Shown: piece by piece, positions 1 through 64,000 of the stretch | Layout of the letters: each line of letters opens with the position of its first letter | How positions within the stretch are numbered: position 1 is the first letter of the stretch | Virus genome (UHGV): UHGV-0179428 | DNA: 64,000 nucleotides | DNA from: a virus | Strand: one strand, 5' to 3' | Notes under the pieces: model-generated | What the model saw: the letters and a program-made list of their open reading frames with translations, nothing else | What the model was told of the DNA's origin: nothing | Databases searched by the model: none | Program-made: the position numbers and the translations under genes

Positions 1-1193
1 ATTGCTTGCGCGTCGTTAATCTTCTTCTGATTATACCACCGGGCTTCACGAAAGACGTAGTTTTGACTGTCGAATTCGGTGGTGTTAAATACCCACTCAC
101 CCTCCTCCCATGTAGGCCAATAGCCCACCGTCTTTCCGAAACGATTATTTAAGTACCCTAATGGTTTTTCAGAATCAGGATCGCTAGGGTCCTTGAGATA
201 ACAACGTCCCCAAACTGCGTTATGCGATACACCCACAACCTCTTCTTCTAAATACGGATTATCTACCGTAAAGATAAACGAAGACTCGTGGAGTAAAAGC
301 GCCTTTAATGTTTCGGGGTTGCGAATACGTTGGACATTAGTAGGTGTTGATAAATCCCCTACACCGATGGCGTCCCAGTCGTAATAGCGGCGGGTTTCCA
401 GAACGGTCCGCGCAAGATCAAAATTCGGTAAAGAAATCATGATCGCACGGTCGGAGAAATAACCGCCCGGAGGCAACCAACGTAACAGTCCACCGATGAC
501 GAAACCCACCGTTTTTCCCGTGATAGATTCTGGCAGCGAAATCATTAGCGTGGAGTAATAGTCACGTGTAGTGTCGAGCTTGTTTAGGGTAAGGTTGGCA
601 ATGGGGTAAGTTTTAACATTCCCTAACTGACCAAAAACCATACAGCCGATATCTGGCGTACAGGCTCTTCGTACGATTTTACCGGCTCCAGGTAATCGCA
701 CACCTACGGTATCTGTCTGATGCGGTACCCATTGACCGTTAATGTTGTACAGTACACTATTACGGTATTTGTCCTTCCACTTGTCCTCACAAACGATGAC
801 AACGTCATCAGCATCGTCTAAGCTGAAATCTTGACTGTGGTGGTACCCAGGCGGACACAGATATGTTTCAACGGGTACGTCGGCATTAATCGATTGGTAA
901 TGTGCCCAACTGAATTCGAGTTTCGGCAATCCGGCCCTTAGAGTGGGGATGACGTTTCCGGCTTTTTCATTTAACCAATCTTGTAAAGTGTCTGTTCGGT
1001 TTTGTAGTTCGGCAAGATGGTATTGGCTGACTAACGTATAGTCTTTACCAAGTGCACTTAAACCGATCTCAAAGGTGTGGTAGTCTGAACACAACGTATT
1101 TAAGGGTTGCGTGACATCGATGGCTCCCCAGGTACGGGACTCTCGAGAGAAGCCAAAAGCGCTGTCGGGCCGCACTTGATAAGCAGTAGTCAC
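1..1193 (-). CDS. hypothetical protein, partial (C-terminal part lies outside the window)
   Basis: Stop-free minus-strand frame from the window edge to a GTG at 1191-1193 preceded by AGGA; translation begins VTTAYQVRPDSAFGF. Absent from the ORF track because no stop lies in the window. Hand-translated, so approximate. Confidence 0.55.
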   Translation of the reverse strand, partial: MTTAYQVRPDSAFGFSRESRTWGAIDVTQPLNTLCSDYHTFEIGLSALGKDYTLVSQYHLAELQNRTDTLQDWLNEKAGNVIPTLRAGLPKLEFSWAHYQSINADVPVETYLCPPGYHHSQDFSLDDADDVVIVCEDKWKDKYRNSVLYNINGQWVPHQTDTVGVRLPGAGKIVRRACTPDIGCMVFGQLGNVKTYPIANLTLNKLDTTRDYYSTLMISLPESITGKTVGFVIGGLLRWLPPGGYFSDRAIMISLPNFDLARTVLETRRYYDWDAIGVGDLSTPTNVQRIRNPETLKALLLHESSFIFTVDNPYLEEEVVGVSHNAVWGRCYLKDPSDPDSEKPLGYLNNRFGKTVGYWPTWEEGEWVFNTTEFDSQNYVFREARWYNQKKINDAQA

Positions 1194-1261
1194 AGCTCTT
1201 TTCCTCTATAGATTCAAGTCATAGTATGAACTTCGACGCCCACGGACTATAGGAGTAGAGA

Positions 1262-4200
1262 ATGGCTGTCGTCCTAGACCCACACTTCAAAAAACCGGGG
1301 AATAAAATAACCGGTGAAGCGGTCGCCGTCATTGGTACGAAATACCGAATGTTGGTACCTGCCCACGCCCCTTTTTTCACCACATCCCTGGTGGTCAAGA
1401 GCGGCGGCAAAACACTGACCTTAGGCGACGATTACATTATTACACACCCGTACGAGACCGGTATGTTGCGCACAGCCTATCTCATTCACGGGATGATTTG
1501 GATTGTTAATGACAAATACAAATCGAATTTTACGGTAGATTACCACGCCGTTGGTTGTGGTCAGGCTACCCAACAACAGATTACCGCAGAACGCGAACTC
1601 AATAAAGATAAATACCCGACTACGTGTCAGTGGGACACCGTCATCGGGGACGTTTACTTTCCGCCGGTCGATATCCAGTTCGATTGGGAGAATTGGAAAG
1701 GCGAACTGGAGTTAATGCAGGCTATTGCTGGATTAGGCGATTCGTTAGGGGAAGTCGTGAGTCGACTTAACCCCATCGCACGCAATACCCTGGATTTAGA
1801 ATACCGTGCTAACAGCAAGGTTATCACTTCCGAGCAGTATGCCGTATACGACAATAAAGGTGGTTTCACCTACAACACTACCCGTCATCGTTATAGCTTG
1901 AGTTATAAAACTGCAACCTTTAACGACTACGTCCTGTCCGTGAAACACAGAATTCCTGCTATTCTGCCAGACATGACGAAATTGAATCCAAACGAACAGA
2001 TCGATTGGATGCTCTGTTATGCTAACGGCGGTGCAAGCATTCTACGGTTGCAGCTAAAACAGCGCAAAATCTCACTGGTCTTAACGGTCGCTATTGGCAG
2101 CGGTTCAACAAACTACGATTATACGTTAATCAACGGTTTAACTGACGATGAGTTAAAAAACGATATCGATTTTAGTGTAACCCGTCAACCCGGAAACGGT
2201 GTTTACGTCATCGTAGTAAAAACAAATAAACAGACCATGGATTACACATTCAACGTCGATACGCCGCCTGATGAGTTCTCGGCAGGGTATTCGAAAACGG
2301 ATGTTGCTAAATGGTTGAAGTTTAAAACGAACATTAATCTAAACTGGTATGCGGCCGAAAACGATTATATTCAAATTCGTTCTTTACCCGGCGCACCAGA
2401 ACCTGACGTCGATAATGATGTTTACCAGTTAATAGTCAAATACCATCAGTTAGTTGAGCAGCTGTATCGTAACGCGCCTGCACACGAACACGTTACACGT
2501 AAGGACAACCCGCACACCGATACGTGGGGACCGATCCGTGCGTTAGAGCTGAATGGTATTGCGTCGGATGCCGCGTTAGCTTACGGGAAAACGAAACAGC
2601 AGTTAACGGATTACGTTAATGCTAAGTACCCAACACAAGCAACGTTAACCGCACAGAAAAAACTGCTTCGTGAATCGGCGAGCAAGAACGTTAACGGCAC
2701 GATTACCACACTTCCGGGTTTTACTTCGTTCACGACGGAAGTTGATCCGGTTTCGATGTCGAAATACGTGAGTCCTTATTTTAGCGAAAGCTATGTTAGT
2801 AGTGGTCACAGATATCACGGCGCGCTTCGTTACACAGGAACGAAAAGCGGTTTCAGTGCTAACTTTAATGCGGTGCCTGCCAACCTGCAAGATATTGACT
2901 TTATTGTTACTGGACGTAAAACAGCGTCTGGTAATGAAGCGGTCGGTAGGGTTGGTTTACGTTTCTACCAAAATCCTGGTAGTAACTCCGGTAAGTACGT
3001 AGAGATTACCGGTGAAATCTGGTCCGGTACTCTTACTATCGAACTGGCGTTGCACGGTTACGGTAGTCCGGTACCGGCAGTTCGGTATATTTCACAAGCT
3101 CCTAACCCGGCAATACCGGATGGGGATTTTACGCTACGTTTTCAACTGAAGCGTACAGGGAATGTGTTTGACGTCGTTATTACCGTAAACAGTAAAACGT
3201 ATAGCGGTCGGATTAACTTCAATAACATGGACGCTGCGTTAGAAGCATTAGAGAATCAGCACCACTTTAAATCGCTGATTAATAATGTTGCCGACGCCGT
3301 TACCATTAGTTCGCAAAACAAAGGTAACACAGTTACCATTAAGAAAGCACCGGATGTTGTTGACGAGACACGTTTAGGCGCTCAGTTTGTCGTTGATCCG
3401 AAATCCATTAAGTTCATCGGTCAAGGTTCTACTGATGTTAACGTGGGTAACAACCCCGTAACGTTCCAAGCAGGTACTAACCAGCTTGTGCTATACCCCG
3501 ATGACCGAGGATTGTTGTGGCGTGGTAAAAAACTCTTAGACCCCACCACCGTAGCCCCGTATCTGCCAGGCAATACCGCAGGTGGTACAGGTTTATTCTA
3601 CGCAAACTCGACAACAACGGTTACGATCACCGGTAGCGGGATAAAAGCCTCGCCGTTCGTAGCGACCTTTATTCTTCCTACCGCGACCGATACAACAGCT
3701 CTGGCGGCTTGGCAGTTGACCGATGAGTTTGGTACCGCTGAAAACCTTGCAGCAACGCCAGCACTGATTGAAAAACTCGATGCGGAGTTCACCGGTAAGT
3801 TAGTTGCAGTTAAATCGTACATTAACGACATGCAACTTACCAGCTCGGTTACTATCGATAAGATTACCTTTGGTTTAGGTAATGTTGCGAATACGCCTGA
3901 TGTTGATTTACCGATTTCTACAGCACAACGTGCGGAGTTAGATAAATACTCGCCTAAAGTTCACCAACACCCGTTTACCGCTTTTGGTACAGGGAACGCA
4001 ACCACAGCGAAACGTGGTCTGATTAAATTTGGTCTGGATGTGGATGATGCGACTTTAGCACTCGATGGGAGTGTGGTAATGGCGCAGACTTCCCAGATTG
4101 AAAAATTGGAGCGCGCTGTCAGCGGTGTTGACTCGGAGGCACGTCTTGACATTATACGTTTTGGTGAGTCTGGTAACGACTTAATAGACCTTACGGTCAA

Positions 4201-5584
4201 AGACAAAATTCTGGTCACGCTTCCAGCTTCAACGTATTTTATCGGTGGTGAAACATACGACGTTCCGTTGATGACGATTAACGTCAGTGAACGTTTTCCG
4301 AAATTGAATACAGAAATCTACGCAGGGATTTTTGTTGATATTGTTGACAACAAAGCGAAGTATATTGTCCATGACAGCTACAGTCAGGCTGAAACGGATA
4401 CCATGACGCGTGTAGGGTTGATTGGTGTTAACGACATTTCTGAGGTGTTCGTTACGGAGATGCGTAATGTCACACGGTTGGGTGATTTCCGTGAACTGAA
4501 AGATCATAAAGCCGATGACAACGCACACATTCAGCGCTCCGCGTCACGTGCAGCGCTTGGGTTAGCTAACTTAACCGTAGGCGCGCCTTGCTGGGCTTCT
4601 GGACTCCAGGCAGTAGTACGCGGTGAAGCAGATTGGCGTTATGTTGCCGGTGGGCAGTATAAAGCTTTAGACGGGGTGAAATACGACCAACTCGCATCAA
4701 AGTGGATTTTTGACGCGAAAGGGGTAAGCGATAACCTACACGGGTTTATCCACAACATGTTCCCAGCTTTTAAGAACGCAGGAATGCGGGTAAGTTGGGA
4801 AACAGAAAGCAACGCAAAAACCGGCACGGTGTTAGAAACTGTTTTAGGTTGTTGGAAAAACACCGACGGCGAGTTTATGCGGTTGTCGTTACTTATCACT
4901 CGTGGTTATCGTTTAACTGACAGCAATGGTGAATATTGTTACGCAGGGTTCGGTTTGAACTTCGGTAGCGGGAAATCGGTAGTGGTAGGTTTCACACCAA
5001 CGAAGCGTGTTACGCCTGCACCGTGGAATACGTTACAACCTGACGTAACGTTTACCCACACCCGTGCTGCAAACAACGCAATAACGTTTAACGCAACACT
5101 GACCTTAGCGGGCACTACGTATACCATCGTGGTGTTTTTATCTGCGACAGATAAATACGTAAGCTGCACGGCAGCAGGGGGAGCTACGCAGAAAATCCCT
5201 CTAACTGACCGTTTAACAGGGTTCAATATCGCACCTATCGTTAACGATCCGTATACCCCTATTTACTACGGTTTAGGGGGACTTTATGAGGATGAGGTTC
5301 GTGCCAACATCCGTTCTACGGCAGACAGCGCAACCTCGAATAAAGTCTATGGTACGTTGTTAGACTATATTAGCAACTATTCCTCATTAAATCGTGTGCG
5401 CGTTATGGAATTGACCGGTGTCAGTTCAGACCCCGAAACGCTTAATGCGTTAGTGGCAACTGAATTTAATAACAACCTGGCGGATTACGCTGCGTTACCG
5501 ATACCTCCTTATCTTAACAAGGAGCGCGTAATGTCGTTTATCGACACCAACAATAAAGTGCAGGCGGTAATCATTCGCGATTAA
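1262..5584 (+). CDS. giant tail fibre-like structural protein (1440 aa)
   Basis: Long ORF with AGGAG RBS; N-terminal module (PFF..LVV..G.TL.LGDDY) shared with the next three proteins; internal fibre-like motif FGLGNVANTPDVDLPISTAQ. Confidence 0.85.
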   Translation: MAVVLDPHFKKPGNKITGEAVAVIGTKYRMLVPAHAPFFTTSLVVKSGGKTLTLGDDYIITHPYETGMLRTAYLIHGMIWIVNDKYKSNFTVDYHAVGCGQATQQQITAERELNKDKYPTTCQWDTVIGDVYFPPVDIQFDWENWKGELELMQAIAGLGDSLGEVVSRLNPIARNTLDLEYRANSKVITSEQYAVYDNKGGFTYNTTRHRYSLSYKTATFNDYVLSVKHRIPAILPDMTKLNPNEQIDWMLCYANGGASILRLQLKQRKISLVLTVAIGSGSTNYDYTLINGLTDDELKNDIDFSVTRQPGNGVYVIVVKTNKQTMDYTFNVDTPPDEFSAGYSKTDVAKWLKFKTNINLNWYAAENDYIQIRSLPGAPEPDVDNDVYQLIVKYHQLVEQLYRNAPAHEHVTRKDNPHTDTWGPIRALELNGIASDAALAYGKTKQQLTDYVNAKYPTQATLTAQKKLLRESASKNVNGTITTLPGFTSFTTEVDPVSMSKYVSPYFSESYVSSGHRYHGALRYTGTKSGFSANFNAVPANLQDIDFIVTGRKTASGNEAVGRVGLRFYQNPGSNSGKYVEITGEIWSGTLTIELALHGYGSPVPAVRYISQAPNPAIPDGDFTLRFQLKRTGNVFDVVITVNSKTYSGRINFNNMDAALEALENQHHFKSLINNVADAVTISSQNKGNTVTIKKAPDVVDETRLGAQFVVDPKSIKFIGQGSTDVNVGNNPVTFQAGTNQLVLYPDDRGLLWRGKKLLDPTTVAPYLPGNTAGGTGLFYANSTTTVTITGSGIKASPFVATFILPTATDTTALAAWQLTDEFGTAENLAATPALIEKLDAEFTGKLVAVKSYINDMQLTSSVTIDKITFGLGNVANTPDVDLPISTAQRAELDKYSPKVHQHPFTAFGTGNATTAKRGLIKFGLDVDDATLALDGSVVMAQTSQIEKLERAVSGVDSEARLDIIRFGESGNDLIDLTVKDKILVTLPASTYFIGGETYDVPLMTINVSERFPKLNTEIYAGIFVDIVDNKAKYIVHDSYSQAETDTMTRVGLIGVNDISEVFVTEMRNVTRLGDFRELKDHKADDNAHIQRSASRAALGLANLTVGAPCWASGLQAVVRGEADWRYVAGGQYKALDGVKYDQLASKWIFDAKGVSDNLHGFIHNMFPAFKNAGMRVSWETESNAKTGTVLETVLGCWKNTDGEFMRLSLLITRGYRLTDSNGEYCYAGFGLNFGSGKSVVVGFTPTKRVTPAPWNTLQPDVTFTHTRAANNAITFNATLTLAGTTYTIVVFLSATDKYVSCTAAGGATQKIPLTDRLTGFNIAPIVNDPYTPIYYGLGGLYEDEVRANIRSTADSATSNKVYGTLLDYISNYSSLNRVRVMELTGVSSDPETLNALVATEFNNNLADYAALPIPPYLNKERVMSFIDTNNKVQAVIIRD

Positions 5585-5597
5585 GGAGAATTTTTTG

Positions 5598-8500
5598 ATG
5601 AAAGCGTATCCTTACGATCCTCGGGGGACGAAAGCCGAGAATCACTTCTTAGAGGAGCGTATCATCGGGTCAGAGAACAACAACGATCGGGTGGTGATTT
5701 TAGACCACCGCCCGTTCTTTGAAGATTTGGTCGTCAGACAACCAGGTTCAACCACCCCACTGAGTCGTGGGGTGGACTACGAACTGCAATATCAGCTGAC
5801 GGAACTGGATGACTCGGTAGCAGCCAACGTGTATTGTGGGGTACACCTTATCAACCCATCCATCAAGGGTATCGTAACCTTTGAAGGACAAATGCTCGGC
5901 GGTACGTTCTACGACCCGTTTGTTGATATTCTCGATGAACTGGTGAAATATTTGAATAACCCAGTCAGTGCTGACTGGTTGTTATTAGACGGTAGACCAT
6001 CGTTATATCCAGCGACGCCAGCAGCAACGTCCTGGGCGGATTTGCTGAACAAAAAATATTTAGCGTCGGCAGTTCACGACATTGAATTGAAAACCGACGA
6101 CGCTAACCAATTAATTAAAGACAAATTAGCTGAAGTTAAAGCGTTAGTGACTGCGTTGGGTAAAGAAATCGAAGCATTTAACTACCCAGCACATATCGCA
6201 GCGAAGAACCCGCACGAAACCACATCCGCGCAGATTAACGCGCATCCTGTTAACTTGAAAACCCCCGACACCTTTATGGCGTACGGGTTAAAGTTGAAAG
6301 CACTGACGGATGAGCTGAAAGCGTTTCGTTTACCCCAGTCAGTTATCGACACGTATATCTCTCACTGGATTTCTTCGGAAGTACGGGGCGTGTTTAACTG
6401 TACGGTGTCAGGAAACCGCGCACAGTTCCGTTCGAAAAACGGTGAGTCAGAAATCATTTTTGCCAACGATGGCTTTACGTTAAAATCCAACGGTTCTGTG
6501 GTATTAGCGGTAGGACATCTGGAAGGCACAGGTGCAGGACGTTACATTAATTGGCGTGCTGGTAAAAACACCTTACGTATCGAGTCAACCGGCGATGCTT
6601 TAGGGATGAACAAACTCACCCTGAATGGTAACCCGTTACTGACTACCACAGCTTTGATGGAATACCAACAAGATCCTGATGCTGGCGGGAGCGGCGGCGG
6701 TGATCCTGATGACTCGAAGGTGTACATCGAAGGCCGTAATGGGATTAGCTTCACCGGTAAAGGCTCTCGGACCGATCCTATCGTGGGTACTATCGACCCG
6801 ACGAAAGCGACAACCGCTGAAAAAGGTGTTGTTAAGCTTAAAACTGGTAAAGGTACAGAAACGGTTGGGGTTGCAGCAACGCCAGCGTCATTAACACCTT
6901 ATTCGACCGACCTATCAGGGTATGTGGCTAAAACGACCATGATTAACGGTAAGCCAATGAATGACGGCTCCAGGACAATCACGAAAGCTGACCTGGGGTT
7001 AGGGCAAGCGGATAACACCGCAGACCTTGACAAACCGTTGTCAACCGAGTTAACTAAGGCGGTTAGCGGTCTAGCAGATGTAGGCCATCATCACGATTGG
7101 TCGGAGTTAGGCATTTATAAAGCTTCTCAATCTGTTTACGGTATTGGTCGTTATGCAACTAACCAGAACGGTTTGGTTGAAAACCGTGCAGTGGTACCGA
7201 ACATCTTAAAAGAGCTTTCGGCACGTTTAAGTGTGGTCGCTGCGGCAATTGCAAATGCGAAAGAAGGAACAGTCACGGATTTCGCTGCTGTAAAAGGCGC
7301 AGACTGGCGATTTAATAGCCAGGGTACGGCAATCTCCGTTCAGGATTTGAAATATTTCTATTTGCTGGACGGCACGAAAGGTGACAGTACCGTTACCGGT
7401 GCGATTGACCTGCAAACCACCCCGATGTTTAACTGGTTCTCACCGAACAACCAACTTGAGCTGACTTGGGCTACGGGTAAGGTGAGTAACGGTACGGGAA
7501 TCAACTGGACGGGTATTGAAGAACCGCCATTGATGGGGTTCCAGTCTGTCCCGGTAGGTAAGACTGCTACACAGATGGGTGACCAGTCAGTTGTTACTGT
7601 ATTGGCAAAAACGCGTGTAAAAGCATACCAACCGAAGCTCTGGGTTTATGCTGCTGGGGGTGGTCCGGTTACGGTTTACATTAACGGTATCCAGGCAGCC
7701 ACAGGCCAGTCTCCACTCGTCGCGGTGTATGAAACGTCGTCAGACGTTGAAAATTACACAGTGGCGGTTAAAGCCGAGTGTAGCGACACGACTAAATCCG
7801 CAGCGGTACAGTTCGAAGTTTACGATGGTGACTACCCCGTTTATTTCAGTGGCCCTGAAACGCGCGTAGAGCTTCTCCAGGAGTTTGTTACAACGCACGT
7901 AGGGGTTCGTCACTATTTGTACGTTAACATGCTCACAGGCTCTCTGTATTCGCGTGCTGAACCGATTCAGAGTATTGCCGTCGACCCAGAACGCGGTTAT
8001 ATCGGTTATGTTGATATCGTTCCTGGTCAGTCTTACGCGAATAAAACTGTGGGATTTGAAACCACGTTTGATTTCGGGAAAAGTGCGGAAGTTAGCGAGC
8101 ACATCAGCACTCGTAAGGCACACGGTCTCAGCGCTGTTGACTGGGCGTTAACGGATAACCCACGGTTGCCGTTATTAAACCGTGCTATTGCTGAACCAAG
8201 AGCGTGTATCTTTAGGAAACCGTTAGCAACCGCTACAGGGGATGTTTTCCATCTTGTCAGTCGTGGCCTTTATACCTACGCACACAACCAAAACGTGAAG
8301 TCGAGTCTTCAATACGTTGTGATACCTGAAGGTGCTACGCCGTATTGTTGGTTTACACCATTTAACCCGAAAGAAAACAACGCACCGACATTCGAAGGCT
8401 CGTTTGCGTTCGATGTTGACGATGTTGGTGGAACGCAAGCCCTTGCTGCTGCGCCGGATTTGGTTCTATGCACGTCAACGCAAGGTAGCAGCGTTAAACG

Positions 8501-9779
8501 TCGCTATCTGCGCATTGACCTAACTACCAAAACCTGTAAGTTGGGGATTGGTTCCCGTTCAGATTCTGCTGTTACGGATATTCCGTTAGTGATGGAGGAG
8601 TCTGGGGAAACGGCAGTGGCCGCAACGTTTAAGGATGTGTTGTTCAACGGTGAGGAAACCAACGCGGCGACGCTCGACTTGATAGGTTGGGGTGCCAGCC
8701 GAGATAAAATTCCTGCAAACCATGCACCTCGTGGCATGATTCGCTATCGTTACAACGTAAACAGTCGGGTATTACGTTTAGCACTGACGTTCTCACAGTT
8801 CGGAACGACAACAGTTAAACATCGACAGCTGGAGATTCAATTCCCGTTCGATTTAGTGGATTATTTCACTGGCGACGGTGTGGGATTGTCGTTTAAAGAA
8901 CTGTCTGCGAAATGTCGTGTAACGATTAGTCACGCGCTGATTGATCCGGCTACGAGTAACGTCGACATTGATAAGTACCATTACTTACGTTCGTTGTTCG
9001 AATCGTATCTGGATTCGTCCGTTGGGTATTTGGCTGATACCAAAGACGTTGATTTTAGTCAGTCTGTGATTGACCCTGCGACTTATGAGGTTAGTCAAAA
9101 ATACCGCGTTACAGAAAGCATCGCGCTGCCAACCGGCCAGGGAAGTGTTGCTGTTTCCCATGACGGTCAGTTGCCTGCGCAGTTCTTTGACCGTAAGCTG
9201 TCTCGTGGTGCCTTGATGGCCAAGAAAGGTGAACTCAACGCTTCCTGGAATAATGAGTGGAGCACGACTAAAGCTGCTGCGAGTCGTTATCGCCATAAAC
9301 TCATTCTACGCTTTGCACAAGGTGCTGATAAACAGCAGTATCGCGTTGCAAAAGTGGCCGGGACGGTGAAGTCTAACTGGCCGGGTAAAGTGATTATCGG
9401 TGATGCCGGGAAGGACCCGTATGTATCGGCTATTGATAGCGTATCTTTTGCGCTTTCGACCGCCTCTGATACAGGTAAAGCGATTACTCTTACGCCAAAG
9501 GACTTACGTGTAGGTCAAGACATTTATATTGTCTTAGAACCGCCCGGCAATAATCCAGAAGGTTATGAACTTAACTTCACTTGTTCGTTAGATGTCACTG
9601 ACGAGAAAAGTGTCCGTCAAGATCAACTCAATGCACAGAGTTTCGAACTCCGTAGCGGCGAAAGTCAGTTCTTAATGGAGAAACGCAACCCGTACCACAT
9701 CACGAGTAAAGCGTGGAAGTGGATTCTGGCTGTACTGAAACGAGAACTTAACGGGAAGCAGTTAGGGGATCGTACTTAG
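5598..9779 (+). CDS. giant tail fibre protein (about 1393 aa)
   Basis: ATG at 5598 after AAGGAG (track start 5595 is TTG); shared N-terminal module (RPFFEDLVV...GVDYEL); fibre motif KADLGLGQADNTADLDKPLST and HHH box; terminator follows at 9817-9854. Confidence 0.85.
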   Translation: MKAYPYDPRGTKAENHFLEERIIGSENNNDRVVILDHRPFFEDLVVRQPGSTTPLSRGVDYELQYQLTELDDSVAANVYCGVHLINPSIKGIVTFEGQMLGGTFYDPFVDILDELVKYLNNPVSADWLLLDGRPSLYPATPAATSWADLLNKKYLASAVHDIELKTDDANQLIKDKLAEVKALVTALGKEIEAFNYPAHIAAKNPHETTSAQINAHPVNLKTPDTFMAYGLKLKALTDELKAFRLPQSVIDTYISHWISSEVRGVFNCTVSGNRAQFRSKNGESEIIFANDGFTLKSNGSVVLAVGHLEGTGAGRYINWRAGKNTLRIESTGDALGMNKLTLNGNPLLTTTALMEYQQDPDAGGSGGGDPDDSKVYIEGRNGISFTGKGSRTDPIVGTIDPTKATTAEKGVVKLKTGKGTETVGVAATPASLTPYSTDLSGYVAKTTMINGKPMNDGSRTITKADLGLGQADNTADLDKPLSTELTKAVSGLADVGHHHDWSELGIYKASQSVYGIGRYATNQNGLVENRAVVPNILKELSARLSVVAAAIANAKEGTVTDFAAVKGADWRFNSQGTAISVQDLKYFYLLDGTKGDSTVTGAIDLQTTPMFNWFSPNNQLELTWATGKVSNGTGINWTGIEEPPLMGFQSVPVGKTATQMGDQSVVTVLAKTRVKAYQPKLWVYAAGGGPVTVYINGIQAATGQSPLVAVYETSSDVENYTVAVKAECSDTTKSAAVQFEVYDGDYPVYFSGPETRVELLQEFVTTHVGVRHYLYVNMLTGSLYSRAEPIQSIAVDPERGYIGYVDIVPGQSYANKTVGFETTFDFGKSAEVSEHISTRKAHGLSAVDWALTDNPRLPLLNRAIAEPRACIFRKPLATATGDVFHLVSRGLYTYAHNQNVKSSLQYVVIPEGATPYCWFTPFNPKENNAPTFEGSFAFDVDDVGGTQALAAAPDLVLCTSTQGSSVKRRYLRIDLTTKTCKLGIGSRSDSAVTDIPLVMEESGETAVAATFKDVLFNGEETNAATLDLIGWGASRDKIPANHAPRGMIRYRYNVNSRVLRLALTFSQFGTTTVKHRQLEIQFPFDLVDYFTGDGVGLSFKELSAKCRVTISHALIDPATSNVDIDKYHYLRSLFESYLDSSVGYLADTKDVDFSQSVIDPATYEVSQKYRVTESIALPTGQGSVAVSHDGQLPAQFFDRKLSRGALMAKKGELNASWNNEWSTTKAAASRYRHKLILRFAQGADKQQYRVAKVAGTVKSNWPGKVIIGDAGKDPYVSAIDSVSFALSTASDTGKAITLTPKDLRVGQDIYIVLEPPGNNPEGYELNFTCSLDVTDEKSVRQDQLNAQSFELRSGESQFLMEKRNPYHITSKAWKWILAVLKRELNGKQLGDRT

Positions 9780-9873
9780 GACAGACTGCCTGCGGGCAGT
9801 TGTGTGTCCGTAGGTAACCCCTCCCTGTAATGGGGAGGGGTATCCATTTTATTTAAAAGTAGGAGTCTTTACG

Positions 9874-12800
9874 ATGCCGAGAGAAGACGCGGCGCAGTTT
9901 AACGGTACGCTAAGCACAGTGACGTACCCTAACCGATTTAACGTGGTCATTCCGCCTGAAGGACCTTTTTATCGTATCGGATTAAAACTCACAGTAGCCG
10001 ACGATACCGCGCCTAACGGACGTCGTACTCTGATTGAGGGGTTGGACTACTATTTAGGCTATTACTTTAAAGAACTCGCAGAAGCTGAACAAGATCAGAT
10101 TTATGGCGGGTTTATGTTGCTTACTGCAACAGAAATCGAATATGAGATTTTAGGGGTAGCACGGCAGTATCGTGTACCGCAATCTGAAATCGGGAAGTTC
10201 TTAGTTCGTACTGACCTGAAAGACCCACGTAACGTGGACTGGTCGGAGTTAATGGCGTACGCGCCGGTTATTCAACCAATCGACCCCCCTGCTAACTTAG
10301 AAGAAGCTATTCTGAGGGACGAGGTCGTTAAAGCGTTGAACGATATCCGCAAGAAAATCATTCAGCGTTCAACAGAGTTAGATGCGGCCTTCACCGAAGT
10401 CACTAACCTGATTTACGAGAACGGTAAAAAGATTTTCGATGAAGAACTATACCAACACCACCTTAATCCTAACGCTCACCAGTATACGACCAATGACGTT
10501 GGGGCCCTTCCGGTTTTAGGACGTGCTGTTGACGCTACAAAAGCGTTTGGGTTGACAATTGACCAACTGGCTACGCTGATGGGTTCGGCGGGCATTGAGC
10601 AATCAGACGTTGAACAGTTAATGGGCGAAGCCCTCGGTACCGTTTACGGTCGTTGGGGTACCACGAACGGTAATGAACTAACGTTTAAAACACCGGGTGG
10701 ACACATCATCAGCATCCGTGGTGATAAGTGGTTAATTACTTCACCACAACCGTTAGTGATTAAAGCAGACCAAGACAACAACGAATCCGGTTTGGCGGTT
10801 GAGTTTAGTGCGGGGCTGAATACGCTTTGGGTACACTCTGGGTCAGAACAGGATGTATTAGCACCGGTCTATAACTCTGTGTATTTGGTTACACCAGAAA
10901 TGGTGAACATGTACCTGACGTCTGTAACGTTACTTGAAGCGAACGCCTATTTCAAATCGTCTGACACCGTAAAACCGTACGGTACAGCGAAGCAGTCTAA
11001 CCCACTAACGTTGAATGCGAATATTCCCACAGCAACCGAGTCGGTTTATGGGGTGTTTTCGATTACGAATATCGCAACCTCTGTAGCGCTAGGCACTGCT
11101 ATTTCCCAAAAGGCTGTGACCGAGTTAAAAAACCGGTTGGACTTGTACGTTGATGATAGCTACACGGTTAACGGTAAAGGGTTTGTTAAGACAGGCGACA
11201 ACATGGTGTTAACCTTAACGAAGGCCGATTTCGGTATCGATAAGATGAATAACACCACACCCATCGCTAAACCGGTAACAAAAGCATTAGCGAACGTGCT
11301 GAAAAATAAAAGTTTGAAGGTACACACGCACACTACCGCTGATTTGGATAATGTCCCGATTGGTAGCGCAACAGTGGACGGTATCTTACAGCTGTGGGAT
11401 GCGATTGATACCACGAATGATAAAGCCGTTACATCACGCCAAGGGTGGTTGTTCGCAAAAGAGATTAAGAAGGTCTCTGATAAACTGAATACCCTCTTGC
11501 CCGCATGGACAACGGCCGGGAGCAAATATACCAACAATTCGATATTGCCGATCTTGTCGATGGGTAATTACGAAGGTTATGGTAAAAACATGGATGCGCT
11601 CCAGATGGTTATAGGGGTACAACAAGGTAAGCTTTACGCTTTAATTAGTTCTAAATCTGCCCTTCCGGGAACTGAGGGTATTTATTACGCTGTTGCTGGG
11701 TTAAAAAACGACAAAAGTCTCGGTGAAATTTACAAAACAACTTTCCGTTATAAGCCGAAAGGGTTAGAGACGAATTATCCGGGGGTGGAACTAAAAGAAA
11801 TTACCGTTACTGGTACCGAAGCATTTATAGCGAAGGGCAGCGACGATAATTATTATTTAGTTAAACTGAACGGTTCAATGGATTACACCAAACATACCGA
11901 TGTCAGGTTGGTAACTTTCTCAGAATTTGTTTCAGAAACAACATGGGAATTTGTGCCGAATATGTTCATGGATCGTGTGGTCATAGCCGATAACGGCGTC
12001 TATGTTTTGCGTACGATGCTAATGGCCGATCTGAAAAACAATAGTCTGGTGGACTACATTAAGGATACTCCGCAACCTATGTTCCGTGTTGGGTTATTGC
12101 GGCTTAATAAAACCGATCGGTTTGAACAGGTTGATTTAAGCTCTACACGAAAAATCGGTAAGTGTGCCGATTTGGTTGAACCTGGCGCGTTCGATGTAGA
12201 TAATCCGAATACGAAGCGTCTTGCCTACTTCACTGCGGAAGGCAAAGCGTTGTGGACAGTGAATTTACAATTAACTAGAGGGGTGTCAAGATGGATAACG
12301 CCCGTTGTTAAGGACGGTCACTTGTTAACCGTCGGCGTGTCTGGCGTTTGTCTTGGTTTTTCTTCAACGAAAGGTACCACATTCGGGCCATGGAATGGTG
12401 CTTATCGTCTCGACCTATTAACCGGGGAGGTTGGGTTAGAGACAACTAACATCTTCCCAATCAAAATCGATACTACAGGTTGCTACTTAAAAGACGGAAC
12501 AAAAATAGAGCTGAAATGGAAATGGGCTACTCGAAGTTCTGGCTATATGACCGACAATAGAATCTGTGTCGGTGATATGGTTTATTCTTGCTGCTGTTCG
12601 ACAGAAAAACAACTTGCACCATCTCTCCATTACCAGAAACTCCCAGAAGGAGTTAGTTATCTGGACTATGTTAAGTTGAGTGCGGGGTATGAGGGGCAAT
12701 CTACGTTTGAAAATCGGATAAACCCTGTGGTGGGTTCGGTGTGGAAACCGTCTATGACCTTCCCATTGTTCTTCCCAGGAACAAACAAAGTATGGCTTAA

Positions 12801-15060
12801 ACATCAAAAAACGGCTTATTTCATTGAAGCCGAATATGATAAAGATACGACTTATGGTTATCCTGGATACGGCGGGTTTGGACCAACATCCCGCCGTGTT
12901 GAAAAAAAAGCGAACGAATACGGCGTATTGACAAATATACCGCTGGTTGTTACGCCAGACATACCGAAAGGTCTACTAGATGGGGCTTACTTTATCGGTG
13001 CTGAAAGTAAACCATGTAAAGTTGTTTACGGTACCACTACGGTGGCTAGTGATCGGTTGTCTATCGATGCGGCAGAATGGGCGAAGTTGACTAATATTGT
13101 TCAGTCCAGCCAGTTCTCTGGGGCTTCTAACGGCAACGCCTATGAGCGGATTAGCGTAGCTAAGACCAAAAAGAACAACTACAGTTTGTCCTTTTGGGTG
13201 CTTGGTCAAACGATGTCTGGTGGTCCGCTTTGTATCGCGATAGTGAGTCTTATCTATAAAGACACTGACGGGGTAAATAAGTTTGCTTTTTACTTCTTTC
13301 AGGTAAAACCGACTATAACCAACGGGGTCATAAGGTTCGTTAGTTCGGAAGCGAGAATGATGACGTTCAGGGAAAAAGTGGCCAGTAACGCCATTAATCT
13401 CTCACCCACAGCTTTTAATGGTGAACTTAAACAACGCTCCGGTCAAGTTTTCCTTTATTCGCAAGACGGACAAAAGTTCAGATTCTCAATACATAACCTG
13501 GTTGGCGGGAATCTTGTAGGATCAGAGATTTCTTTTGCTTTTGGGATAAACTTGACTAAAAAAGGAGAATGGTTTACCGGCGAAATTCATCGGGCGTGGG
13601 GCTATACGTATACGCTGAATAATACATCTGAAGTCTATATACCCGATCTCTCGGGCATCGCGCTATTGACTTGTAACTCGGAAGATTTAAACGAGTTGTA
13701 TCTCGGTGGCGAACAGTATAGAATCTCTGATTTGTTTAACAAAAAATATACTGTTATCGATAAGATTATTATTGGCGGCGTACAAACACAGAGCGGTTGG
13801 AATTTCTATCTGACGGAGGAAACCGAGTTAAGTTTTGGAAATAAAAGATATACCGTTCCAAGATGGTCCGTTGATTTAAGCGATGAATTCCCGACTAATC
13901 ACGCTAACCAGACATTCTACGTTTATGCTGAAGTGGTCGGTTCTACTGCCCAATACCGCATCGGTTTAGAGCAGTTAGCTGATACCTCGTCGAGACTGTT
14001 TGTTGGGACAGTAACCACTGATTCGAACCGTATTACGGATATCAGTATCGATAAAGTAAAACGGTTAGGTCGTGTAAAAGAGCTGGAAAATCATGCCTCG
14101 GTTGTTGATCAGCACGATGTGGCGCAGGCGTTCGACAGGAAAACTGGTCCACTATTAACAGTGGTTAATAAACCCGTTAAAGCCATTACAGCATCTGCGA
14201 GCAAGGGTGCTGGGTATGTCGATGGTCAGAAATGGAATACGTTGTCCGGGATTGCAACGCGGCCCAGGTTGCCGGTACAGGAAACCTATTCAGGTTATAA
14301 AAGTATCAGCAGGGTGGCGTATGAGAACTGCGCTGACCAGTTCTGGCAGAAAGCGGTTGCTGCGAACGTTGCAGCGGCTACTGCTTCTGAGAACAAACAA
14401 GCAGCAACCGCGAACATGAAGTGGTTGGGTGCGTATACGAAACCGACTACCGGCGAGTATGCATATCTGGCATTGAGTCTGCGTGTTAAAGTACCTGGCG
14501 ATCCTGGTACTACTAATCGTCGACTGAAAATCAGGCTTGCGGCCCCGACAGGTATAACTCAAGTTCGTTACGGGCTAAATCAGTCTGGCGGTACGATGAC
14601 TGAACAGACAGTAACATTAACTGCTAACAGCTATCTGGAAAAAGAACACGCCGGATTTAAGCCAGCCGAAGAAGTCCGTGTACATGCTACGTTTGTCATT
14701 CCAAAAAATGAATACGATAGCTACCGTACGAAGTTCGGTGCTGTTCAGCTGATTGACGTTGAGTCGAACACTGTCATTAAACAGACAGATATCGACACAC
14801 CGTTTATCGTGTATACCGACACGGAGTTAGCAGCACAATCTGGTTTGGTGTATAAAGCGGTTAAGGGTCAGTTCCATCAACTCCCGTCTCAACCTGTCGT
14901 CATTGTAACTGATGGACAGACAGGGACTACGCCACCGGTGAAAACCTCGTTTGCTGACGGGACATTAACGGTCTACGTGGCAACCACGTACGACGCGGTG
15001 AATCCAGCACAAACGCGCGATATCGATAAGCTCCAGTTCAATCTTATGTTTACATCTTAA
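9874..15060 (+). CDS. giant tail fibre protein (1728 aa)
   Basis: AGGAG RBS; shared N-terminal module (GPFYRIGL...GLDYYL); fibre motif KADFGIDKMNNTTPIAKPV and HTHTTADLDNVP. Confidence 0.85.
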   Translation: MPREDAAQFNGTLSTVTYPNRFNVVIPPEGPFYRIGLKLTVADDTAPNGRRTLIEGLDYYLGYYFKELAEAEQDQIYGGFMLLTATEIEYEILGVARQYRVPQSEIGKFLVRTDLKDPRNVDWSELMAYAPVIQPIDPPANLEEAILRDEVVKALNDIRKKIIQRSTELDAAFTEVTNLIYENGKKIFDEELYQHHLNPNAHQYTTNDVGALPVLGRAVDATKAFGLTIDQLATLMGSAGIEQSDVEQLMGEALGTVYGRWGTTNGNELTFKTPGGHIISIRGDKWLITSPQPLVIKADQDNNESGLAVEFSAGLNTLWVHSGSEQDVLAPVYNSVYLVTPEMVNMYLTSVTLLEANAYFKSSDTVKPYGTAKQSNPLTLNANIPTATESVYGVFSITNIATSVALGTAISQKAVTELKNRLDLYVDDSYTVNGKGFVKTGDNMVLTLTKADFGIDKMNNTTPIAKPVTKALANVLKNKSLKVHTHTTADLDNVPIGSATVDGILQLWDAIDTTNDKAVTSRQGWLFAKEIKKVSDKLNTLLPAWTTAGSKYTNNSILPILSMGNYEGYGKNMDALQMVIGVQQGKLYALISSKSALPGTEGIYYAVAGLKNDKSLGEIYKTTFRYKPKGLETNYPGVELKEITVTGTEAFIAKGSDDNYYLVKLNGSMDYTKHTDVRLVTFSEFVSETTWEFVPNMFMDRVVIADNGVYVLRTMLMADLKNNSLVDYIKDTPQPMFRVGLLRLNKTDRFEQVDLSSTRKIGKCADLVEPGAFDVDNPNTKRLAYFTAEGKALWTVNLQLTRGVSRWITPVVKDGHLLTVGVSGVCLGFSSTKGTTFGPWNGAYRLDLLTGEVGLETTNIFPIKIDTTGCYLKDGTKIELKWKWATRSSGYMTDNRICVGDMVYSCCCSTEKQLAPSLHYQKLPEGVSYLDYVKLSAGYEGQSTFENRINPVVGSVWKPSMTFPLFFPGTNKVWLKHQKTAYFIEAEYDKDTTYGYPGYGGFGPTSRRVEKKANEYGVLTNIPLVVTPDIPKGLLDGAYFIGAESKPCKVVYGTTTVASDRLSIDAAEWAKLTNIVQSSQFSGASNGNAYERISVAKTKKNNYSLSFWVLGQTMSGGPLCIAIVSLIYKDTDGVNKFAFYFFQVKPTITNGVIRFVSSEARMMTFREKVASNAINLSPTAFNGELKQRSGQVFLYSQDGQKFRFSIHNLVGGNLVGSEISFAFGINLTKKGEWFTGEIHRAWGYTYTLNNTSEVYIPDLSGIALLTCNSEDLNELYLGGEQYRISDLFNKKYTVIDKIIIGGVQTQSGWNFYLTEETELSFGNKRYTVPRWSVDLSDEFPTNHANQTFYVYAEVVGSTAQYRIGLEQLADTSSRLFVGTVTTDSNRITDISIDKVKRLGRVKELENHASVVDQHDVAQAFDRKTGPLLTVVNKPVKAITASASKGAGYVDGQKWNTLSGIATRPRLPVQETYSGYKSISRVAYENCADQFWQKAVAANVAAATASENKQAATANMKWLGAYTKPTTGEYAYLALSLRVKVPGDPGTTNRRLKIRLAAPTGITQVRYGLNQSGGTMTEQTVTLTANSYLEKEHAGFKPAEEVRVHATFVIPKNEYDSYRTKFGAVQLIDVESNTVIKQTDIDTPFIVYTDTELAAQSGLVYKAVKGQFHQLPSQPVVIVTDGQTGTTPPVKTSFADGTLTVYVATTYDAVNPAQTRDIDKLQFNLMFTS

Positions 15061-15100
15061 CGCCACGAGACAAGGACGTCTCGGATTAAGGAGAGTGGCC

Positions 15101-16300
15101 ATGGCCTCCATTGTATACCAATACCCTTTAGATTTAACGGGAAGCCTAACCTCTAACGCCGTGGAGCGTCAGGTTACGTTAGGTACAGGTAAAGTTAACC
15201 GTGCGTTTGCTTTTCCTGATGGACCGTTTTATGCCGATACGTTCCGCTTGCGGGTTGCCAACCGACCCGATGCGACGTATGAGCGCGGAACGGACTATGA
15301 GTTGATTTTTGCACATCCGGCTTACGAGAAATTGACGAAGAACCGGGAAGTGGTAATGGCGGTTGTTGTAACGAACACCGCCATTCCGACCGATATCACG
15401 GTATCGGCGCAAGTAGTCGGGGGTCCGCAGTCTGCAAACGTGACTGCGATAGAACAGGCGATTGCTGAGTTGAATCTCGATAATCGAACTGTCGGCTTTA
15501 AAGACTTGCGAAATGTTCCTGATACATTTCCGTCAGCACCAACGTATAAAGACGTCGGTGATATTTACGGTTTCGAATATATCATTACAGTGCTCGCTGG
15601 CATTAAAGATGCGATAACGGCGGGCGATGCTGTACAGCTTGAGAACATCAAAGCGATTCTCGAAAGCCTGAAAAACGATTTCCTGGACGCGCTGAACGCA
15701 CACATTAACGCCACGGGTAACGTCCACCATCTGGATATTCACCAGGTTAACGGGTTAACAGAAACGGAGATCCGTGCACTTATCCGTGATGTACAGTCTG
15801 CCATCGATGCAACCATTACCGATATTAATGCGTTGAAGAAAGCAGATGAAGCGTTAGGAAAACGTATTGATGCTGTTGTCAAATCTTTGGAAGCGTGGAA
15901 CGACCAACTTAACATCGTTGCACAAAACTACCAGAAAATGGCATTGGCATTGGCGAACCTAAATTCGTTAGTGTTACAGTTACAGAAAAATATCAACGAT
16001 CTGAACACCAAACTCAACCAAGCGATTCAGCGCATTGCTGCGTTAGAACAGCGGGGTAATGAGTCCGATCAGAAAATTGATAATCTGCAACAAAACCTGG
16101 ATGCGCTTAAACAACAGGTTGCGAATAACACGAACGCAATCAGTCAGGCGAATCAGAACCTACAAAACCATATTGCGGCAGATAACCCACACACGGGCTA
16201 TCTCCACAAGAAATACGGTGGTGTGGTTCAGGCTCCAGTGCACGTTAACGCTAACTTGACGTCCCGTGATGACGTTCAGGCAGAAGCGGGTACGAAATAA
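15101..16300 (+). CDS. coiled-coil fibre/needle-like structural protein (about 399 aa)
   Basis: ATG at 15101 after AAGGAGAG (track start 15095 is GTG); shared N-terminal module (GPFYADTFRL...GTDYELIF); long heptad-like Q/N/L-rich coiled-coil region. Confidence 0.8.
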   Translation: MASIVYQYPLDLTGSLTSNAVERQVTLGTGKVNRAFAFPDGPFYADTFRLRVANRPDATYERGTDYELIFAHPAYEKLTKNREVVMAVVVTNTAIPTDITVSAQVVGGPQSANVTAIEQAIAELNLDNRTVGFKDLRNVPDTFPSAPTYKDVGDIYGFEYIITVLAGIKDAITAGDAVQLENIKAILESLKNDFLDALNAHINATGNVHHLDIHQVNGLTETEIRALIRDVQSAIDATITDINALKKADEALGKRIDAVVKSLEAWNDQLNIVAQNYQKMALALANLNSLVLQLQKNINDLNTKLNQAIQRIAALEQRGNESDQKIDNLQQNLDALKQQVANNTNAISQANQNLQNHIAADNPHTGYLHKKYGGVVQAPVHVNANLTSRDDVQAEAGTK

Positions 16301-16310
16301 CTTTATTACA

Positions 16311-16355
16311 GGAGGAACTATGCTTATGGGCGTAGTCCTCCATTCTTTTTTATTT
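16311..16355 (+). terminator. rho-independent terminator-like hairpin plus T-run between the fibre gene and the Cys-rich peptide genes
   Basis: Imperfect inverted repeat GGAGGAACTA...TAGTCCTCC followed by ATTCTTTTTTATTTT. Confidence 0.5.
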
Positions 16356-16367
16356 TAAGGATACGTG

Positions 16368-16763
16368 ATGGCGATCAGTGTTAAAAATGTACGTGACCGA
16401 ATCACCAACGTAGAGAACCAAATGGCAACTGGCCCACGTGTTGATCCGCAAGTTGCGTCGAAAGCACATAATGCCGCCGACACTTTTTCGGGTTGGACGC
16501 CAAGTCGGTTAGACTGCGGGGGGAGTTGCAGCTGGACGTGCTCAAACGGTTGTACGCATGGCTGTACGAGTTGTTCGGGCACCTGTACGTCAGTGTGTGT
16601 AGGTAGCTGCTCCTCTGCGTGCGGTAACCAGTGTACTGGATGTAGTTCAACGTGTTCCGGTGGCTGCTCAGGTTGCAGTGGGACCTGTGGGGGTGCTTGC
16701 TCGGGCCGTTGTTCTACGGGTTGTTCTGGTGCTTGCTCTGGTGGCTGTTCTGGCCCAACCTAA
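16368..16763 (+). CDS. Cys-rich repeat peptide A (131 aa), candidate radical-SAM substrate/precursor
   Basis: ATG after AAGGA RBS; N-terminus MAISVKNVRDRITNVEN, junction DCGGSCSWTCS, then about 80 aa of C-x3-C repeats rich in G/S/T; paralogous to the next two ORFs. Confidence 0.8.
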   Translation: MAISVKNVRDRITNVENQMATGPRVDPQVASKAHNAADTFSGWTPSRLDCGGSCSWTCSNGCTHGCTSCSGTCTSVCVGSCSSACGNQCTGCSSTCSGGCSGCSGTCGGACSGRCSTGCSGACSGGCSGPT

Positions 16764-16773
16764 GAGGTGAAAA

Positions 16774-17172
16774 ATGGCAATTGGATTACCTGCGCTACAA
16801 GCGCGGCTAAATAACATTGACAACACTGCATTGAAGAATACGGGTGCAGTACAAAACTATATTCGTGGGAAAGCGACGAACAACGCAGACTTATTCGGTG
16901 GGCAAGCTCGCAACCACTATGACTGTGGTGGGAGCTGTAGCTGGACCTGTTCGAGCTGTTCTGGTGGTTGTACAGGGAACGCATCAGGCGGCTGTGGTTC
17001 TTCCTGTTCTGCAAACTGTGTATCAGGTTGTAGTGCAGGCTGTAGTGGATGTTCGAATACCTGTTCTGGTGGCTGTTCAGGAAGCTGTACGGGGAGTTGT
17101 TCTAACTCGTGTGTAGGAAACTGTTCTGCAGGCTGCTCAGGTAGTTGTTCTGGTGGGTGTTCTGGGAGGTAA
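16774..17172 (+). CDS. Cys-rich repeat peptide B (132 aa), candidate radical-SAM substrate/precursor
   Basis: ATG after AGAGGTGA; N-terminus MAIGLPALQARLNNIDN, junction DCGGSCSWTCS, about 80 aa of C-x3-C repeats. Confidence 0.8.
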   Translation: MAIGLPALQARLNNIDNTALKNTGAVQNYIRGKATNNADLFGGQARNHYDCGGSCSWTCSSCSGGCTGNASGGCGSSCSANCVSGCSAGCSGCSNTCSGGCSGSCTGSCSNSCVGNCSAGCSGSCSGGCSGR

Positions 17173-17174
17173 TT

Positions 17175-17381
17175 GTGATTAGCCTTAAGAACCTTCGTGA
17201 TCGGTTAGTAACAGCGGAAGGGTATATTACGACCGCTAACGCAAACAACTATATTGCAAACCAGGGCACTGTGTCTTCAACCAATAACCTTGCCGGTTTA
17301 CCTTTAAGCCATTATAACTGTAACGGTGGATGTAGCTGGTCGTGCAGTGGTAGCTGTAGTAAAGGTGCGGGGGGAAGGTAA
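17175..17381 (+). CDS. Cys-rich peptide C (68 aa), short paralog of A/B
   Basis: GTG at 17175 five nt after GGGAGG, three nt after the stop of peptide B; N-terminus MISLKNLRDRLVTAEG, junction NCNGGCSWSCSGSCS, then only 8 more residues. The track start at 17145 is an upstream in-frame artefact. Confidence 0.65.
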   Translation: MISLKNLRDRLVTAEGYITTANANNYIANQGTVSSTNNLAGLPLSHYNCNGGCSWSCSGSCSKGAGGR

Positions 17382-17530
17382 CTAAGCCCTCCAGTGGTAG
17401 TATGTCTATTACGCAATAACCGAGTTAATTGTACGGGTTTACTACTGAGTTTCAAGTCACCGGTAGGCAATGGCGCGGTGGTTTCTATACCCTGAATGTC
17501 CGTTTGACCGTGAAATAATTGGAGCAATCA

Positions 17531-18418
17531 ATGAAGAATGATTTACATTTAGCGTACAAAACAATTTTCAATCATCCACTTCACATTTCTTCCCCTGATT
17601 CCGTACGTGCACACTTAGCAGATGAAGTTCGTCTGCTGACTCAGTTGCCGGGCGAATGGCCTAAAGTGCGCGGACGTTTCTTTACCGATCGTAAAAACTA
17701 TCGTGTAGAAAATACGTTTAAGATTCGTGATCTGACGGCAGAAAGTGTAGTGGTCTTTACCGGTGACTCCGAGTTGCGTGGTAAACTGGTTGCGGGTAAA
17801 TATTTCTTTAGTGACGGGATTTTGAATAACTCCGTAGATATGGAATTGTTCTTTACCCCATTTGAAGAAATGGGCGCAAAACCGGTTGCCCGTCGTTGGT
17901 GGTCACCGGATTACTTAGGCTCGTTCCCGTATTTCTTTACCCTGGTAACACCAGAAACGAAGAACTATTTCGATACGGAATCGTATATCGAAATTGAAGG
18001 GTACGAAGCGTTAGGGATTAATTGCTTAGCGGATTTAATGGCGTATAGCTATAAGTTCGTGTGGGATCGTGAACGTTCCGTGTGGGTTGCCCTGACGGAT
18101 GAACACGAAATCACAAAACGCATCCGTAAGCCTTGGATGCAGCATTTGATTCAAACGCGTATTGGCGAGCATCCGTCAACAGAAGCGGATCTGGCAAAAC
18201 TCGTTAGTTTCTTAATGACGAAAGTCACGTTAACTGACGAAGAGAAAGCAGCAGTGTCGGCGGTGTTGGACCGTAACGTAACGTTAGCGGATTTAGAACG
18301 TTTAAATGTCCGTTATAAAGACCTTAACCGTGTTTTGGAAGCGTATAACTCTCCATTTTTGTTAACCCCTGGTGCTAACGTAGACGACGATCCTTTGTTC
18401 GCCATTGATTATATTTAA
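17531..18418 (+). CDS. hypothetical protein (296 aa) inside the Cys-peptide/radical SAM locus
   Basis: ATG at 17531 seven nt after GGAG (track start 17519 is TTG); no recognisable motif; sits between the precursors and the radical SAM genes. Confidence 0.75.
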   Translation: MKNDLHLAYKTIFNHPLHISSPDSVRAHLADEVRLLTQLPGEWPKVRGRFFTDRKNYRVENTFKIRDLTAESVVVFTGDSELRGKLVAGKYFFSDGILNNSVDMELFFTPFEEMGAKPVARRWWSPDYLGSFPYFFTLVTPETKNYFDTESYIEIEGYEALGINCLADLMAYSYKFVWDRERSVWVALTDEHEITKRIRKPWMQHLIQTRIGEHPSTEADLAKLVSFLMTKVTLTDEEKAAVSAVLDRNVTLADLERLNVRYKDLNRVLEAYNSPFLLTPGANVDDDPLFAIDYI

Positions 18419-18439
18419 AAACGACCGGAGTCACCTGCA

Positions 18440-19363
18440 ATGACAACCAATGCAGAACCAAGGTTATCGAATCGTTTATACGATAAACCCACCGTATTGT
18501 CCGTAGTCGCTACGTCCAAGTGTAACCTGGATTGTAGCTTCTGCGGTGGAGCCTATTACATGAATCGTGAAGATTCTCCGCGAGAGTTTCAACGTGAGCG
18601 AATTTTGGAAGCGCTGGAAGCTAATCCAACCATTACCGAAATTCAGTGGACGGGTGGTGAGCCATTACTGGCAACCCGTAAAATTGAGGCGTTTGTTGAC
18701 GAATTAAAAGTGATTCGTCCAGAACTCAAACACCAGTTGTATACCAATGGCTTAAAGATGCGTAAATCGCATCTCCCGTTGCTAAAACAGTTTGACAATG
18801 TCTACGTTAGCATCGATGGGTTTAAGTCGTCTGAGCGCCCGTTTATGCGCTTTATTGACGAAGGCTGTTACGAAGCACTGGAAACGATCTACGAGCTGGA
18901 TAATGTCCAGACTTGGGGTGTCCTGACACGGGACCGTTTAGGGGACAAACGCTGGCACGAAGATATTATTCAGCTGCACAGCGCGATTTACCATTACGGT
19001 TTCCGTGCAATGACGTTACTCTTAGATGCGAAAATGCCAAAACCTTTATCGCCTGACCACGTCATGAACTTTATTTACGGCTACTATCAGGTTCAGGACA
19101 ACATTGAACGGCTGAATGTAGTAAATAGTCGTGAATGCGGCTTTACGGTAAGTAAAGTGTTTGAAGAAGGGTGTAACGTTTGCAGCGAAAGTCTTTGGAT
19201 TAATGCAGACGGTGGTGAGCACCAACTCCAGAATGCACCTAACGTTCTGGAATCGGGATGTAACCAACTGGCCTTCTCTATCGGTGTAGAGGCGTACGAA
19301 TATATTCGTCGTGTGGTGATGGCAGGGCGTAATAGAGGGGCGGCAAATGAGTCAAGTAAATGA
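18440..19363 (+). CDS. radical SAM enzyme (307 aa)
   Basis: CNLDCSFCGG (CxxxCxxC) near the N-terminus, GGEPLL glycine-rich motif, VSIDGFKSSERP segment, additional C-terminal cysteines (CGF...CNVC...GC). Confidence 0.8.
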   Translation: MTTNAEPRLSNRLYDKPTVLSVVATSKCNLDCSFCGGAYYMNREDSPREFQRERILEALEANPTITEIQWTGGEPLLATRKIEAFVDELKVIRPELKHQLYTNGLKMRKSHLPLLKQFDNVYVSIDGFKSSERPFMRFIDEGCYEALETIYELDNVQTWGVLTRDRLGDKRWHEDIIQLHSAIYHYGFRAMTLLLDAKMPKPLSPDHVMNFIYGYYQVQDNIERLNVVNSRECGFTVSKVFEEGCNVCSESLWINADGGEHQLQNAPNVLESGCNQLAFSIGVEAYEYIRRVVMAGRNRGAANESSK

Positions 19364-20669
19364 ATTCCCTAAGCAGTTAACGTATCAGATCGTAACCAAC
19401 CTTTCGTGTAACCTGGACTGCGAATATTGTTACGAACGTAAGTACCCGCGTAACAACAAAGCGGCTGACATTGTTGATTTCTTACACGCCTGTTTTGAAC
19501 GTGATAAAAACGAACCGAATGTTGAAGTTATTATCGACATTATCGGTGGTGAACCGTTCATGCAGCCTAAACTGCTGTTGGCTGCGTTTGAAACCGCTGA
19601 GCAGTTGTGTAAAGAACACAACCGACCGTTTATGTTTAGTATCTCCACGAACGGAACGCTGTTAGATCGTCCGTTGAACCGTGAGATTGTAGAACGTTGG
19701 AAAGATAAACTTTCGGTTGGGGTTTCGATTGATGGCTTACCTGAATCCCATGACCGTTATCGTATCTTCACAACAACACGCCAGGGTTCTTACGAAGCCG
19801 CAGTACGTGGCTATAACTACTTAAAAGAGGTTGGCATTGCAGAGCTCGGCGTAAAAGCAACCTTTACGTTAGAAACGCTGCCGTTCTATGCTGCGGGGAT
19901 GAAGTCATTAATTGACATTACTGGCGGTGGGACAATTTCTGGAAACGTAACTTTCGAAGACGTTATGCCACGTAGCATGGCGACGTCAATCGCTTTACAG
20001 ATGATGGATGTGATAGATTACTGGGTTGAGAAAGGATTACACACCAACCCACGTAATATCCTATCGCATATCATTCCAGAAGGGTTGGATTTCGACACGA
20101 TTTGGGAACCGAACTGGCGTGACCAGTTACTGTATAATGACACCGTACGGTTGAACCCGGAACGCTTACGTCCGTTCTGTGGGACGTTAACGCACATGAC
20201 GTGCTTAGGGTTTGACCGTAAGATCTTTGGCTGTAACCGCTTTATGTCAACGGTAACGTCGCGTTCTGCGGTGTTTGAGTTGGTAGGTCGGGAATTCGTC
20301 AGTCTGGACAACGGTAAATTGTTAGAAGAGATTCAAACGCAATATACCAACTACCCAGAGACCTGTTTAGGTTGTCCGATGAAACACGCTTGTGGTAGCT
20401 GCGCAGCGGCTTCTTACGAGAACGGGGAAGGAACGTTAGAAGACCGTAAAGCGTATCACGCTGAACGACGTCAGTGTGGCTGGACGACAGCGAAACTGAT
20501 GGTGGCGGAATACTGGAAACAGAAGATGGGTACGACGTCAGCAAAAGCGTTCCACGACACGAGTATGTGTTATTGCCCACGCTGTGTTCGTGAACGTGCC
20601 CAAAAGGAAAAATTATTAAGAGAAGCCAAAGATGAAACCAATTCTGATCAACAATATTACGAAGCGTAG
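19347..20669 (+). CDS. radical SAM enzyme with SPASM-like C-terminal Cys cluster (440 aa), anSME/peptide-maturase-like
   Basis: CNLDCEYCY (CxxxCxxC), GGEPF, SIDGLPESHDRYR, C-terminal CLGCPMKHACGSC plus further cysteines; overlaps the previous gene by 17 nt. Confidence 0.8.
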   Translation: MSQVNEFPKQLTYQIVTNLSCNLDCEYCYERKYPRNNKAADIVDFLHACFERDKNEPNVEVIIDIIGGEPFMQPKLLLAAFETAEQLCKEHNRPFMFSISTNGTLLDRPLNREIVERWKDKLSVGVSIDGLPESHDRYRIFTTTRQGSYEAAVRGYNYLKEVGIAELGVKATFTLETLPFYAAGMKSLIDITGGGTISGNVTFEDVMPRSMATSIALQMMDVIDYWVEKGLHTNPRNILSHIIPEGLDFDTIWEPNWRDQLLYNDTVRLNPERLRPFCGTLTHMTCLGFDRKIFGCNRFMSTVTSRSAVFELVGREFVSLDNGKLLEEIQTQYTNYPETCLGCPMKHACGSCAAASYENGEGTLEDRKAYHAERRQCGWTTAKLMVAEYWKQKMGTTSAKAFHDTSMCYCPRCVRERAQKEKLLREAKDETNSDQQYYEA

Positions 20670-21204
20670 AATTCGACTTCTGGATAAGTTTCTGGAAAAC
20701 AGTAAGCTATTTGGTTGTTATGTGGTGATTAACGGTGAAGATTTTACCGATGACGTAAAACGCTTGCTGATTCGTCACGGTGTGACTGTAATCATCCCAA
20801 TGTACTGCACCGAACTTACTGACCTGTCGGTCGCGGAAATTGAAAAACGTAACCCAGGGTTTGAAGAACGGGTATTGGATTTCCCACGTCACAAAATTGC
20901 GTTTCTACGCCGCTCTTTAAGCGAACCCAGCGCAGAATCTATCACTGTGTTGGCATTGTCCTTCCCCGGCATTACTATCTTCGCAACACGTAACCCGAAC
21001 TCACCGATTGATGGGTTTTACGATGAGCGGGAGAAATTTAATACCGTGATTTTTCCTGAGCTAACGCCAGAAGAATGCCAGGGTATCCGTATCGATTGGG
21101 AATCGGACTTCGACACAAGATTCCGTCATATCGATTTTGAACTGTTAATCGAATTAGGGTTGATTAAAGGAGACGATGAATGTCTGCTACTGGTGAAGGC
21201 TTAA
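20632..21204 (+). CDS. hypothetical protein (190 aa)
   Basis: ORF overlapping the 3' end of the SPASM gene by 38 nt; no motif recognised. Confidence 0.6.
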   Translation: MKPILINNITKRRIRLLDKFLENSKLFGCYVVINGEDFTDDVKRLLIRHGVTVIIPMYCTELTDLSVAEIEKRNPGFEERVLDFPRHKIAFLRRSLSEPSAESITVLALSFPGITIFATRNPNSPIDGFYDEREKFNTVIFPELTPEECQGIRIDWESDFDTRFRHIDFELLIELGLIKGDDECLLLVKA

Positions 21205-21851
21205 CGAAAGAAGAAATCCGTCGCCGTTATTTTGCGCATGATTTACCGATTGACCGTCATGGTAACTACATGGAGAAAATCGGTAGCGAAGATCACGGCC
21301 GTACAGGGTTTTGTGCGTTACTGCACTATAAGCTGATTGATGGGATGTCTGATCGCGAAGCATTGGAACAAATGCGTAACTACGACATGTCTGAAATCGA
21401 AGCACGGTTTACGCTACAGAAAGCGAAAGACTTTGTTAACGACACGTTGGGAATCGACCTGGAAGAAATTCGTACAGGTTTACGTTCCACGGTGCGGTAC
21501 ATCTTTACCGATGTTCAGAAAATTCTAAGCGCTCTGGAATTCCGTTATCAGGATGCACGCTATGCTGAGATTCAGGTAGGTGATTTCACTTTCCAGGCAG
21601 ATGAGAAGTCACAGGTAGCATTGAGTCGTTATATCCAGTCAGAAACTGCGCCAGCGTATTGGTTAACGGCTAACAACACCCGTATCGAACCGTTTACGTT
21701 AGAACAGTGCAAGACGTTGCTGGCAGCAATCGTTGAGCGTGATCAAAGACTACATCACGCAATGTCTGAGCAGAAAAGAGAAGTCAGGGCTTGGGCTGAA
21801 GCACGTGATTACGATTCGATAAAAGCGTTTGCGTTAGAGCAAGGGCTGTAA
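21180..21851 (+). CDS. hypothetical protein (223 aa)
   Basis: ORF with AAAGGAG RBS; last gene of the plus-strand block. Confidence 0.7.
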   Translation: MSATGEGLTKEEIRRRYFAHDLPIDRHGNYMEKIGSEDHGRTGFCALLHYKLIDGMSDREALEQMRNYDMSEIEARFTLQKAKDFVNDTLGIDLEEIRTGLRSTVRYIFTDVQKILSALEFRYQDARYAEIQVGDFTFQADEKSQVALSRYIQSETAPAYWLTANNTRIEPFTLEQCKTLLAAIVERDQRLHHAMSEQKREVRAWAEARDYDSIKAFALEQGL

Positions 21852-21874
21852 TCGACAGCGAAAAAAAAATAGTA

Positions 21875-21915
21875 TACCTACCTCCCGTAATAGGAGGTAG
21901 GTATTTTTATTTTTC
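21875..21915. terminator. bidirectional rho-independent terminator at the strand-switch point
   Basis: Perfect hairpin TACCTACCTCC-CGTAAT-AGGAGGTAGGTA flanked by an A-run upstream and TTTTTATTTTT downstream, between convergent gene blocks. Confidence 0.75.
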
Positions 21916-21930
21916 TGTTGTTGATTTTCA

Positions 21931-22461
21931 TTAGGCTGGAGTAAAACCGTCAAGTTCACTATTTAACGTTGACATGTCCGTAACAACACGTAGCGTCAGT
22001 GTGCACAAAGACCCAGGTTGAAATTTGAGATTACCACCTTTAACGTTACAGTTATACAGGGCTGTAGATTCTGTTACTGCGCCTTTAGCGATTATAACCT
22101 CACCTACCGCAAACTCATCGTCAACCCAACCGCGTTTCTGAATCAGCTCGTTGAGAATAGCGACAATCTGATCGTTATTCTTTTCAAGTTCTTCAGCAGT
22201 GGCTACATTGTAAGTTTGTGGGCCTAAAACATTAACCCCGGGAATTCGGGTATAGTGGAATACTTTAGAGCCTGTGAAATTTGCAGATGTGGGCCGTGCG
22301 GTGAGCGTTACTTGCGCGTTGCGGGAACTACCAGGTTCTGTAGGCTGGTAGTTGGCAACGCCTTCACCAAAGTCAACATCCTCTAAAGTCAGTGGTGCTT
22401 GAAGCTGATTGTTTTTAAGGTTTATTAAATCAATCAGCTGTTGTTCAGTGCTTTTAGCCAT
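21931..22461 (-). CDS. ELDGFT-family paralog (176 aa), probable virion-associated protein
   Basis: N-terminus QQLIDLINLKNNQL...LTLEDVDFG, C-terminal ELDGFTPA; paralogous to the two ORFs upstream. Confidence 0.75.
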   Translation of the reverse strand: MAKSTEQQLIDLINLKNNQLQAPLTLEDVDFGEGVANYQPTEPGSSRNAQVTLTARPTSANFTGSKVFHYTRIPGVNVLGPQTYNVATAEELEKNNDQIVAILNELIQKRGWVDDEFAVGEVIIAKGAVTESTALYNCNVKGGNLKFQPGSLCTLTLRVVTDMSTLNSELDGFTPA

Positions 22462-22529
22462 GGTAGCGATTTCTCTATCGTGAACTAAAAGATCTGGGGG
22501 TTAACACCCCCAGACGGTTCTTTTGGGAT

Positions 22530-23060
22530 TTAGGACGTAAAGCCGTCCAGCTCACCGTTGGTGGTAGCCAGGTCAATACGTTTGTCTTCCACTTTCGGGG
22601 TAATAACAAACGTTGCCATTACACCTGGTTTATAACGGAGGTTCTTTTCAGTAACAGTACACGTTACCGTACGCAGAGTAACGTTTTCATGTTCGTCTTT
22701 CTGGTCTTCGGTAGAATAAGAAACGTCCGCTGGATGAATAGCATCGTCCGGTTTAACTTTATTGATGTAATATTGTAACCATGCGCGCAATTCGTTTTGA
22801 TCTTCCCAACGAGACAGATCGTCAGTTAGTTCAATACGACCTACAACACCCGGTTCCAGACGATCGTAATGCAGTTCGATTGCGCCTTTGAAATTCTCAG
22901 AACCTGGTAGTGCAGTCATGGTAACTTTGGTATTCTTACCTTCGCCTTCCAGCGCAGTAGGGAGACCAAAGGACACTTCTTTATCAGTAATCTGATGTGG
23001 TAGCTCAGTGTTAGCAGCATTATAAAGCGCGACCAACATCATCTGGTTAGTAGCGGCCAT
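22530..23060 (-). CDS. ELDGFT-family paralog (176 aa)
   Basis: C-terminal GELDGFTS; same architecture as neighbours. Confidence 0.75.
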   Translation of the reverse strand: MAATNQMMLVALYNAANTELPHQITDKEVSFGLPTALEGEGKNTKVTMTALPGSENFKGAIELHYDRLEPGVVGRIELTDDLSRWEDQNELRAWLQYYINKVKPDDAIHPADVSYSTEDQKDEHENVTLRTVTCTVTEKNLRYKPGVMATFVITPKVEDKRIDLATTNGELDGFTS

Positions 23061-23125
23061 TATCTTAGATCCTTAATAATACGTTTTAAAGAAATATCGG
23101 GGGAGGACACCCCCCCCCGATTCAA

Positions 23126-23668
23126 TTACTCTTTAGGACTCGGTGCAGTGAAGCCCTCGAGCTCACCATCCAGGCTGTCCAGAGCTACCTTCTGAGGAGC
23201 CGGTACACGGTACTGGTAATTTGCAATCATACCAGCCTGGAACTTGATATGACCTTCTTTTACCTGTACAGTATAGTTGAAACCGCCTTCACCTGCATCA
23301 GTTTTCTGGATTTCCAGTTCTTCTGCGATAAAGGCATCATCGACATAACCTTTAGTAATCATGTCGGCATTCAGTGCAGCTACGATAACATCGTTAGCGA
23401 CATCAGTAGTTGCATCAGTAACGGTTTTCACACCGATTAAAGATTCGGCGACCAGACGGATATAATGGAACTCTTTGCTTCCGGTAAAGTTAGCGCTTTC
23501 GTCTTTTGCAGTCAGGACAACTTTAGTATTACGGTTGTCATCTTCGCCAGAAGGACTATAAAGTTCTACAGTACCGAAATTAACATCGCCAACAGTCAGT
23601 TGGTGTTCCAGGGAACCGTTTTTGGCATTAACGGCGTCAATAAGTTGCTGTTGAAAAGCTTTAGCCAT
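23126..23668 (-). CDS. ELDGFT-family paralog (180 aa)
   Basis: N-terminus QQLIDAVNAKNGSL, C-terminal GELEGFTAP. Confidence 0.75.
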   Translation of the reverse strand: MAKAFQQQLIDAVNAKNGSLEHQLTVGDVNFGTVELYSPSGEDDNRNTKVVLTAKDESANFTGSKEFHYIRLVAESLIGVKTVTDATTDVANDVIVAALNADMITKGYVDDAFIAEELEIQKTDAGEGGFNYTVQVKEGHIKFQAGMIANYQYRVPAPQKVALDSLDGELEGFTAPSPKE

Positions 23669-23808
23669 CGTTTTTACCTCGTGTGTGGCAGGGTGGATTG
23701 CATAGTATTGTTCGGATTATAGAAGTGGTGTTAATTGTTATGACAGACGGCAGTAAGGCTTGTCTGTAAAAATATTTTTTTAAACTTTTTATAAAAAAGG
23801 TGAAAAGT

Positions 23809-24291
23809 ATGATAAAGCGTTTTCTTATCGTTTTGGTTGGTGTTTTTTCGTTGGCAGGATGTGCTTTACAACCGAATAGTAACGGTCAATTCTCGACTGT
23901 GCCGGTGGAGCCACATGACATGGTTATTTACACCTGTATGGGTGTAGAGCAAGATTTTGCGAATTACAAACCTGTCGTCAGCTCGACTAACCTCATGTTA
24001 GGGTCAGTAACCGTACTCGATACTGGTGCTAATTGGGTAGCCACTTGGCCAAACGGTAAGATTGAGTCGCCACAACTTTATAAAGACTTATTAGGTAAAG
24101 TTAATGGGAATATTGATCCTATCACTGGACAACGTTACTACCGTGTAAATGGTTTACTTTCAAAAACACCAACATTTGCGTATTCTACTTTGGAATATAA
24201 AACGGGTGATGGTAAAGGCATTACTTTCTTCCGCTGTATAGAAGGTGTAGCGCCTGACACTGGAACAATGCTCCATCCTGCGGAACAATAA
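23809..24291 (+). CDS. predicted lipoprotein (about 160 aa)
   Basis: ATG at 23809 after AAGGTG; signal peptide with lipobox LAGC (MIKRFLIVLVGVFSLAGC); only plus-strand gene inside the minus block. Confidence 0.7.
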   Translation: MIKRFLIVLVGVFSLAGCALQPNSNGQFSTVPVEPHDMVIYTCMGVEQDFANYKPVVSSTNLMLGSVTVLDTGANWVATWPNGKIESPQLYKDLLGKVNGNIDPITGQRYYRVNGLLSKTPTFAYSTLEYKTGDGKGITFFRCIEGVAPDTGTMLHPAEQ

Positions 24292-24297
24292 AAACTA

Positions 24298-24333
24298 CCC
24301 TACTCCCGATAAGGAGTAGGGTATATTCATTTT
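24298..24333. terminator. bidirectional terminator between the convergent lipoprotein and peptidase genes
   Basis: Hairpin CCCTACTCC-CGATAA-GGAGTAGGG followed by TATATTCATTTT. Confidence 0.6.
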
Positions 24334-24406
24334 AACCGCCAAATAGTGCGTAAAACGCATTCTAAGCGTCTTTATACAAAATGAGGTATAAACACCTTAG
24401 AAATAG

Positions 24407-24922
24407 TTAAATATCGACTATGGCGCTCCAATCGATTGGTTTTTGCTTAACAACTTTCACAGTACCACGATTTGGTGACCAGAAAGTAATGTTAGGCTGG
24501 TTACGAACGTCGATGTGCAACCAACTGATGTCACATTCAATAAAGTGAATGAACGGAAACTCGTCAGGGTTAGCAGCGATATAGTCGTGGACCTGTTTTA
24601 CGGTGCTATCCAACAACGTTGCATCAATGGCGTTACCGAATTTGTGTTGACTTCCTGAATCGGCGTAAAGCTGCAATGCACGTTGTTTATAACTACCACC
24701 CTTAGGCTTTTCTTGATTAATAAAGAAATCTAAGGTTCTTAGTCCGCGTTGCTGTGCGGCAGTTGAGTTAATCACCATTCTACCGAAACGGTTACGAATC
24801 TGTTGTAGGGAAATCATTAGCAACGGATTCATAAACCGAATTGCGGAATCGCCGTATTTGGCAATGTAGGACTGTGGTACTAACTCTCTGAGTTTAAAGT
24901 TACTCGGATTTGGATGAAACAT
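24407..24922 (-). CDS. peptidase M15-like (D-Ala-D-Ala carboxypeptidase fold) cell-wall hydrolase
   Basis: Motif DSGSQHKFGNAIDA matches the S.H..G.A.D zinc-peptidase signature; sits in the lysis neighbourhood. Confidence 0.5.
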   Translation of the reverse strand: MFHPNPSNFKLRELVPQSYIAKYGDSAIRFMNPLLMISLQQIRNRFGRMVINSTAAQQRGLRTLDFFINQEKPKGGSYKQRALQLYADSGSQHKFGNAIDATLLDSTVKQVHDYIAANPDEFPFIHFIECDISWLHIDVRNQPNITFWSPNRGTVKVVKQKPIDWSAIVDI

Positions 24923-25574
24923 CTTCCCTCCCAGACAGAAATGCTCGTTTGATGTTCAGGTATTTGACATTAACGGGACAATCTGTGGTGATATCAATAC
25001 GTTCGTGGTCAGGGATTGCAGGTTCCTTAAACTCGCGAACGAATAAATAGTTTCGATTGTAATCTAACGTACGAAACGCGTTAGTGTTGTAGGATGGCTT
25101 TGCATTAGGATCTACGTAGGCATCCCAGCCGAATTCAACAACGGCCTTATAAAATGTTTGGCAGATATAAGGCGAGATTTCCAACGACTGCATAATACGC
25201 AGGAACGTTAAGTCAGAAAACTCTTTGTCGATAAAACGCGAAACGTTACCACCCGGTGTCATGGGATAGCTACGCTCCGTGTTACATTTTTGATAAAGTA
25301 GGTCGTGAATGCAGGCCGCAGGTGCCCACGGTCCGTCAGGATGAAAAATTCCCTGGAGGTGTTCAGGAATTGACGCTAAATCGGTAACGAACCCTTTCGG
25401 TGCCGTTAACCACAGTTGTGTGTCAGGCAATACACCTGTTAAATAAACCGCACGGTCTAAGTGTACGTGGTCGTGATAAATTTCACGTAACGTAAACGGA
25501 TAATGGTAATCCTCCGTTAATACAAACCACTTATTGTCTAAACGTTTATATTGAAGCTTCTCCATTACCCACAC
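24900..25574 (-). CDS. DUF1353-like protein (224 aa)
   Basis: FVTDLASIP ... IHDLLYQ motifs typical of DUF1353; overlaps the downstream gene by 23 nt. Confidence 0.5.
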   Translation of the reverse strand: MWVMEKLQYKRLDNKWFVLTEDYHYPFTLREIYHDHVHLDRAVYLTGVLPDTQLWLTAPKGFVTDLASIPEHLQGIFHPDGPWAPAACIHDLLYQKCNTERSYPMTPGGNVSRFIDKEFSDLTFLRIMQSLEISPYICQTFYKAVVEFGWDAYVDPNAKPSYNTNAFRTLDYNRNYLFVREFKEPAIPDHERIDITTDCPVNVKYLNIKRAFLSGREDVSSKSE

Positions 25575-25681
25575 CTTCCCTTATAGAAACCAGAAAAATT
25601 CGTATCCACGTTTTTCGTCTTTACGTTTCCGCCCAGACGTTAACGCCTTCCACAATAACGCTAAGAGTTTAGCAAACCAGT

Positions 25682-26272
25682 TCATTTTACTAACCCCGCC
25701 TTCGCCACATAATCCGGCATTTCCCTGAACACACGTGCGTACCAACCGTAAGCGAATTTTTCATTCTTCTTACGCTTTTCGGAGATTTCTGTGTAGTAAG
25801 TTACCTGGTGTGAGATTAATGCAAAGATTAAGATGCCTAATCCTTCGTCTTTACGGTATTTCAGATAAGCATTCAGGGCACCTAGCGTTTTAGGCCCCAT
25901 CCCCCCGTCGGTGTCAATATCTGCGTAAAGCTTCCCTTCGTTATTTAAAACGTTGAGAATACGTTGTAACGATTTCACACAGTTAACGCGGCCAGAGTTA
26001 ATAGCAAAATCAAACATCCGGTCTGCGAGCAAGGGTGAGATAGCGAAAATCTCATCGAGTTTAAGTTTCTTCCACCAACCGCGATCGTAAATATCAAACG
26101 CCTGCGCACGGGTCAGATCCTTCATTCTTCCTTTATACCCGTATTCGCGTGCAGTTGTTAGTGTTACACCGTGACAGGTTTCCCCACCTTTATCGTCGGG
26201 GTCGTTCACGTACCCACCTTCTAAATCTGTTTTCGAAGCAATAATACCTTCTTTAGTCCAACGTTCGGCCAT
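25682..26272 (-). CDS. endolysin, glycoside hydrolase family 108 with C-terminal peptidoglycan-binding region
   Basis: N-terminal LEGGYVNDPDDKGGETCHGVT is the GH108 signature; strong RBS AAAGAGGAG. Confidence 0.75.
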   Translation of the reverse strand: MAERWTKEGIIASKTDLEGGYVNDPDDKGGETCHGVTLTTAREYGYKGRMKDLTRAQAFDIYDRGWWKKLKLDEIFAISPLLADRMFDFAINSGRVNCVKSLQRILNVLNNEGKLYADIDTDGGMGPKTLGALNAYLKYRKDEGLGILIFALISHQVTYYTEISEKRKKNEKFAYGWYARVFREMPDYVAKAGLVK

Positions 26273-26285
26273 TTTGTTTAACTCC

Positions 26286-26328
26286 TCTTTTACACAAAAA
26301 AAGAAAAGAGGGTGGGATTACCCCACCC
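26286..26328 (-). terminator. rho-independent terminator downstream of gene 26334-26810
   Basis: Hairpin GGGTGGG-ATTA-CCCCACCC; on the minus strand it is followed by TCTTTTCTTTTTTTG. Confidence 0.6.
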
Positions 26329-26333
26329 TGTCG

Positions 26334-26810
26334 TTATTTCTTCTTAGCGCGTGATGGCTTAGCTGGCGGTGTTTCAACAGTCGGTTTACGCGCAACACGC
26401 ACTGTAAAACCACCGACCCAGGTTAGGCACTCAGGACGGAAGAAAATGCCGTGCTCGATTGCACTGCCGTCCAGCGGTAACTCACCAACCTGCTCTACCC
26501 ATACGTCGTCTTCAGTAAGGGTTAAGCCATACTGCTCGTTAATTACAGGCAACAGGTCCGCAGTCGTGGTTGCTGTCTCAACTAACAGTTTCGGCAATAC
26601 GTTGAGGAAATACAAACCTGCATCGATACGATTATACTGGAACGTTTGCTTATTAGCATAACCGAGATTCTTAACCGCCACAACCGTAATTTCGGTGTTG
26701 TACGCACCGGTACTTACGACGGGCTCACCCAATGTAACTTTGGCGGTGTCAAGCTCAGCGTCTGGGTTAGCCTTTTTAATAAGGTCGAAGATAGTTTCTT
26801 GACTGGTCAT
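26334..26810 (-). CDS. ELDGFT-family-related protein (158 aa)
   Basis: N-terminus ETIFDLIKKANPDAELDTAKVTLGEP resembles the family N-terminus; basic C-terminal tail. Confidence 0.65.
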   Translation of the reverse strand: MTSQETIFDLIKKANPDAELDTAKVTLGEPVVSTGAYNTEITVVAVKNLGYANKQTFQYNRIDAGLYFLNVLPKLLVETATTTADLLPVINEQYGLTLTEDDVWVEQVGELPLDGSAIEHGIFFRPECLTWVGGFTVRVARKPTVETPPAKPSRAKKK

Positions 26811-26823
26811 TACTGTAATCCTC

Positions 26824-27672
26824 TTAATCTAAGAATCCCGGTAAGACCGAATTAGTTTTAGCTAATTCAATCTTCGACTTCGGACGATCGGTTCCGTTAA
26901 AGTGGATTAACAGATTACCGGTCAGGTTAGCACACAGTCCACTGAGTGCGAGTACCAGCACACGCGTGTACTTCGTATTTGCGCCTTCGTAACCTGCGGT
27001 AGGGCCATCGTACATAACCTTGGCACCGTAGAGGTTATTAGCAGCGTTTTTAGGTACGCTTACCCATTTCTCATCAACGACGTTAACCAGTTTAGTGGCT
27101 AACTCAGCCAGGTCGACAGTGTCGTTAATGGTAATCGGATCGAGGTAATCTTTTTCTGCGGTGAAGTCAATTGGATAAGAATAAACCGCTGCGTTACCTT
27201 TCTTAGTGGACGGATACTCTACCAGGTTTTCTAATTGAGTAACAGGTAACAGTTTAGCCAGATCAATAGGATCGCGTAGCGTAAGTGTCACCTCGCCACA
27301 CCATTCGTAGGATTTCTCATTAGCGGTAAACTGATGGGTTTCACCTTCAACTTTCGCATCAATGATATCCGACGGCAGGATATTTAAATCGTATTTTGCG
27401 TTGATTGCATTAAGCAAATCTGCAGCGGTTACAACACCATCGTTACCGAATACCAACTCACCTGTTAGGTATTCGGGCAAGTTACGACGATGATAAGTCA
27501 CAGTTAAAGTAGTAGACTCATCGCCTTTGAGTTTAGAAGTCAGAACCACCTGGGTATCAACCCCAGTACCAGTAGGTTCGCCGATATCAACATCACTGAA
27601 GGTCAATGGCGGAACAATATTGTTTTCAGTGTTGATGAGTTTTAGCAGTTTCTGTTTTGACGTAAGAGACAT
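26824..27672 (-). CDS. ELDGFT-family-related protein (282 aa)
   Basis: N-terminus KLLKLINTENNIVPPLTFSDVDIGEP, C-terminal SVLPGFLD. Confidence 0.7.
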   Translation of the reverse strand: MSLTSKQKLLKLINTENNIVPPLTFSDVDIGEPTGTGVDTQVVLTSKLKGDESTTLTVTYHRRNLPEYLTGELVFGNDGVVTAADLLNAINAKYDLNILPSDIIDAKVEGETHQFTANEKSYEWCGEVTLTLRDPIDLAKLLPVTQLENLVEYPSTKKGNAAVYSYPIDFTAEKDYLDPITINDTVDLAELATKLVNVVDEKWVSVPKNAANNLYGAKVMYDGPTAGYEGANTKYTRVLVLALSGLCANLTGNLLIHFNGTDRPKSKIELAKTNSVLPGFLD

Positions 27673-27780
27673 CGCGTTAACTCACAATAAGTAAAAAAGG
27701 TTTAAGAGGTCGTTTTACATCCCTCAGCCAGCATAGGAATAGTCGAGTAGAGGGTAAGCAAAGTAATGTCAAAATAACAA

Positions 27781-27831
27781 AAAAGAAAAGGCAAAGAAAA
27801 TTAATTCCGCTATAGACCGAAGCCTATAGCG
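27781..27831 (-). terminator. rho-independent terminator downstream of gene 27840-28271
   Basis: Hairpin CCGCTATAG-ACCGAAGC-CTATAGCGG followed on the minus strand by a T-rich run. Confidence 0.55.
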
Positions 27832-27839
27832 GAGTGAGA

Positions 27840-28271
27840 TTAACGAACGTTGTGTGCTAAGTACATCAGAGAACGAGTGTCGGTGTCACGAGAAGTTTGT
27901 GACATCTGGCTCAGTAACTTGTTGGCGGTAGGATCGCTATAAAGACGTTTTAACCATTCGTCAACCATTTCTGGTACAGTGTCGACCAGCAGTGGATAGT
28001 TAAGATTTTCCAGTGTGTATTCAACGAATTCGTGCATCAGATTCTGGTCACGATACATGGTGTCACCTAACTCACCTGCGGGATACTCTTCACGAGGACG
28101 TTTACCCCAGCTACAAATCTCCATATAGGCCGTGTTTACAATCTCTTTGTATTCCTCTAACTTAAGTAAATCGAAGCCAGTATTCGGGCGGCAGAAACCT
28201 ACTAAAACGCTCAGAGCAATAGGGTTGTTACGAACGTAGTTACGGATTTCATCATTTAATACGAAAAACAT
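27840..28271 (-). CDS. hypothetical protein (143 aa), paralog of 29483-29911
   Basis: Strong RBS CCTAAAGGAG; similar to the ORF at 29483-29911 (NDEIRNYVRNNP vs NSDLRDYIRKYP, shared Cys/Trp positions). Confidence 0.7.
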   Translation of the reverse strand: MFFVLNDEIRNYVRNNPIALSVLVGFCRPNTGFDLLKLEEYKEIVNTAYMEICSWGKRPREEYPAGELGDTMYRDQNLMHEFVEYTLENLNYPLLVDTVPEMVDEWLKRLYSDPTANKLLSQMSQTSRDTDTRSLMYLAHNVR

Positions 28272-28340
28272 TTTAATACTCCTTTAGGTAAATACAATAA
28301 TGGAGGGGTGGTAAACCACCCCTTGTACGATTTTAGTTAA

Positions 28341-29462
28341 TTAACGAAATTTTTGACAAGCAGGGCAATCGCAGCCTATACCAGAAGATATTTCTCTAAA
28401 GATCGCGTCGAACGAGTGCTCATTATTCTTAAGAAAACGAGCTCCCGCCAAGTCACGCAGATGAGTTTTTAACTTTCCGATAATACCGGGTTCATAGTTG
28501 AGTAGAATGGTAAGTGTATTGTCTGTGTAAGTCCACTGACGGACTTTCTCAGGAAACCAACGAGCGATATCGCGCATAAACGTATCGGCATCTTCTTTCC
28601 CAATAGTAGTGATTGTTAGAAGACGTAGACGTTTGTCAACAATCTCATTAATGAGGTTGCTAATTTCTTCGTCAAGAGCAGCGTCCCACCATTTCCATTT
28701 AATGGTGAGTTTTTCGCCCTCGAGTTTAGTCTCTACTTTGGTAGGATAGAAAGCTGTCAAGGTATCATTAATCGCTTCGGCCTCTGGGCCAGTGTAAGTA
28801 AAGGAATACGGTTCTTCGAACCATTTAATAACGTCAGGATCATTATCAACAAGCACGGTTAGCGTGCCGTCGACATAATTAGACCCACGAATTTTCTTTT
28901 TGTATTCGTGAACAGCACTACGCATGACTGCATCTGCGTCTTCTTTTCCGATATCACGAACCGAAATAAGTCGAACGGCGTCTTTGACGATCAGAGCAAC
29001 GATGATGCGAATAGCTTTCATGATCTTAGGATCGAATTCCTTCATCCTGAAAGCCAACATGTCGTATTTTTGACTAATGTATAAGGCGTCGGGATAGAGG
29101 ATATTTAATGCTTCTTTAATTTTCTCGATCGTTTCGACATCATATTGATTTACGTATGACGTGTCATCATTGCCTACAGACCACTGCTGGTCTTTGACTT
29201 TCGGTTGCTCAGCCTCGGTCGCTTTTACCTTGGCGTTCTCGGCTACCGGGTTGAGTAACTCACCGATTTCCACCGCAATAGTGTCACAAAGATAATCGTT
29301 GCAGTGAGTCCAGTAGAATACGATGCTTTCATCGTTGACCTGCTCTACACGGAAATACACACCTTTATCCAGGAATATGCGATAAAGTTGATCGAGTAAC
29401 TGTGCTTCGGGAACCGGACGGATTTCAGTTTTAACGAGCGGGGTAATTTCGATATTAAACAT
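28341..29462 (-). CDS. hypothetical protein (373 aa) with internal duplication
   Basis: Two copies of an IGKEDAD.(V/F)MR...YTD.TLT(V/I)L segment. Confidence 0.7.
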   Translation of the reverse strand: MFNIEITPLVKTEIRPVPEAQLLDQLYRIFLDKGVYFRVEQVNDESIVFYWTHCNDYLCDTIAVEIGELLNPVAENAKVKATEAEQPKVKDQQWSVGNDDTSYVNQYDVETIEKIKEALNILYPDALYISQKYDMLAFRMKEFDPKIMKAIRIIVALIVKDAVRLISVRDIGKEDADAVMRSAVHEYKKKIRGSNYVDGTLTVLVDNDPDVIKWFEEPYSFTYTGPEAEAINDTLTAFYPTKVETKLEGEKLTIKWKWWDAALDEEISNLINEIVDKRLRLLTITTIGKEDADTFMRDIARWFPEKVRQWTYTDNTLTILLNYEPGIIGKLKTHLRDLAGARFLKNNEHSFDAIFREISSGIGCDCPACQKFR

Positions 29463-29482
29463 GTATTTTTCCTTTTGGTAAA

Positions 29483-29911
29483 TTAGCTGTAATTGTGCTT
29501 AAAGAACTCTAAAGCACGCTGGTCGTTTGTAATCGCCGTTGTGGACATTCGTTTCAACGCTTGGCGGCAGTAAGGGTCGTTCAGAATACGTTGCTGCCAA
29601 GCATTGACTATTTCCGTCACTGTTTCCCCTTCTACAGCAGTGTTAAGTTTATCGAGGCAGTGTCGCCCTAACAGAAACGCAACCGCATAATCTGTAAACA
29701 TCTCGGTGCCGAAATCCCCGTCGGGATAATCGCAACGTTTACGTACTGACGTTGCGGTAATGGAGTTATATGCGGTTTTTATTATCTCGTGAAATTGTTC
29801 CACAGTTAAGACGTTAACGTCAGTACCTGAAAGCGTAAGTGAAGCCAGTACAGGAATACTGGCTGGATACTTACGGATATAATCACGCAAATCTGAATTG
29901 AGTGTTTTCAT
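29483..29911 (-). CDS. hypothetical protein (142 aa), paralog of 27840-28271
   Basis: See paralog. Confidence 0.7.
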   Translation of the reverse strand: MKTLNSDLRDYIRKYPASIPVLASLTLSGTDVNVLTVEQFHEIIKTAYNSITATSVRKRCDYPDGDFGTEMFTDYAVAFLLGRHCLDKLNTAVEGETVTEIVNAWQQRILNDPYCRQALKRMSTTAITNDQRALEFFKHNYS

Positions 29912-30659
29912 TCATGAACCCCTTTGTTTTTATCCAATATAAGCAATTTGTACCAACCTGAACTGGTTCGATCCTATCGAGTTCTTCCATCAAAGCCAGA
30001 TAAGTCTGCCAAACGATTTGACGTTCGAGGAAAAATGATGTTGTGCCATTAGACCTAACACAAGCACGTACCAGGTGCTCGGTTTGTGAAAACTGAATAT
30101 TAACGTTGTTCAGGACACGTTGAATAGTATCAGAATCGTAATGCGCGAAACGATCTTTGTATACCAGAACCATCTCTATAGGCGTGGAGCCATCATTGAC
30201 TGAAAAAGGTTCGTCAATACGAATAAGGTTATTCCGGTGAGGTACCCCATCATAACCGAGCGTATAGACATCCATACCTTCCCCTGGGTTACAGTCGAAA
30301 TACTCCAGAAGTTTATCAGCGTTTTTCTCCGCTGAACGTTTAAAGTAAACAATATAAACGCCATGACTAACCTTCTCAACTTCGTATACTTTTTCGGAGA
30401 GTGCCCTGAAGATTGCCATGATGTTTAATCTTCCTTTGTCTTTAGCAACATAACTCGCAACCAAACACGTCGCGTTGCCATGAAGAACATCGTCAATGAA
30501 CTCTTTTGCACGTTTTAATTCTTCCTCGTTAAAACCACCGATAGTGAGCTCATTTCCACAAAACTGATAAGCGAGGTGCGAAGTAACGTTTTTCAGGAAA
30601 CTCGTAATGATGTGCGAGTATGCCCAAAGACTGCTATTTTTAAACTCAACAGTTTTCAT
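29883..30659 (-). CDS. hypothetical protein (258 aa)
   Basis: Long ORF in the co-directional block. Confidence 0.65.
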   Translation of the reverse strand: MKTVEFKNSSLWAYSHIITSFLKNVTSHLAYQFCGNELTIGGFNEEELKRAKEFIDDVLHGNATCLVASYVAKDKGRLNIMAIFRALSEKVYEVEKVSHGVYIVYFKRSAEKNADKLLEYFDCNPGEGMDVYTLGYDGVPHRNNLIRIDEPFSVNDGSTPIEMVLVYKDRFAHYDSDTIQRVLNNVNIQFSQTEHLVRACVRSNGTTSFFLERQIVWQTYLALMEELDRIEPVQVGTNCLYWIKTKGFMNENTQFRFA

Positions 30660-30714
30660 TTTTATCTTCCTTTTTAGTTTTTACATGTCGAAGTGATAAT
30701 GAGTTGATTTATGC

Positions 30715-31209
30715 TTAGAGATGTTTTCCGATAACTTCCGAAACTAATTCGTAAAGGTCATCGTCACTGCACAAGTCTACACTAATCCCAATGTCGATGC
30801 TACGGCTGCGGAATCCCACTTTCACCACTTTACCGAGTTCGGTTTGTAGGGCTTTATAGAGTCTATTCTTATCTTCTTCAGTGAGAGGAACGGGTAGCCT
30901 AACGGTGAACTTGTAATGTTCTTTCGAAACAAGCTCGTTGGAATAATTAAGTCGTTTGGCTACTTGCGTTCCGACAATCTGTGTTACCAGCTTAAACATT
31001 TCTTCGTCACTATACGGTGTTGCGCCATAACCGATATCAATAGAATTTCTACGGAAACCTGCGCAGAACAAAGCACCGAACTGCTCACGGAATTCTTTGT
31101 GTAGAATATCTTTTTCTACATCCAACAACCCGTAACCCAAGTCAACAGTGAATTTGTATTTTTCTTTGTCAACTAATTCGTTAGTGTAATCAAGTCTAGT
31201 GAAGTTCAT
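30715..31209 (-). CDS. hypothetical protein (164 aa) with tandem internal duplication
   Basis: Two about 75-aa repeats (YTNELVDKEKYKFTV...SIDIGYG / YSNELVSKEHYKFTV...SIDIGIS); promoter-like box and hairpin upstream. Confidence 0.7.
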   Translation of the reverse strand: MNFTRLDYTNELVDKEKYKFTVDLGYGLLDVEKDILHKEFREQFGALFCAGFRRNSIDIGYGATPYSDEEMFKLVTQIVGTQVAKRLNYSNELVSKEHYKFTVRLPVPLTEEDKNRLYKALQTELGKVVKVGFRSRSIDIGISVDLCSDDDLYELVSEVIGKHL

Positions 31210-31234
31210 GGTATATTCTCCTAAAATGGTTTTC

Positions 31235-31290
31235 GTTAAGTGAGAGCTTTTGTACTCTCACTTAAGTAATATATATCTGAAATTATTTTT
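31235..31290 (-). promoter_or_regulatory. promoter-like ATATATATTAC box plus conserved 5' hairpin (module c)
   Basis: Minus strand reads TTCAGATATATATTACTTAAGTGAGAG-TACAAAAG-CTCTCACTTAAC, then RBS and ATG at 31209. Confidence 0.4.
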
Positions 31291-31291
31291 A

Positions 31292-31573
31292 TTAAAAACC
31301 CGCAATAAAACTGCCTAGCGAGACACGCTGTAGGTATTTTGGCTTGCGAGCCAGGTAACAGTTCTTAGGATCACCTATTGCCATCTGCGCAACTGCACGT
31401 TCTAAACGCGGTGCTTCTAAGATGGCGCGATAGTTCCCTTCGTAATGCATTAACCACGCACATTCTTCAACGAAACGTTTTGCTTCTCGGTATTCTAATG
31501 TACGGATTAACTTCTTACCCCGGTACTGTTTTACATCACCGTTTTGACAAAATACAATAGTTTCACGCTTCAT
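31292..31573 (-). CDS. hypothetical protein (93 aa)
   Basis: ORF in operon context. Confidence 0.55.
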   Translation of the reverse strand: MKRETIVFCQNGDVKQYRGKKLIRTLEYREAKRFVEECAWLMHYEGNYRAILEAPRLERAVAQMAIGDPKNCYLARKPKYLQRVSLGSFIAGF

Positions 31574-31910
31574 TGATAATCTCCCAATTCGCTCTTATAA
31601 TCTCACGTTTACAGTCTTCAATATCTTTACGGTAAAACGACGTTTTTTCTTTTAATAGTTTTAATATCTCCTCTTTAGGCAATTTCCCCTCACAACCCAA
31701 TTCAGCAATAGCACAAACGAGAACAGTCAAATATTCTACTGAACCAGTTTTCGCACGGTATTCAGAGATAAGTTCTTGTTGTGTTTCAACTGTTTCTTCT
31801 AATAGCTTGATAAATTCTTCGTGCTTTGTGCACTCTTTGCATTTTCCGAAACCTAGCAATTTAAAAACCACTGTTACCTCCTCTGGCAATCCAGGTCGCC
31901 ACACGCACAT
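31563..31910 (-). CDS. hypothetical protein (115 aa)
   Basis: ORF in operon context. Confidence 0.55.
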   Translation of the reverse strand: MCVWRPGLPEEVTVVFKLLGFGKCKECTKHEEFIKLLEETVETQQELISEYRAKTGSVEYLTVLVCAIAELGCEGKLPKEEILKLLKEKTSFYRKDIEDCKREIIRANWEIINEA

Positions 31911-32172
31911 GGGCGTCCTGAAAGGATGAGATCAGTAAGATCACACCACCTAACGTACGAGGTACGCGTAAGGCTTCGAAACGTCGGCAGTAAGAGCGTA
32001 CGCAATACTCGGAACCTAAGATAGCGATTTCGCAGTATTCTGAACGAATAGGCAGTAGTTGAGAAACGAGTTTATCGCACGTTTCTTTGTTGTCTTCTAG
32101 TAACCCGCCACTGAGAATATAATTGACAATGTTCTCAGGTGCCGATGTGTTCGCGATTTTATTTTCCATCAT
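31861..32172 (-). CDS. hypothetical protein (about 103 aa)
   Basis: Start moved to ATG at 32172 (MMENK) after AGGAG; TAATG overlap with the upstream stop. Confidence 0.5.
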   Translation of the reverse strand: MMENKIANTSAPENIVNYILSGGLLEDNKETCDKLVSQLLPIRSEYCEIAILGSEYCVRSYCRRFEALRVPRTLGGVILLISSFQDAHVRVATWIARGGNSGF

Positions 32173-32570
32173 TAAACTCCTATTGTGATCTCCGTAATGT
32201 GCATTCTTCGCATCTCGCGGATCATTCTGTCCATTGCTCGTTGACACTCGAATAAATTGTCGTAGTATTTCTGGGCGGTAACATTGAATAAAACTCGACC
32301 ATCTTTCAATTGTTTAGCAGCGACTCTTATAGTTTCCGATTCAAACAACCGACCGCCACCCCTACCAACCTTAACCATAACGTCACGAATAGTAACGTTT
32401 ATAAGTTCACCGTTAGGGGAAGTCACAACCTCCGTATACCAGTCGCCTTCTTTAACGACATATTGTACCCTTTTACCGCACAGCCAGTTTTTAACTTTCT
32501 CGTTAACAAACAGTTGGGCTTTTAATGACAAACGCCTTTTTAAGTAAACTAAACGTATCATGTAAATCAC
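32172..32570 (-). CDS. hypothetical protein (132 aa)
   Basis: ORF in operon context. Confidence 0.6.
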   Translation of the reverse strand: MIYMIRLVYLKRRLSLKAQLFVNEKVKNWLCGKRVQYVVKEGDWYTEVVTSPNGELINVTIRDVMVKVGRGGGRLFESETIRVAAKQLKDGRVLFNVTAQKYYDNLFECQRAMDRMIREMRRMHITEITIGV

Positions 32571-32604
32571 CTTATCTCCCTCGGTATTCCCGAGGGAGAG
32601 ATAA

Positions 32605-32886
32605 TCACAGTTTCTCTTCTATTGTATCTAATCGAACTAGCGCATCGTGACTGACTTTACGTGCGTGTCCAATCGTACTACCTAAAGCTTTTGTTGTTGG
32701 GTCTAAGGTATTCAGACGGTGATACTGGTAATCGATATCTCGTATACAACGCGCCTGTTGTTTTACCATCCGAATTAATTGTCGTTTGGTTTGACGATTG
32801 TTACTAAGCTCCTGCCGTAATCGTGTGTTTTCTTTATAAAGCTCCTGTTGACGTGAGTTAATTAAACCCAACAACCAATCTAACAT
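32605..32886 (-). CDS. hypothetical coiled-coil protein (93 aa)
   Basis: ORF, Q/R/L-rich. Confidence 0.55.
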   Translation of the reverse strand: MLDWLLGLINSRQQELYKENTRLRQELSNNRQTKRQLIRMVKQQARCIRDIDYQYHRLNTLDPTTKALGSTIGHARKVSHDALVRLDTIEEKL

Positions 32887-32888
32887 TT

Positions 32889-33404
32889 TTACCCCCGGTG
32901 CAAGAAAATACGGTTAGTGTTTTCGAATTTCGGTTCTGTCCACTCCAGTTCCCAGTAAGCCTGGTTAATATCGCGAGACGTGAGTTTCAAATTCGAAACG
33001 CCGGGGATGTCGATCTGCTGCAGTAAATTAATAATCGTCACCAGCTCTTTACGAGGACGGTTCCAGATAACTTCAAGATATTCCTTTAGGCGTTCTGGGT
33101 AAGCGACAGGACGAATATAAACTAACCCAGAAGGATACTCAATTGCTGAGGGTGTTCTTGGCACTAACCAAACCCAGTCTTTTAATAGCGGTCCTGGGTG
33201 ATAGTTAGAGAGTTGAGTAAGCGCGTTTGCGACCGAACAACAACGGAAGTAGGTGATATCCCAATCGTGTTCATGGCAATTTCGCGCAACGATAACTTTT
33301 AAACGGTCAATAGGTTTACCGTCGATGGTCGTAACGCCAGGTTGATTCGCCAGAATCTGACGTTCACGTTTAGTATAAAGATTCATGTTAATATTTACTG
33401 ACAT
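32889..33404 (-). CDS. hypothetical protein (171 aa)
   Basis: RBS CCTAAAGGAG upstream. Confidence 0.65.
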   Translation of the reverse strand: MSVNINMNLYTKRERQILANQPGVTTIDGKPIDRLKVIVARNCHEHDWDITYFRCCSVANALTQLSNYHPGPLLKDWVWLVPRTPSAIEYPSGLVYIRPVAYPERLKEYLEVIWNRPRKELVTIINLLQQIDIPGVSNLKLTSRDINQAYWELEWTEPKFENTNRIFLHRG

Positions 33405-33447
33405 TTAATGCTCCTTTAGGTAAATGGTGGGGGTAGTTAATGCTTCG

Positions 33448-34275
33448 TTATTTAATATTCTGAATTTCTCTCATCTCGTTACAAAACTTATCAAACAGCT
33501 GGCCGTATACACACTCTCCAAAAAAGTGGTGTGCAAAGCGCTGTCTGATTTCCTTTTCGTATTTCTCGAGAACGTGTTTAAAAGATTCACTGTCTCTCTT
33601 AATTTTCTTCGCATGGGTTTCCAAAGTTTTAAGAAGTCGTGGTTCGTTTTTGATCAGGAGATGCAAGTCACCTTTAAGATATCTGCTTTGATAAATCATT
33701 ATTTTGGCGAGCTTGTGTTCACCTTTCACAACACTGATAAGCTCATCAGCACCGGCTTCTGTAATGTTTTCAACGGTAAATAGCAGAATATTTTCACCCT
33801 CTATATCTTTCAATAATTGATTTATACTAGCGCGATAAGCAGTATATTCATAGCTCACTTTAAGCATGTTGTCTTCAATCACATACGTGAATTTATCGCC
33901 GAAAAAATGGTATAGTATTGGTCCAATTTTATCTGCTTGTTTGGGGGTAAGTGGGAACTCCTTTGTGTAGTAAGCGACGTCTTTCGTAGTTGGCTTGTCC
34001 TTTAACCCACAAGTCGACTGTTCTGGTAATTCTGGATCTTTAGACACCTCAACAGACCGTACTAAAATATCCGTAATCGCACTAATGAGTTTGTTAGGAA
34101 AATCGACATCACCTTCTACCCAGAAAATGTTAAATGATTCCGATTTAACTTTATAGTAAAAGGTGTACGCTTTTTGTAGCTCAGCAATTTCCTTAATTTG
34201 TTCTTCAGTAGGGATAGGGGAGATCTTAAATCGGCTGATGACTTTTTCTTCTTCGGTGAGTTCGAACTGTAACAT
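33448..34275 (-). CDS. hypothetical protein (275 aa)
   Basis: Long ORF. Confidence 0.65.
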   Translation of the reverse strand: MLQFELTEEEKVISRFKISPIPTEEQIKEIAELQKAYTFYYKVKSESFNIFWVEGDVDFPNKLISAITDILVRSVEVSKDPELPEQSTCGLKDKPTTKDVAYYTKEFPLTPKQADKIGPILYHFFGDKFTYVIEDNMLKVSYEYTAYRASINQLLKDIEGENILLFTVENITEAGADELISVVKGEHKLAKIMIYQSRYLKGDLHLLIKNEPRLLKTLETHAKKIKRDSESFKHVLEKYEKEIRQRFAHHFFGECVYGQLFDKFCNEMREIQNIK

Positions 34276-34286
34276 GTTATAGTTCC

Positions 34287-34730
34287 TTAAATCATACCTG
34301 GGAATTCGAAATCGATTTTATCTAAAAGTTTGTAGTCTTCTTTTAGCTGAAGCATTAGCGTATTCTTAAACAGTTCAAGCGAACCGATAAAGTAAGCCGT
34401 ATAGCAGCTACCAAGAACAGAAGAGGAAAGACCCAAGTCTCTTAAACATTGTTTCAAGATTTCATGTTCTTCAGCGGTACCGAAAAGTTGGAAATTGATA
34501 ACGGTAATCTGTTTATTAATGATTGCCGATAACCATTCTTTAATTCTTCTCGTGGTTATACGTTCTTTGAAATCACTAGCTTCTGGCAACCAGGTAATGT
34601 GAACGAACGGTGCATCGTAATCCACGAGAACTTTCTGCTGCCAACGTACTTGCATCAAACCACGAATACGGTTTGCTAACGTTTCAGAATCACAAAGCAA
34701 CATAATGCCATTAGTAGTATTTGGTTTCAT
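34287..34730 (-). CDS. hypothetical protein (147 aa)
   Basis: ORF; 4-nt overlap with upstream gene. Confidence 0.6.
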   Translation of the reverse strand: MKPNTTNGIMLLCDSETLANRIRGLMQVRWQQKVLVDYDAPFVHITWLPEASDFKERITTRRIKEWLSAIINKQITVINFQLFGTAEEHEILKQCLRDLGLSSSVLGSCYTAYFIGSLELFKNTLMLQLKEDYKLLDKIDFEFPGMI

Positions 34731-35578
34731 AATTGCCCTTCCTTCTTAATGTAATCTTCAACCAACTTATCAAACACGATTTTTATCTTCTCGCGTTCTT
34801 TTTCACCCAATTCACCGGAACAGGTTAGTCCATTTATCTTTCCGTACCGTAATTCCAACACATATTTCAACCGATGACGTAAGGCTTGTTCAAAATGTGT
34901 CGGGATATAGATCGGTTCGAAGTTGTGCAATAAAGTAAAATTGTCTTCGGTGTGTTTAGGGGGTTCGAATTTTACTCTATCTAAGATAGTAAGCCAGCGT
35001 TGTCTGTCGACTAGCCGATCGTCCCAATAAACAGGTTTTGTTTTAGAGGGGGTAAGTGTATTGTAGTTACTGGAATCGGAGATACGGAAATTTGCTGTGA
35101 CGTAAGTCTTCGTGAGTAACGAGAGAAGACAAATCGTTCCTTCTTCGGAGTAACTTAAACCCTCGTCGAGTACGTCTTTAGCTTTCTTGAAGTAGTCTTC
35201 AATATAGTCTTCAGCAATTGGTTGAATCTCTACTTCTATAGCGCTAATTTGGGGCCCGTCTATCCGTAAAGGAAATTTTAGTTCAGCAATATATTGCCTA
35301 TCCGATGTATAAGCGCGTGTAATAATAGGGTAAGTAACAGGCTTAGCCAAATGACGATATTCACCAACCCTAATGACTGCGGAACGTCCAAAGTCACCTT
35401 TATTCGATTTTGAAAAACCGTAAAGGTCTTTTAGATACTCCAAATACTGGTCATCAGTCATTTCGTCGGTATTAAATTCACGAATGTAAAGTCGATTAAA
35501 AGATCCCTTTGTTTGTTCGTAGTAATAACCGGGGTCCCTATTTGCTAGAATGTGCGGGAGATAATACGGGTGATACAT
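34727..35578 (-). CDS. hypothetical protein (283 aa)
   Basis: RBS CCTAAAGGAGG; promoter-like box and hairpin upstream. Confidence 0.7.
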   Translation of the reverse strand: MYHPYYLPHILANRDPGYYYEQTKGSFNRLYIREFNTDEMTDDQYLEYLKDLYGFSKSNKGDFGRSAVIRVGEYRHLAKPVTYPIITRAYTSDRQYIAELKFPLRIDGPQISAIEVEIQPIAEDYIEDYFKKAKDVLDEGLSYSEEGTICLLSLLTKTYVTANFRISDSSNYNTLTPSKTKPVYWDDRLVDRQRWLTILDRVKFEPPKHTEDNFTLLHNFEPIYIPTHFEQALRHRLKYVLELRYGKINGLTCSGELGEKEREKIKIVFDKLVEDYIKKEGQL

Positions 35579-35605
35579 CTAATCCTCCTTTAGGCTATAA
35601 CTAAT

Positions 35606-35663
35606 GGAGTGAACGTAAATTTCACTCTCCCCTAGGTAATATATATCTGAGAAAAAATAAAAA
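35606..35663 (-). promoter_or_regulatory. promoter-like ATATATATTAC box plus conserved 5' hairpin (module a)
   Basis: Minus strand: T-run, TCAGATATATATTACCTAGGGGAGAG, hairpin GGAGAGTGAA-ATTTACG-TTCACTCC, RBS, ATG 35578; box nearly identical to the one at 53172-53197. Confidence 0.45.
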
Positions 35664-35697
35664 AGGTAGTAGGGGCTAAGCCCCTACTACCTAAAAA

Positions 35698-36318
35698 TTA
35701 CTTCATTCCGTTCTGAGAAAGTGTTGTCCCTGCAAGATGTTTAATAACGATCTTAACAGGTAAATTACCATTCTCGTACTGTACTTCGGTTTCAGACAAA
35801 TCGTCGATATTGATAACTTTAGAGGGTACCTTCGCTAAAACAACACGAATGGTGTGGGTTATTGTACTGGCTGTAGTTTTTGTATTACTAACGTAGAAAT
35901 ACGCATCAATAATACTACCATCCGCTGCCAGGTAAACCAATTTATTTTCCAACAGGCACTGGCTATAAATTGACACTCCTGATAATTGCGAAACACCCAG
36001 CCTGTTGTTAACGTCAACCGTTGTTTTGCAGATTACCGCACCACCCGTCAACGTTTTTTCTACTACCATATTTCCCGATAAGGTTTTTGCATCTATTTTT
36101 GGTACTACCGGATGAGCACCATTAACAAATAACCCATCGTTATTAGACTTAAGGATGTTATTCGCCGACGGACTCACTGTAACCTCAGTACCCCCTAATT
36201 TCTCAATCGGGAGTTGGTATTCAGTTTGTTCCTTAGACGCTAAGACTACTACACCCGTGACGTCTTCTGAAAGTGTCGGCAGTTCGTGAACGCGTACCTT
36301 TCCTACCAGTTCAGTCAT
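35698..36318 (-). CDS. short fibre-like protein (206 aa) sharing its N-terminal module with the long tail fibre
   Basis: MTELVGKVRVHELPTLSEDVTGVVVLASKEQTEYQLPIEKL aligns with the fibre N-terminus MAKAVKKIRLHDLRPYTGDIGEGVLLFSKDEKDYKLPVREI. Confidence 0.7.
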   Translation of the reverse strand: MTELVGKVRVHELPTLSEDVTGVVVLASKEQTEYQLPIEKLGGTEVTVSPSANNILKSNNDGLFVNGAHPVVPKIDAKTLSGNMVVEKTLTGGAVICKTTVDVNNRLGVSQLSGVSIYSQCLLENKLVYLAADGSIIDAYFYVSNTKTTASTITHTIRVVLAKVPSKVINIDDLSETEVQYENGNLPVKIVIKHLAGTTLSQNGMK

Positions 36319-36833
36319 TGGCGACCTCCGAATGTTAAGGCACGGTTATCTGCAGTGACGATTAAATCGTTGTCTTTTACTACAGCGGCTTCTTCGTCGT
36401 TACCGAAAACCAGAACGGAGAATTGACCTTTATAACCTAACGAGTTGGGTGAAACCTGTAATGTTACAGTGTCTCTCCCTACGGTAAATGGTTCGTCGGT
36501 AAGATCTTCGGCTTGTAAATTGCAACCACAAGCCGCGTTAATTCCGTCGATTAGATCGTGTGCGGTAAAGCCATTACCGAAAACCTTTACCAGAATAGGC
36601 TGCTGGTTTAACCACCGCTCTGCGGTTAAACGGTTGTAATAGATCTGTAACGTTCTGTTGCCAGGACGTTTGATCTTTACAACAGCGGTAGTATCACGAT
36701 CCATTTCATCGCTGATCTTTACTTCGCTGATTTCAACCTCATTCTCTTGCAGATTGAGCTGAAGGTCGTGGTTGATCAGCGAAATAACCATGTTAGGTGA
36801 GGTTAGCGACAAATCTGGCACGAATTGTCCCAT
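36315..36833 (-). CDS. hypothetical protein (about 172 aa), paralog of 42865-43431
   Basis: Probable start ATG 36833 (MGQFVPDLSLTSP); conserved VPDLSL, LINHD and CG.NLQ(A/P)EDL segments shared with the paralog. Confidence 0.65.
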   Translation of the reverse strand: MGQFVPDLSLTSPNMVISLINHDLQLNLQENEVEISEVKISDEMDRDTTAVVKIKRPGNRTLQIYYNRLTAERWLNQQPILVKVFGNGFTAHDLIDGINAACGCNLQAEDLTDEPFTVGRDTVTLQVSPNSLGYKGQFSVLVFGNDEEAAVVKDNDLIVTADNRALTFGGRQ

Positions 36834-36921
36834 AAGCTTACTCTCTACGGTTGGGGGATAAAATGATTCTAGCAATATTTTATCCCCGATTATATTTTCA
36901 AGCGCATTCAGTTGAAAATAA

Positions 36922-37425
36922 TTAGCTAATTCTCAAATCACGCAGCGCGCCTGTTGATTTCATCACGTTTTGGAACGCAGCGCTGATGTTATTAGTCCAG
37001 TAATAATGCTGTCCGTTAATAACCTGCTGATAGGTCAGCGCGCAGGTGTTGCCACCTAAATTTACGGTAATGTTAGAGCCTCTGCCTCCTTGTAAGTAAA
37101 CCGCTAAAGTAGGCTTTGCGTTGGCAACTATCGTTGTTAACTGTAACTCAATACCTACTAAAGTTCCCACCCCGCAGTTACCCGCGTTTTGAATGGTTCC
37201 CTGATTTTTCTGGTTTAACGGCCAGCTTGGTCCTACTGCGCCCCATTTCTTACCTAAAGAATCGCTATATGCAGCGGTTGCAATTTTACAGCCCATAGAT
37301 CGTCCCACCATTTGACTCATCATAAAAGGTCTACCCAATCCTAATTTACTACCAGCGGCGCTCATCCATTGTTCGCCCGTTTCGTTCTTGGCCGAAGAAC
37401 CGACCCATCCAGATGCTACCCCCAT
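36922..37425 (-). CDS. gp38-like adhesin paralog (167 aa) lacking the poly-Gly region
   Basis: N-terminus MGVASGWVGSSAKNETGEQWMS parallels the T-even gp38 attachment domain; C-terminus divergent. Confidence 0.6.
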   Translation of the reverse strand: MGVASGWVGSSAKNETGEQWMSAAGSKLGLGRPFMMSQMVGRSMGCKIATAAYSDSLGKKWGAVGPSWPLNQKNQGTIQNAGNCGVGTLVGIELQLTTIVANAKPTLAVYLQGGRGSNITVNLGGNTCALTYQQVINGQHYYWTNNISAAFQNVMKSTGALRDLRIS

Positions 37426-37441
37426 CTACCCTCTTTTTTAA

Positions 37442-38224
37442 TTAAACACGTGAACCGTATATTGCACCTACTGCGTCCCATCTTGGCGCATTACCAGTAA
37501 CAGCTTTACCAGCTGCTCCGCCGTTATATTCTGTACCGTTACCTTGAGTATTACATCTTCCTCCAGCAGCACCGACATTACCACCCGAACCGCCTGTATA
37601 TGCACTAAGAGACCCCTCACCAACAGATCCTCTACCAGGAGCGGAAATAGTACCAGCAGCTGCACCGGAACTCATATGAGAGGAAGACCCACCAGCACCG
37701 AATGGGCGACCACCGCCACCACCAAATATTAGTCTACCCCTGTTACCGCCACCACCGCCGCCACCGCCTCCGGCAATAGCGCCACGGTTGGTTATACGCA
37801 GTCTGTTTCCTATTCCGTTCTGTATTGCGGTTCCACCTGCACCGCCTGGTGAGTTAGAACCGCCGTTGCCTCCTCTGCCGTATACTGTAACCCCAGGATT
37901 GATGATGAGGGTAATATACGAATTTGGAAGATTGCTAGGGAATTCTAAACAAGGAACCGTGCTACTATGGGACACTAAATCCCCCGTAATAGTCACAACG
38001 ACAGCAGTAGAGCCTAAAGAACGTAAATAGTTAATAAGCGTATCTTTATTGTAATTGTGATTAGCCCCGATCGAATACTGAACCTCTTTTGATTTTCCCG
38101 CCAATTGCGACATCCAGCCTGGAACCGGCACACCAAGTGTGCGCATCGCGCCAGACATCCATTCGTTACCAGCTTCAGCTTTTGCTGAAGAACCAATCCA
38201 ACCACCTACGCCGACAACTGCCAT
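37442..38224 (-). CDS. T-even gp38-like tail-fibre adhesin with glycine-rich motifs (260 aa)
   Basis: N-terminus MAVVGVGGWIGSSAKAEAGNEWMS and multiple poly-Gly blocks (GGGGGGGGG, FGGGGGRPFGAGG, AAGKAVTGNAPRWDAVGAIYGSRV), recalled from memory as gp38-like; immediately downstream of the tail-fibre gene. Confidence 0.7.
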   Translation of the reverse strand: MAVVGVGGWIGSSAKAEAGNEWMSGAMRTLGVPVPGWMSQLAGKSKEVQYSIGANHNYNKDTLINYLRSLGSTAVVVTITGDLVSHSSTVPCLEFPSNLPNSYITLIINPGVTVYGRGGNGGSNSPGGAGGTAIQNGIGNRLRITNRGAIAGGGGGGGGGNRGRLIFGGGGGRPFGAGGSSSHMSSGAAAGTISAPGRGSVGEGSLSAYTGGSGGNVGAAGGRCNTQGNGTEYNGGAAGKAVTGNAPRWDAVGAIYGSRV

Positions 38225-41200
38225 TAGGATCTTCCTTTAATTTCGTTAACCTCTTGACGCAACGCTTTCATACCCTCTACTAACAGCGCAATAACGCCAT
38301 TGTAGTTTAGACGTAAACGTTTTTCGCCTGAAATGGCATCATCATCCTCAGACACAAGTTCAGGTAACGCTTCTAATGCGTCCTGAGCAATTAGACCTAC
38401 AGAAGTCTGCCAGCCGTCATCAGGATGCTGAATTTCGTACAAATAACCGGTTAGTAACTCTAACCGATCCAAAGCTTTATCCAGCTTCACCAGATTACGT
38501 TTGTTACGACGGTCAGAACGAATCTGTACGTCGTTAAACGAACCGTTACCGTTGCCAGTAACGTTATGTCCAAAGTTTACTTGGCCGTTAGAATTATTAA
38601 AAGACAACGGGCGTAATCCGTTCCAGGAACCCGCTGCGGCTTGTCCGGCGTCGGTTACTAAGAAATAGGTATTGGCACCGTCGTTACGTAAAATAAAACC
38701 GTAGGTACCGTAAGCGATTCGAAAATCAGGGTATTTAGTGGCCAATTTACCGTTAACGGTTAAATCGCCGCCTATAGTACCGCCCCCCGAAGGTAGTGCA
38801 CCCACTTCTGCAGCAGTTGGCTTGTTTCTCGTATTGTAAGCACGACGCCAGCCTGGTGAGTATGTATCGCCGTTAAATACGTAGATAAACTCCGCATTAG
38901 TGAGTGCGCCACCGACGCTCGCCGTTGTGGCAGTCGTTATACGGATCGTGTAGTTGTTTGTGCTATTACCGTTACTAATCACTTCTATAACGGCCCCAGC
39001 TAACGGAATAACACCACAACCCGTCTCGCTGTGTGGTATGGACGCACTAGCGGCATAAGCCCATGCACAGCGAGCAACCCACGATCTTGTGGTAAATGCG
39101 CCGTTATTTTTCAATAACGTCACTAGCTGTGCTGTAGTTATTGCGCCGCCATCTTTGCCAGTTTCTAACCAACCACTAGGCGATGCCGGACAACCTATAT
39201 CGGCAGGTCCTAACGATATATTTCTAGTGCCGTCAAATGCGATACCGTTAATGGTTCTTGCGGTTTGCAACTTTGTTGCCGTGGCTGCGTTTCCGGTGGT
39301 CGCCTGATTACCTGTTTGGTTTACTCCAGGTAAACTGATGTCTTTAGTACCATCAAAAGCTACACCACCTATATTTCGCGCAGTCTGGAGCTTAGTCGCT
39401 GTCGCCGCATTCCCCGTAGTCGATTGGTTACCGGTTTGGTTTACGCCAGGAAGATTAACGTCTTTTGTCCCATCGAAAAGCACACCGCCGATCTTACGTG
39501 CGGTTTGTAACTTAGTAGCGGTCGCTGCATTACCTGTCGTATTCTGGTTGCCTTGCTGGTTAACGCCCGGTAAATTGATATCACCTGTACCGTCAAAGGT
39601 AACGCCTCCGATCCTGCGAGCGGTTTTCAGTTTCGTCGCGGTAGCGGCGTTGCCGGTAGTATCTTGATTACCGGTGGCATTTACGCCAGGAATGCTGTCA
39701 CGGGCAGTATAAACTTGTGCCCAATCTGACCACGGCGCATCAGCCGTATCACGTCGACTACGAATATAAACTGGCGCGTGCGCACCACTCGTCCCCGACC
39801 ATCCGATTAACAGCTCGCCTTCACCTAGCGCAGTAGAACCACCCAAATGCAATAAGTTACCATAAGCGGTTGGATAACCGTTATTGTAAACTTCGTACAT
39901 CTGAATACCGGGTGTACCTTTGTTTGATCCAGTCAGTGCAGTAACACGTCCACGTCCTACCAACGTGTTGATATTGATGTCTCTAGACCCATCAAATTTC
40001 ACACCGTTGATGTTTCGAGCCGTTTGTAATTTGGTTGCGGTTCCCGCGTTCCCAGAGGTGTTTTGATTACCCTGTTGGTTCACACCAGGGAGGCTAATGT
40101 CGCCGCTACCGTCGAAACTTACACCGCCGATTAAACGGGCTGTTTTCAGTTTTGTTGCCGTTGACGCATTACCTGTCAATTCGCCCGATAACCCTTTTGC
40201 AAAGGTCTGTTTTTCTGCCCACGTATGCGCTGCATTCAATACGGGCATCTGGCGGCTAGTAATAGTACGTTTACCCTTTTCACCAGCGACGCGAACAGCA
40301 AAGAAGCGATAGTTAGCAGTAGACACTGTACCACGCCAGACCAACATACTCCGGCCAGTACCGGTGTCCTCCGACGCCCCTACAAGAATAGTGACCAAGT
40401 TACCGTCGATAACACCCCAATCCATTCCCGCAGGAATGTTTTTCATGGTATTCAACGGTGTACTTATCATCTGGCCAGGAACGAAGTCGAATGTTTGCCA
40501 GTCTAACGGATCGACCTTAGCAGCAACCCCACCGATCCCTAAAGTCAGCGGGAGTGAATAGGATGTGAAAATCTCTCGCCATTCGCTCCAGGCGTTTCCT
40601 GTACGAATTCGTTGGAACTTGCGACCTTTCGAAGTTGCGCCTGTACCGTATGTGGTATAATTTTGTTCAACACCTGAACCGTCTAAGCGTAAGGTAACTT
40701 CGCAAACGCCTAGCAAGGTTGCGCCAGCAGAGTCTGTTAACGGACTGTCTGTAGCCTCACCGGTAACACTAAAGCGACCTGGTTTAGTTAAGTCGTTAAA
40801 GCTACCCTTATAGTAGGCACCGTCTACCTGATACCCAACCTGAATCCAATCTTCCCACTGCGGATTAGACGAATCCCAAGTCGCAGTCAAACCACGGACA
40901 TACATCGTACCATGTCGTGTGGTGTATCGTTGCAACCGTCCGTAAAGACCACCTTCCATGACTTCTAATACGCCTTGCGCATTACCGCCCTCTTCAGGAT
41001 AATGTCTGTCGAACACCGCTAACGAACTGGACGAGTTACGCCAGTTACCCATGTGCTCAGCGCCGCCTAAGGAGTTCAGATCGATCGATGTAGATAACGG
41101 GCGTACACCGGTAGTTACCATTCTCCACGGTGACCACGGGCCATTAGTTCCGTTCCACGCACCTGACAACATACGGTTGTACACGTTACCATTACGGCAG

Positions 41201-42666
41201 GTAAAACGTTGCGCTCCACTGTAGTTGCCCGCTTTATACACTTCCAGATAACCGACTGCACCGTCTTCTGGGAAGTGTTTTGCCATCGACGCATTGGTTG
41301 ATGTCGACTTGGACCATGTTCCTGTGTAATTAGCATCTGGAGCAAATGTGTTAATATCAGCATCTACAGGCATTTCGCCACGGAAACGCAGATAGGTATC
41401 AGGAGATAGGCCGATATTGCGAGCAAAGGTTTCTTTATTGGGGATATCGGCACCGTTAGAATTTTTCTGTAATGCGCCGTTTGCTTTATCAACGGTGGGT
41501 TTCAAACCCAGGAAGTTAATGATATCCGCAGTTGACCCTTTCGCTAACAAGGATCTGGCAGTTTCTGTAAAATCGGTTAACTCGACTTTATTAGAGCCCG
41601 TGAAATACAGGAGTTTGTTTGCTGCACTTGTAACCGCAGCGATTGCGGTGAGTAACGGACTGAGAGGTTGTTTCTGAGCAAGCTCCTCAGTGATCGTTGT
41701 TGCGAAGTTAGGGTCATTACCTAACGCCTCTGCTAATTCCGCTAAGGTATTTAACGTCTCGGGTGAGGAACCAACCAATTCAGCAATCGCGTCACGCACC
41801 CAGGACGTTGTGGAGATGCTCGTGTCATTCGAGTCCTTCGGCGGTTTTGGTGTTGTCGGTTTACCCGTAAAATTCGGCGAATGTTTATTGGCTTTTAACT
41901 GTAATTCGTCGTTCAGCTGTTTAACAGTGGACGGCGTGGCAGCCTCCGTCACGGATTCGCTAGTCAGGGTATCGTTAAGTTTAACAATACCTTTACCGGT
42001 TGTAGTAGCGTCAACTAAGCCTTGGGCGGCGATTTTCTCCGCACGTAGGGCAGCTGACTCCGAACGCGTAGCTGCCCCTTCTGAGCTTTCTTTATCTTTC
42101 GCGACCTGTGCAGCAATCTTCTCCACTGCACCTTTACTGGCCTCAACTGAAGCCGCAGTATTTTCAACGCTGGTAGCCGCCTGTTGAACTTGTCCGGCCT
42201 GTTGCGTAACCGTTTCTGCTTTCTTAGTTACATCAGCCGCCGTAGCCGTCACAGATTGTTCGGATGTGGCGACAGCTTGAGCCTTCTCATTTACTGATTG
42301 TGAAACAGTATCTACGGCAGTTTTCGCTGCTAAAACCTCAGCGTGTTTTTTGTTAACCTCCGCAGTTTTAGTGGCAACGGTTCCCGCTTGCTCATTAACT
42401 GTGGAAGCTAACGTGTCAGTTTGTTGCTTCGCGGTTTCCGCTAAATTTTTTGCTTGCGCAGCTTCTGTTGCAGACTGTTGTGATTTGGCCGCAGCCGTTT
42501 GTGCATCAGCAACCGCGTTTCTGACGGTGTCAATGTCCGCAACGATTTCGCGGACGGGTAACTTATAATCTTTTTCGTCTTTCGAAAAAAGTAAAACGCC
42601 TTCGCCGATATCCCCGGTGTATGGACGCAAATCGTGTAAACGAATTTTCTTTACCGCTTTAGCCAT
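38224..42666 (-). CDS. long tail-fibre protein (about 1480 aa) with C-terminal intramolecular chaperone (peptidase S74-like) domain
   Basis: Start taken as ATG 42666 (MAKAVKKIRLHDL); about seven 37-aa repeats GNQ.TTGNAATATKLQTAR.IGGV.FDGT.DI.LPGVNQ; C-terminal segment SDRRNKRNLVKLDKALDRLELLTGYLYE...GLIAQDALEALPELV typical of self-cleaving chaperone domains. Confidence 0.85.
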   Translation of the reverse strand: MAKAVKKIRLHDLRPYTGDIGEGVLLFSKDEKDYKLPVREIVADIDTVRNAVADAQTAAAKSQQSATEAAQAKNLAETAKQQTDTLASTVNEQAGTVATKTAEVNKKHAEVLAAKTAVDTVSQSVNEKAQAVATSEQSVTATAADVTKKAETVTQQAGQVQQAATSVENTAASVEASKGAVEKIAAQVAKDKESSEGAATRSESAALRAEKIAAQGLVDATTTGKGIVKLNDTLTSESVTEAATPSTVKQLNDELQLKANKHSPNFTGKPTTPKPPKDSNDTSISTTSWVRDAIAELVGSSPETLNTLAELAEALGNDPNFATTITEELAQKQPLSPLLTAIAAVTSAANKLLYFTGSNKVELTDFTETARSLLAKGSTADIINFLGLKPTVDKANGALQKNSNGADIPNKETFARNIGLSPDTYLRFRGEMPVDADINTFAPDANYTGTWSKSTSTNASMAKHFPEDGAVGYLEVYKAGNYSGAQRFTCRNGNVYNRMLSGAWNGTNGPWSPWRMVTTGVRPLSTSIDLNSLGGAEHMGNWRNSSSSLAVFDRHYPEEGGNAQGVLEVMEGGLYGRLQRYTTRHGTMYVRGLTATWDSSNPQWEDWIQVGYQVDGAYYKGSFNDLTKPGRFSVTGEATDSPLTDSAGATLLGVCEVTLRLDGSGVEQNYTTYGTGATSKGRKFQRIRTGNAWSEWREIFTSYSLPLTLGIGGVAAKVDPLDWQTFDFVPGQMISTPLNTMKNIPAGMDWGVIDGNLVTILVGASEDTGTGRSMLVWRGTVSTANYRFFAVRVAGEKGKRTITSRQMPVLNAAHTWAEKQTFAKGLSGELTGNASTATKLKTARLIGGVSFDGSGDISLPGVNQQGNQNTSGNAGTATKLQTARNINGVKFDGSRDININTLVGRGRVTALTGSNKGTPGIQMYEVYNNGYPTAYGNLLHLGGSTALGEGELLIGWSGTSGAHAPVYIRSRRDTADAPWSDWAQVYTARDSIPGVNATGNQDTTGNAATATKLKTARRIGGVTFDGTGDINLPGVNQQGNQNTTGNAATATKLQTARKIGGVLFDGTKDVNLPGVNQTGNQSTTGNAATATKLQTARNIGGVAFDGTKDISLPGVNQTGNQATTGNAATATKLQTARTINGIAFDGTRNISLGPADIGCPASPSGWLETGKDGGAITTAQLVTLLKNNGAFTTRSWVARCAWAYAASASIPHSETGCGVIPLAGAVIEVISNGNSTNNYTIRITTATTASVGGALTNAEFIYVFNGDTYSPGWRRAYNTRNKPTAAEVGALPSGGGTIGGDLTVNGKLATKYPDFRIAYGTYGFILRNDGANTYFLVTDAGQAAAGSWNGLRPLSFNNSNGQVNFGHNVTGNGNGSFNDVQIRSDRRNKRNLVKLDKALDRLELLTGYLYEIQHPDDGWQTSVGLIAQDALEALPELVSEDDDAISGEKRLRLNYNGVIALLVEGMKALRQEVNEIKGRS
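39230..39700 (-). repeat. tandem about 108-111 bp coding repeats inside the tail-fibre gene
   Basis: Visible DNA-level periodicity corresponding to the 37-aa TATKLQTAR repeats; a second shorter block lies near 40010-40230. Confidence 0.55.
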
Positions 42667-42864
42667 GATATTTAATTCTCTATCTGGAGCTAAAAGATCT
42701 GGGAAGGTAAAACACCCCCCCAACATTTTTATAAGCGGACTATTATACTGGTTTTAATCCATCATCTTCTAACGTGAAAGTGATGTCCAATTCCGCGTTC
42801 TCATGATCTGGGTTTACTAAGTCTTGATAAAAGTTTGTTTTGGCCTCCGTTACCGGTAAAACCG

Positions 42865-43431
42865 TCAAGTTCCTGTAGCCGGGCTTTCCTCAGCTGTGTC
42901 GTCATCTGGAACCTCGAATGTAAGAACGGCTTCATCATCAATACAGAAGATTGCATCTTCTTCGTTTGCCAATGCCCGTTCGGTTGTATCAAATAACGTC
43001 ACCATAAACGCATTCATCCACGCAGGAGAATCGTCAGCAACGTTAACAGCAATGGGTTCGTTACCTAAGGTGATATCTGCAGCACGTAAATCTTCGGGTT
43101 GTAAGTTCGTTCCGCAGAATTCATTTACAACACCTAAAATGTCACGAAGGTTGTCTTCAGTACCGTCTAACGAAATCAAAATAGGTTCAGACGCTAACAC
43201 TTCGTCCGCATCCAAACGGTCGTAATAAACAACCACAGAAGCACCATCAGGTTTCCTGATTTTTGTAATCTCTGTCAGTGTGTTACGACGCGATGTGGTC
43301 GGGGACGGGTTTGCCATAGTGTTGCTAATACGGATTTCGTTTAGAGACAACCGTGAACCGTTATCGTGGTTGATTAAAGCGACCACCAATTCGGCTGAGG
43401 CCAGACTTAAATCAGGTACGTAAGTAGTCAC
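42865..43431 (-). CDS. hypothetical protein (about 188 aa), paralog of 36315-36833
   Basis: Probable GTG start at 43431 after GGGAGG (VTTYVPDLSLASA); conserved blocks shared with the paralog. Confidence 0.65.
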   Translation of the reverse strand: MTTYVPDLSLASAELVVALINHDNGSRLSLNEIRISNTMANPSPTTSRRNTLTEITKIRKPDGASVVVYYDRLDADEVLASEPILISLDGTEDNLRDILGVVNEFCGTNLQPEDLRAADITLGNEPIAVNVADDSPAWMNAFMVTLFDTTERALANEEDAIFCIDDEAVLTFEVPDDDTAEESPATGT

Positions 43432-43440
43432 TAAAACCTC

Positions 43441-43491
43441 CCAGATCAAAAAAAATAAAAACACCTACCGCCCATAGAATCGGGCGGTAGG
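43441..43491 (-). terminator. rho-independent terminator downstream of gene 43518-43892
   Basis: Hairpin CCTACCGCCC-GATTCTAT-GGGCGGTAGG followed on the minus strand by TGTTTTTATTTTTTTT. Confidence 0.7.
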
Positions 43492-43517
43492 CGGTCATTT
43501 TGCAGCTAAATATCAAA

Positions 43518-43892
43518 TCAGACCGTTAGTTCTCCACATAACTCAACATCGATACCGAACGTCATTCCCACTTCTTGAAGTTTGTTCGCCAGTAGGTGAC
43601 GATGACAAAACTTACCTGCGGGACAATAGCACATCAAAACCAAATCTTCGTGTCTAAGCAACGAGACCAACGTTTCGGCATCGGTATCTAACAGTCGTTC
43701 GAGTTTGTACAAATACTTTACCGTGTATTCACGCTCAGCGCCAGCGTCTTGGGCAGAATTTTTATACGCCATTAGGAAATCCCAGTCGGGGGCGAGTTCC
43801 TTTCGCCCTGACTTCACAGTGATATCCACTGCGTGAAATCCTTTTTGCTTAGCTAACCGCCACTTAGCGAGTTGTAGCGTCCAGATACGCAT
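43518..43892 (-). CDS. hypothetical protein (124 aa), possibly DUF488-like
   Basis: C-terminal LVLMCYCPAGKFCHRHLLA loosely resembles the DUF488 CHR..LA motif; weak. Confidence 0.5.
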   Translation of the reverse strand: MRIWTLQLAKWRLAKQKGFHAVDITVKSGRKELAPDWDFLMAYKNSAQDAGAEREYTVKYLYKLERLLDTDAETLVSLLRHEDLVLMCYCPAGKFCHRHLLANKLQEVGMTFGIDVELCGELTV

Positions 43893-44089
43893 TAGGAACG
43901 AGTCTGCGATTCAGCCATCAACGCACAGCTTCTTACAGCCTGTGCATGAAGCTCTGTACCGGGTGTATAATCCTTTATACAGTCCTGGTACAATTCACGT
44001 TTCGTTTCTAAAGTACGAGAGTCGTACTCGGCATTCGCTAAAGCCCCTGCAATAACGATAAAAACTACAATCGGCAACCAAATTTTCAT
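43892..44089 (-). CDS. small membrane-anchored protein (65 aa)
   Basis: N-terminal hydrophobic helix (IWLPIVVFIVIAGALA); paralogous to the next ORF. Confidence 0.55.
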   Translation of the reverse strand: MKIWLPIVVFIVIAGALANAEYDSRTLETKRELYQDCIKDYTPGTELHAQAVRSCALMAESQTRS

Positions 44090-44298
44090 TTCCCTCCTCC
44101 CATTCGTTTAGCGTATTCCGTACACGCCATTACTAATTCAGCGTAACGTGGGCTATCTACAGTAGTGCCTGACATACATTCACGATAAAGGGAGTCTCTA
44201 CGTGCTTCGTCAGACGTCTTAACGTAGAACATCAACATCGCTACAATCAACGCAGTTGAAACGATTGCTGAAATGATATATCCGTCATTTATTTTCAT
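44086..44298 (-). CDS. small membrane-anchored protein (70 aa), tandem paralog
   Basis: Hydrophobic N-terminal helix; conserved R..LY..C...T......A....C segment shared with 43892-44089. Confidence 0.55.
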   Translation of the reverse strand: MKINDGYIISAIVSTALIVAMLMFYVKTSDEARRDSLYRECMSGTTVDSPRYAELVMACTEYAKRMGGGK

Positions 44299-44815
44299 CT
44301 ATAAAGCACCAAGGTTCTGGATAAAAGTCTGTAAGTAAATCAACGTAAAAACTATGTAAATTTGTTAGCCTTATAACACACCCTAACAAATCGTGATCGG
44401 CGCGATGATAAATCACTACAGAAGTTTTTGATAATCGTTTAACATGTATAAACCCATCATCTTTTATTCTGCGATACAGCATCTTAAAATCGATTTCACC
44501 TACCGTATCAGGTTCACCTACGACGGAAAACCGAATATGTGGCCGTTCGCTACCTTGGGTTGATAAAAATTCCTCTGTCGTCATTGCATAAACCTGCCCT
44601 AAAAAGGATAGGTGGGGAATTACTTCTTTACGCAACTCGCTGCTCGAAATCTTAGCAAAAACCTGGCGTTCCGTTAAGTGCATTAACTCGCCTAATCTCC
44701 CCAAGTCTTTGTTATATCCCAAAAAAAGAGCCACTTTCTCGTCATGCGTAATAGGCGGCCATTCGACCGCCTTTGCCCGACGTTGCTTAAACCAACTCAC
44801 AAGTCGCGCTATCAC
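44285..44815 (-). CDS. hypothetical protein (176 aa)
   Basis: ORF. Confidence 0.6.
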   Translation of the reverse strand: MIARLVSWFKQRRAKAVEWPPITHDEKVALFLGYNKDLGRLGELMHLTERQVFAKISSSELRKEVIPHLSFLGQVYAMTTEEFLSTQGSERPHIRFSVVGEPDTVGEIDFKMLYRRIKDDGFIHVKRLSKTSVVIYHRADHDLLGCVIRLTNLHSFYVDLLTDFYPEPWCFIDENK

Positions 44816-44817
44816 GC

Positions 44818-45510
44818 TTAGTAATCCTCTTCCTGATTAACTACCGATTGGATACGCGTTGCGACTTCGCTAGTGTCCAGGTCAGTTTCGTCGACCTTAT
44901 CCACGAGCTTCTGTACTTTACGTACATGAGATTCGGTAACATCAAAACGACCACGATCGGCTAACAGCAACGTTACCATGTCCTTACGTGTAACCATCAG
45001 TTCTTCTTCAGGTAAGTGTAAGGATTTGTCTAACAGCCCAGAATGCATGAAGTTTTCCAGTAAGCGTTCTTCTCCCTGGTCGAAATCATAACGTTCGTTA
45101 GGTGCAGCAACAAAAGCATAACCGAAGTAGTTTTCTTCTGTCTCACGTAGCGATTTAATGATTTTGTCACCGTGTTGGCAGAAATCACTTAACGTGTAGT
45201 CGTCAAGTGTTGCCACGATGGTTTCTGCTTGTACACCGTTATCTGTTTCGTACAGATGCGCAACCCATAGTTTCCAGTTACGCGGTTCGTCAAACAGACC
45301 ACCGATTAACATATCAGTTGCTGCCATGCGCATACGCGGCGACGTTGTGAACTGGAAACCACGGCCCGCGTACGGGCCGATAGGACGAATAGAACTACCG
45401 ACGAAGGTAATGCGGTTTAACGCATTTTCAGCAATGGTATGCGCGGTACGGTTAGCAGCCGCTTTCGGGTTATACTTTTTGTTACGAGGTTTCTTTTGTT
45501 TGGTAGCCAT
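44818..45510 (-). CDS. hypothetical protein (230 aa)
   Basis: ORF with basic N-terminus. Confidence 0.6.
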   Translation of the reverse strand: MATKQKKPRNKKYNPKAAANRTAHTIAENALNRITFVGSSIRPIGPYAGRGFQFTTSPRMRMAATDMLIGGLFDEPRNWKLWVAHLYETDNGVQAETIVATLDDYTLSDFCQHGDKIIKSLRETEENYFGYAFVAAPNERYDFDQGEERLLENFMHSGLLDKSLHLPEEELMVTRKDMVTLLLADRGRFDVTESHVRKVQKLVDKVDETDLDTSEVATRIQSVVNQEEDY

Positions 45511-45992
45511 TATTTATTCTCAACTAATACTGTGTGAAATGCTTTGTAAAGAGCTTGACGTGTCTCAACTAACGCAGGGCGATTAATCAAGCACATGTAT
45601 CCGATTTTCCAAGACCAGTAAGAAGTGTCGTCGGTATTTAATCCATAGTCAGGTTCAAGATATACCAAATCCGTGTATGCATCTGGTATATAAAGACGAC
45701 ACAAACTAAGATTCCAAAAATTAGGTAAATCCGACTTTGCAAGTTCGGACATAACCTCCATTGGAAGCTGGCTTCCGATACCATCTGTTGCAAAAACGAT
45801 ATGCAGATTTCCAGGCGATTTAGAATACATACCGTGGCCTTCACAGCTCCACATCGTCGCCAGGTGCGGATGGTCGTTGATTAGTTTACAGGTATCACGA
45901 ACACCTTTCTCAATGTAACCGTTTTTAGTTGCAGACTGAGCACGCTCTTTAAATGACGCCAGTCTTTCTGCGTCAACAGAAAATTGAATCAT
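45510..45992 (-). CDS. hypothetical protein (160 aa)
   Basis: ORF. Confidence 0.6.
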   Translation of the reverse strand: MIQFSVDAERLASFKERAQSATKNGYIEKGVRDTCKLINDHPHLATMWSCEGHGMYSKSPGNLHIVFATDGIGSQLPMEVMSELAKSDLPNFWNLSLCRLYIPDAYTDLVYLEPDYGLNTDDTSYWSWKIGYMCLINRPALVETRQALYKAFHTVLVENK

Positions 45993-46453
45993 GACGGATT
46001 CTTCCCTAAAATTATCTCACGCATTTCCAGGTAGGTATCAAACGGCACTACGGTGTCTTTGTAACGCAACGTTACGTAAGTTACGAAGTGTTGCGGTGCC
46101 AGGAAAGCACGTTTTGGCGACCCGTCGTGGTTGTAATACTGTTTCGGACGATAGTTGTTGAAAATGTCTTCCCGTGGGAATAATGATTTCTGAATAACCA
46201 CTTCCCAGCGGTGTGGCGTTTCCAAGAGTCCAATACGGATCAGCATAGCATCTACCCACCGGCTCATGTTTTCGGTTAATACGAAACTGACGTGGTGGTG
46301 CTGTACCTCTGCTAACGCGACTTCGGGTTCTTTATCCAGTCGCATTAATACCGCAAACAGAGGACGATAGTCAGAATCGTACAGGTCACGGAAAGCGGTT
46401 TTCTCACGCTGTTTAAACAACTCAACAATTTCTTTAGATTCAAAACATTTCAT
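45989..46453 (-). CDS. hypothetical protein (154 aa)
   Basis: ORF. Confidence 0.6.
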   Translation of the reverse strand: MKCFESKEIVELFKQREKTAFRDLYDSDYRPLFAVLMRLDKEPEVALAEVQHHHVSFVLTENMSRWVDAMLIRIGLLETPHRWEVVIQKSLFPREDIFNNYRPKQYYNHDGSPKRAFLAPQHFVTYVTLRYKDTVVPFDTYLEMREIILGKNPS

Positions 46454-46498
46454 TTTCTTTTCTCCTAATCATTAAAATAGTCACAGTTGTAAAAAAGA

Positions 46499-47020
46499 CT
46501 ACGGGTTATAAGGCAGCGGTTTGCAATCCCGCTTTTTCAACTCCTCTACTAACTCAGGTAACGTACACCAGCGTTTAAATTGGTTGTTGGCTTTAAAGTG
46601 GCTAAGAATTTCCTCTACACGTTCAATAGACCAATTCCCTTTACCTACGTTATCTAAATCTTTACGTAGCGAGAGCGTCTCAATGGTAAACGCTAACTCT
46701 GAACTGTCCGAGTGGTCGTACAACAATCTTACTGGCGTGGACTGATGCAGCGTAACACGCCACCCTGACTCCTTAGCCCAATAGACATCCTTAATCCGAC
46801 CACTGACGTCAATTAAAGAGCTAATATAAGTCCATTCTCCTTCCAGTTTGTTCTCTTCGGCAGTTAATGCTTCTTCTAATCGCAAAGAGTTAGGGGACGG
46901 AATCCACCAACCGTACTTACCGTAATAATCGTCTATTACAGTAATACCTTCGTAATACAGATATTGTGTTTTTGTATTAACGAATATTTCATCGCCAATT
47001 AAGACAGCGTTTATCTTCAT
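46499..47020 (-). CDS. hypothetical protein (173 aa)
   Basis: ORF. Confidence 0.6.
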   Translation of the reverse strand: MKINAVLIGDEIFVNTKTQYLYYEGITVIDDYYGKYGWWIPSPNSLRLEEALTAEENKLEGEWTYISSLIDVSGRIKDVYWAKESGWRVTLHQSTPVRLLYDHSDSSELAFTIETLSLRKDLDNVGKGNWSIERVEEILSHFKANNQFKRWCTLPELVEELKKRDCKPLPYNP

Positions 47021-47505
47021 CGTAAGTGCTTCCTGTAAAACAAGTCATAGGTGGTCGAGCTAGATGGATCAATAGAACCTACCAATGGCATAATTTTCTT
47101 TTCTGATATTCCAGTTGCCCAAGCAGCCCGCGCAAAGTCGCCACCAGAACCCGTTGTCCAAACCGCATTTTTATTTATTACAAACGTTTTAAACTTATCT
47201 GCTACTAACGTCAACCAATGTGTTTCTCTAGCCGTAAAAATGACGATTTGATCGTATATTCGCTCTTTTTCGATAAGATCTGCAAACAGGGGCTCAACTT
47301 TCTTACGTTTATCCTCGTCTAAATATTTTTCTATAGCAGCGGTAATCGACATTTTCCAAAACTCGGTGTCCAGTACACGTTCACCCGTGTAGAAAACAAA
47401 CTTGTTTTTGTGTTTATGCAGTTTGGGCAATTCTTTAACCGTACCAGCATAATCCACAAGTCGGTCAGCTAAAATGTAATCCTTTGTTACTAATACCGTT
47501 GTCAT
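47017..47505 (-). CDS. HslV-like (proteasome beta-type, Ntn-hydrolase) peptidase (about 162 aa)
   Basis: Start ATG 47505 after GAGGTG gives MTTVLV (Thr after initiator Met, as in HslV MTTIVSV); GSGGDFARAAWA resembles HslV GSGGPYAQAAARA. Confidence 0.45.
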   Translation of the reverse strand: MTTVLVTKDYILADRLVDYAGTVKELPKLHKHKNKFVFYTGERVLDTEFWKMSITAAIEKYLDEDKRKKVEPLFADLIEKERIYDQIVIFTARETHWLTLVADKFKTFVINKNAVWTTGSGGDFARAAWATGISEKKIMPLVGSIDPSSSTTYDLFYRKHLR

Positions 47506-47521
47506 CACGCACCTCGAAGAA

Positions 47522-47556
47522 AAATAAAAGTACCCTCTCTCCAGACGGAGAGAGGG
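47522..47556 (-). terminator. rho-independent terminator downstream of gene 47564-47833
   Basis: Hairpin CCCTCTCTCC-AGAC-GGAGAGAGGG followed on the minus strand by TACTTTTATTTTT. Confidence 0.65.
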
Positions 47557-47563
47557 GCACTGC

Positions 47564-47833
47564 TTAAATCTTACGACTGCTACCGTAGCAGCCACAACCT
47601 GCTGTCGTTTTCGCAGCACTGGCCGGTGCTAACGCAACCATCGTGCCGTCGTCCTTAACAATCTGCAAGTTACCTGCGCGAATCAGACCTTTAAAGGTAA
47701 TCTTCACACCCTTACGTAAACTCTTCACATTGAAGCCGTCGAGTTTGAGTGTTTTAACTTTTTCAGGTTTACCTTCTTCGTAATAGGAAAGAACATTACC
47801 TGCACGTTTTTCAACAATATAAATCTTACCCAT
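47564..47833 (-). CDS. hypothetical small protein (89 aa)
   Basis: Promoter-like box and hairpin upstream, terminator downstream; lysine-rich with C-terminal CGCYG. Confidence 0.6.
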   Translation of the reverse strand: MGKIYIVEKRAGNVLSYYEEGKPEKVKTLKLDGFNVKSLRKGVKITFKGLIRAGNLQIVKDDGTMVALAPASAAKTTAGCGCYGSSRKI

Positions 47834-47856
47834 TTTAGATTACTCCATTTAGTTAA

Positions 47857-47897
47857 GTGAGAACTCTCACATAGATGAAATATATCTTAAATTTTTT
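47857..47897 (-). promoter_or_regulatory. promoter-like AAGATATATTTC box plus conserved hairpin GTGAGAG..CTCACTTAAC (module d)
   Basis: Minus strand: AAGATATATTTCATCTATGTGAGAGTTCTCACTTAACTAAATGGAG...ATG 47833. Confidence 0.4.
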
Positions 47898-47906
47898 AGA
47901 CAATTA

Positions 47907-48215
47907 TCAGTATAGCGCGATGTTAACCGACTTACCAGGTAGCGGGAAATGCTGTAGTTCTATTGACCGAAGTTTCCTGTCAATCGTCAGTATTTCATCA
48001 ACGTTGGGCGTAAGACGGAATACAGCGCGCGGTAGCGTGAAAGGCACGTTCGTCGAGCAGTTGTTTAACAGTAACTGATCCTGAGAATAGTCAATTTCTA
48101 CCACCCTCGCAATTACCCAACGTTCGTGAATCTCACCGCCTAGCGGTGCGGCGAGTGCCCGTTGCAAGCGCTGTGAATTCGTTTCGTTGGTATTAGTGTG
48201 GTTTTGGTTCGACAT
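47907..48215 (-). CDS. hypothetical protein (about 102 aa)
   Basis: Track start at 48245 is TTG; ATG at 48215 (MSNQNH) reduces the overlap with the upstream gene. Confidence 0.5.
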   Translation of the reverse strand: MSNQNHTNTNETNSQRLQRALAAPLGGEIHERWVIARVVEIDYSQDQLLLNNCSTNVPFTLPRAVFRLTPNVDEILTIDRKLRSIELQHFPLPGKSVNIALY

Positions 48216-48528
48216 AAGTTTCCCCAAACATGTATACGTGTTCAATCACGTATGCAGATTCTGTTTCAAGCGTCGGTTTAGCGACACGCCACTTCCATGC
48301 ACCGGTTTCAGGATCTTGCCAGGACAACAAAAGAGAACCCTCACAAATTTCAGAGGTATCGACCTCAGGGTGGAACAGCATGAATTCGTTTTCGTTGTCG
48401 TCCACTACGACGAATTGACCTTCTTCTACCCTTTCGAACTTAGCAACGCCTACTACAGTTGCTGGCTCGCCAACAGTAAATACCATTTCTTGTTTTGGTA
48501 AATCACGGTGAATCGCACTTAACCACAT
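48193..48528 (-). CDS. hypothetical protein (111 aa)
   Basis: ORF. Confidence 0.6.
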   Translation of the reverse strand: MWLSAIHRDLPKQEMVFTVGEPATVVGVAKFERVEEGQFVVVDDNENEFMLFHPEVDTSEICEGSLLLSWQDPETGAWKWRVAKPTLETESAYVIEHVYMFGETYVEPKPH

Positions 48529-48585
48529 TTAGCTGTTCCTCAATTAATTTTGTTTACGTGTGCATAATTAGACACGAAAGCGTAA

Positions 48586-48620
48586 AAATAAATTATCCCT
48601 CTCTCCGTTTGGAGAGAGGG
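48586..48620 (-). terminator. rho-independent terminator downstream of gene 48626-49132
   Basis: Hairpin CCCTCTCTCC-GTTT-GGAGAGAGGG, near-identical stem to the terminator at 47533, followed on the minus strand by ATAATTTATTTTTA. Confidence 0.6.
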
Positions 48621-48625
48621 AAGGT

Positions 48626-49132
48626 TTACAGTACGTTTTCTTCGCGATCGTCTACTAACACAGAAGTAATCACATAACGCGCTAAGCGATTACGTGCTTC
48701 TTCCGTTTCTTCTTCAGAAGGTAGCTGTTCGCCCGCAGGCGCACACAACGTTAGCCCAGACTCACGAAGCTGTTCGGCATAGTCTTCCACAGCGCTGTCG
48801 AACGTACCACGAATACCTGCTACCGCATCCATAATTTCGTCGTTCGGAATAATGGATTCTTTTAGCACGGCGTGAGCATCCGTAGGCTCCACCATTTGCA
48901 GGTTCTGTTCTACCAGCAACGCCTGTTTCGCTAAGCTGTCGGTGATAAAGCAAGACAGAATCTTTTCGAAATCGTCTAACGAGAATTCGGTGTCTTCAGA
49001 TGCCTCGGTAATCAGTTGCCCGTAGCGATTAAAGAATTCTTTACAACGTGTTTCGTAGTCAGCTTCTAAGTCGCGAACACCGAGATCAAAATCGTGCTGC
49101 TCCAGCTGATTAAAATCCAGAGTCTCTTTCAT
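48626..49132 (-). CDS. hypothetical acidic protein (168 aa)
   Basis: ORF, D/E-rich. Confidence 0.6.
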   Translation of the reverse strand: MKETLDFNQLEQHDFDLGVRDLEADYETRCKEFFNRYGQLITEASEDTEFSLDDFEKILSCFITDSLAKQALLVEQNLQMVEPTDAHAVLKESIIPNDEIMDAVAGIRGTFDSAVEDYAEQLRESGLTLCAPAGEQLPSEEETEEARNRLARYVITSVLVDDREENVL

Positions 49133-49170
49133 CTCTAAGTCTCCAGTTAAGAGGTCATATTACCTGCTGG

Positions 49171-49398
49171 TTAGAGTGCCAACGTTAACCCGGTATGGGT
49201 TTCTACTGAACCAACACCGTCACGTGCTTTTGCTTTGGCGATGAGTTTGTCAATCACGCGCTGATGGCTACGAGTAATGGCTTTACCTGGATAACCGATA
49301 ATCAGCACGTTCTCGTCATTAATAACCGCCGAGAACTCGTTATCACCTGCAACATAAGCAATCTTTTTGTCTTTGGTTACAATACGCTTGATTTCCAT
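49171..49398 (-). CDS. hypothetical protein (75 aa)
   Basis: ORF. Confidence 0.5.
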   Translation of the reverse strand: MEIKRIVTKDKKIAYVAGDNEFSAVINDENVLIIGYPGKAITRSHQRVIDKLIAKAKARDGVGSVETHTGLTLAL

Positions 49399-49407
49399 TC
49401 AATGTCC

Positions 49408-50181
49408 TTAAAAGATAAAATGGCCAGTTAATGCTTCTACCTCAACACCAGACATTGCTGGAGGTGCTGAGTATGGAAAAGTAAGACGCACGGTTGCACC
49501 CTTTAAATACGCAATACGGTAGTATGTGGTCAAGAGCGCAATCCCGTAAGTACAGTCGTTATAAAAGAAACCTTCGGTTGCAAACGTCTTTTCGTTGATT
49601 TTCGAATAGACTAAGATACCTTCAACTTTACCGTCTTTACGACAGCACAGCCCTTCAGCAGCCCCAATAGCTAACAATCCCAGGCAGTATGTATCTAAAC
49701 TGACATTAACCACCTTAGGGATCGTAAACGTTTCTTCTAACGTTAGAGATTCAATATCATCGACATCAGGTAAATCGGTACGAACCTCAGGTTTTTCAGT
49801 AAACGTCAGCTCATAGTCGATAGAGGTCGGTTGCATACTCAAGAACGCCATTAACTGATCGCGACGTTTTAGGTCGTTGGCAGGGTAAGTGATATCAAAC
49901 ACCTCCACATTTAACAACCGTTTGAGTTGTGCGAAATTGATGTTCTTCTTCGCAAACACAACGATTGCTGACATGTAGAAAATCTTACCGTCAGTGCGAC
50001 CGGAGAAGATTCCTTGCAGCTGATTCGTGTTCGAAAGAATGATAAAGGTCGGATCTTCAGATTCGCGAATGACGTCCTTTTCCAGTAACCCTTTCCGTAC
50101 ACGGGTTAGCGAAACCATTTTGCCATCCACACCAATTGCTAAATGGTCATTACGATAATCGTGGATATCCACTATGCGCAT
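49408..50181 (-). CDS. hypothetical protein (257 aa)
   Basis: ORF; start overlaps the dam stop region. Confidence 0.65.
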   Translation of the reverse strand: MRIVDIHDYRNDHLAIGVDGKMVSLTRVRKGLLEKDVIRESEDPTFIILSNTNQLQGIFSGRTDGKIFYMSAIVVFAKKNINFAQLKRLLNVEVFDITYPANDLKRRDQLMAFLSMQPTSIDYELTFTEKPEVRTDLPDVDDIESLTLEETFTIPKVVNVSLDTYCLGLLAIGAAEGLCCRKDGKVEGILVYSKINEKTFATEGFFYNDCTYGIALLTTYYRIAYLKGATVRLTFPYSAPPAMSGVEVEALTGHFIF

Positions 50182-50996
50182 TAGAGCACTCCCAGTAATT
50201 CAGTCACCGTTTTCCGAGCGGCACCAGACGCACCCATATAGCGACCGACCTCAATACTCCGCCACTCAAAACCGTAATAAATTTCGCGGGTGAGTAGGGT
50301 GTCTGCATTTGACAGCACGACGCTGTTGCCACGTTCCACCTGCTGCTGTAGTAACTTGGCTAATTCACGATGATCCGTTTGTGAGAATTCTTTACGGTGG
50401 TATTGTGCATGTTTCGCGGTATCCGAAAGCGGAATATAAGGAGGATCAGCATAAATCACGGCATCTTCAGGTGTCCGTGCTAATACAGAGCGAAAGTCCT
50501 CACAAACAATTTCCAGATACTCAACTTCTGCGCAACGTTTAGCCCAATCCCGAATTTCTTCTAATGGATAATAAACACCGTTCGGGTAACGTCCAAACGG
50601 AACATTGAACCCACCACTACTGTTATAGCGACACATCCCGTTATAGCCGTGACGCATTAAGTATAAAAACATTGCGGCACGTTCAACTTCGGTCATCGTT
50701 TTACCGCTATTAAACAGTTCACGACGTTCCATATACTTTACAGTGGTATTACCGTCTAAGAACAACGGTTGCGACGCAGCAATCAGTTCTTCAGGCTGTT
50801 CACGCGCAACACAAAGTAAGCGTATCAAATCAGGGTTAGAATCCGATAGAATATACCGGCTGTAATTCGTATTTAGGAAAACAGACCCTGCGCCCACAAA
50901 CGGTTCTACAAAGGTTGTACGTTTAGGTAAGACCTTTTGTAATTCACCCAAAACGCGTGTTTTCCCACCCATCCATTTAATTATCGGTTTCCGCAT
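50181..50996 (-). CDS. dam: DNA adenine methyltransferase (Dam family, GATC-type)
   Basis: Close motif-by-motif resemblance to E. coli Dam: VEPFVGAGSVFLNT, FLYL.R.GYNG.CRYN, FNVPFGRY, catalytic DPPY, LSN.DT.LTRE. Confidence 0.9.
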   Translation of the reverse strand: MRKPIIKWMGGKTRVLGELQKVLPKRTTFVEPFVGAGSVFLNTNYSRYILSDSNPDLIRLLCVAREQPEELIAASQPLFLDGNTTVKYMERRELFNSGKTMTEVERAAMFLYLMRHGYNGMCRYNSSGGFNVPFGRYPNGVYYPLEEIRDWAKRCAEVEYLEIVCEDFRSVLARTPEDAVIYADPPYIPLSDTAKHAQYHRKEFSQTDHRELAKLLQQQVERGNSVVLSNADTLLTREIYYGFEWRSIEVGRYMGASGAARKTVTELLGVL

Positions 50997-51975
50997 TATA
51001 TCCGCCTTGTAACGATGACATTTCGTCGCCTAACACCAACTCGACTCGATTTTTCCGACGCTCCCAACTGACAACATCGTCGTCACGCACTAAAACAAAT
51101 TCGTATTCGTAGGGGCGAAATTTAAATAATTCGACGGCCAGGTGCCTGAATGCAGGGTTGTTATTGAAACACCCTATCTCTAATGGTGCCGCTGTTGTCG
51201 ATGCAATCTGTAGAGCGCGATACAACAAAGTCCGTCCGATACCACGACCCCGATGTGTCTCACTTACCGCAATGGCTTTTAATTCACACTCGTTAAAATT
51301 ACGCAACTTAACTTGCACCACACCCACAACATCGTTGCCATCCATCCAAACGTAAGTGTGGTGGTTGACGTGGCGTACTAACTCCACCAACGTTTCGACT
51401 TGTGGCATGATTTGACGTGAGCGACTTACAGGGTCAGCGTTGATGTTTTCAACGACACTCGTACCCAAAAGCAACATAAGCTGTTCACGTTGTGCAGCGG
51501 TTAGCTCTTTATAAAAATCGCCGGAAATGTTCTTCACGTTTGTTGGTAGAGCGATATCCAATAACGAGCGTGTACCTAAACGATACGTAGTGTGGGTGTG
51601 TCTAAATCCTAAGTCATTAAGCTCAGCGATTTCTTCTACACCACTGGCGATTCGATTAAGATACGTAAAACCGGTATAGTCGAGTACCAGTAGCAGGTTC
51701 AGTTTGTTCAAACAACCCGGTACAATTTCATGCATATACAAACAGTGTAACGTTGGGTCGCCGTAAATGTGTTTTGTGATGATAAACCCTTGAATTGTTT
51801 TTCCTTTTTGTAAAGAGAACGTATTCAGCTCACTATTGCACAACGCCTCACGAATCACAGCACCGTTAGGGCCCGATAAACACGCCTGAAGTTGAGGATT
51901 GCGAATATCTCTACGTGCTAACCGACCTACTGTTAAATCCGTGGCGGTGCGTTCTATAGTCTTCCTAAAAGCCAT
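50977..51975 (-). CDS. protein with C-terminal GNAT acetyltransferase domain (332 aa)
   Basis: C-terminal ELKAIAVSETHRGRGIGRTLLYRAL (GNAT motif A R..G.G); N-terminal roughly 200 aa unassigned. Confidence 0.6.
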   Translation of the reverse strand: MAFRKTIERTATDLTVGRLARRDIRNPQLQACLSGPNGAVIREALCNSELNTFSLQKGKTIQGFIITKHIYGDPTLHCLYMHEIVPGCLNKLNLLLVLDYTGFTYLNRIASGVEEIAELNDLGFRHTHTTYRLGTRSLLDIALPTNVKNISGDFYKELTAAQREQLMLLLGTSVVENINADPVSRSRQIMPQVETLVELVRHVNHHTYVWMDGNDVVGVVQVKLRNFNECELKAIAVSETHRGRGIGRTLLYRALQIASTTAAPLEIGCFNNNPAFRHLAVELFKFRPYEYEFVLVRDDDVVSWERRKNRVELVLGDEMSSLQGGYNAETDN

Positions 51976-52023
51976 GTTAATTACTCCTTAAAAGGTCGTC
52001 TCAAAACAATACGCTAAAGTTGT

Positions 52024-52058
52024 AAAAACAAAAAAAGAAAGGGGAACCGAAGTTCCCC
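52024..52058 (-). terminator. rho-independent terminator downstream of gene 52071-52742
   Basis: Hairpin GGGGAAC-CGAA-GTTCCCC with a T-run on the minus strand. Confidence 0.6.
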
Positions 52059-52070
52059 AATTATTAAACA

Positions 52071-52742
52071 TCATGCAGAAGGGGCAGAGTTTGTAAAAGC
52101 AAGATTGGGTGTCAAGCCAGCTTTCCCTAATTTTTCATACAGGTAATTGAAAAATCTGAGATGGGCGTCGTAGTGGCCAGCCGCTACTCGCTGGCCGTAA
52201 ACTTCTACCAAGTCAGGCGAAAACTTAATATGGCAGTTTTGTCTAGAGAACAAAGGTTGTTGCACCCCGCCCTTAATTAAGATGCGATACTTTTTACCGT
52301 CGTCTGTTACGGCGTGAAGAATATTTGTACTGAAATGGAAATAGATAGAAGGGTTAAAACACAACCAGGTGGCGGCATTGATTAGTAAGTCAGCTAACTT
52401 AACAGCGATTTTGTCAAGTTCAGGCCCTTCAAACTTATGCATTAACCTCAGAAGAATTTCAGTAATAACCGTACCTGTAAGTAATTTGTCTCTATTAAGA
52501 CCAGGTGCAACCGCCAAAACATCACCATTATGAGTGCAGACAAGTGTGAATAGGTTGAAAGGCTGGTCTTGATAAAGTTCGAAAACCAGGTCAGTATACG
52601 GGCTAAAAGTTAAGAATTTCACCCCGAGTATTTCATTAACGCAGGGTAAAAGTTCAACCTTCGCAGCATGTTGAATTTCGTTGGCTTTAGTCTCGTTCTT
52701 TACAGTTTCTTCAATTACGGTTTTACCAATTTTCGGTGGCAT
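52071..52742 (-). CDS. hypothetical protein (223 aa)
   Basis: ORF. Confidence 0.6.
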   Translation of the reverse strand: MPPKIGKTVIEETVKNETKANEIQHAAKVELLPCVNEILGVKFLTFSPYTDLVFELYQDQPFNLFTLVCTHNGDVLAVAPGLNRDKLLTGTVITEILLRLMHKFEGPELDKIAVKLADLLINAATWLCFNPSIYFHFSTNILHAVTDDGKKYRILIKGGVQQPLFSRQNCHIKFSPDLVEVYGQRVAAGHYDAHLRFFNYLYEKLGKAGLTPNLAFTNSAPSA

Positions 52743-52763
52743 GATAATACTCCTTCAGGTTGA

Positions 52764-53123
52764 TTAGTGCGTTGCGGTGTTAGTGATAAAACGCACATTC
52801 TTCGTGGTGCGTTTAACGGACGTGTTTGCAACGTAGTCCAACGCGGACTCTACGTGAACGGTTACTGAGCAACGACCCTTAACGGAATTAAAACTAATCT
52901 GATATTTCAGACGAATCGCATCAGCAACTTTCATCATAATCGGTAAACTTAAACGTTCTACGCGGTCGTTCTTAATAGATGAGATAACGGGTTGTGAAAC
53001 TTTCGCAAGCTGGGCAAGCTCACGCTGGGTAATGTCTTTCGTGGTCAAATGACGAATTACGTAAGACAAGTGAAGACCGAATTTACGTTTTGCCAGAACG
53101 ATGGAATTGTGATTGTAAGCCAT
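52764..53123 (-). CDS. helix-turn-helix DNA-binding protein (119 aa), putative transcriptional regulator
   Basis: ITQRELAQLAKVSQPVISSIKN is a classic HTH segment; RBS CCTAAAGGAG. Confidence 0.5.
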   Translation of the reverse strand: MAYNHNSIVLAKRKFGLHLSYVIRHLTTKDITQRELAQLAKVSQPVISSIKNDRVERLSLPIMMKVADAIRLKYQISFNSVKGRCSVTVHVESALDYVANTSVKRTTKNVRFITNTATH

Positions 53124-53157
53124 GGTAATACTCCTTTAGGTTAAACGGTCGGTGTAA

Positions 53158-53210
53158 AGAGTTAATTGTAACTCTCCCCTAGGTAATATATATCTGAGAA
53201 AAAATAAAAT
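53158..53210 (-). promoter_or_regulatory. promoter-like ATATATATTAC box plus 5' hairpin (module b)
   Basis: Minus strand: T-run, TCAGATATATATTACCTAGGGGAGAG, hairpin AGAGTTA-CAAT-TAACTCT, RBS, ATG 53123. Confidence 0.45.
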
Positions 53211-53242
53211 ATAGGTACCACCGTTGGGTGGTACCTAAGCGG

Positions 53243-53866
53243 TTAGTTCGCTAAAATGTGCGTAACAATCTCTGCGGCTTTCAAACGGTAATCGTCATTC
53301 TGAGTTACCGGTAATAACGCGTGAAGACAACCGCCTTCTGTTAAGATGTGGTGTGCGAAACGATAATGGTCGCGTAAGCCATCCCAACATTGGTTGTCCT
53401 TTAGATACTTAACAGTAAGTACCTCGTCATCCCAATTCTTACCTTGTTCTTCTACACGTTTCTTAAATCGTGCTAACGCTGTTGGGTAATCAACATCTGT
53501 CCAAACATAAAGGTCAGGCGTGTGGAAATGACGAGTTAGTTTACGTTGGAAAACCACGTCCTTACCATCTGTCCCCTGATAAACAATCGTTGAAGGACAG
53601 AAGCGATCGAAAATAACGACATCGTATTCATCAACAACATGGTCCAACGTGTGAAGGAAATCATCACACATTGCTTCGGCAATTTTTGTTTTCGAAGCAG
53701 ACTGTACAACCAAGCTACGTGCACGAATGCCCGCCTCAGTTTCAGACGTCGGATGGTTCCGAATACAAACTTTTAATCCTGCGGACTCCAACATCGCTTT
53801 TACCATTTTACACAACGTTGATTTCCCAGAAAAATCAGGGCCATCAATAGACACTGTCTTAAGCAT
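53243..53866 (-). CDS. tmk: thymidylate (dTMP) kinase-like nucleotide kinase
   Basis: P-loop GPDFSGKST and FDRFCPSTIVYQG (DR(Y/F)..S...YQG motif). Confidence 0.65.
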   Translation of the reverse strand: MLKTVSIDGPDFSGKSTLCKMVKAMLESAGLKVCIRNHPTSETEAGIRARSLVVQSASKTKIAEAMCDDFLHTLDHVVDEYDVVIFDRFCPSTIVYQGTDGKDVVFQRKLTRHFHTPDLYVWTDVDYPTALARFKKRVEEQGKNWDDEVLTVKYLKDNQCWDGLRDHYRFAHHILTEGGCLHALLPVTQNDDYRLKAAEIVTHILAN

Positions 53867-53890
53867 TATTGTTTTACCTTTTTACGCACG

Positions 53891-53940
53891 TTAAGTGAAA
53901 CCTCTCACAATGAGAGTAACAGTTGTAATAATTTACAATA
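53891..53940 (-). promoter_or_regulatory. promoter-like AATTATTAC box plus conserved hairpin GTGAGAGG..CACTTAAC (module e)
   Basis: Minus strand: TAAATTATTACAACTGTTACTCTCATTGTGAGAGGTTTCACTTAACG then RBS AAAAAGG and ATG 53866. Confidence 0.35.
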
Positions 53941-53980
53941 AAAAAGAAACCCGCCCCTACCGTTAAGTAGGGGTAAGGTT

Positions 53981-54586
53981 TTATTGGTGATCAACAATCG
54001 GATCACTCCACACTTCTGACGTTTCCGGCGCGGTGAGGTTAGCAGCCTGTGCAGAAGTTACGCACAGCAAGACTAACCCTTGTTTAGCAAGATAATGTTG
54101 CATTCTTGCTGCCTGCACGGCGGTGTCCACAATAACGAGCTCAGCGCCACGTAGAAGCGTTAGAGCCGCTTGCCCCTCTTGCGGTGTGGTTAAAACATCG
54201 TTGTCGTCCAGAATGCGTTTAAGGCGGTTATATGCCAACCCAGTTACATTACTCCGGCCTGCACGAAGATCAACGACCATATTGCTGTATTCCCCCACCA
54301 CTTGTTGCGTCGAGTTTGGATAAAATCGAAACGCAGCACGGCGACGTTTACGTCGCACCTCAGAAATCGCGCGTTGTAAAACCAGCAATACGTATTTCGG
54401 AGCCGCTTCGCTATTCGGTCGTCGCATCTTGGCTAAACGTGCAGCTAAATCCAAAATTTTCGTTAAGGGATAGCGGTGTTTAAAGCCGTCACGTTCGATA
54501 GTAACGCCACGTTTAGGCAACTTGCCTGTTTTGTTGATATACGATACTGTAATCAATAGTAATGAATCGAGAATCATCTCTGACAT
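53981..54586 (-). CDS. hypothetical protein (201 aa)
   Basis: ORF, basic patches. Confidence 0.6.
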   Translation of the reverse strand: MSEMILDSLLLITVSYINKTGKLPKRGVTIERDGFKHRYPLTKILDLAARLAKMRRPNSEAAPKYVLLVLQRAISEVRRKRRRAAFRFYPNSTQQVVGEYSNMVVDLRAGRSNVTGLAYNRLKRILDDNDVLTTPQEGQAALTLLRGAELVIVDTAVQAARMQHYLAKQGLVLLCVTSAQAANLTAPETSEVWSDPIVDHQ

Positions 54587-54600
54587 TACAAGGCCCTCTC

Positions 54601-54972
54601 TTAGAACCCCTCAAGAACAGCTTTCACAAATTCGTAAACCGTGCGTCGGTGTTCTTCAAGCGGATAAACAAACTTAGAATAATCGTTGTTCCAGACAACC
54701 GGATAGAGGTCACCGTCACAACTTAAATAGCTCTTACGAACCATGTAATAATCTAAACCTACACGGAAGTTTAACGACAGACTCCCGTGTTTACTACAAA
54801 CGTGTAGCTGGAGCGATTTCACACCGTCATGAGTCGGCGATTCAATCGTTTCCGCATACAATACATCCGAACACTGTTCTATAGTGCTAACGACATCTCT
54901 GAGGTTGTTGTCCGCATCGATGGTCGCTTTTCGGAGAGCGTCGGTGTATTGCTGAAGTTCTCGATAGAACAT
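54601..54972 (-). CDS. hypothetical protein (123 aa)
   Basis: ATG with AGGAG RBS; its 5' end overlaps the 3' end of the upstream ORF by about 94 nt. Confidence 0.55.
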   Translation of the reverse strand: MFYRELQQYTDALRKATIDADNNLRDVVSTIEQCSDVLYAETIESPTHDGVKSLQLHVCSKHGSLSLNFRVGLDYYMVRKSYLSCDGDLYPVVWNNDYSKFVYPLEEHRRTVYEFVKAVLEGF

Positions 54973-55511
54973 CCTGCTAATCTCCTGTCTCTACCGTATG
55001 GCAGAGGAAATGCTTTGTGTTCAAATTCTGCAACGACATACGCAGGATAGAACAAAAGGTATTTATAGAACGTAGCTAACGTAACGTCCTTCGGGGTGGC
55101 TAAGAAGTAATTAAGATCGGGGTTGTCTGGAAAAGCAAAATGCAACCCTGTGTATACCTGACCTTTGTACTCCCCATTAAAGGGCGTCACTGCACACCGT
55201 GGACGTGTTGGTTCGACGTGTAACCAACGACTCCCAACATGATAAACACCGCGTACTACGGCGTTTCGTGTTTTGCCTAAATATCGACAACGGATATTCT
55301 TTTCCCACGCAGCACGTTGCGTGGGAGAACCCAGAGAAACAAACCGCGTTAAAGCTTCAGGTGTAAAGTAATCAAAAATACCCGTCGGTAAATACCAACA
55401 CGCCTTGTCGATTCGTACCACTCTCCAACCAGGACGAAAACCCACAGCGTAACGCTCTACACCAAAAGTATATCTAGACCCGTCGTGAAACGGTACGAAT
55501 CTTGCAGCCAT
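54879..55511 (-). CDS. hypothetical protein (210 aa)
   Basis: ORF; the C-terminal about 30 aa look low-complexity, so the true 3' end is uncertain. Confidence 0.5.
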   Translation of the reverse strand: MAARFVPFHDGSRYTFGVERYAVGFRPGWRVVRIDKACWYLPTGIFDYFTPEALTRFVSLGSPTQRAAWEKNIRCRYLGKTRNAVVRGVYHVGSRWLHVEPTRPRCAVTPFNGEYKGQVYTGLHFAFPDNPDLNYFLATPKDVTLATFYKYLLFYPAYVVAEFEHKAFPLPYGRDRRLAGCSIENFSNTPTLSEKRPSMRTTTSEMSLAL

Positions 55512-55512
55512 T

Positions 55513-55980
55513 TTAGATTTCCTTTATCATTTCCCTGCATTCAGTACGGAATCCCATTTTCTCATACAAGGAGATAGCTTTAACGTTGTTGTCCAGTACA
55601 TCCAAACTCATCCAACCACAACCTTTGGACTTTCCATATTCACGGACTTTGTCCATAAGCGCACGACCCACCCCTTGAGAACGCGCTTCGGGAATCACGT
55701 AGTAGTTCCCAATATAAACAAATGTGTCCTTCGAGCAAGAACCCATTGAAAAGGTCATGAAGCCCAGAAGTTGTTCGTTGTCATCCACGGCACACGCACA
55801 GAGATAATCTTGGGGCCAGATCTCTTCTAAGTGTTCAATTGGATTGAACGTGTCACGTCCGGTTAACTGACTAATACGCACTTTCTCTTCTGCGAACAAC
55901 ATGTTGTGCAGTTTGAGTACCTGGTCGCCGTATAACTTTCCGTATTTACTGTCGGGTTTGAGAATAATAGTGATACGCAT
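55513..55980 (-). CDS. GNAT family N-acetyltransferase (155 aa)
   Basis: YVIPEARSQGVGRALM motif A and typical C-terminal KAISLYEKMGF. Confidence 0.7.
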   Translation of the reverse strand: MRITIILKPDSKYGKLYGDQVLKLHNMLFAEEKVRISQLTGRDTFNPIEHLEEIWPQDYLCACAVDDNEQLLGFMTFSMGSCSKDTFVYIGNYYVIPEARSQGVGRALMDKVREYGKSKGCGWMSLDVLDNNVKAISLYEKMGFRTECREMIKEI

Positions 55981-57113
55981 TATTTAACCTCAATCAGTGA
56001 CAACCTGCACCATTCCAGTAACCCTTCCGCAACGCGCACTAACGAAGTAGTAAACGCATCTTCTAAACGCAGTGCGTTTTTATAACGTACGGTAGCGTCG
56101 CGTAACTCCCGCCCTTCAAGCGACTTAAGTTCCTTACGCATACGCTGAATCTCATCATAAATTCCTGTATACCCAACACTACGTCGTTTCGCACCACGCT
56201 GACGTAACGCTCGGATAATGTTTCTAACGGCGTCGAGTGCTGAACCGATTTCGTGCAAGTTCAGAGATTTAATTGTGTGGCCAAAATCGCCATCGCGGGC
56301 AATCGCCCACTCAATCTTACCGTTGTTGTGTTCAACGACCACCACGTTTCCTGGCCACGGGTATGCTTTCACCGTTTTAAACGGATCGATAATACCGAAC
56401 AGCCCTGCGCTTCGTTTAATCGCCCAGTTCGTTGACCGACCCACTTTCTCCAAACCGCTCTCGGTAACTTTCTTGCTCTTACCGATTAACGTACGTGTTT
56501 TAACGGTATACTCGTTGACCATCGCATCCATTGCACTCAGGTTCTTACTGAACTCAATACATGCTTTTACGTTAGGCTTGTCTTCTAAGCAAACTTTGGT
56601 TGTCCAACTTCCCGTGTCACAGTCAACCGGTTCTAAAGTGTCCTTGATACCGAGTAAACTTAAACGTGCTTCTAACTTCTGTAGCTTGCGCTCTAACGAC
56701 GATGCTTTGGACGTCGCTTCTTTCAGTTCATTAATAACTTCTTTACCGGCGGCTTCCGCGAAGTCGATAAACCGTAAGGCCAATTGCTTAGAATGTTTAC
56801 CTGCGAATTTTCCAGACGCTTTGGCTCCCGCCACTGCTGCTTTTCCAGCAACGCGTCCAACACCCTTAACCGCTCTGCCGGTCGCACGTGCGACCGCTTT
56901 ACCTACCCCTGCGTAAGGCTCGGTGTCCGCAACAAATTGCGCGCGTTCCATCATCGCTGCAGACTCCAACGCAACGTGGACATCATCTAAAGCCCACCGT
57001 TTTCGGATAGCGACAACCGCCGGATAGTTGTCTTTAACATTAAGCGATTCTAACGCGACCAAACGATCGTAGTCATCGCAAAGGACTTCTAAATCGGAAT
57101 CTAATGTTGACAT
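55980..57113 (-). CDS. hypothetical protein (377 aa)
   Basis: Long ORF with an Ala/Lys/Gly-rich central region. Confidence 0.65.
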   Translation of the reverse strand: MSTLDSDLEVLCDDYDRLVALESLNVKDNYPAVVAIRKRWALDDVHVALESAAMMERAQFVADTEPYAGVGKAVARATGRAVKGVGRVAGKAAVAGAKASGKFAGKHSKQLALRFIDFAEAAGKEVINELKEATSKASSLERKLQKLEARLSLLGIKDTLEPVDCDTGSWTTKVCLEDKPNVKACIEFSKNLSAMDAMVNEYTVKTRTLIGKSKKVTESGLEKVGRSTNWAIKRSAGLFGIIDPFKTVKAYPWPGNVVVVEHNNGKIEWAIARDGDFGHTIKSLNLHEIGSALDAVRNIIRALRQRGAKRRSVGYTGIYDEIQRMRKELKSLEGRELRDATVRYKNALRLEDAFTTSLVRVAEGLLEWCRLSLIEVK

Positions 57114-57163
57114 CCTTTACCCCATTTTAAGCTAAAGCGGGGAGAAGCCCGCCCTGACTAACT

Positions 57164-57712
57164 TCATAATAAGCGTAGGTCTTCTAACCACTTAGATGCA
57201 TCCGTAACATGATAATAACAAGGGATGTTCAGTGACTGTGCGTAGCGGACACCCATCGCCGTACCCCCTTTTGGATTTCCCTTTTTATCATGCTCAGCGT
57301 AATAATAGACGGCGTCTACATGATCGTCCAAAGAATCACCTGATACAATATTTAAGTTTCGTCCATGCAACACCCAAGCTATTTCCGATAGCTTATCAGG
57401 ATTAGGGTGAAGCGATGCCACAATCCCACGATAACGGACGTCTTGTGGAATAACGCGAAAATCCACATTCGGATGTAACTTACGTAACCACAACTTACGT
57501 TCGTCAGGCAAATAACAAATATGTGGTCCTGGTTCAGTACGTGCTAACATAAACTGTAATTGGTCTGGTCCTTTGTAACAACCGCCTGACCGCGTTTCGA
57601 TACTGTGCTGTTTATTACGAAGAATTTTGAACCCGCGTTGCAACACATCCAACATTTCATGCATCGTATCTTCGGGCGTTTCTCGAGAACCAATAATAGC
57701 AATTTTATACAT
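57164..57712 (-). CDS. hypothetical protein (182 aa), possibly Rossmann/SLOG-like
   Basis: N-terminal MYKIAIIGSRE resembles Rossmann-type nucleotide-binding starts; weak. Confidence 0.55.
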   Translation of the reverse strand: MYKIAIIGSRETPEDTMHEMLDVLQRGFKILRNKQHSIETRSGGCYKGPDQLQFMLARTEPGPHICYLPDERKLWLRKLHPNVDFRVIPQDVRYRGIVASLHPNPDKLSEIAWVLHGRNLNIVSGDSLDDHVDAVYYYAEHDKKGNPKGGTAMGVRYAQSLNIPCYYHVTDASKWLEDLRLL

Positions 57713-57741
57713 TTGTCACCTCCATACTGAAGTTGTGAAGT

Positions 57742-57785
57742 GAAAAAAAAGAAAGCAGGAGAGAACCTTTTCAGGGTTCTCTCCT
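57742..57785 (-). terminator. rho-independent terminator downstream of gene 57799-58437
   Basis: Hairpin AGGAGAGAACC-TTTTCA-GGGTTCTCTCCT with a T-run on the minus strand. Confidence 0.65.
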
Positions 57786-57798
57786 ATCGGTGATGTTA

Positions 57799-58437
57799 TC
57801 ACGCTTCTAAACCACTTAAAACGACGGTCTCGAGTAACGCTTTGCCCATCCAGACGTCCAACTCACCATCTAAGCCCCCTAAAGGACGTTTATTCAGTTC
57901 GTTGTTGTAATTAAGTCCGTCAAGGGTTTTATTCGTAATAATTTGCCCAATATGAAGCGGTAGAATAAATCGATTTCGTGCGCTATAAATAAACGAATCA
58001 CATTCGTAAATTACCACATAGCGCTCGAGATCCTCATCATACTCAACGTGACACTGCGAGCCCGTGTCCCACGCACGTGACAAAACCATACCACGATCCT
58101 GACACATCTTCTCTACCGACGCTTTCGCGGACTCTGCCCATTTATCGTAATTTTTCGGTTGGCCGTTTTCGAAATCGAACCAATCCAGATACTTACCGGG
58201 AATATCAAGAAAGTCGTTCAATTGAAGTTTCGTGTAAGATATCATCACCGCGTCGTTAATATCATTGCGGTTAGTTAACTTTACTCGATACCGACCTTCC
58301 GGTGTGGGTGCGCCTATTAAAGAAACATCCACTTTCTCAGCCGAAAGCTTTTTACGTACACTGCCGCTATTACAGTAACTAACGAGGTTGAGTAAGTTCT
58401 GTCTATGACCAACTTCAAAATCAATTACAAAAGACAT
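57799..58437 (-). CDS. hypothetical protein (about 212 aa)
   Basis: Start set to ATG 58437 after GGAG (MSFVIDFEV). Confidence 0.6.
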   Translation of the reverse strand: MSFVIDFEVGHRQNLLNLVSYCNSGSVRKKLSAEKVDVSLIGAPTPEGRYRVKLTNRNDINDAVMISYTKLQLNDFLDIPGKYLDWFDFENGQPKNYDKWAESAKASVEKMCQDRGMVLSRAWDTGSQCHVEYDEDLERYVVIYECDSFIYSARNRFILPLHIGQIITNKTLDGLNYNNELNKRPLGGLDGELDVWMGKALLETVVLSGLEA

Positions 58438-58460
58438 ACAAACTCCGCGGGGGTTAATCA

Positions 58461-58853
58461 CTAATACCCGTATAATGGGTACCGTGCGGTGATCTCATCA
58501 CCAACATAGAAAGTTAAACGTTGAACATTAATACTTTTATTTGCGTAGGGTACAGTTTCTAACGTTACCTTTACACTGGCAGAACAACTACCCGGATCAA
58601 CAAACTGATATGTACGCCGTTTGATGTTTACCAAATAGTAGCCGCCTGCCGGGCACAATTCGGTTTTACCGTAATTTACCGTGGCGAACTCATCGTTTTG
58701 AACTGCAACAACTGGCTGGTCGGTAGATTTAAAAACGACGGGTTTATCGCCCGGCACTGTAGGTTCAAAACGACTAATATCGTGCGGTTTAAATTCCGCG
58801 AACGCGGAAAACGAAAGTAACGTTAGAAATAGGGTAATAACAGATCGTTTCAT
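58461..58853 (-). CDS. secreted/periplasmic hypothetical protein (130 aa)
   Basis: N-terminal signal peptide MKRSVITLFLTLLSFSAFA. Confidence 0.6.
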   Translation of the reverse strand: MKRSVITLFLTLLSFSAFAEFKPHDISRFEPTVPGDKPVVFKSTDQPVVAVQNDEFATVNYGKTELCPAGGYYLVNIKRRTYQFVDPGSCSASVKVTLETVPYANKSINVQRLTFYVGDEITARYPLYGY

Positions 58854-59329
58854 CAGTCTACCTCATCAAGATGATCGCGTAGCCATGGCATCGACTCTAA
58901 GCGCGGAATCATATTCCGTGTGTTCGGCGAAAACCATAGCGCTTCACGATATTTCTTTTTGAAACGTTCCCAGTGATACGAGAAAGGTTTGGGTGTAAAA
59001 CCGCGCTCTTTTAGCACCTCCTCCCAAACCAAGTCTTTAATAAAATCGTCCACTAAAATTAATACCAACACTTTCCATTTACTGCGTCGGTAGTGCCGTG
59101 TAAAAGATTTGCGGAGATCAGAAAAGTCCTCTCGACGACGAGAACGTACTGCTGGAGTTGCCTTCTCTTTAAATTGCGAACAAGGATTATGTTGTAGTAT
59201 CGTTACAGGAACTCCCCGAACACGACCTGTACGTAAATCAACCTCGTGTGCGGGGATAACTTCAACGCAACGTAACACTTTTGCTTTATTGCCTTCCAAG
59301 CACCGCGTCTCATATTCGACACGAATCAT
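58853..59329 (-). CDS. hypothetical protein (158 aa)
   Basis: ORF, basic. Confidence 0.55.
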   Translation of the reverse strand: MIRVEYETRCLEGNKAKVLRCVEVIPAHEVDLRTGRVRGVPVTILQHNPCSQFKEKATPAVRSRRREDFSDLRKSFTRHYRRSKWKVLVLILVDDFIKDLVWEEVLKERGFTPKPFSYHWERFKKKYREALWFSPNTRNMIPRLESMPWLRDHLDEVD

Positions 59330-59348
59330 TTTGGGCTCTCAACTGTTT

Positions 59349-59825
59349 CTAATAAATCTTATCCGCAACAGAGAGAAAGATGGGGGTGTTTTCAATAAAA
59401 TCCACCAAATATCCTTCTTCCGGCGGGGCGTATGACGAATCAACGTTACTGTTCGTCATACGAAAATACCGACGGGAGTCACTGGCAATAAACCATCGGT
59501 CTATTTGGAAGCCTTTTTTGGAAAAGAAACACAGCCCGTCTATGTTTGAGGGATGGACACGACACATCACCATTTGACGATCTGAATTAAGTTGAACGTA
59601 TTTCAGTAGAAAGGAACCTACACCGCTACGACGAGAACCCTCGGCCACTACTAGATAGATAAGATTCCCCGGCTCCCAGATTGCAACCCCATGTGTAATA
59701 TCATCTTCAACGGCCAACGTGATTCTAACTGGCGTTTCCCGAATCGAATTTAAGTCTTTGACGTATTCACGTAATTCAGGAAATTTAGCGGAAATTTTGT
59801 CTTCGGTAATATCTAACTGCTGCAT
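59349..59825 (-). CDS. GNAT-like acetyltransferase (158 aa)
   Basis: VVAEGSRRSGVGSFLL resembles GNAT motif A. Confidence 0.5.
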   Translation of the reverse strand: MQQLDITEDKISAKFPELREYVKDLNSIRETPVRITLAVEDDITHGVAIWEPGNLIYLVVAEGSRRSGVGSFLLKYVQLNSDRQMVMCRVHPSNIDGLCFFSKKGFQIDRWFIASDSRRYFRMTNSNVDSSYAPPEEGYLVDFIENTPIFLSVADKIY

Positions 59826-60505
59826 TATTGTTCCCCTATCGATAAAACGTTTTTAACAAATTCATCCCACGTGGTGTTCCCACCAGAAGTAAATAAACTG
59901 CTAAGTGGAACGTTTCGATGCTGTGGAATAATCGCATCGAGTTTCGTTACTGGAACTTCGGCCCATAAAGCCCAACCATACAACCCTTCCACCGTTTTTC
60001 TCTCACCACGTAGGGATGGCACCCACCAGGTAAACTGTATAAATCTTTTGCCACGACAGATTTTAAGGCTGGTAGTAAAACCGTGGTCTAACATCCGAAC
60101 GTCATCAAACTTACAATTAATCGAGAAAAGACCATAACTGGCAAGCAATCTCCTTATCTGTAACATTAGGTCGTTTTGGTATTTGTTCAGTGTGGCAGTG
60201 TCTACAAAAACCTGTCCCTTCCCGACCCCAAACCCTTTCTTTTCTAAATGGTCCGCTATTAACGCAGACGTACTCCCCTCTACACCCGGACAATCTAGAC
60301 TGCCGGATAAAGGTACTGCACGATAATAGCGATGGAGCGTCTCTTGAAAAGCCGCCGTAACAATTTTTTCCTCTTTAACGAAATCAACAATTTCCCCATT
60401 AGAGGTGACCAACGGTCCAACCTTCAGGTCCTGAATAGGTATCAGTAACGTTCTGGTCATTAAGCGTAATGGTTCCACAATAGCACTCCTTCTTTTAAGT
60501 CTCAC
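59825..60505 (-). CDS. hypothetical protein (226 aa)
   Basis: ORF. Confidence 0.6.
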   Translation of the reverse strand: MRLKRRSAIVEPLRLMTRTLLIPIQDLKVGPLVTSNGEIVDFVKEEKIVTAAFQETLHRYYRAVPLSGSLDCPGVEGSTSALIADHLEKKGFGVGKGQVFVDTATLNKYQNDLMLQIRRLLASYGLFSINCKFDDVRMLDHGFTTSLKICRGKRFIQFTWWVPSLRGERKTVEGLYGWALWAEVPVTKLDAIIPQHRNVPLSSLFTSGGNTTWDEFVKNVLSIGEQ

Positions 60506-60519
60506 AGTATGTTTAAAAA

Positions 60520-60563
60520 TTGTAAAAATAAAAAGAAGTAACCTCTACCCGAAGGTAGAGGTT
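60520..60563 (-). terminator. rho-independent terminator downstream of gene 60568-61146
   Basis: Hairpin AACCTCTACC-CGAA-GGTAGAGGTT with a T-rich run on the minus strand. Confidence 0.6.
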
Positions 60564-60567
60564 AATG

Positions 60568-61146
60568 TTATTTCGTTGTTGGGCTTTCTGTCTTCGACTT
60601 AAGCTGGCCTGATTTCTCAAGCTTCTTCTCAACAACTTTTGTGGCTATCTCAAGAGACTTATAAGCCAACGTTTTAATCGGCCAAGTCGCAAAAACAACC
60701 AACGCAAAGAACGGTACCAACGTCACAATCAGAACATCTAAACTGTCTTCTGGAAAATGTTGATGCGTGTCGTATCCCAGGAAACCAGTTACAACAACCG
60801 TCGCTAACGTCAGAAGGGCAATAATGAACTTCTGGGGAGCAGATAATTTCGGCCATAAGGTTAGCATGGTTTCTTTGCTAATCTCATCCCCTAGAGATTC
60901 CACAGCGTCAGTTGCCTGCTGATGGAATTGTTCTGACAGTTTGCCTAAGTTATCGATTAGCGTCGGGCGTAAGTCGGAAAGAATCTTTGTTCCAGAACGG
61001 GTGACGTCAACGTCGACGTCATCCCCATACGCCGCTTTCAAGAGTTTCGTTAACTGTTCAGACTGTTCTTTACTTAACTTTCTGTTTCCAGCTTGGATCA
61101 ATAAGTCAAGTATTTCAGTGGGTAGTGCTTGTGTGCTCGGTTCCAT
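60568..61146 (-). CDS. predicted membrane protein (192 aa)
   Basis: Two hydrophobic helices (FIIALLTLATVVVTGFLGY; VLIVTLVPFFALVVFATWPI). Confidence 0.6.
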   Translation of the reverse strand: MEPSTQALPTEILDLLIQAGNRKLSKEQSEQLTKLLKAAYGDDVDVDVTRSGTKILSDLRPTLIDNLGKLSEQFHQQATDAVESLGDEISKETMLTLWPKLSAPQKFIIALLTLATVVVTGFLGYDTHQHFPEDSLDVLIVTLVPFFALVVFATWPIKTLAYKSLEIATKVVEKKLEKSGQLKSKTESPTTK

Positions 61147-61790
61147 TATCGTTTTCTCCGACGCCTTCTCCGCCTGGAGGTCTTAGTCGACTTTTGTTTA
61201 GGCGGTAGCAGGCTGTTTAAGTTTAACAGATTTACCCTGACGAAAATATTTCCCACCGCCACAGCATCAATACTGTGCTCATCTAACGTTGTAATATCAA
61301 ACAAAGCATGTTCACGGTAGAGCTTGGTCACGGCCCGAAACATATCGGTTTTATCCGTCCCCTTCGCTTCCACCCCAACGAATGATTTTACAATGATAGG
61401 ATTGAAGCCGTGTAAAATTTTCTCCGGGTAAACGTCCCACAAAGTACGTCGCAGCATTAATTGTAGTTCGACACCAGATTCATAAGCGGAGAGTTTTGCT
61501 CTCCGCATAAACGGTGTCTCTGTTGCAACGAAAGTTGGGCAGGCAATCCGAAGAAATTCACGGTAACAAGCTTCGAGCTTAACTAAACGATCGTCACGCT
61601 TACCGACACACTCTGCAAACGCATTTGGATGCGTTGGGTCTAATACATGCATGGTATCAGCCCAAACCACTTCGGCTTGATCGCTGCCGTATTCCCAATC
61701 CAATACTGCCATACCAAGATGGCTCGTACCGGGGTCTATTGCCGCGATTCTTACCATCTTATCTGGAAGTCTCGGCTCGGGTATCAACAT
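61146..61790 (-). CDS. RuvC-like Holliday junction resolvase with poly-Arg C-terminal tail
   Basis: VRIAAIDPGTSHLGMAV (RuvC-type IDPG start), FVATE, EHSIDAVAVG; C-terminal TSRRRRRRRKR; TGATG overlap with the upstream stop. Confidence 0.55.
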   Translation of the reverse strand: MLIPEPRLPDKMVRIAAIDPGTSHLGMAVLDWEYGSDQAEVVWADTMHVLDPTHPNAFAECVGKRDDRLVKLEACYREFLRIACPTFVATETPFMRRAKLSAYESGVELQLMLRRTLWDVYPEKILHGFNPIIVKSFVGVEAKGTDKTDMFRAVTKLYREHALFDITTLDEHSIDAVAVGNIFVRVNLLNLNSLLPPKQKSTKTSRRRRRRRKR

Positions 61791-62677
61791 CAGTTAGCTG
61801 TCCCCAGGAAGAACGGTGCAGGCTGCCCGATACGAATGGTCAAAGACAATTTGTCATTCGTCTGTGCCAGGTTGGTAAACATCGAAATATAGTACAACGC
61901 CTGAACACCGATCGCCTCGTTATAGCTGAATTTAGACCCAGTTGCAGAGTCCCCGGACGCGACCTGGTCTAACCCTGAGCAGAGTGCCAGTTCAGAGATA
62001 ATTGAACTACGCGGGCTACCACGCATAATGCTCGTTACGTTCATATATTCCTGAACATCAAAGTCTGTCCACGGAATAACCAGGTCAGCACCTGACTCCA
62101 CATAACGGCCATCTGGGATTGCAACGGTACCATCGTCGTCGTAATCGTAGTCCGGCAATACTTTCGGTACGGGGTTTAATTCCGTGTCTGTGTACACAAA
62201 GTCTTCGACGGTCTCAACACCGTTCTCACGCCTGATATCGTAATCGGTGGTTTTTACAGCGCGCATGTCGATGCGTTTTAAATAATACGCCCAGTATTCG
62301 CGTTTGTTAAACGTTTCCAAAGTACGAAAAGCGTAGTTCTTACGTTGTTCGTCAGACAGATCATTGTCTTTTGTACGCAGGACAAACGGAACGCGGGAAA
62401 ACATCCCGGAAGCAATAGGTTCTTTACCTACAGGCACAACGTCAGCCACCACATCAGAGGTGTCGACCATATGGCCACGGTTACCAATTGCCATGTACTG
62501 CAAATGAGGACGCGCTTTACCGTCCGGCACTGGTGTTTGCATGAGTTTATAGAACTCATTCAGTGTGGATTTTTGCGGGTATTGCACGTCAGCACCGGTA
62601 ATTAATGCGGTAGCCAAACGCATCGCATTAAGCGTTACCGTCGAGAGTTTACCGTCGTAAACTTTGACATTAGACAT
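61790..62677 (-). CDS. hypothetical protein (295 aa)
   Basis: Long ORF. Confidence 0.65.
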   Translation of the reverse strand: MSNVKVYDGKLSTVTLNAMRLATALITGADVQYPQKSTLNEFYKLMQTPVPDGKARPHLQYMAIGNRGHMVDTSDVVADVVPVGKEPIASGMFSRVPFVLRTKDNDLSDEQRKNYAFRTLETFNKREYWAYYLKRIDMRAVKTTDYDIRRENGVETVEDFVYTDTELNPVPKVLPDYDYDDDGTVAIPDGRYVESGADLVIPWTDFDVQEYMNVTSIMRGSPRSSIISELALCSGLDQVASGDSATGSKFSYNEAIGVQALYYISMFTNLAQTNDKLSLTIRIGQPAPFFLGTAN

Positions 62678-63197
62678 TGATTAATTCTCCTGGGCGGAAC
62701 CCATCCAACGCCAATTTCGTCACAAGAGACGCCAATTTGCGTGGGGTGGAATCAGTAAATACGACCGGAATCGTTCCTTTAAAAGACAAATGATTCGGGA
62801 CGAGACGAACATCATAAGAATCCAGCTCCTCTGAAATCGGCTCAATCATAATGTCGTCGGCACGCAGGTCAATCCCTGTTTGCGCAACGATATAATCAGC
62901 CAACTCCTCGCTGGACGTTACTGCGCCTTTCGGTACACTCACCGGTTCATCGGCCAGGAACGTTGCCAAATCAACGCGAGTTAAAATGAATTCCTGGTTT
63001 CCGACAACGCCGTTACGGAAGACGGCAGCAACCTTTGATTCTAGTCCGTAACGTTGACGTTCTGCTAAAGTTAGTGGTTGAACGCCGTTTGCGTTAAACT
63101 CGATGTTATCAGCAGTATAGGATAGACTAAATACGTAGTTAATCCGGTCTACTAAAATTTGTTTAGGTGCTTTCGTTAAATCGACACGATATGCCAT
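62670..63197 (-). CDS. hypothetical protein (175 aa), ELDGFT-family-like C-terminus
   Basis: C-terminal LALDGFRPGEL. Confidence 0.6.
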   Translation of the reverse strand: MAYRVDLTKAPKQILVDRINYVFSLSYTADNIEFNANGVQPLTLAERQRYGLESKVAAVFRNGVVGNQEFILTRVDLATFLADEPVSVPKGAVTSSEELADYIVAQTGIDLRADDIMIEPISEELDSYDVRLVPNHLSFKGTIPVVFTDSTPRKLASLVTKLALDGFRPGELINV

Positions 63198-63204
63198 GAT
63201 TCTC

Positions 63205-64000
63205 TCACTTAGGTAGCTGGTCTAACGTAAACCCTTCGAGATCGTTAATTTTCACCTGTTCGTTTAACGCCCAGTCGTCAAGTGAAGACTTGACCTTAAC
63301 AATCCCGGTGGTCGGTTCATTAATATCCACCACGACTTGCTGATTCACTCTCACGCGGATACCCATGTAAATGTTCATCCGTAGTTTGATGTGCTGCGGC
63401 ATGGACAGCTCTTTAATCACCGGCGCTGCGGGGAGCACTTTGTCCGTCGTCATGTATTGGTGTCGCGTAACTGACTGTACGCCTAAGAGAGGTTCAATGA
63501 TGGTAACTGTACCCTCCCCACTCATAGGGATATCCCCTAAGATTGGACAAAGCGGGTCCATAACGTCGTAAGAATCTGACCCCATTCGCGCAGCAAAATG
63601 TACGGTATACGACGAAAGCTTGGTCATCAATCGAACCATCGCGCGTTGTATTTCAGATTGCGAAATGGTTGCACGCGTTTCAAGGTTTGTTGCGGTGTTC
63701 AATGCATCGACTGCAATATCTTGCCACGTCTCTGCAGAGACCAACGTATAGTCTAGCCCAAAGGTCTTAAAGAACTCGTCGTAGTTACGATACTTTAACT
63801 TTAAATCACAGCGATAATCACGATAATGGTAATCGAACAGCATTAAGCCCGCGGCACGATCGGGAATCTTACGGCGGTTTTGGCTGTAACGCCAACGGCG
63901 TCGCTTCTGTAAGATAATTTCATTAATCGTATCGTAAAGTTCGTCGGCACTGAGAATGGTCCCGACTACCTCGCTGTGGGTGTCGGTGTAGTAGTTAATC
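63205..64000 (-). CDS. hypothetical protein, possibly 5'-truncated by the window edge
   Basis: Track ORF 63205-63843 begins at an ATG without a good RBS; the same frame stays open to position 64000 while both other frames contain stops, so the gene may start beyond the window. C-terminus ends NDLEGFTLDQLPK. Confidence 0.5.
   Translation of the reverse strand, partial: INYYTDTHSEVVGTILSADELYDTINEIILQKRRRWRYSQNRRKIPDRAAGLMLFDYHYRDYRCDLKLKYRNYDEFFKTFGLDYTLVSAETWQDIAVDALNTATNLETRATISQSEIQRAMVRLMTKLSSYTVHFAARMGSDSYDVMDPLCPILGDIPMSGEGTVTIIEPLLGVQSVTRHQYMTTDKVLPAAPVIKELSMPQHIKLRMNIYMGIRVRVNQQVVVDINEPTTGIVKVKSSLDDWALNEQVKINDLEGFTLDQLPK

Follow-up and report, generated by a model that had tools for sequence, protein, structure and literature searches.

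The window, by which we mean the whole 64,000-nt stretch of DNA analyzed here, contains a minus-strand unit in which a long tail fiber gene is followed by two genes for gp38-type adhesins. The fiber gene (38224..42666) encodes 1480 aa when translated from the second ATG of an ORF with a maximal extent to 42726, and the same gene is likewise called at 1480 aa in sibling contigs. Its stop codon overlaps the start codon of the gene for gp38L (37442..38224), a glycine-rich adhesin of 260 aa, in the sequence TAATG, and a 16-nt spacer with an internal AAGAGGG separates this gene from that for gp38S (36922..37425), a short gp38-type adhesin of 167 aa. Both adhesin ORFs are intact in the window and each is preceded by a ribosome-binding site. 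The three genes lie inside one unit bounded by strong terminator-like hairpins on the same strand, upstream at 43462..43493 (13-bp stem with nine GC pairs followed by a T-run) and downstream at 35664..35692 (13-bp stem with eight GC pairs followed by a T-run). Matches in a scan of the region for sigma-70-type promoters were no more frequent than expected by chance, and a DNA-level search of a phage collection returned relatives of gp38L only and none of the fiber or gp38S.

Just upstream of the fiber gene, and likewise on the minus strand, is a gene for a DUF7941 virion structural protein (copy a, 42865..43464; Pfam 1.1e-18, phrog_2935 1.4e-25), which is probably the adaptor and partner of the fiber, and a DUF488-N3a gene lies further upstream. 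A second DUF7941 gene on the minus strand (copy b, 36315..36875; Pfam 5.6e-18, 34% identity to copy a) follows the adhesin genes. It is followed by a gene on the same strand for a 206-aa protein (35698..36318) with an N-terminal anchor similar to those of the fiber (34% identity, E 1e-6) and of SPN3US gp143. This protein appears to mark another, short slot for a receptor-binding protein, which sibling phages fill with a 706-aa SASA/DUF6645 protein that has the same anchor. Between copy a and the fiber gene, 42752..42829 on the minus strand is a possible relic of the C-terminus of a SPN3US gp142-like “tail protein”, recognized by a weak tblastn match to gp142 aa 978-1003 (61.5% identity over 26 aa, E 2.5e-4); in the relative L106, a 1001-aa gene still occupies this position. 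The carrier is an enterobacterial SPN3US/Asesino-like jumbo phage of ~225 kb and not a member of the Straboviridae.

The fiber is a mosaic in which the anchor is of the SPN3US type, the shaft resembles gp37 and the distal part resembles P1/Mu S, a combination that is mildly new. Its tblastn matches are correspondingly mixed and include P1/P7 S, T-even gp37 and gp34, and phage Cyrano. The anchor (aa 1-50, 42517..42666) shares 52% identity with the N-terminal part of SPN3US gp143, annotated as “tail fiber protein”, and a Phage_fiber_2 match follows at aa 221-261 (6.6e-10). The shaft (aa 417-925, 39892..41418) aligns with aa 105-624 of gp37 from Tequatrovirus G9062 with 47% identity (E 1e-146). 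At aa 825-1160 (39187..40194), a regular-expression count gives six copies, arranged as two plus four, of a 40-aa repeat of the gp34/gp37 type with the consensus GNxxTxGNAxTATKLxTARxIxGxxFDG, for which Tandem Repeats Finder reports a period of 120 nt. The distal domains (aa 1156-1383, 38518..39201) resemble P1/Mu S and Gp34_trimer, based on structure matches (8ju3, tail fiber protein S, E 7e-30; 5yvq and 4uxe, ~1e-15) and Pfam (Gp34_trimer, aa 1256-1355, 1.9e-19), and end in a docking strand, ...GNGNGSFNDVQIR, recognized by tip motif alignment.

The remainder of the fiber (aa 1384-1480, 38227..38517) is a Peptidase_S74 intramolecular chaperone (IMC). Pfam places Peptidase_S74 (PF13884) at aa 1384-1438 (5.1e-10), and the C-terminal 140 aa can be aligned with the tip and IMC in the solved structure of S16 gp37 (6F45_A, E 1e-13). 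In this alignment, the S16 cleavage site RDLNVS^SDRRIKK corresponds to NDVQIR^S1384-DRRN-K1389. In the S74 family, a serine nucleophile and a lysine five residues downstream form a Ser/Lys dyad. Self-cleavage of the fiber is predicted between R1383 and S1384 with K1389 as the partner residue, and the cleavage motif is common to all fibers surveyed. The tip together with the IMC is 78% identical to the C-terminus of the fiber of Stx phage 75/02. A tblastn search of the 64-kb window found no second IMC and no further Gp38_N genes. The window leaves a further ~160 kb of the genome uncovered, in which another IMC fiber that uses one of the adhesins could be encoded.

The two adhesins share a docking domain and little else. 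Both carry Gp38_N with the core GW(I/V)GSS...W-M-S, and only ~38 N-terminal residues are common to them (55% identity, E 5e-10). In gp38L, Gp38_N (PF21721, 5.2e-14) is combined with GP38 (PF05268, 5.2e-70), corresponding to a docking domain (38087-38224) and a receptor-binding domain (37445-38086), and the alignment with S16 gp38 (6F45_D, E 1.4e-49) extends over the whole protein, all glycine-rich motifs included. As is characteristic of this class, the glycine-rich motifs of the C-terminal domain are parted by hypervariable segments (GRM/HVS). Residues 111-260 are ~90% identical to the gp38 proteins of PaulHMueller, JSE and CMS107, as against 44-62% for residues 1-45. PaulHMueller gp38 is OmpA-dependent (PMC8594841), and RB49-like gp38 binds OmpA and certain O-antigens (PMC9569957). 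The N-domain of gp38L is lineage-specific, and its segment SSAKAEAGNEW resembles SSAKNETGEQW of gp38S. This joining of a gp38S-like N-domain to a coliphage-like receptor-binding half suggests adaptation to the same socket.

In gp38S, Pfam recognizes Gp38_N alone (PF21721, 3.5e-20), and a match to phrog_1121 (“tail fiber adhesin”, 2e-45) spans aa 1-160. The docking domain (37294-37425) precedes a beta-rich C-terminal domain (36925-37293), which is modeled by AF2 with a pLDDT of 80-94. A glycine-rich GRM/HVS C-terminal domain (Pfam GP38) was not found in gp38S; rather, the protein fits a family of short gp38-type proteins in which Gp38_N is joined to a non-glycine C-domain and which are encoded right behind an IMC fiber region. 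Over its full length, it shares 64% identity with a protein of P1-like CMS-2020a and 60% with proteins of Stx phages, and its identity to PEi20 gp38b is 43%. The phrog_1121-type family is very small, with ~5 clusters among 1.84 billion representatives, and we found no experimental papers on receptor binding or host range of the short gp38-type subfamily in the literature. The C-domain has no known receptor-binding relative or solved fold, and it shows no homology to that of the RB43 type, which gave no match in our survey of IMG/VR loci. We also considered gp38S as an assembly chaperone of the T4 gp38/Tfa type and rejected this candidate because homology to T4 gp38 or Mu/P2 Tfa is lacking; similarly, a Pfam search of gp38L and gp38S matched Gp38_N and GP38 only and no chaperone families. 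The domain matches at this locus carry E-values far beyond what chance would give. The anatomy proposed in a preliminary description of this DNA, with an IMC fiber, a glycine-rich gp38 and a paralog sharing only its N-terminus, is borne out by Pfam and the alignments, and its assignment of the fiber C-terminus to a chaperone domain agrees with both the Peptidase_S74 match and the 6F45_A alignment.

Based on these data, we suggest, with moderate confidence, a model in which a self-cleaving fiber of the T2/S16 type with a snap-on adhesin is present on a SPN3US/Asesino-like jumbo phage and has two alternative adhesins. In this model, the fiber would bind the baseplate via its SPN3US-type anchor, probably together with DUF7941 copy a. 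The Peptidase_S74 chaperone would aid trimerization of the fiber and then cut itself off between R1383 and S1384, leaving a tip that ends in ...GNGSFNDVQIR. In phages with known gp38 adhesins, removal of the IMC exposes the gp38 socket and a gp38 monomer caps each fiber (PMC7917993; PMC9569957; PMC3157838). By analogy with S16 and RB49, the cleaved tip would here be the socket for Gp38_N with one monomer per fiber trimer. Two proteins would bear the matching plug, i.e. gp38L with a polyglycine sandwich and gp38S with a small beta domain that lacks a known fold, and competition between them for one and the same set of cleaved tips is the most likely outcome. As a result, a virion could carry mixed fibers and have two receptor specificities. 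To our knowledge, competition of two adhesins for one tip would be without precedent among phages. The idea that the paired adhesins provide alternative receptor specificities is plausible given the cassette swapping described below, the purifying selection on both genes and the homology to known adhesins.

Sibling contigs of ~150-225 kb have retained the layout with two slots, and their modules recombine at domain borders. The cassettes in these slots are of three types, one glycine-rich, one of 167-170 aa and one of 181 aa that is accompanied by a lipoprotein, and their exchange between sibling phages is mildly new. For instance, gp38L is replaced by the 181-aa type in L092-L105, lacks 48 aa by an in-frame deletion in L016 and is absent from L015, while gp38S is out of frame because of a poly-G tract at the start codon in seven of ten sibling contigs. 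Moreover, gp38L has 96% nucleotide identity across contigs in which the fibers are only 70-86% identical, suggesting that it has spread recently. These observations would also fit a scenario in which one gene of the pair is a recently acquired or decaying leftover of recombination without a role in the virion, so that the phage has a single adhesin in effect. We consider this scenario unlikely. Both ORFs are intact in the window with their ribosome-binding sites, the gp38S protein is identical in at least 11 contigs, and divergent siblings keep both slots, as do PEi20 and a P1-like contig. Finally, dN/dS values for gp38L and gp38S are 0.08-0.5, i.e. well under 1, and both genes are under purifying selection.

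A different possibility is that the labor is divided, with one adhesin, probably gp38S, capping the fiber described here and the other serving an IMC fiber encoded outside the 64-kb window. The 78% identity of the tip and IMC to those of Stx phages, in which such tips are paired with gp38S-type proteins, is in line with this idea, and RB43-like genomes (L064, L066-L070) have two tandem IMC fibers. Also, roughly 70% of the genome is beyond the window. Trojet et al. reported lock-and-key pairing of tip and N-domain subtypes (PMC3157838), which argues against any plug fitting any socket. However, the window has a single IMC, both adhesin genes are located right behind the fiber gene in the same terminator-bounded unit with that for gp38L overlapping the fiber stop, and both accompany the fiber across the sibling contigs. 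In addition, the N-domain of gp38L resembles that of gp38S in the SSAK..E.G.EW segment. Altogether, a division of labor appears rather improbable to us.

We regard it as very improbable that gp38S is an assembly factor for the fiber or for maturation of gp38L rather than a receptor-binding protein. Homologs are annotated as “distal long tail fiber assembly catalyst” in many records and the fold of the C-domain is without a known receptor-binding relative; however, the name was carried over from T4 gp38, to which gp38S is unrelated, whereas the Gp38_N domain that gp38S contains serves to dock adhesins that are bound to the virion (PMC7917993; PMC3157838). The C-domain of gp38S is exchanged as a cassette whose edge coincides with the domain border, with a recombination breakpoint at 37273, and in RB43 gp38, host range is set by a non-glycine C-domain attached to the same N-domain (PMC3157838), making this protein a functional analogue, but only that, of gp38S. 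Moreover, a gp38S-type protein is the sole Gp38_N protein encoded after the IMC fiber in the loci of Stx phages and P1-like phage-plasmids, where the fiber has no receptor-binding domain of its own, and therefore suffices as the tip protein in these phages.

Lastly, some IMC fibers and spikes, such as endosialidases and T5 pb1, bear their own receptor-binding domain, but it is extremely improbable that the IMC makes the fiber studied here self-sufficient and the gp38 tips an unusual hybrid of two separate strategies, because an IMC combined with gp38 is the majority T-even design in the literature and in our survey, and because the cleavage site and tip are homologous to those of S16 gp37, where cleavage generates the gp38 socket. 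Specifically, an IMC fiber with a detachable gp38 is the design of S16, T2 and T6 (PMC7917993; bioRxiv 10.64898/2026.05.12.724579; PMC3157838). At 75 of the 77 IMG/VR loci surveyed, the gene directly 5' of the Gp38_N gene ends in an IMC, with the near-invariant motif NGxFNDV(Q/Y)IR^SDxxxK, and an IMC fiber also precedes gp38 in Stx phage 75/02, P1-like CMS-2020a, PEi20 and Tequatrovirus loci. In the preliminary description, a fiber with an IMC was taken to need, as a rule, no additional adhesin, and the combination was called unusual; this view is contradicted by the literature and by the survey.

If both adhesins load onto the same tip, one fiber could display alternative, structurally unrelated receptor binders, and the Gp38_N socket would be a general docking standard across T-even-like phages, P1-like phages, Stx podoviruses and jumbo phages. 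In that case, host range could be engineered by swapping a small adhesin gene instead of a whole fiber, and the receptors of uncultured jumbo phages would be easier to predict. The C-domain of gp38S represents a small, narrowly distributed family without a solved fold; because this family appears to be present also on the tail fibers of Shiga-toxin phages, its receptor is worth knowing. More tentatively, we speculate that a universal socket and two slots filled by horizontally exchanged cassettes could give rise to mixed-tip virions, with the second slot toggled in sibling phages by the hypermutable poly-G tract. Such an arrangement would amount to bet-hedging in nature, with plug-and-play control of host range on one fiber.

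An IMC fiber with gp38 is the canonical, textbook design of T2, T6, RB49 and S16, and the majority design among T-even phages. The similarities between the locus described here and these systems (PDB 6F45) include a Peptidase_S74 IMC at the C-terminus of the fiber, homology of the cleavage sites and a next gene encoding Gp38_N and a glycine-rich receptor-binding domain. Also, gp38 is modular in both, with an N-terminal attachment domain and a C-terminal specificity domain, as described for the S16/T2 type (PMC3157838). However, the S16/T2-type fiber is a gp34-35-36-37 chain, whereas here it is a single 1480-aa chain with a SPN3US-type anchor, and the second, structurally unrelated Gp38_N adhesin is added only here. 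The equivalent locus of SPN3US (gp144-gp143-gp142) and Asesino (gp139-gp141) similarly has DUF488, a DUF7941-like virion protein and then a protein with a ~50-aa anchor; SPN3US gp144 is 45% identical to DUF7941 copy a and precedes the SPN3US tail fiber gene. By contrast, this locus in SPN3US and Asesino encodes a 155-aa “tail fiber” and a 1000-aa “tail protein”, and IMC and Gp38_N are absent from it, one marginal match (E 0.003) having been set aside. Thus, an IMC and gp38 at this locus of a SPN3US/Asesino-like phage appear mildly new relative to the cultured relatives examined.

Literature searches for jumbo-phage gp38 and for gp38 genes in pairs identified nothing relevant, and no functional studies of the tandem gp38 arrangements listed below were found. 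In Stx phages 75/02 and P13374, P1-like CMS-2020a and PEi20, the short gp38-type genes are all located behind an IMC fiber, as here; however, the short type is normally the sole Gp38_N gene in these phages, while gp38S is the second of two. Two Gp38_N genes behind one IMC fiber are present in the Edwardsiella phages PEi20 and PEi26, the Klebsiella phage KLB31 and the P1-like contig L065. In PEi20, both tandem gp38 proteins are of the short type, unlike here. In L065, a short and a glycine-rich type are paired, as in the locus described here, but with ~1.4 kb and three small genes between them. Overall, what is mildly new is confined to a phage of this type having two tips that are unrelated to each other.

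The fibre gene (38224..42666; 1480 aa; Pfam Phage_fiber_2, Gp34_trimer and Peptidase_S74), the gene for the glycine-rich adhesin gp38L (37442..38224; 260 aa; Pfam GP38, 5.2e-70, and Gp38_N) and that for the short gp38-type adhesin gp38S (36922..37425; 167 aa; Gp38_N, 3.5e-20; phrog_1121 “tail fiber adhesin”, 2e-45) are closely packed on the minus strand. The stop codon of the fibre and the start codon of gp38L overlap (TAATG), and gp38S comes after a gap of 16 nt that includes a ribosome-binding site. Strong terminator-like hairpins at 43493..43462 and 35692..35664 form the edges of a unit that comprises the genes for the virion structural protein DUF7941a, the fibre, gp38L, gp38S, a second such structural protein (DUF7941b) and a 206-aa protein with the anchor of the fibre. 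Pfam, alignments to Salmonella phage S16 and gene order thus uphold in every particular the preliminary description of a fibre ending in an intramolecular chaperone (IMC) and followed by two gp38-like genes.

As judged from its domain matches, the fibre is a mosaic protein. A SPN3US-type anchor (aa 1-50) is followed by an Ala/Thr/Gln-rich segment (aa about 55-230), a T-even gp37-like shaft (aa 417-925; 47% identity to Tequatrovirus G9062 gp37), six 40-aa gp34/gp37-type repeats (aa 825-1160), P1/Mu S-like and Gp34_trimer-like distal domains (aa 1156-1383) and the IMC (aa 1384-1480), in which Pfam places the endosialidase-type Peptidase_S74 domain at aa 1384-1438. The solved tip and IMC of S16 gp37 (6F45_A) align with the last 140 fibre residues (E 1e-13), and the S16 cleavage site ...DLNVS|SDRRIKK matches ...NDVQIR|S1384-DRRN-K1389; the chaperone freed by cleavage is predicted to be 97 aa. 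A G7 tract lies just upstream of the fibre start (42715-42721) and is G10 in the related locus L014.

The two adhesins have ~38 N-terminal residues in common (55% identity) and share nothing else. gp38L is homologous over its full length to the S16 adhesin gp38 (6F45_D; E 1.4e-49) and, by alignment, chimeric in its affinities: aa 111-260, with the hypervariable receptor loops, are ~90% identical to gp38 of PaulHMueller, JSE and the P1-like CMS-2020a, whereas identity to the same proteins falls to 44-62% in the docking domain (aa 1-45). The phage collection held no DNA match to the gp38L 5' end. Because coliphage PaulHMueller is OmpA-dependent (PMC8594841) and RB49-like gp38 proteins bind OmpA and certain O-antigens (PMC9569957), our best guess, by analogy, is that gp38L would recognize OmpA. 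Over its full length, gp38S has 60-64% identity to proteins of Stx phages (75/02, P13374) and P1-like phage-plasmids, where these relatives are the sole Gp38_N gene behind an IMC fibre; its identity to one member of the tandem gp38 pair in PEi20 is 43%. In RB43, a non-glycine C-domain on a gp38 N-domain determines host range (PMC3157838). Both gp38L and gp38S are under purifying selection (dN/dS 0.08-0.5). The paired arrangement is recurrent because two Gp38_N genes also follow one fibre in PEi20 (both short types) and in the P1-like contig L065 (one short, one glycine-rich); our literature search found no study of paired gp38 genes.

The preliminary description had also held that a fibre with an IMC has no need of a separate adhesin. 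This claim fails, as the literature says the reverse: in S16, the fibre cleaves off its own last 113 residues, which “exposes the Gp38 docking surface” (PMC7917993), an account also given for T2 and T6 (bioRxiv 10.64898/2026.05.12.724579) and, earlier, by Trojet et al. (PMC3157838). Moreover, in an IMG/VR scan that was seeded with gp38S relatives and in which ORFs were sorted by BLAST against reference N-domains, glycine-rich domains, short C-domains and IMCs, the Gp38_N gene was directly behind an IMC-ending fibre in 75 of 77 loci. The exceptions include a Krischvirus-type locus, a type in which gp38 is known to be displaced. This pairing is also present in CMS-2020a, Stx phage 75/02, Edwardsiella phage PEi20 and a Tequatrovirus, and all these IMC fibres have the junction motif (G)NGxFNDV(Q/Y)IR^SDxxxK. 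The combination of an IMC with gp38 is textbook biology and not unusual. In six T4-like genomes of 176-180 kb (L064 and L066-L070; L066, 180,500 bp), two tandem IMC-ending fibres precede one short Gp38_N protein (174-176 aa), i.e. the converse of the arrangement in the window, with two sockets and one plug.

We suggest a model in which the fibre would trimerise aided by its IMC, the IMC would be cut off at R1383|S1384 and a Gp38_N domain would dock onto the exposed tip; these steps are supported by homology. gp38L and gp38S would then compete for this one socket, giving rise to virions with a mixture of two tip types. We infer this competition because both plugs are intact and only one IMC fibre was found within the 64-kb window; the ~160 kb of genome outside could hold a second. 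The fibre tip, with its “VQIR” motif, belongs to the subtype whose usual partners are gp38S-type N-domains, and the gp38L N-domain has moved away from coliphage gp38 and closer to the gp38S pattern (SSAKAEAGNEW vs SSAKNETGEQW), both of which point to a shared socket. By contrast, tips and plugs reportedly fit each other in a lock-and-key manner (PMC3157838), and the loss or silencing of either slot in some related jumbo-phage contigs (siblings) also argues against sharing. On these comparisons, the T2/S16-type core is near certain, the shared socket with mixed tips has about an even chance, and the explanation as a whole appears moderately probable.

Among siblings, alignments indicate that the two-slot layout is conserved and that modules are exchanged. 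L018 is 96% identical to the window across the fibre, gp38L and the gp38S docking domain; identity stops exactly at the gp38S N/C domain border (37273) and returns past the gene (36887), the C-domain having been exchanged for another allele (64% amino-acid identity). L014 and L017 have a different fibre tip and IMC (35% identity), with a tip resembling that of CMS-2020a, the partner of a long gp38; their gp38L N-terminus is altered, and both adhesins are retained. In L015, gp38L is wholly absent and the fibre is directly followed by gp38S (L015 3358-3362), while L016 gp38L (6340-6978) has a 48-aa in-frame deletion from the first to the third glycine-rich motif that probably arose from recombination between glycine-rich repeats. 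In an abundant sister lineage (L092-L105), the fibre is 93-96% identical to that of the window (measured in L092 and L093), gp38S is retained (97% identical) and the place of gp38L is taken by a short Gp38_N protein of 181 aa, with a 76-aa lipoprotein-like gene after it. Such genes (76-81 aa; signal ...LLTVSGC or ...LTLSAC; L092 8557-8787, L065 7271-7516) accompany the 181/185-aa short Gp38_N type in jumbo siblings and the P1-like contig and are absent from the window. The T5 llp gene adjoins the T5 receptor-binding protein gene, and by analogy the product could be a receptor-blocking superinfection-exclusion protein.

The 206-aa ORF (35698-36318) has the N-terminal anchor of the fibre. In siblings (L092 9920-12040), its place is taken by a 706-aa SASA (sialate O-acetylesterase-like)/DUF6645 protein that has this anchor as well. 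This position looks like a second exchangeable receptor-binding-protein slot, with each slot after its own DUF7941 gene. Two further DUF7941 paralogs (282 and 158 aa; 26334-27672, minus strand) bring the number in the window to four, which suggests several adaptor/fibre sets.

In L092-L105, a poly-G tract lies right after the gp38S ATG (e.g. L096 2300-2312; window equivalent, 37415-37425). Among ten near-identical ~225 kb siblings, this tract is G8 in one, G9 in three, G10 in four and G11 in two, and in seven of the ten gp38S is out of frame, leaving a 124-aa ORF without Gp38_N; the tract is G8 in L016 and a short in-frame G5 in the window and its closest relatives. Two homopolymer indels are the sole differences between L096 and L103. 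The variation at the gp38S start could reflect phase variation that turns the second adhesin on and off, or errors in the assembly of homopolymers, and may outrank the original finding in interest. A second variable tract (G9-G11) in the gp38S-DUF7941b intergenic region (L092 9341-9349, L095 9344-9354, L016 7536-7544) sits within a TTGAAA...-type promoter-like sequence in siblings and is only G4 in the window (about 36880-36890). The intergenic sequence GGGGGAGGACACCCCCCCCC (23095-23118) is a hairpin-forming G5/C9 homopolymer pair, and G/C homopolymers between genes seem to recur in this phage group.

Outside gp38L, no close DNA relatives of the window were found among sequenced phages; the flanks have ~73% nucleotide identity to the jumbo phages Erwinia pEa_SNUABM_29 and Asesino and to the Salmonella SPFM/SPN3US group. 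At least 11 metagenomic contigs, the longest of 223 kb, encode the identical gp38S protein and have the gene order of the window; IMG/VR contigs of ~151-225 kb and a Salmonella Typhimurium sequencing run contain relatives. Three giant paralogous virion structural proteins (1262-16300, plus strand; 1440, 1394 and 1728 aa; phrog_7557, 8078 and 7449) and a 401-aa protein in the same region have a common phrog_2163 N-terminal module and are conserved with pEa_SNUABM_29. The best-conserved DNA in the window is a gene cluster (17519-20669, plus strand) with a radical-SAM domain protein (19347-20669; phrog_1802) and ~73% nucleotide identity to Salmonella SPFM/SPN3US-like phages, for which the database records list two radical-SAM proteins at the equivalent position. 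Between DUF7941a and the fibre, a short stretch (42752-42829) is similar to the C-terminal 26 aa of SPN3US gp142, a “tail protein” (E 2.5e-4); a relative (L106 1-1395) has a full 1001-aa gene at this position, and the stretch is possibly a deletion scar of the ancestral locus.

The N-terminus of SPN3US gp143, a 156-aa “tail fiber protein”, is 52% identical to fibre aa 1-50, and in SPN3US and Asesino, as in the window, genes for a DUF7941-type virion protein and a DUF488 protein precede the anchor-bearing gene. However, unlike the window, these cultured relatives have neither an IMC nor Gp38_N at this locus. What is mildly new is the T2/S16 tip module on the fibre of an SPN3US-like jumbo phage, with two heterotypic, cassette-exchanged adhesin slots.

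Follow-up and report, generated by a model that had tools for sequence, protein, structure and literature searches.

The window, by which we mean the whole stretch of 64,000 nucleotides of viral DNA that was analysed, carries on its minus strand a gene for a 162-aa HslV-like Ntn threonine peptidase, followed directly by a coupled gene for a 173-aa partner protein; these and the other features of the locus are collected in Table 1. The peptidase reading frame starts at an ATG at 47505 and ends with the stop at 47017, and its product begins MTTVLVTKDYILADR. A mechanically generated list of ORFs gave a longer version of this frame, reaching up to a GTG at 47619, which we rejected because the extension would traverse the terminator-like hairpin at 47533-47556 and its T-run and would also overlap the upstream 89-aa gene. 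The ATG at 47505 agrees with an identical database protein of 162 aa (P0001), and likewise with the family representatives described below, 99 of 101 of which align from Met1 (77 of the 101 start with MTT). The terminator-like hairpin has a twin at 48597-48620 (2 matches, with 0 expected in shuffles). The peptidase gene is under purifying selection, with a dN/dS=0.13 for the window gene against its Enterobacter orthologue.

Table 1. Features of the peptidase locus, in window coordinates
Feature	Position	Strand	Basis or remark
CDS, 162-aa HslV-like Ntn threonine peptidase	47017..47505	minus	stop codon included
CDS, 173-aa partner, PHROG 25529 (function not assigned)	46499..47020	minus	ATG overlaps the peptidase stop (ATGA)
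Shine-Dalgarno-like GAGGTG	47510..47515	minus	read from the sequence; 4 nt upstream of the peptidase ATG
Terminator-like hairpin CCCTCTCTCC-N4-GGAGAGAGGG plus T-run	47523..47556 (hairpin 47533-47556)	minus	immediately upstream of the peptidase gene
Thr2 codon, predicted N-terminal nucleophile after Met removal (HslV Thr1)	47500..47502	minus	hhalign
Asp14 codon (HslV/proteasome Asp17)	47464..47466	minus	hhalign register; 101/101
Lys28 codon (HslV Lys33)	47422..47424	minus	hhalign register; 99/101
Gly119-Ser120-Gly121 codons, ggttctggt	47143..47151	minus	HslV Gly-Ser124-Gly / proteasome Ser129 motif
Interval from the gene-128 homologue (44818-45510) to DUF488-N3a (43518-43892)	43518..44815	minus	tblastn synteny

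A search of the phage collection found no close relative of the window. Close relatives of the peptidase (66-100% identity) lie on contigs of ~222-226 kb, some of them from Salmonella assemblies, and the window is colinear, at 73-91% nucleotide identity, with a circular 222,441-bp 'plasmid' of Enterobacter ludwigii (NZ_CP134650.1). Since this replicon bears genes for phage tail, tail-fibre, S80 prohead protease and family B DNA polymerase, the colinearity assigns the window to a jumbo phage lineage, and NZ_CP134650.1 was used throughout as the complete genome of a close relative (~84% identical). More distant homologues of the peptidase, 25-30% identical over the full length, are encoded by Machinavirus and Derbicusvirus phages of Erwinia, by Cronobacter phage CR5 and by Salmonella phage pSal-SNUABM-04, some of them annotated as 'peptidase HslV family' or 'HslV-like ATP-dependent protease'. 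Synteny with these distant phages extends from the GNAT acetyltransferase and Dam methylase genes through to the gene-128 homologue (tblastn). The HslV-like genes of CR5, Machinavirus and Derbicusvirus (PHROG 1040 / 23394) are true homologues that sit in the same block (GNAT, Dam ... HslV-like, partner) and have the same coupled partner; they differ in being accompanied by a phage HslU of their own ~2.3 kb downstream.

The original prediction of an HslV-like peptidase drew on two resemblances, both of which are accurate: the protein starts with MTT, as does E. coli HslV (MTTIVSV), and its residues 118-132, TGSGGDFARAAWATG, resemble the E. coli HslV counterpart IGSGGPYAQAAARAL. By themselves, two motif resemblances of this kind could be chance. 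The peptidase alone does not reach the curated HslV models: it had no match in Pfam at E<=10 and no relevant match in NCBIfam, a phmmer search of the PDB found nothing, and a 9-sequence profile was too shallow, with an hhalign probability of 8% and a non-significant PDB match to HslV (E=0.31). The protein matched PHROG 23394, to which no function is assigned, over its full length (1.6e-10), and also PHROG 1040, 'peptidase HslV family' (1.5e-6).

The family was collected by an exhaustive HMMER search with a 20-sequence alignment from three phage lineages as query. At E<=1e-3 this gave 152 cluster representatives, almost all of which align from residue 1 onwards; 100 of them were combined with the window protein into a deep family profile (n=101). 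Compared with the PDB, this profile ranks HslV structures first (4hnz, 1.1e-14; T. maritima, 7.5e-13; E. coli, 1.8e-9), followed by archaeal and eukaryotic 20S beta subunits at ~1e-6 and by BPH at 6.5e-6, and hhalign of the profile against E. coli HslV gave a probability of 95.6% (E=1.2e-8). Profile drift as the source of this signal was ruled out with a core-only profile of 28 sequences (hits at E<=1e-10), for which the top match is still HslV 4hnz (6e-8; hhalign 79.7%) and the remaining listed matches are all HslV or proteasome beta. The single sequences of 20 of the 101 members reach the Pfam Proteasome model, PF00227, the window protein not being among these matches.

The first AF2 model, made with 20 sequences, was mediocre (pLDDT 72.5), and the structural reading was taken from a 101-sequence AF2 model that replaced it. 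This high-confidence model predicts the alpha-beta-beta-alpha sandwich of Ntn hydrolases with helices H1-H4, of which H1 spans residues 48-62 and H2 residues 64-81, and a short, HslV-like H2-S7 pore loop. The deep profile supplies the match to HslV and proteasome models, and the predicted structure the Ntn-hydrolase fold, that the original prediction called for; HslV is the best match of the peptidase in sequence and structure comparisons alike. It is because of the profile and structure evidence that the HslV resemblance is significant, and with the catalytic constellation intact as well the predicted assignment stands. The gene product belongs to the proteasome-beta/HslV superfamily, has the compact 'group I' architecture, and has HslV as its closest solved relative.

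The catalytic constellation is common to the peptidase and HslV (ClpQ; MEROPS T1B, PF00227), although the peptidase is only ~13-19% identical to cellular HslV. At position 2, the predicted nucleophile, 94 of the 101 family representatives have Thr and the other 7 have Ser, and the aligned Asp and Lys are kept as given in Table 1. Gly41, which hhalign equates with the oxyanion Gly45 of HslV, is present in 95/101, Gly119 and Gly121 are each found in 101/101 with Ser or Thr between them in 97/101, and Asp146 is kept in 88/101, in a family whose average column identity is only 13%. Together with the dN/dS, this conservation is what one expects of an Ntn threonine peptidase that is catalytically active and maintained by selection. 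Host methionine aminopeptidase would remove Met1 and so expose the Thr as nucleophile, with no propeptide involved, as in E. coli HslV.

No AAA+ HslU-like gene had been noticed in the window when the peptidase was first described as an orphan, and tblastn, a Walker-A scan and hmmsearch/phmmer all confirm this. The three phage HslU proteins used in tblastn matched nothing in the window, the only canonical P-loop ORF in the Walker-A scan was one of 212 aa (53246-53881), and hmmsearch/phmmer --max with phage and E. coli HslU against window ORFs of >=50 aa gave a best E of 0.27, which is noise. The orphan status holds not only for the 64-kb window but also for the complete close relative: HslU/AAA+ searches of the whole 222-kb NZ_CP134650.1 were negative, and the one candidate there, a large P-loop ORF at 16946-19450, was discarded as SMC/Rad50-like, not AAA+. 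Four further IMG/VR contigs of the same lineage contain no HslU-like ORF within +/-10 kb, and the loci of lineages L010, L015 and L016 contain none within 10 kb (loci only); in the IMG/VR census as a whole, the HslU scan covered 80 of at least 315 loci. By these searches there is no HslU in the window's lineage at the genome level, the statement beyond 64 kb being based on the ~84%-identical complete relative.

The sister phages are different in this respect. EarlPhillipIV, CR5 and pEa_SNUABM_43 encode, ~2.3 kb downstream of the peptidase, a protein of 578-687 aa that matches Pfam AAA_2 and aligns with E. coli HslU (E=1e-45 to 1e-52) over residues 4-105 and 242-408, which are the two AAA-module halves on either side of the I-domain; where E. 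coli HslU has its I-domain, the phage HslU carries an insert of 290-390 aa. The phage HslU gene is also present in the metagenomic lineages L011, L013 and L014. For pSal-SNUABM-04, HslV but no HslU has been reported (PMC7823757), a statement that we read as an annotation miss because its ORF121, annotated 'putative DnaA', scores 1.7e-46 against E. coli HslU and is by that match an HslU. Between the gene-128 homologue and the DUF488-N3a gene (match 8.4e-12), the window has no HslU-like ORF; besides DUF488 itself, the interval contains only an ORF of 176 aa and two small ones. In the relatives, this is the place of gene 129, HslU and the prohead protease, as the gene orders in L002, L011, L013 and L014 show; the S80 protease of the Enterobacter relative is located elsewhere in its genome. 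The ancestral module probably consisted of the HslV-like peptidase, the partner and a phage HslU, with the HslU block missing here between conserved flanking genes.

Cellular hslVU operons have no counterpart of the coupled partner gene, whose product matches PHROG 25529 at 1.3e-18 and appears in deposited records as a hypothetical protein. A homologue of the partner lies directly after the peptidase gene in 12/12 loci, with or without HslU (HMM E 1e-10 to 1e-82), the junctions being -10, -4, -1, +2 or +4 nt. Strong purifying selection acts on the gene: its dN/dS is 0.067, and members of the lineage share 91-95% identity. The protein has no similarity to Pfam or to PDB sequences, and a large homology search with it gave only 8 clusters. 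Paired matches in a viral fold library had prompted the idea that the partner could be an inactive beta-like subunit accompanying the peptidase. When profiles of the partner were compared with that of the HslV-like family, hhalign returned 0.1-0.2%, and there was no PDB or Pfam match either; the idea is not supported at the sequence level. In its C-terminal region the partner has a loosely conserved hydrophobic-Pro-aromatic motif (LPY, LPF, APF, IPY), which, speculatively, recalls the C-terminal tails by which proteasome activators and HslU dock. Since the partner is also present in lineages that have HslU, it is not simply an HslU replacement; it could be an assembly factor, an inhibitor, an adaptor or even a substrate.

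Our best explanation, which we hold with a probability of roughly 55%, is that the locus encodes a competent, self-compartmentalised Thr peptidase that is independent of HslU and dependent on its co-translated partner. The subunits would assemble as a double ring via the conserved H3/H4 face, the particle would work in this lineage without a phage unfoldase, HslU-independent in the manner of BPH, and the co-translated partner would be needed for assembly, gating or substrate delivery; the substrates might be host or phage proteins, or peptides made during infection. BPH descends from HslV and has lost the dependence on HslU (PMC5777263). On its own, HslV degrades proteins poorly, and BPH was inert in vitro (PMC6429459, PMC5777263), so unfoldase-free function is not an established property of the superfamily. 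Counting against a BPH-like mode, the short H2-S7 loop resembles that of the gate-kept HslV and not that of BPH.

The part of the protein on which an unfoldase would act is also the part that varies most. Two peptidase allele types, ~74% identical, exist within the lineage, and most flanking genes are 90-99% identical; contig L019, with flanks 96-99% identical to those of the window and a peptidase only 73.5% identical, gives a contrast indicating an exchange of alleles at the peptidase gene. Differences between alleles are concentrated in H1, H2 and S7-S10 (47-68% identity), and the N-terminal catalytic sheet (85-100%) and the GSG/H3/H4 part (75-95%) are conserved; between lineages, the H1/H2/S7-S10 segment falls to 5-13% identity, versus 30-45% in the conserved parts. 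In 20S and HslV structures, H3 and H4 make the ring-ring contacts and H1 and H2 form the apical face. That the alleles track the host was rejected, both types being found in Salmonella assemblies. Because the partner is 91-95% conserved and H1-S10 only 47-68%, there is no covariation to suggest that the partner docks on the H1-S10 face.

This variable surface bears on the main rival reading, already put forward with the original prediction as a pairing with host HslU or ClpX, in which the phage HslV-like dodecamer would dock on the host HslU (ClpY) hexamer to give a hybrid ATP-dependent protease that would turn host unfolding towards phage-chosen substrates. Lys28 of HslV (in HslV numbering) is reportedly part of the docking site for the HslU C-tail, and the equivalent loop of the peptidase is not conserved across the family. 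HslU ends in ...TLRKTLRG in the sister phages versus ...EDLSRFIL in the host, so a pocket in this family would have co-evolved with a tail unlike that of the host. In HslV the pocket for the HslU C-tail is lined by residues 54, 57, 79, 80 and 114 (PMC6429459), positions that fall in the variable H1-S10 segment of the peptidase, where the register of the helix alignment is uncertain. The peptidase would differ from a canonical HslVU system in this putative, apparently unconserved pocket region, and it differs in the absence of a cognate HslU from the lineage, and the segment diverges between alleles to 47-68% although HslU is highly conserved in Enterobacteriaceae. The loop, the phage tails and the variable segment would argue mildly against canonical docking on host HslU, and so would the low identity to cellular HslV. 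In favour of the reading, the association of the family with HslU in sister phages makes unfoldase dependence probably ancestral, a phage AAA+ is absent from both the window and the complete relative, enterobacterial hosts carry hslVU (E. coli locus), HslV needs HslU or HslU C-terminal peptides for real activity (PMC6429459), and the pore loop of the predicted model is short, like that of the gate-kept HslV (PMC8665760). On balance we judge it unlikely, and the foremost of the alternatives to an HslU-independent, partner-dependent peptidase.

A further and more novel reading, which we likewise judge unlikely, is that the invariant core of the phage proteolytic module would be the peptidase plus the ~175-aa partner, and not HslV plus HslU, with the partner as a new ATP-independent cap, adaptor or activator of the ring and the HslU with the swapped I-domain as an optional addition. 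Docking might possibly occur through the C-terminal hydrophobic-Pro-aromatic tail, by analogy with HbYX or HslU tails. If this were true, the window's lineage would have a natural minimal phage 'proteasome' for host takeover or counter-defence, and the fast-diversifying apical surface would reflect an arms race.

The complete Enterobacter relative encodes a second proteasome-like protein, at 88426-88926, outside the region covered by the window. It is recognised by the A3 HMM (4.4e-21), is a core member of PHROG 1040 (1.9e-35) and is homologous to ORF1 of pSal-SNUABM-04 (2.4e-19). Several jumbo phages have two matches of different lengths in the viral fold library, and the second paralogue accounts for these two matches per phage. 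The window peptidase and its PHROG-1040 paralogue might be imagined as one heteromeric 'mini-proteasome', or as two specialised particles, given that both the complete relative and pSal-SNUABM-04 (ORF1) have the second copy and that the fold library pairs point the same way. In the relative, however, the paralogues lie ~93 kb apart and are not co-transcribed, the second was not seen in the 64-kb window, and each of the two has an MTT start and catalytic residues of its own, neither resembling an inactive alpha-type subunit, all of which makes this arrangement improbable.

We give still less credit to a decoy or inhibitor that would titrate host HslU, or poison host HslV rings by mixed assembly, so that catalysis would be irrelevant. 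Phages are known to neutralise host proteases, as T4 PinA does in acting against host Lon, and the peptidase is an orphan with a fast-evolving apical surface; but the nucleophile, Asp, Lys, oxyanion Gly and GSG are near-absolute in 101 divergent representatives, which argues that catalysis is selected, the identity to host HslV is too low for mixed rings to be plausible, and the HslU encoded by the sister phages themselves fits an active protease better than an inhibitor.

In their survey of the superfamily, Fuchs, Alva and Lupas (PMC8665760) described PPH, which has ~140 aa and no H2, as its first genuinely viral member; they also noted AAH and CPH in phages, and their Table 1 does not list HslV in phages. 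The peptidase is like PPH in being phage-encoded and a compact group I protein with a conserved triad. With its 162 aa and with H2 in the predicted model, it departs from a typical PPH; the short distant family members (~144-152 aa) have an H1-H2 region ~14 residues smaller, a shortening of the kind described for PPH. BPH is cellular, with a long acidic pore loop and heptameric rings, whereas the peptidase is viral, with a short H2-S7 linker and a dedicated partner gene. Connectase has no H1/H2, and its active site is covered by a two-helix insertion at S3/S4 (PMC8665760), whereas the modelled peptidase has H1 and H2 and no such insertion. With these differences from connectase, with HslV as the best match in sequence and structure, and with true HslU in the sister phages pointing to degradation, we regard as least probable of all an Ntn enzyme of non-degradative chemistry (a connectase-like ligase or transpeptidase, or an amidohydrolase of another kind) whose target would be a specific phage or host protein, perhaps the partner.

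The assignment of the fold was already anticipated by the annotation of the distant homologues. What is new is the core module of peptidase and partner, the optional phage HslU with its swapped I-domain, the absence of HslU at the genome level, the second paralogue and the diversifying apical segment. Our search of the literature found no experimental study of phage HslV-like or proteasome-like proteins of this kind; all that is known of proteasome-like peptidases in phages comes from annotation and a single bioinformatic survey, and no function has been assigned to any of them. The same module with HslU, in Machinavirus and Derbicusvirus, and without an unfoldase, in the Salmonella/Enterobacter jumbo-phage lineage, provides a natural comparison, which makes testable an HslV-type ring without an AAA+ motor, the borrowing of a host motor, and the role of the partner. 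Any of these answers could shed light on the remodelling of the host or phage proteome by large phages in infection.

pSal-SNUABM-04 ORF121 carries the database label 'putative DnaA protein'. Despite that label, its match to E. coli HslU (1.7e-46, split around the I-domain) and to Pfam AAA_2 makes it clearly an HslU homologue. This Salmonella phage had been published as having HslV and no HslU (PMC7823757), and that absence is an annotation miss. The homologues of the other related jumbo phages (L001-L003, L011, L013 and L014) retain the two AAA-module halves, which correspond to E. coli residues 4-105 and 242-408, and an unrelated insert of 290-390 aa replaces the I-domain. The C-termini also differ: the jumbo-phage proteins end in ...TLRKTLRG or ...TLRKN, whereas host HslU ends in ...EDLSRFIL. 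Together, the I-domain swap and the divergent C-terminus suggest that substrate recognition and docking are phage-specific.

The position of HslU and a prohead protease in relatives is occupied in the window by a receptor-binding block, in which the tail-fibre-like ORF contains several internal copies of a repeat of approximately GNQxTTGNAATATKLQTAR...FDG. The far side of the interval without HslU is marked by the DUF488-N3a gene. In L011, L013 and L014, three of the related loci, a member of this family is located downstream of HslU; in L012 one is located upstream of the HslV-like gene. The sole window ORF with a canonical Walker-A is no AAA+ unfoldase; its counterparts in the related contigs L012 and L013 are labelled Thymidylate_kin.

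Near the HslV-like gene, two further genes are hotspots of allelic divergence, and their flanks are 90-99% identical within the lineage. Two hairpins share the same 10-bp stem, each followed by a T-run; the pattern was observed twice, with 0 matches expected by chance. Bracketing the genes upstream of the HslV-like gene, the pair looks like an intrinsic terminator, or a regulatory element, that has been used more than once.

Features of the window and of related jumbo phages
Feature	Location	Strand	Remarks
HslU homologue, pSal-SNUABM-04 ORF121	L106:8965-10698 (MT710307.1 106144-107877)		E. coli HslU match
HslU homologues, related loci	L001:8596-10650; L002:8965-10701; L003:8808-10871		
HslU homologues, metagenomic relatives	L011:10534-12291; L013:12744-14489; L014:12757-14949		
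Second proteasome-like paralogue	NZ_CP134650.1 88426-88926 (L005:38426-38926)		outside window region
Glycine-rich ORF	37442-38224	minus	260 aa; next after tail-fibre-like ORF
Tail-fibre-like ORF	38224-42726	minus	1500 aa; internal repeats
DUF488-N3a family protein	43518-43892	minus	8.4e-12
Divergence hotspot	44285-44815		176 aa; 72-98% amino-acid identity in lineage
Hairpin 1	47533-47556	minus	stem CCCTCTCTCC-N4-GGAGAGAGGG, then T-run
Divergence hotspot	48193-48528		111 aa; 68-88% amino-acid identity in lineage
Hairpin 2	48597-48620	minus	stem CCCTCTCTCC-N4-GGAGAGAGGG, then T-run
Walker-A ORF	53246-53881	minus	212 aa; GPDFSGKS near N-terminus

The second proteasome-like paralogue, encoded in the close relative whose genome is complete, is a core member of PHROG 1040 'peptidase HslV family' (1.9e-35); it has its own MTT start and a homologue in pSal-SNUABM-04 ORF1. 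The window's jumbo-phage lineage had no representative in the GenBank phage collection searched. It was found as NZ_CP134650.1, a circular Enterobacter ludwigii 'plasmid' of 222 kb, and on contigs of 222-226 kb, part of them in Salmonella assemblies, which suggests that it is carried as an extrachromosomal element (pseudolysogeny or a carrier state) or was co-sequenced.
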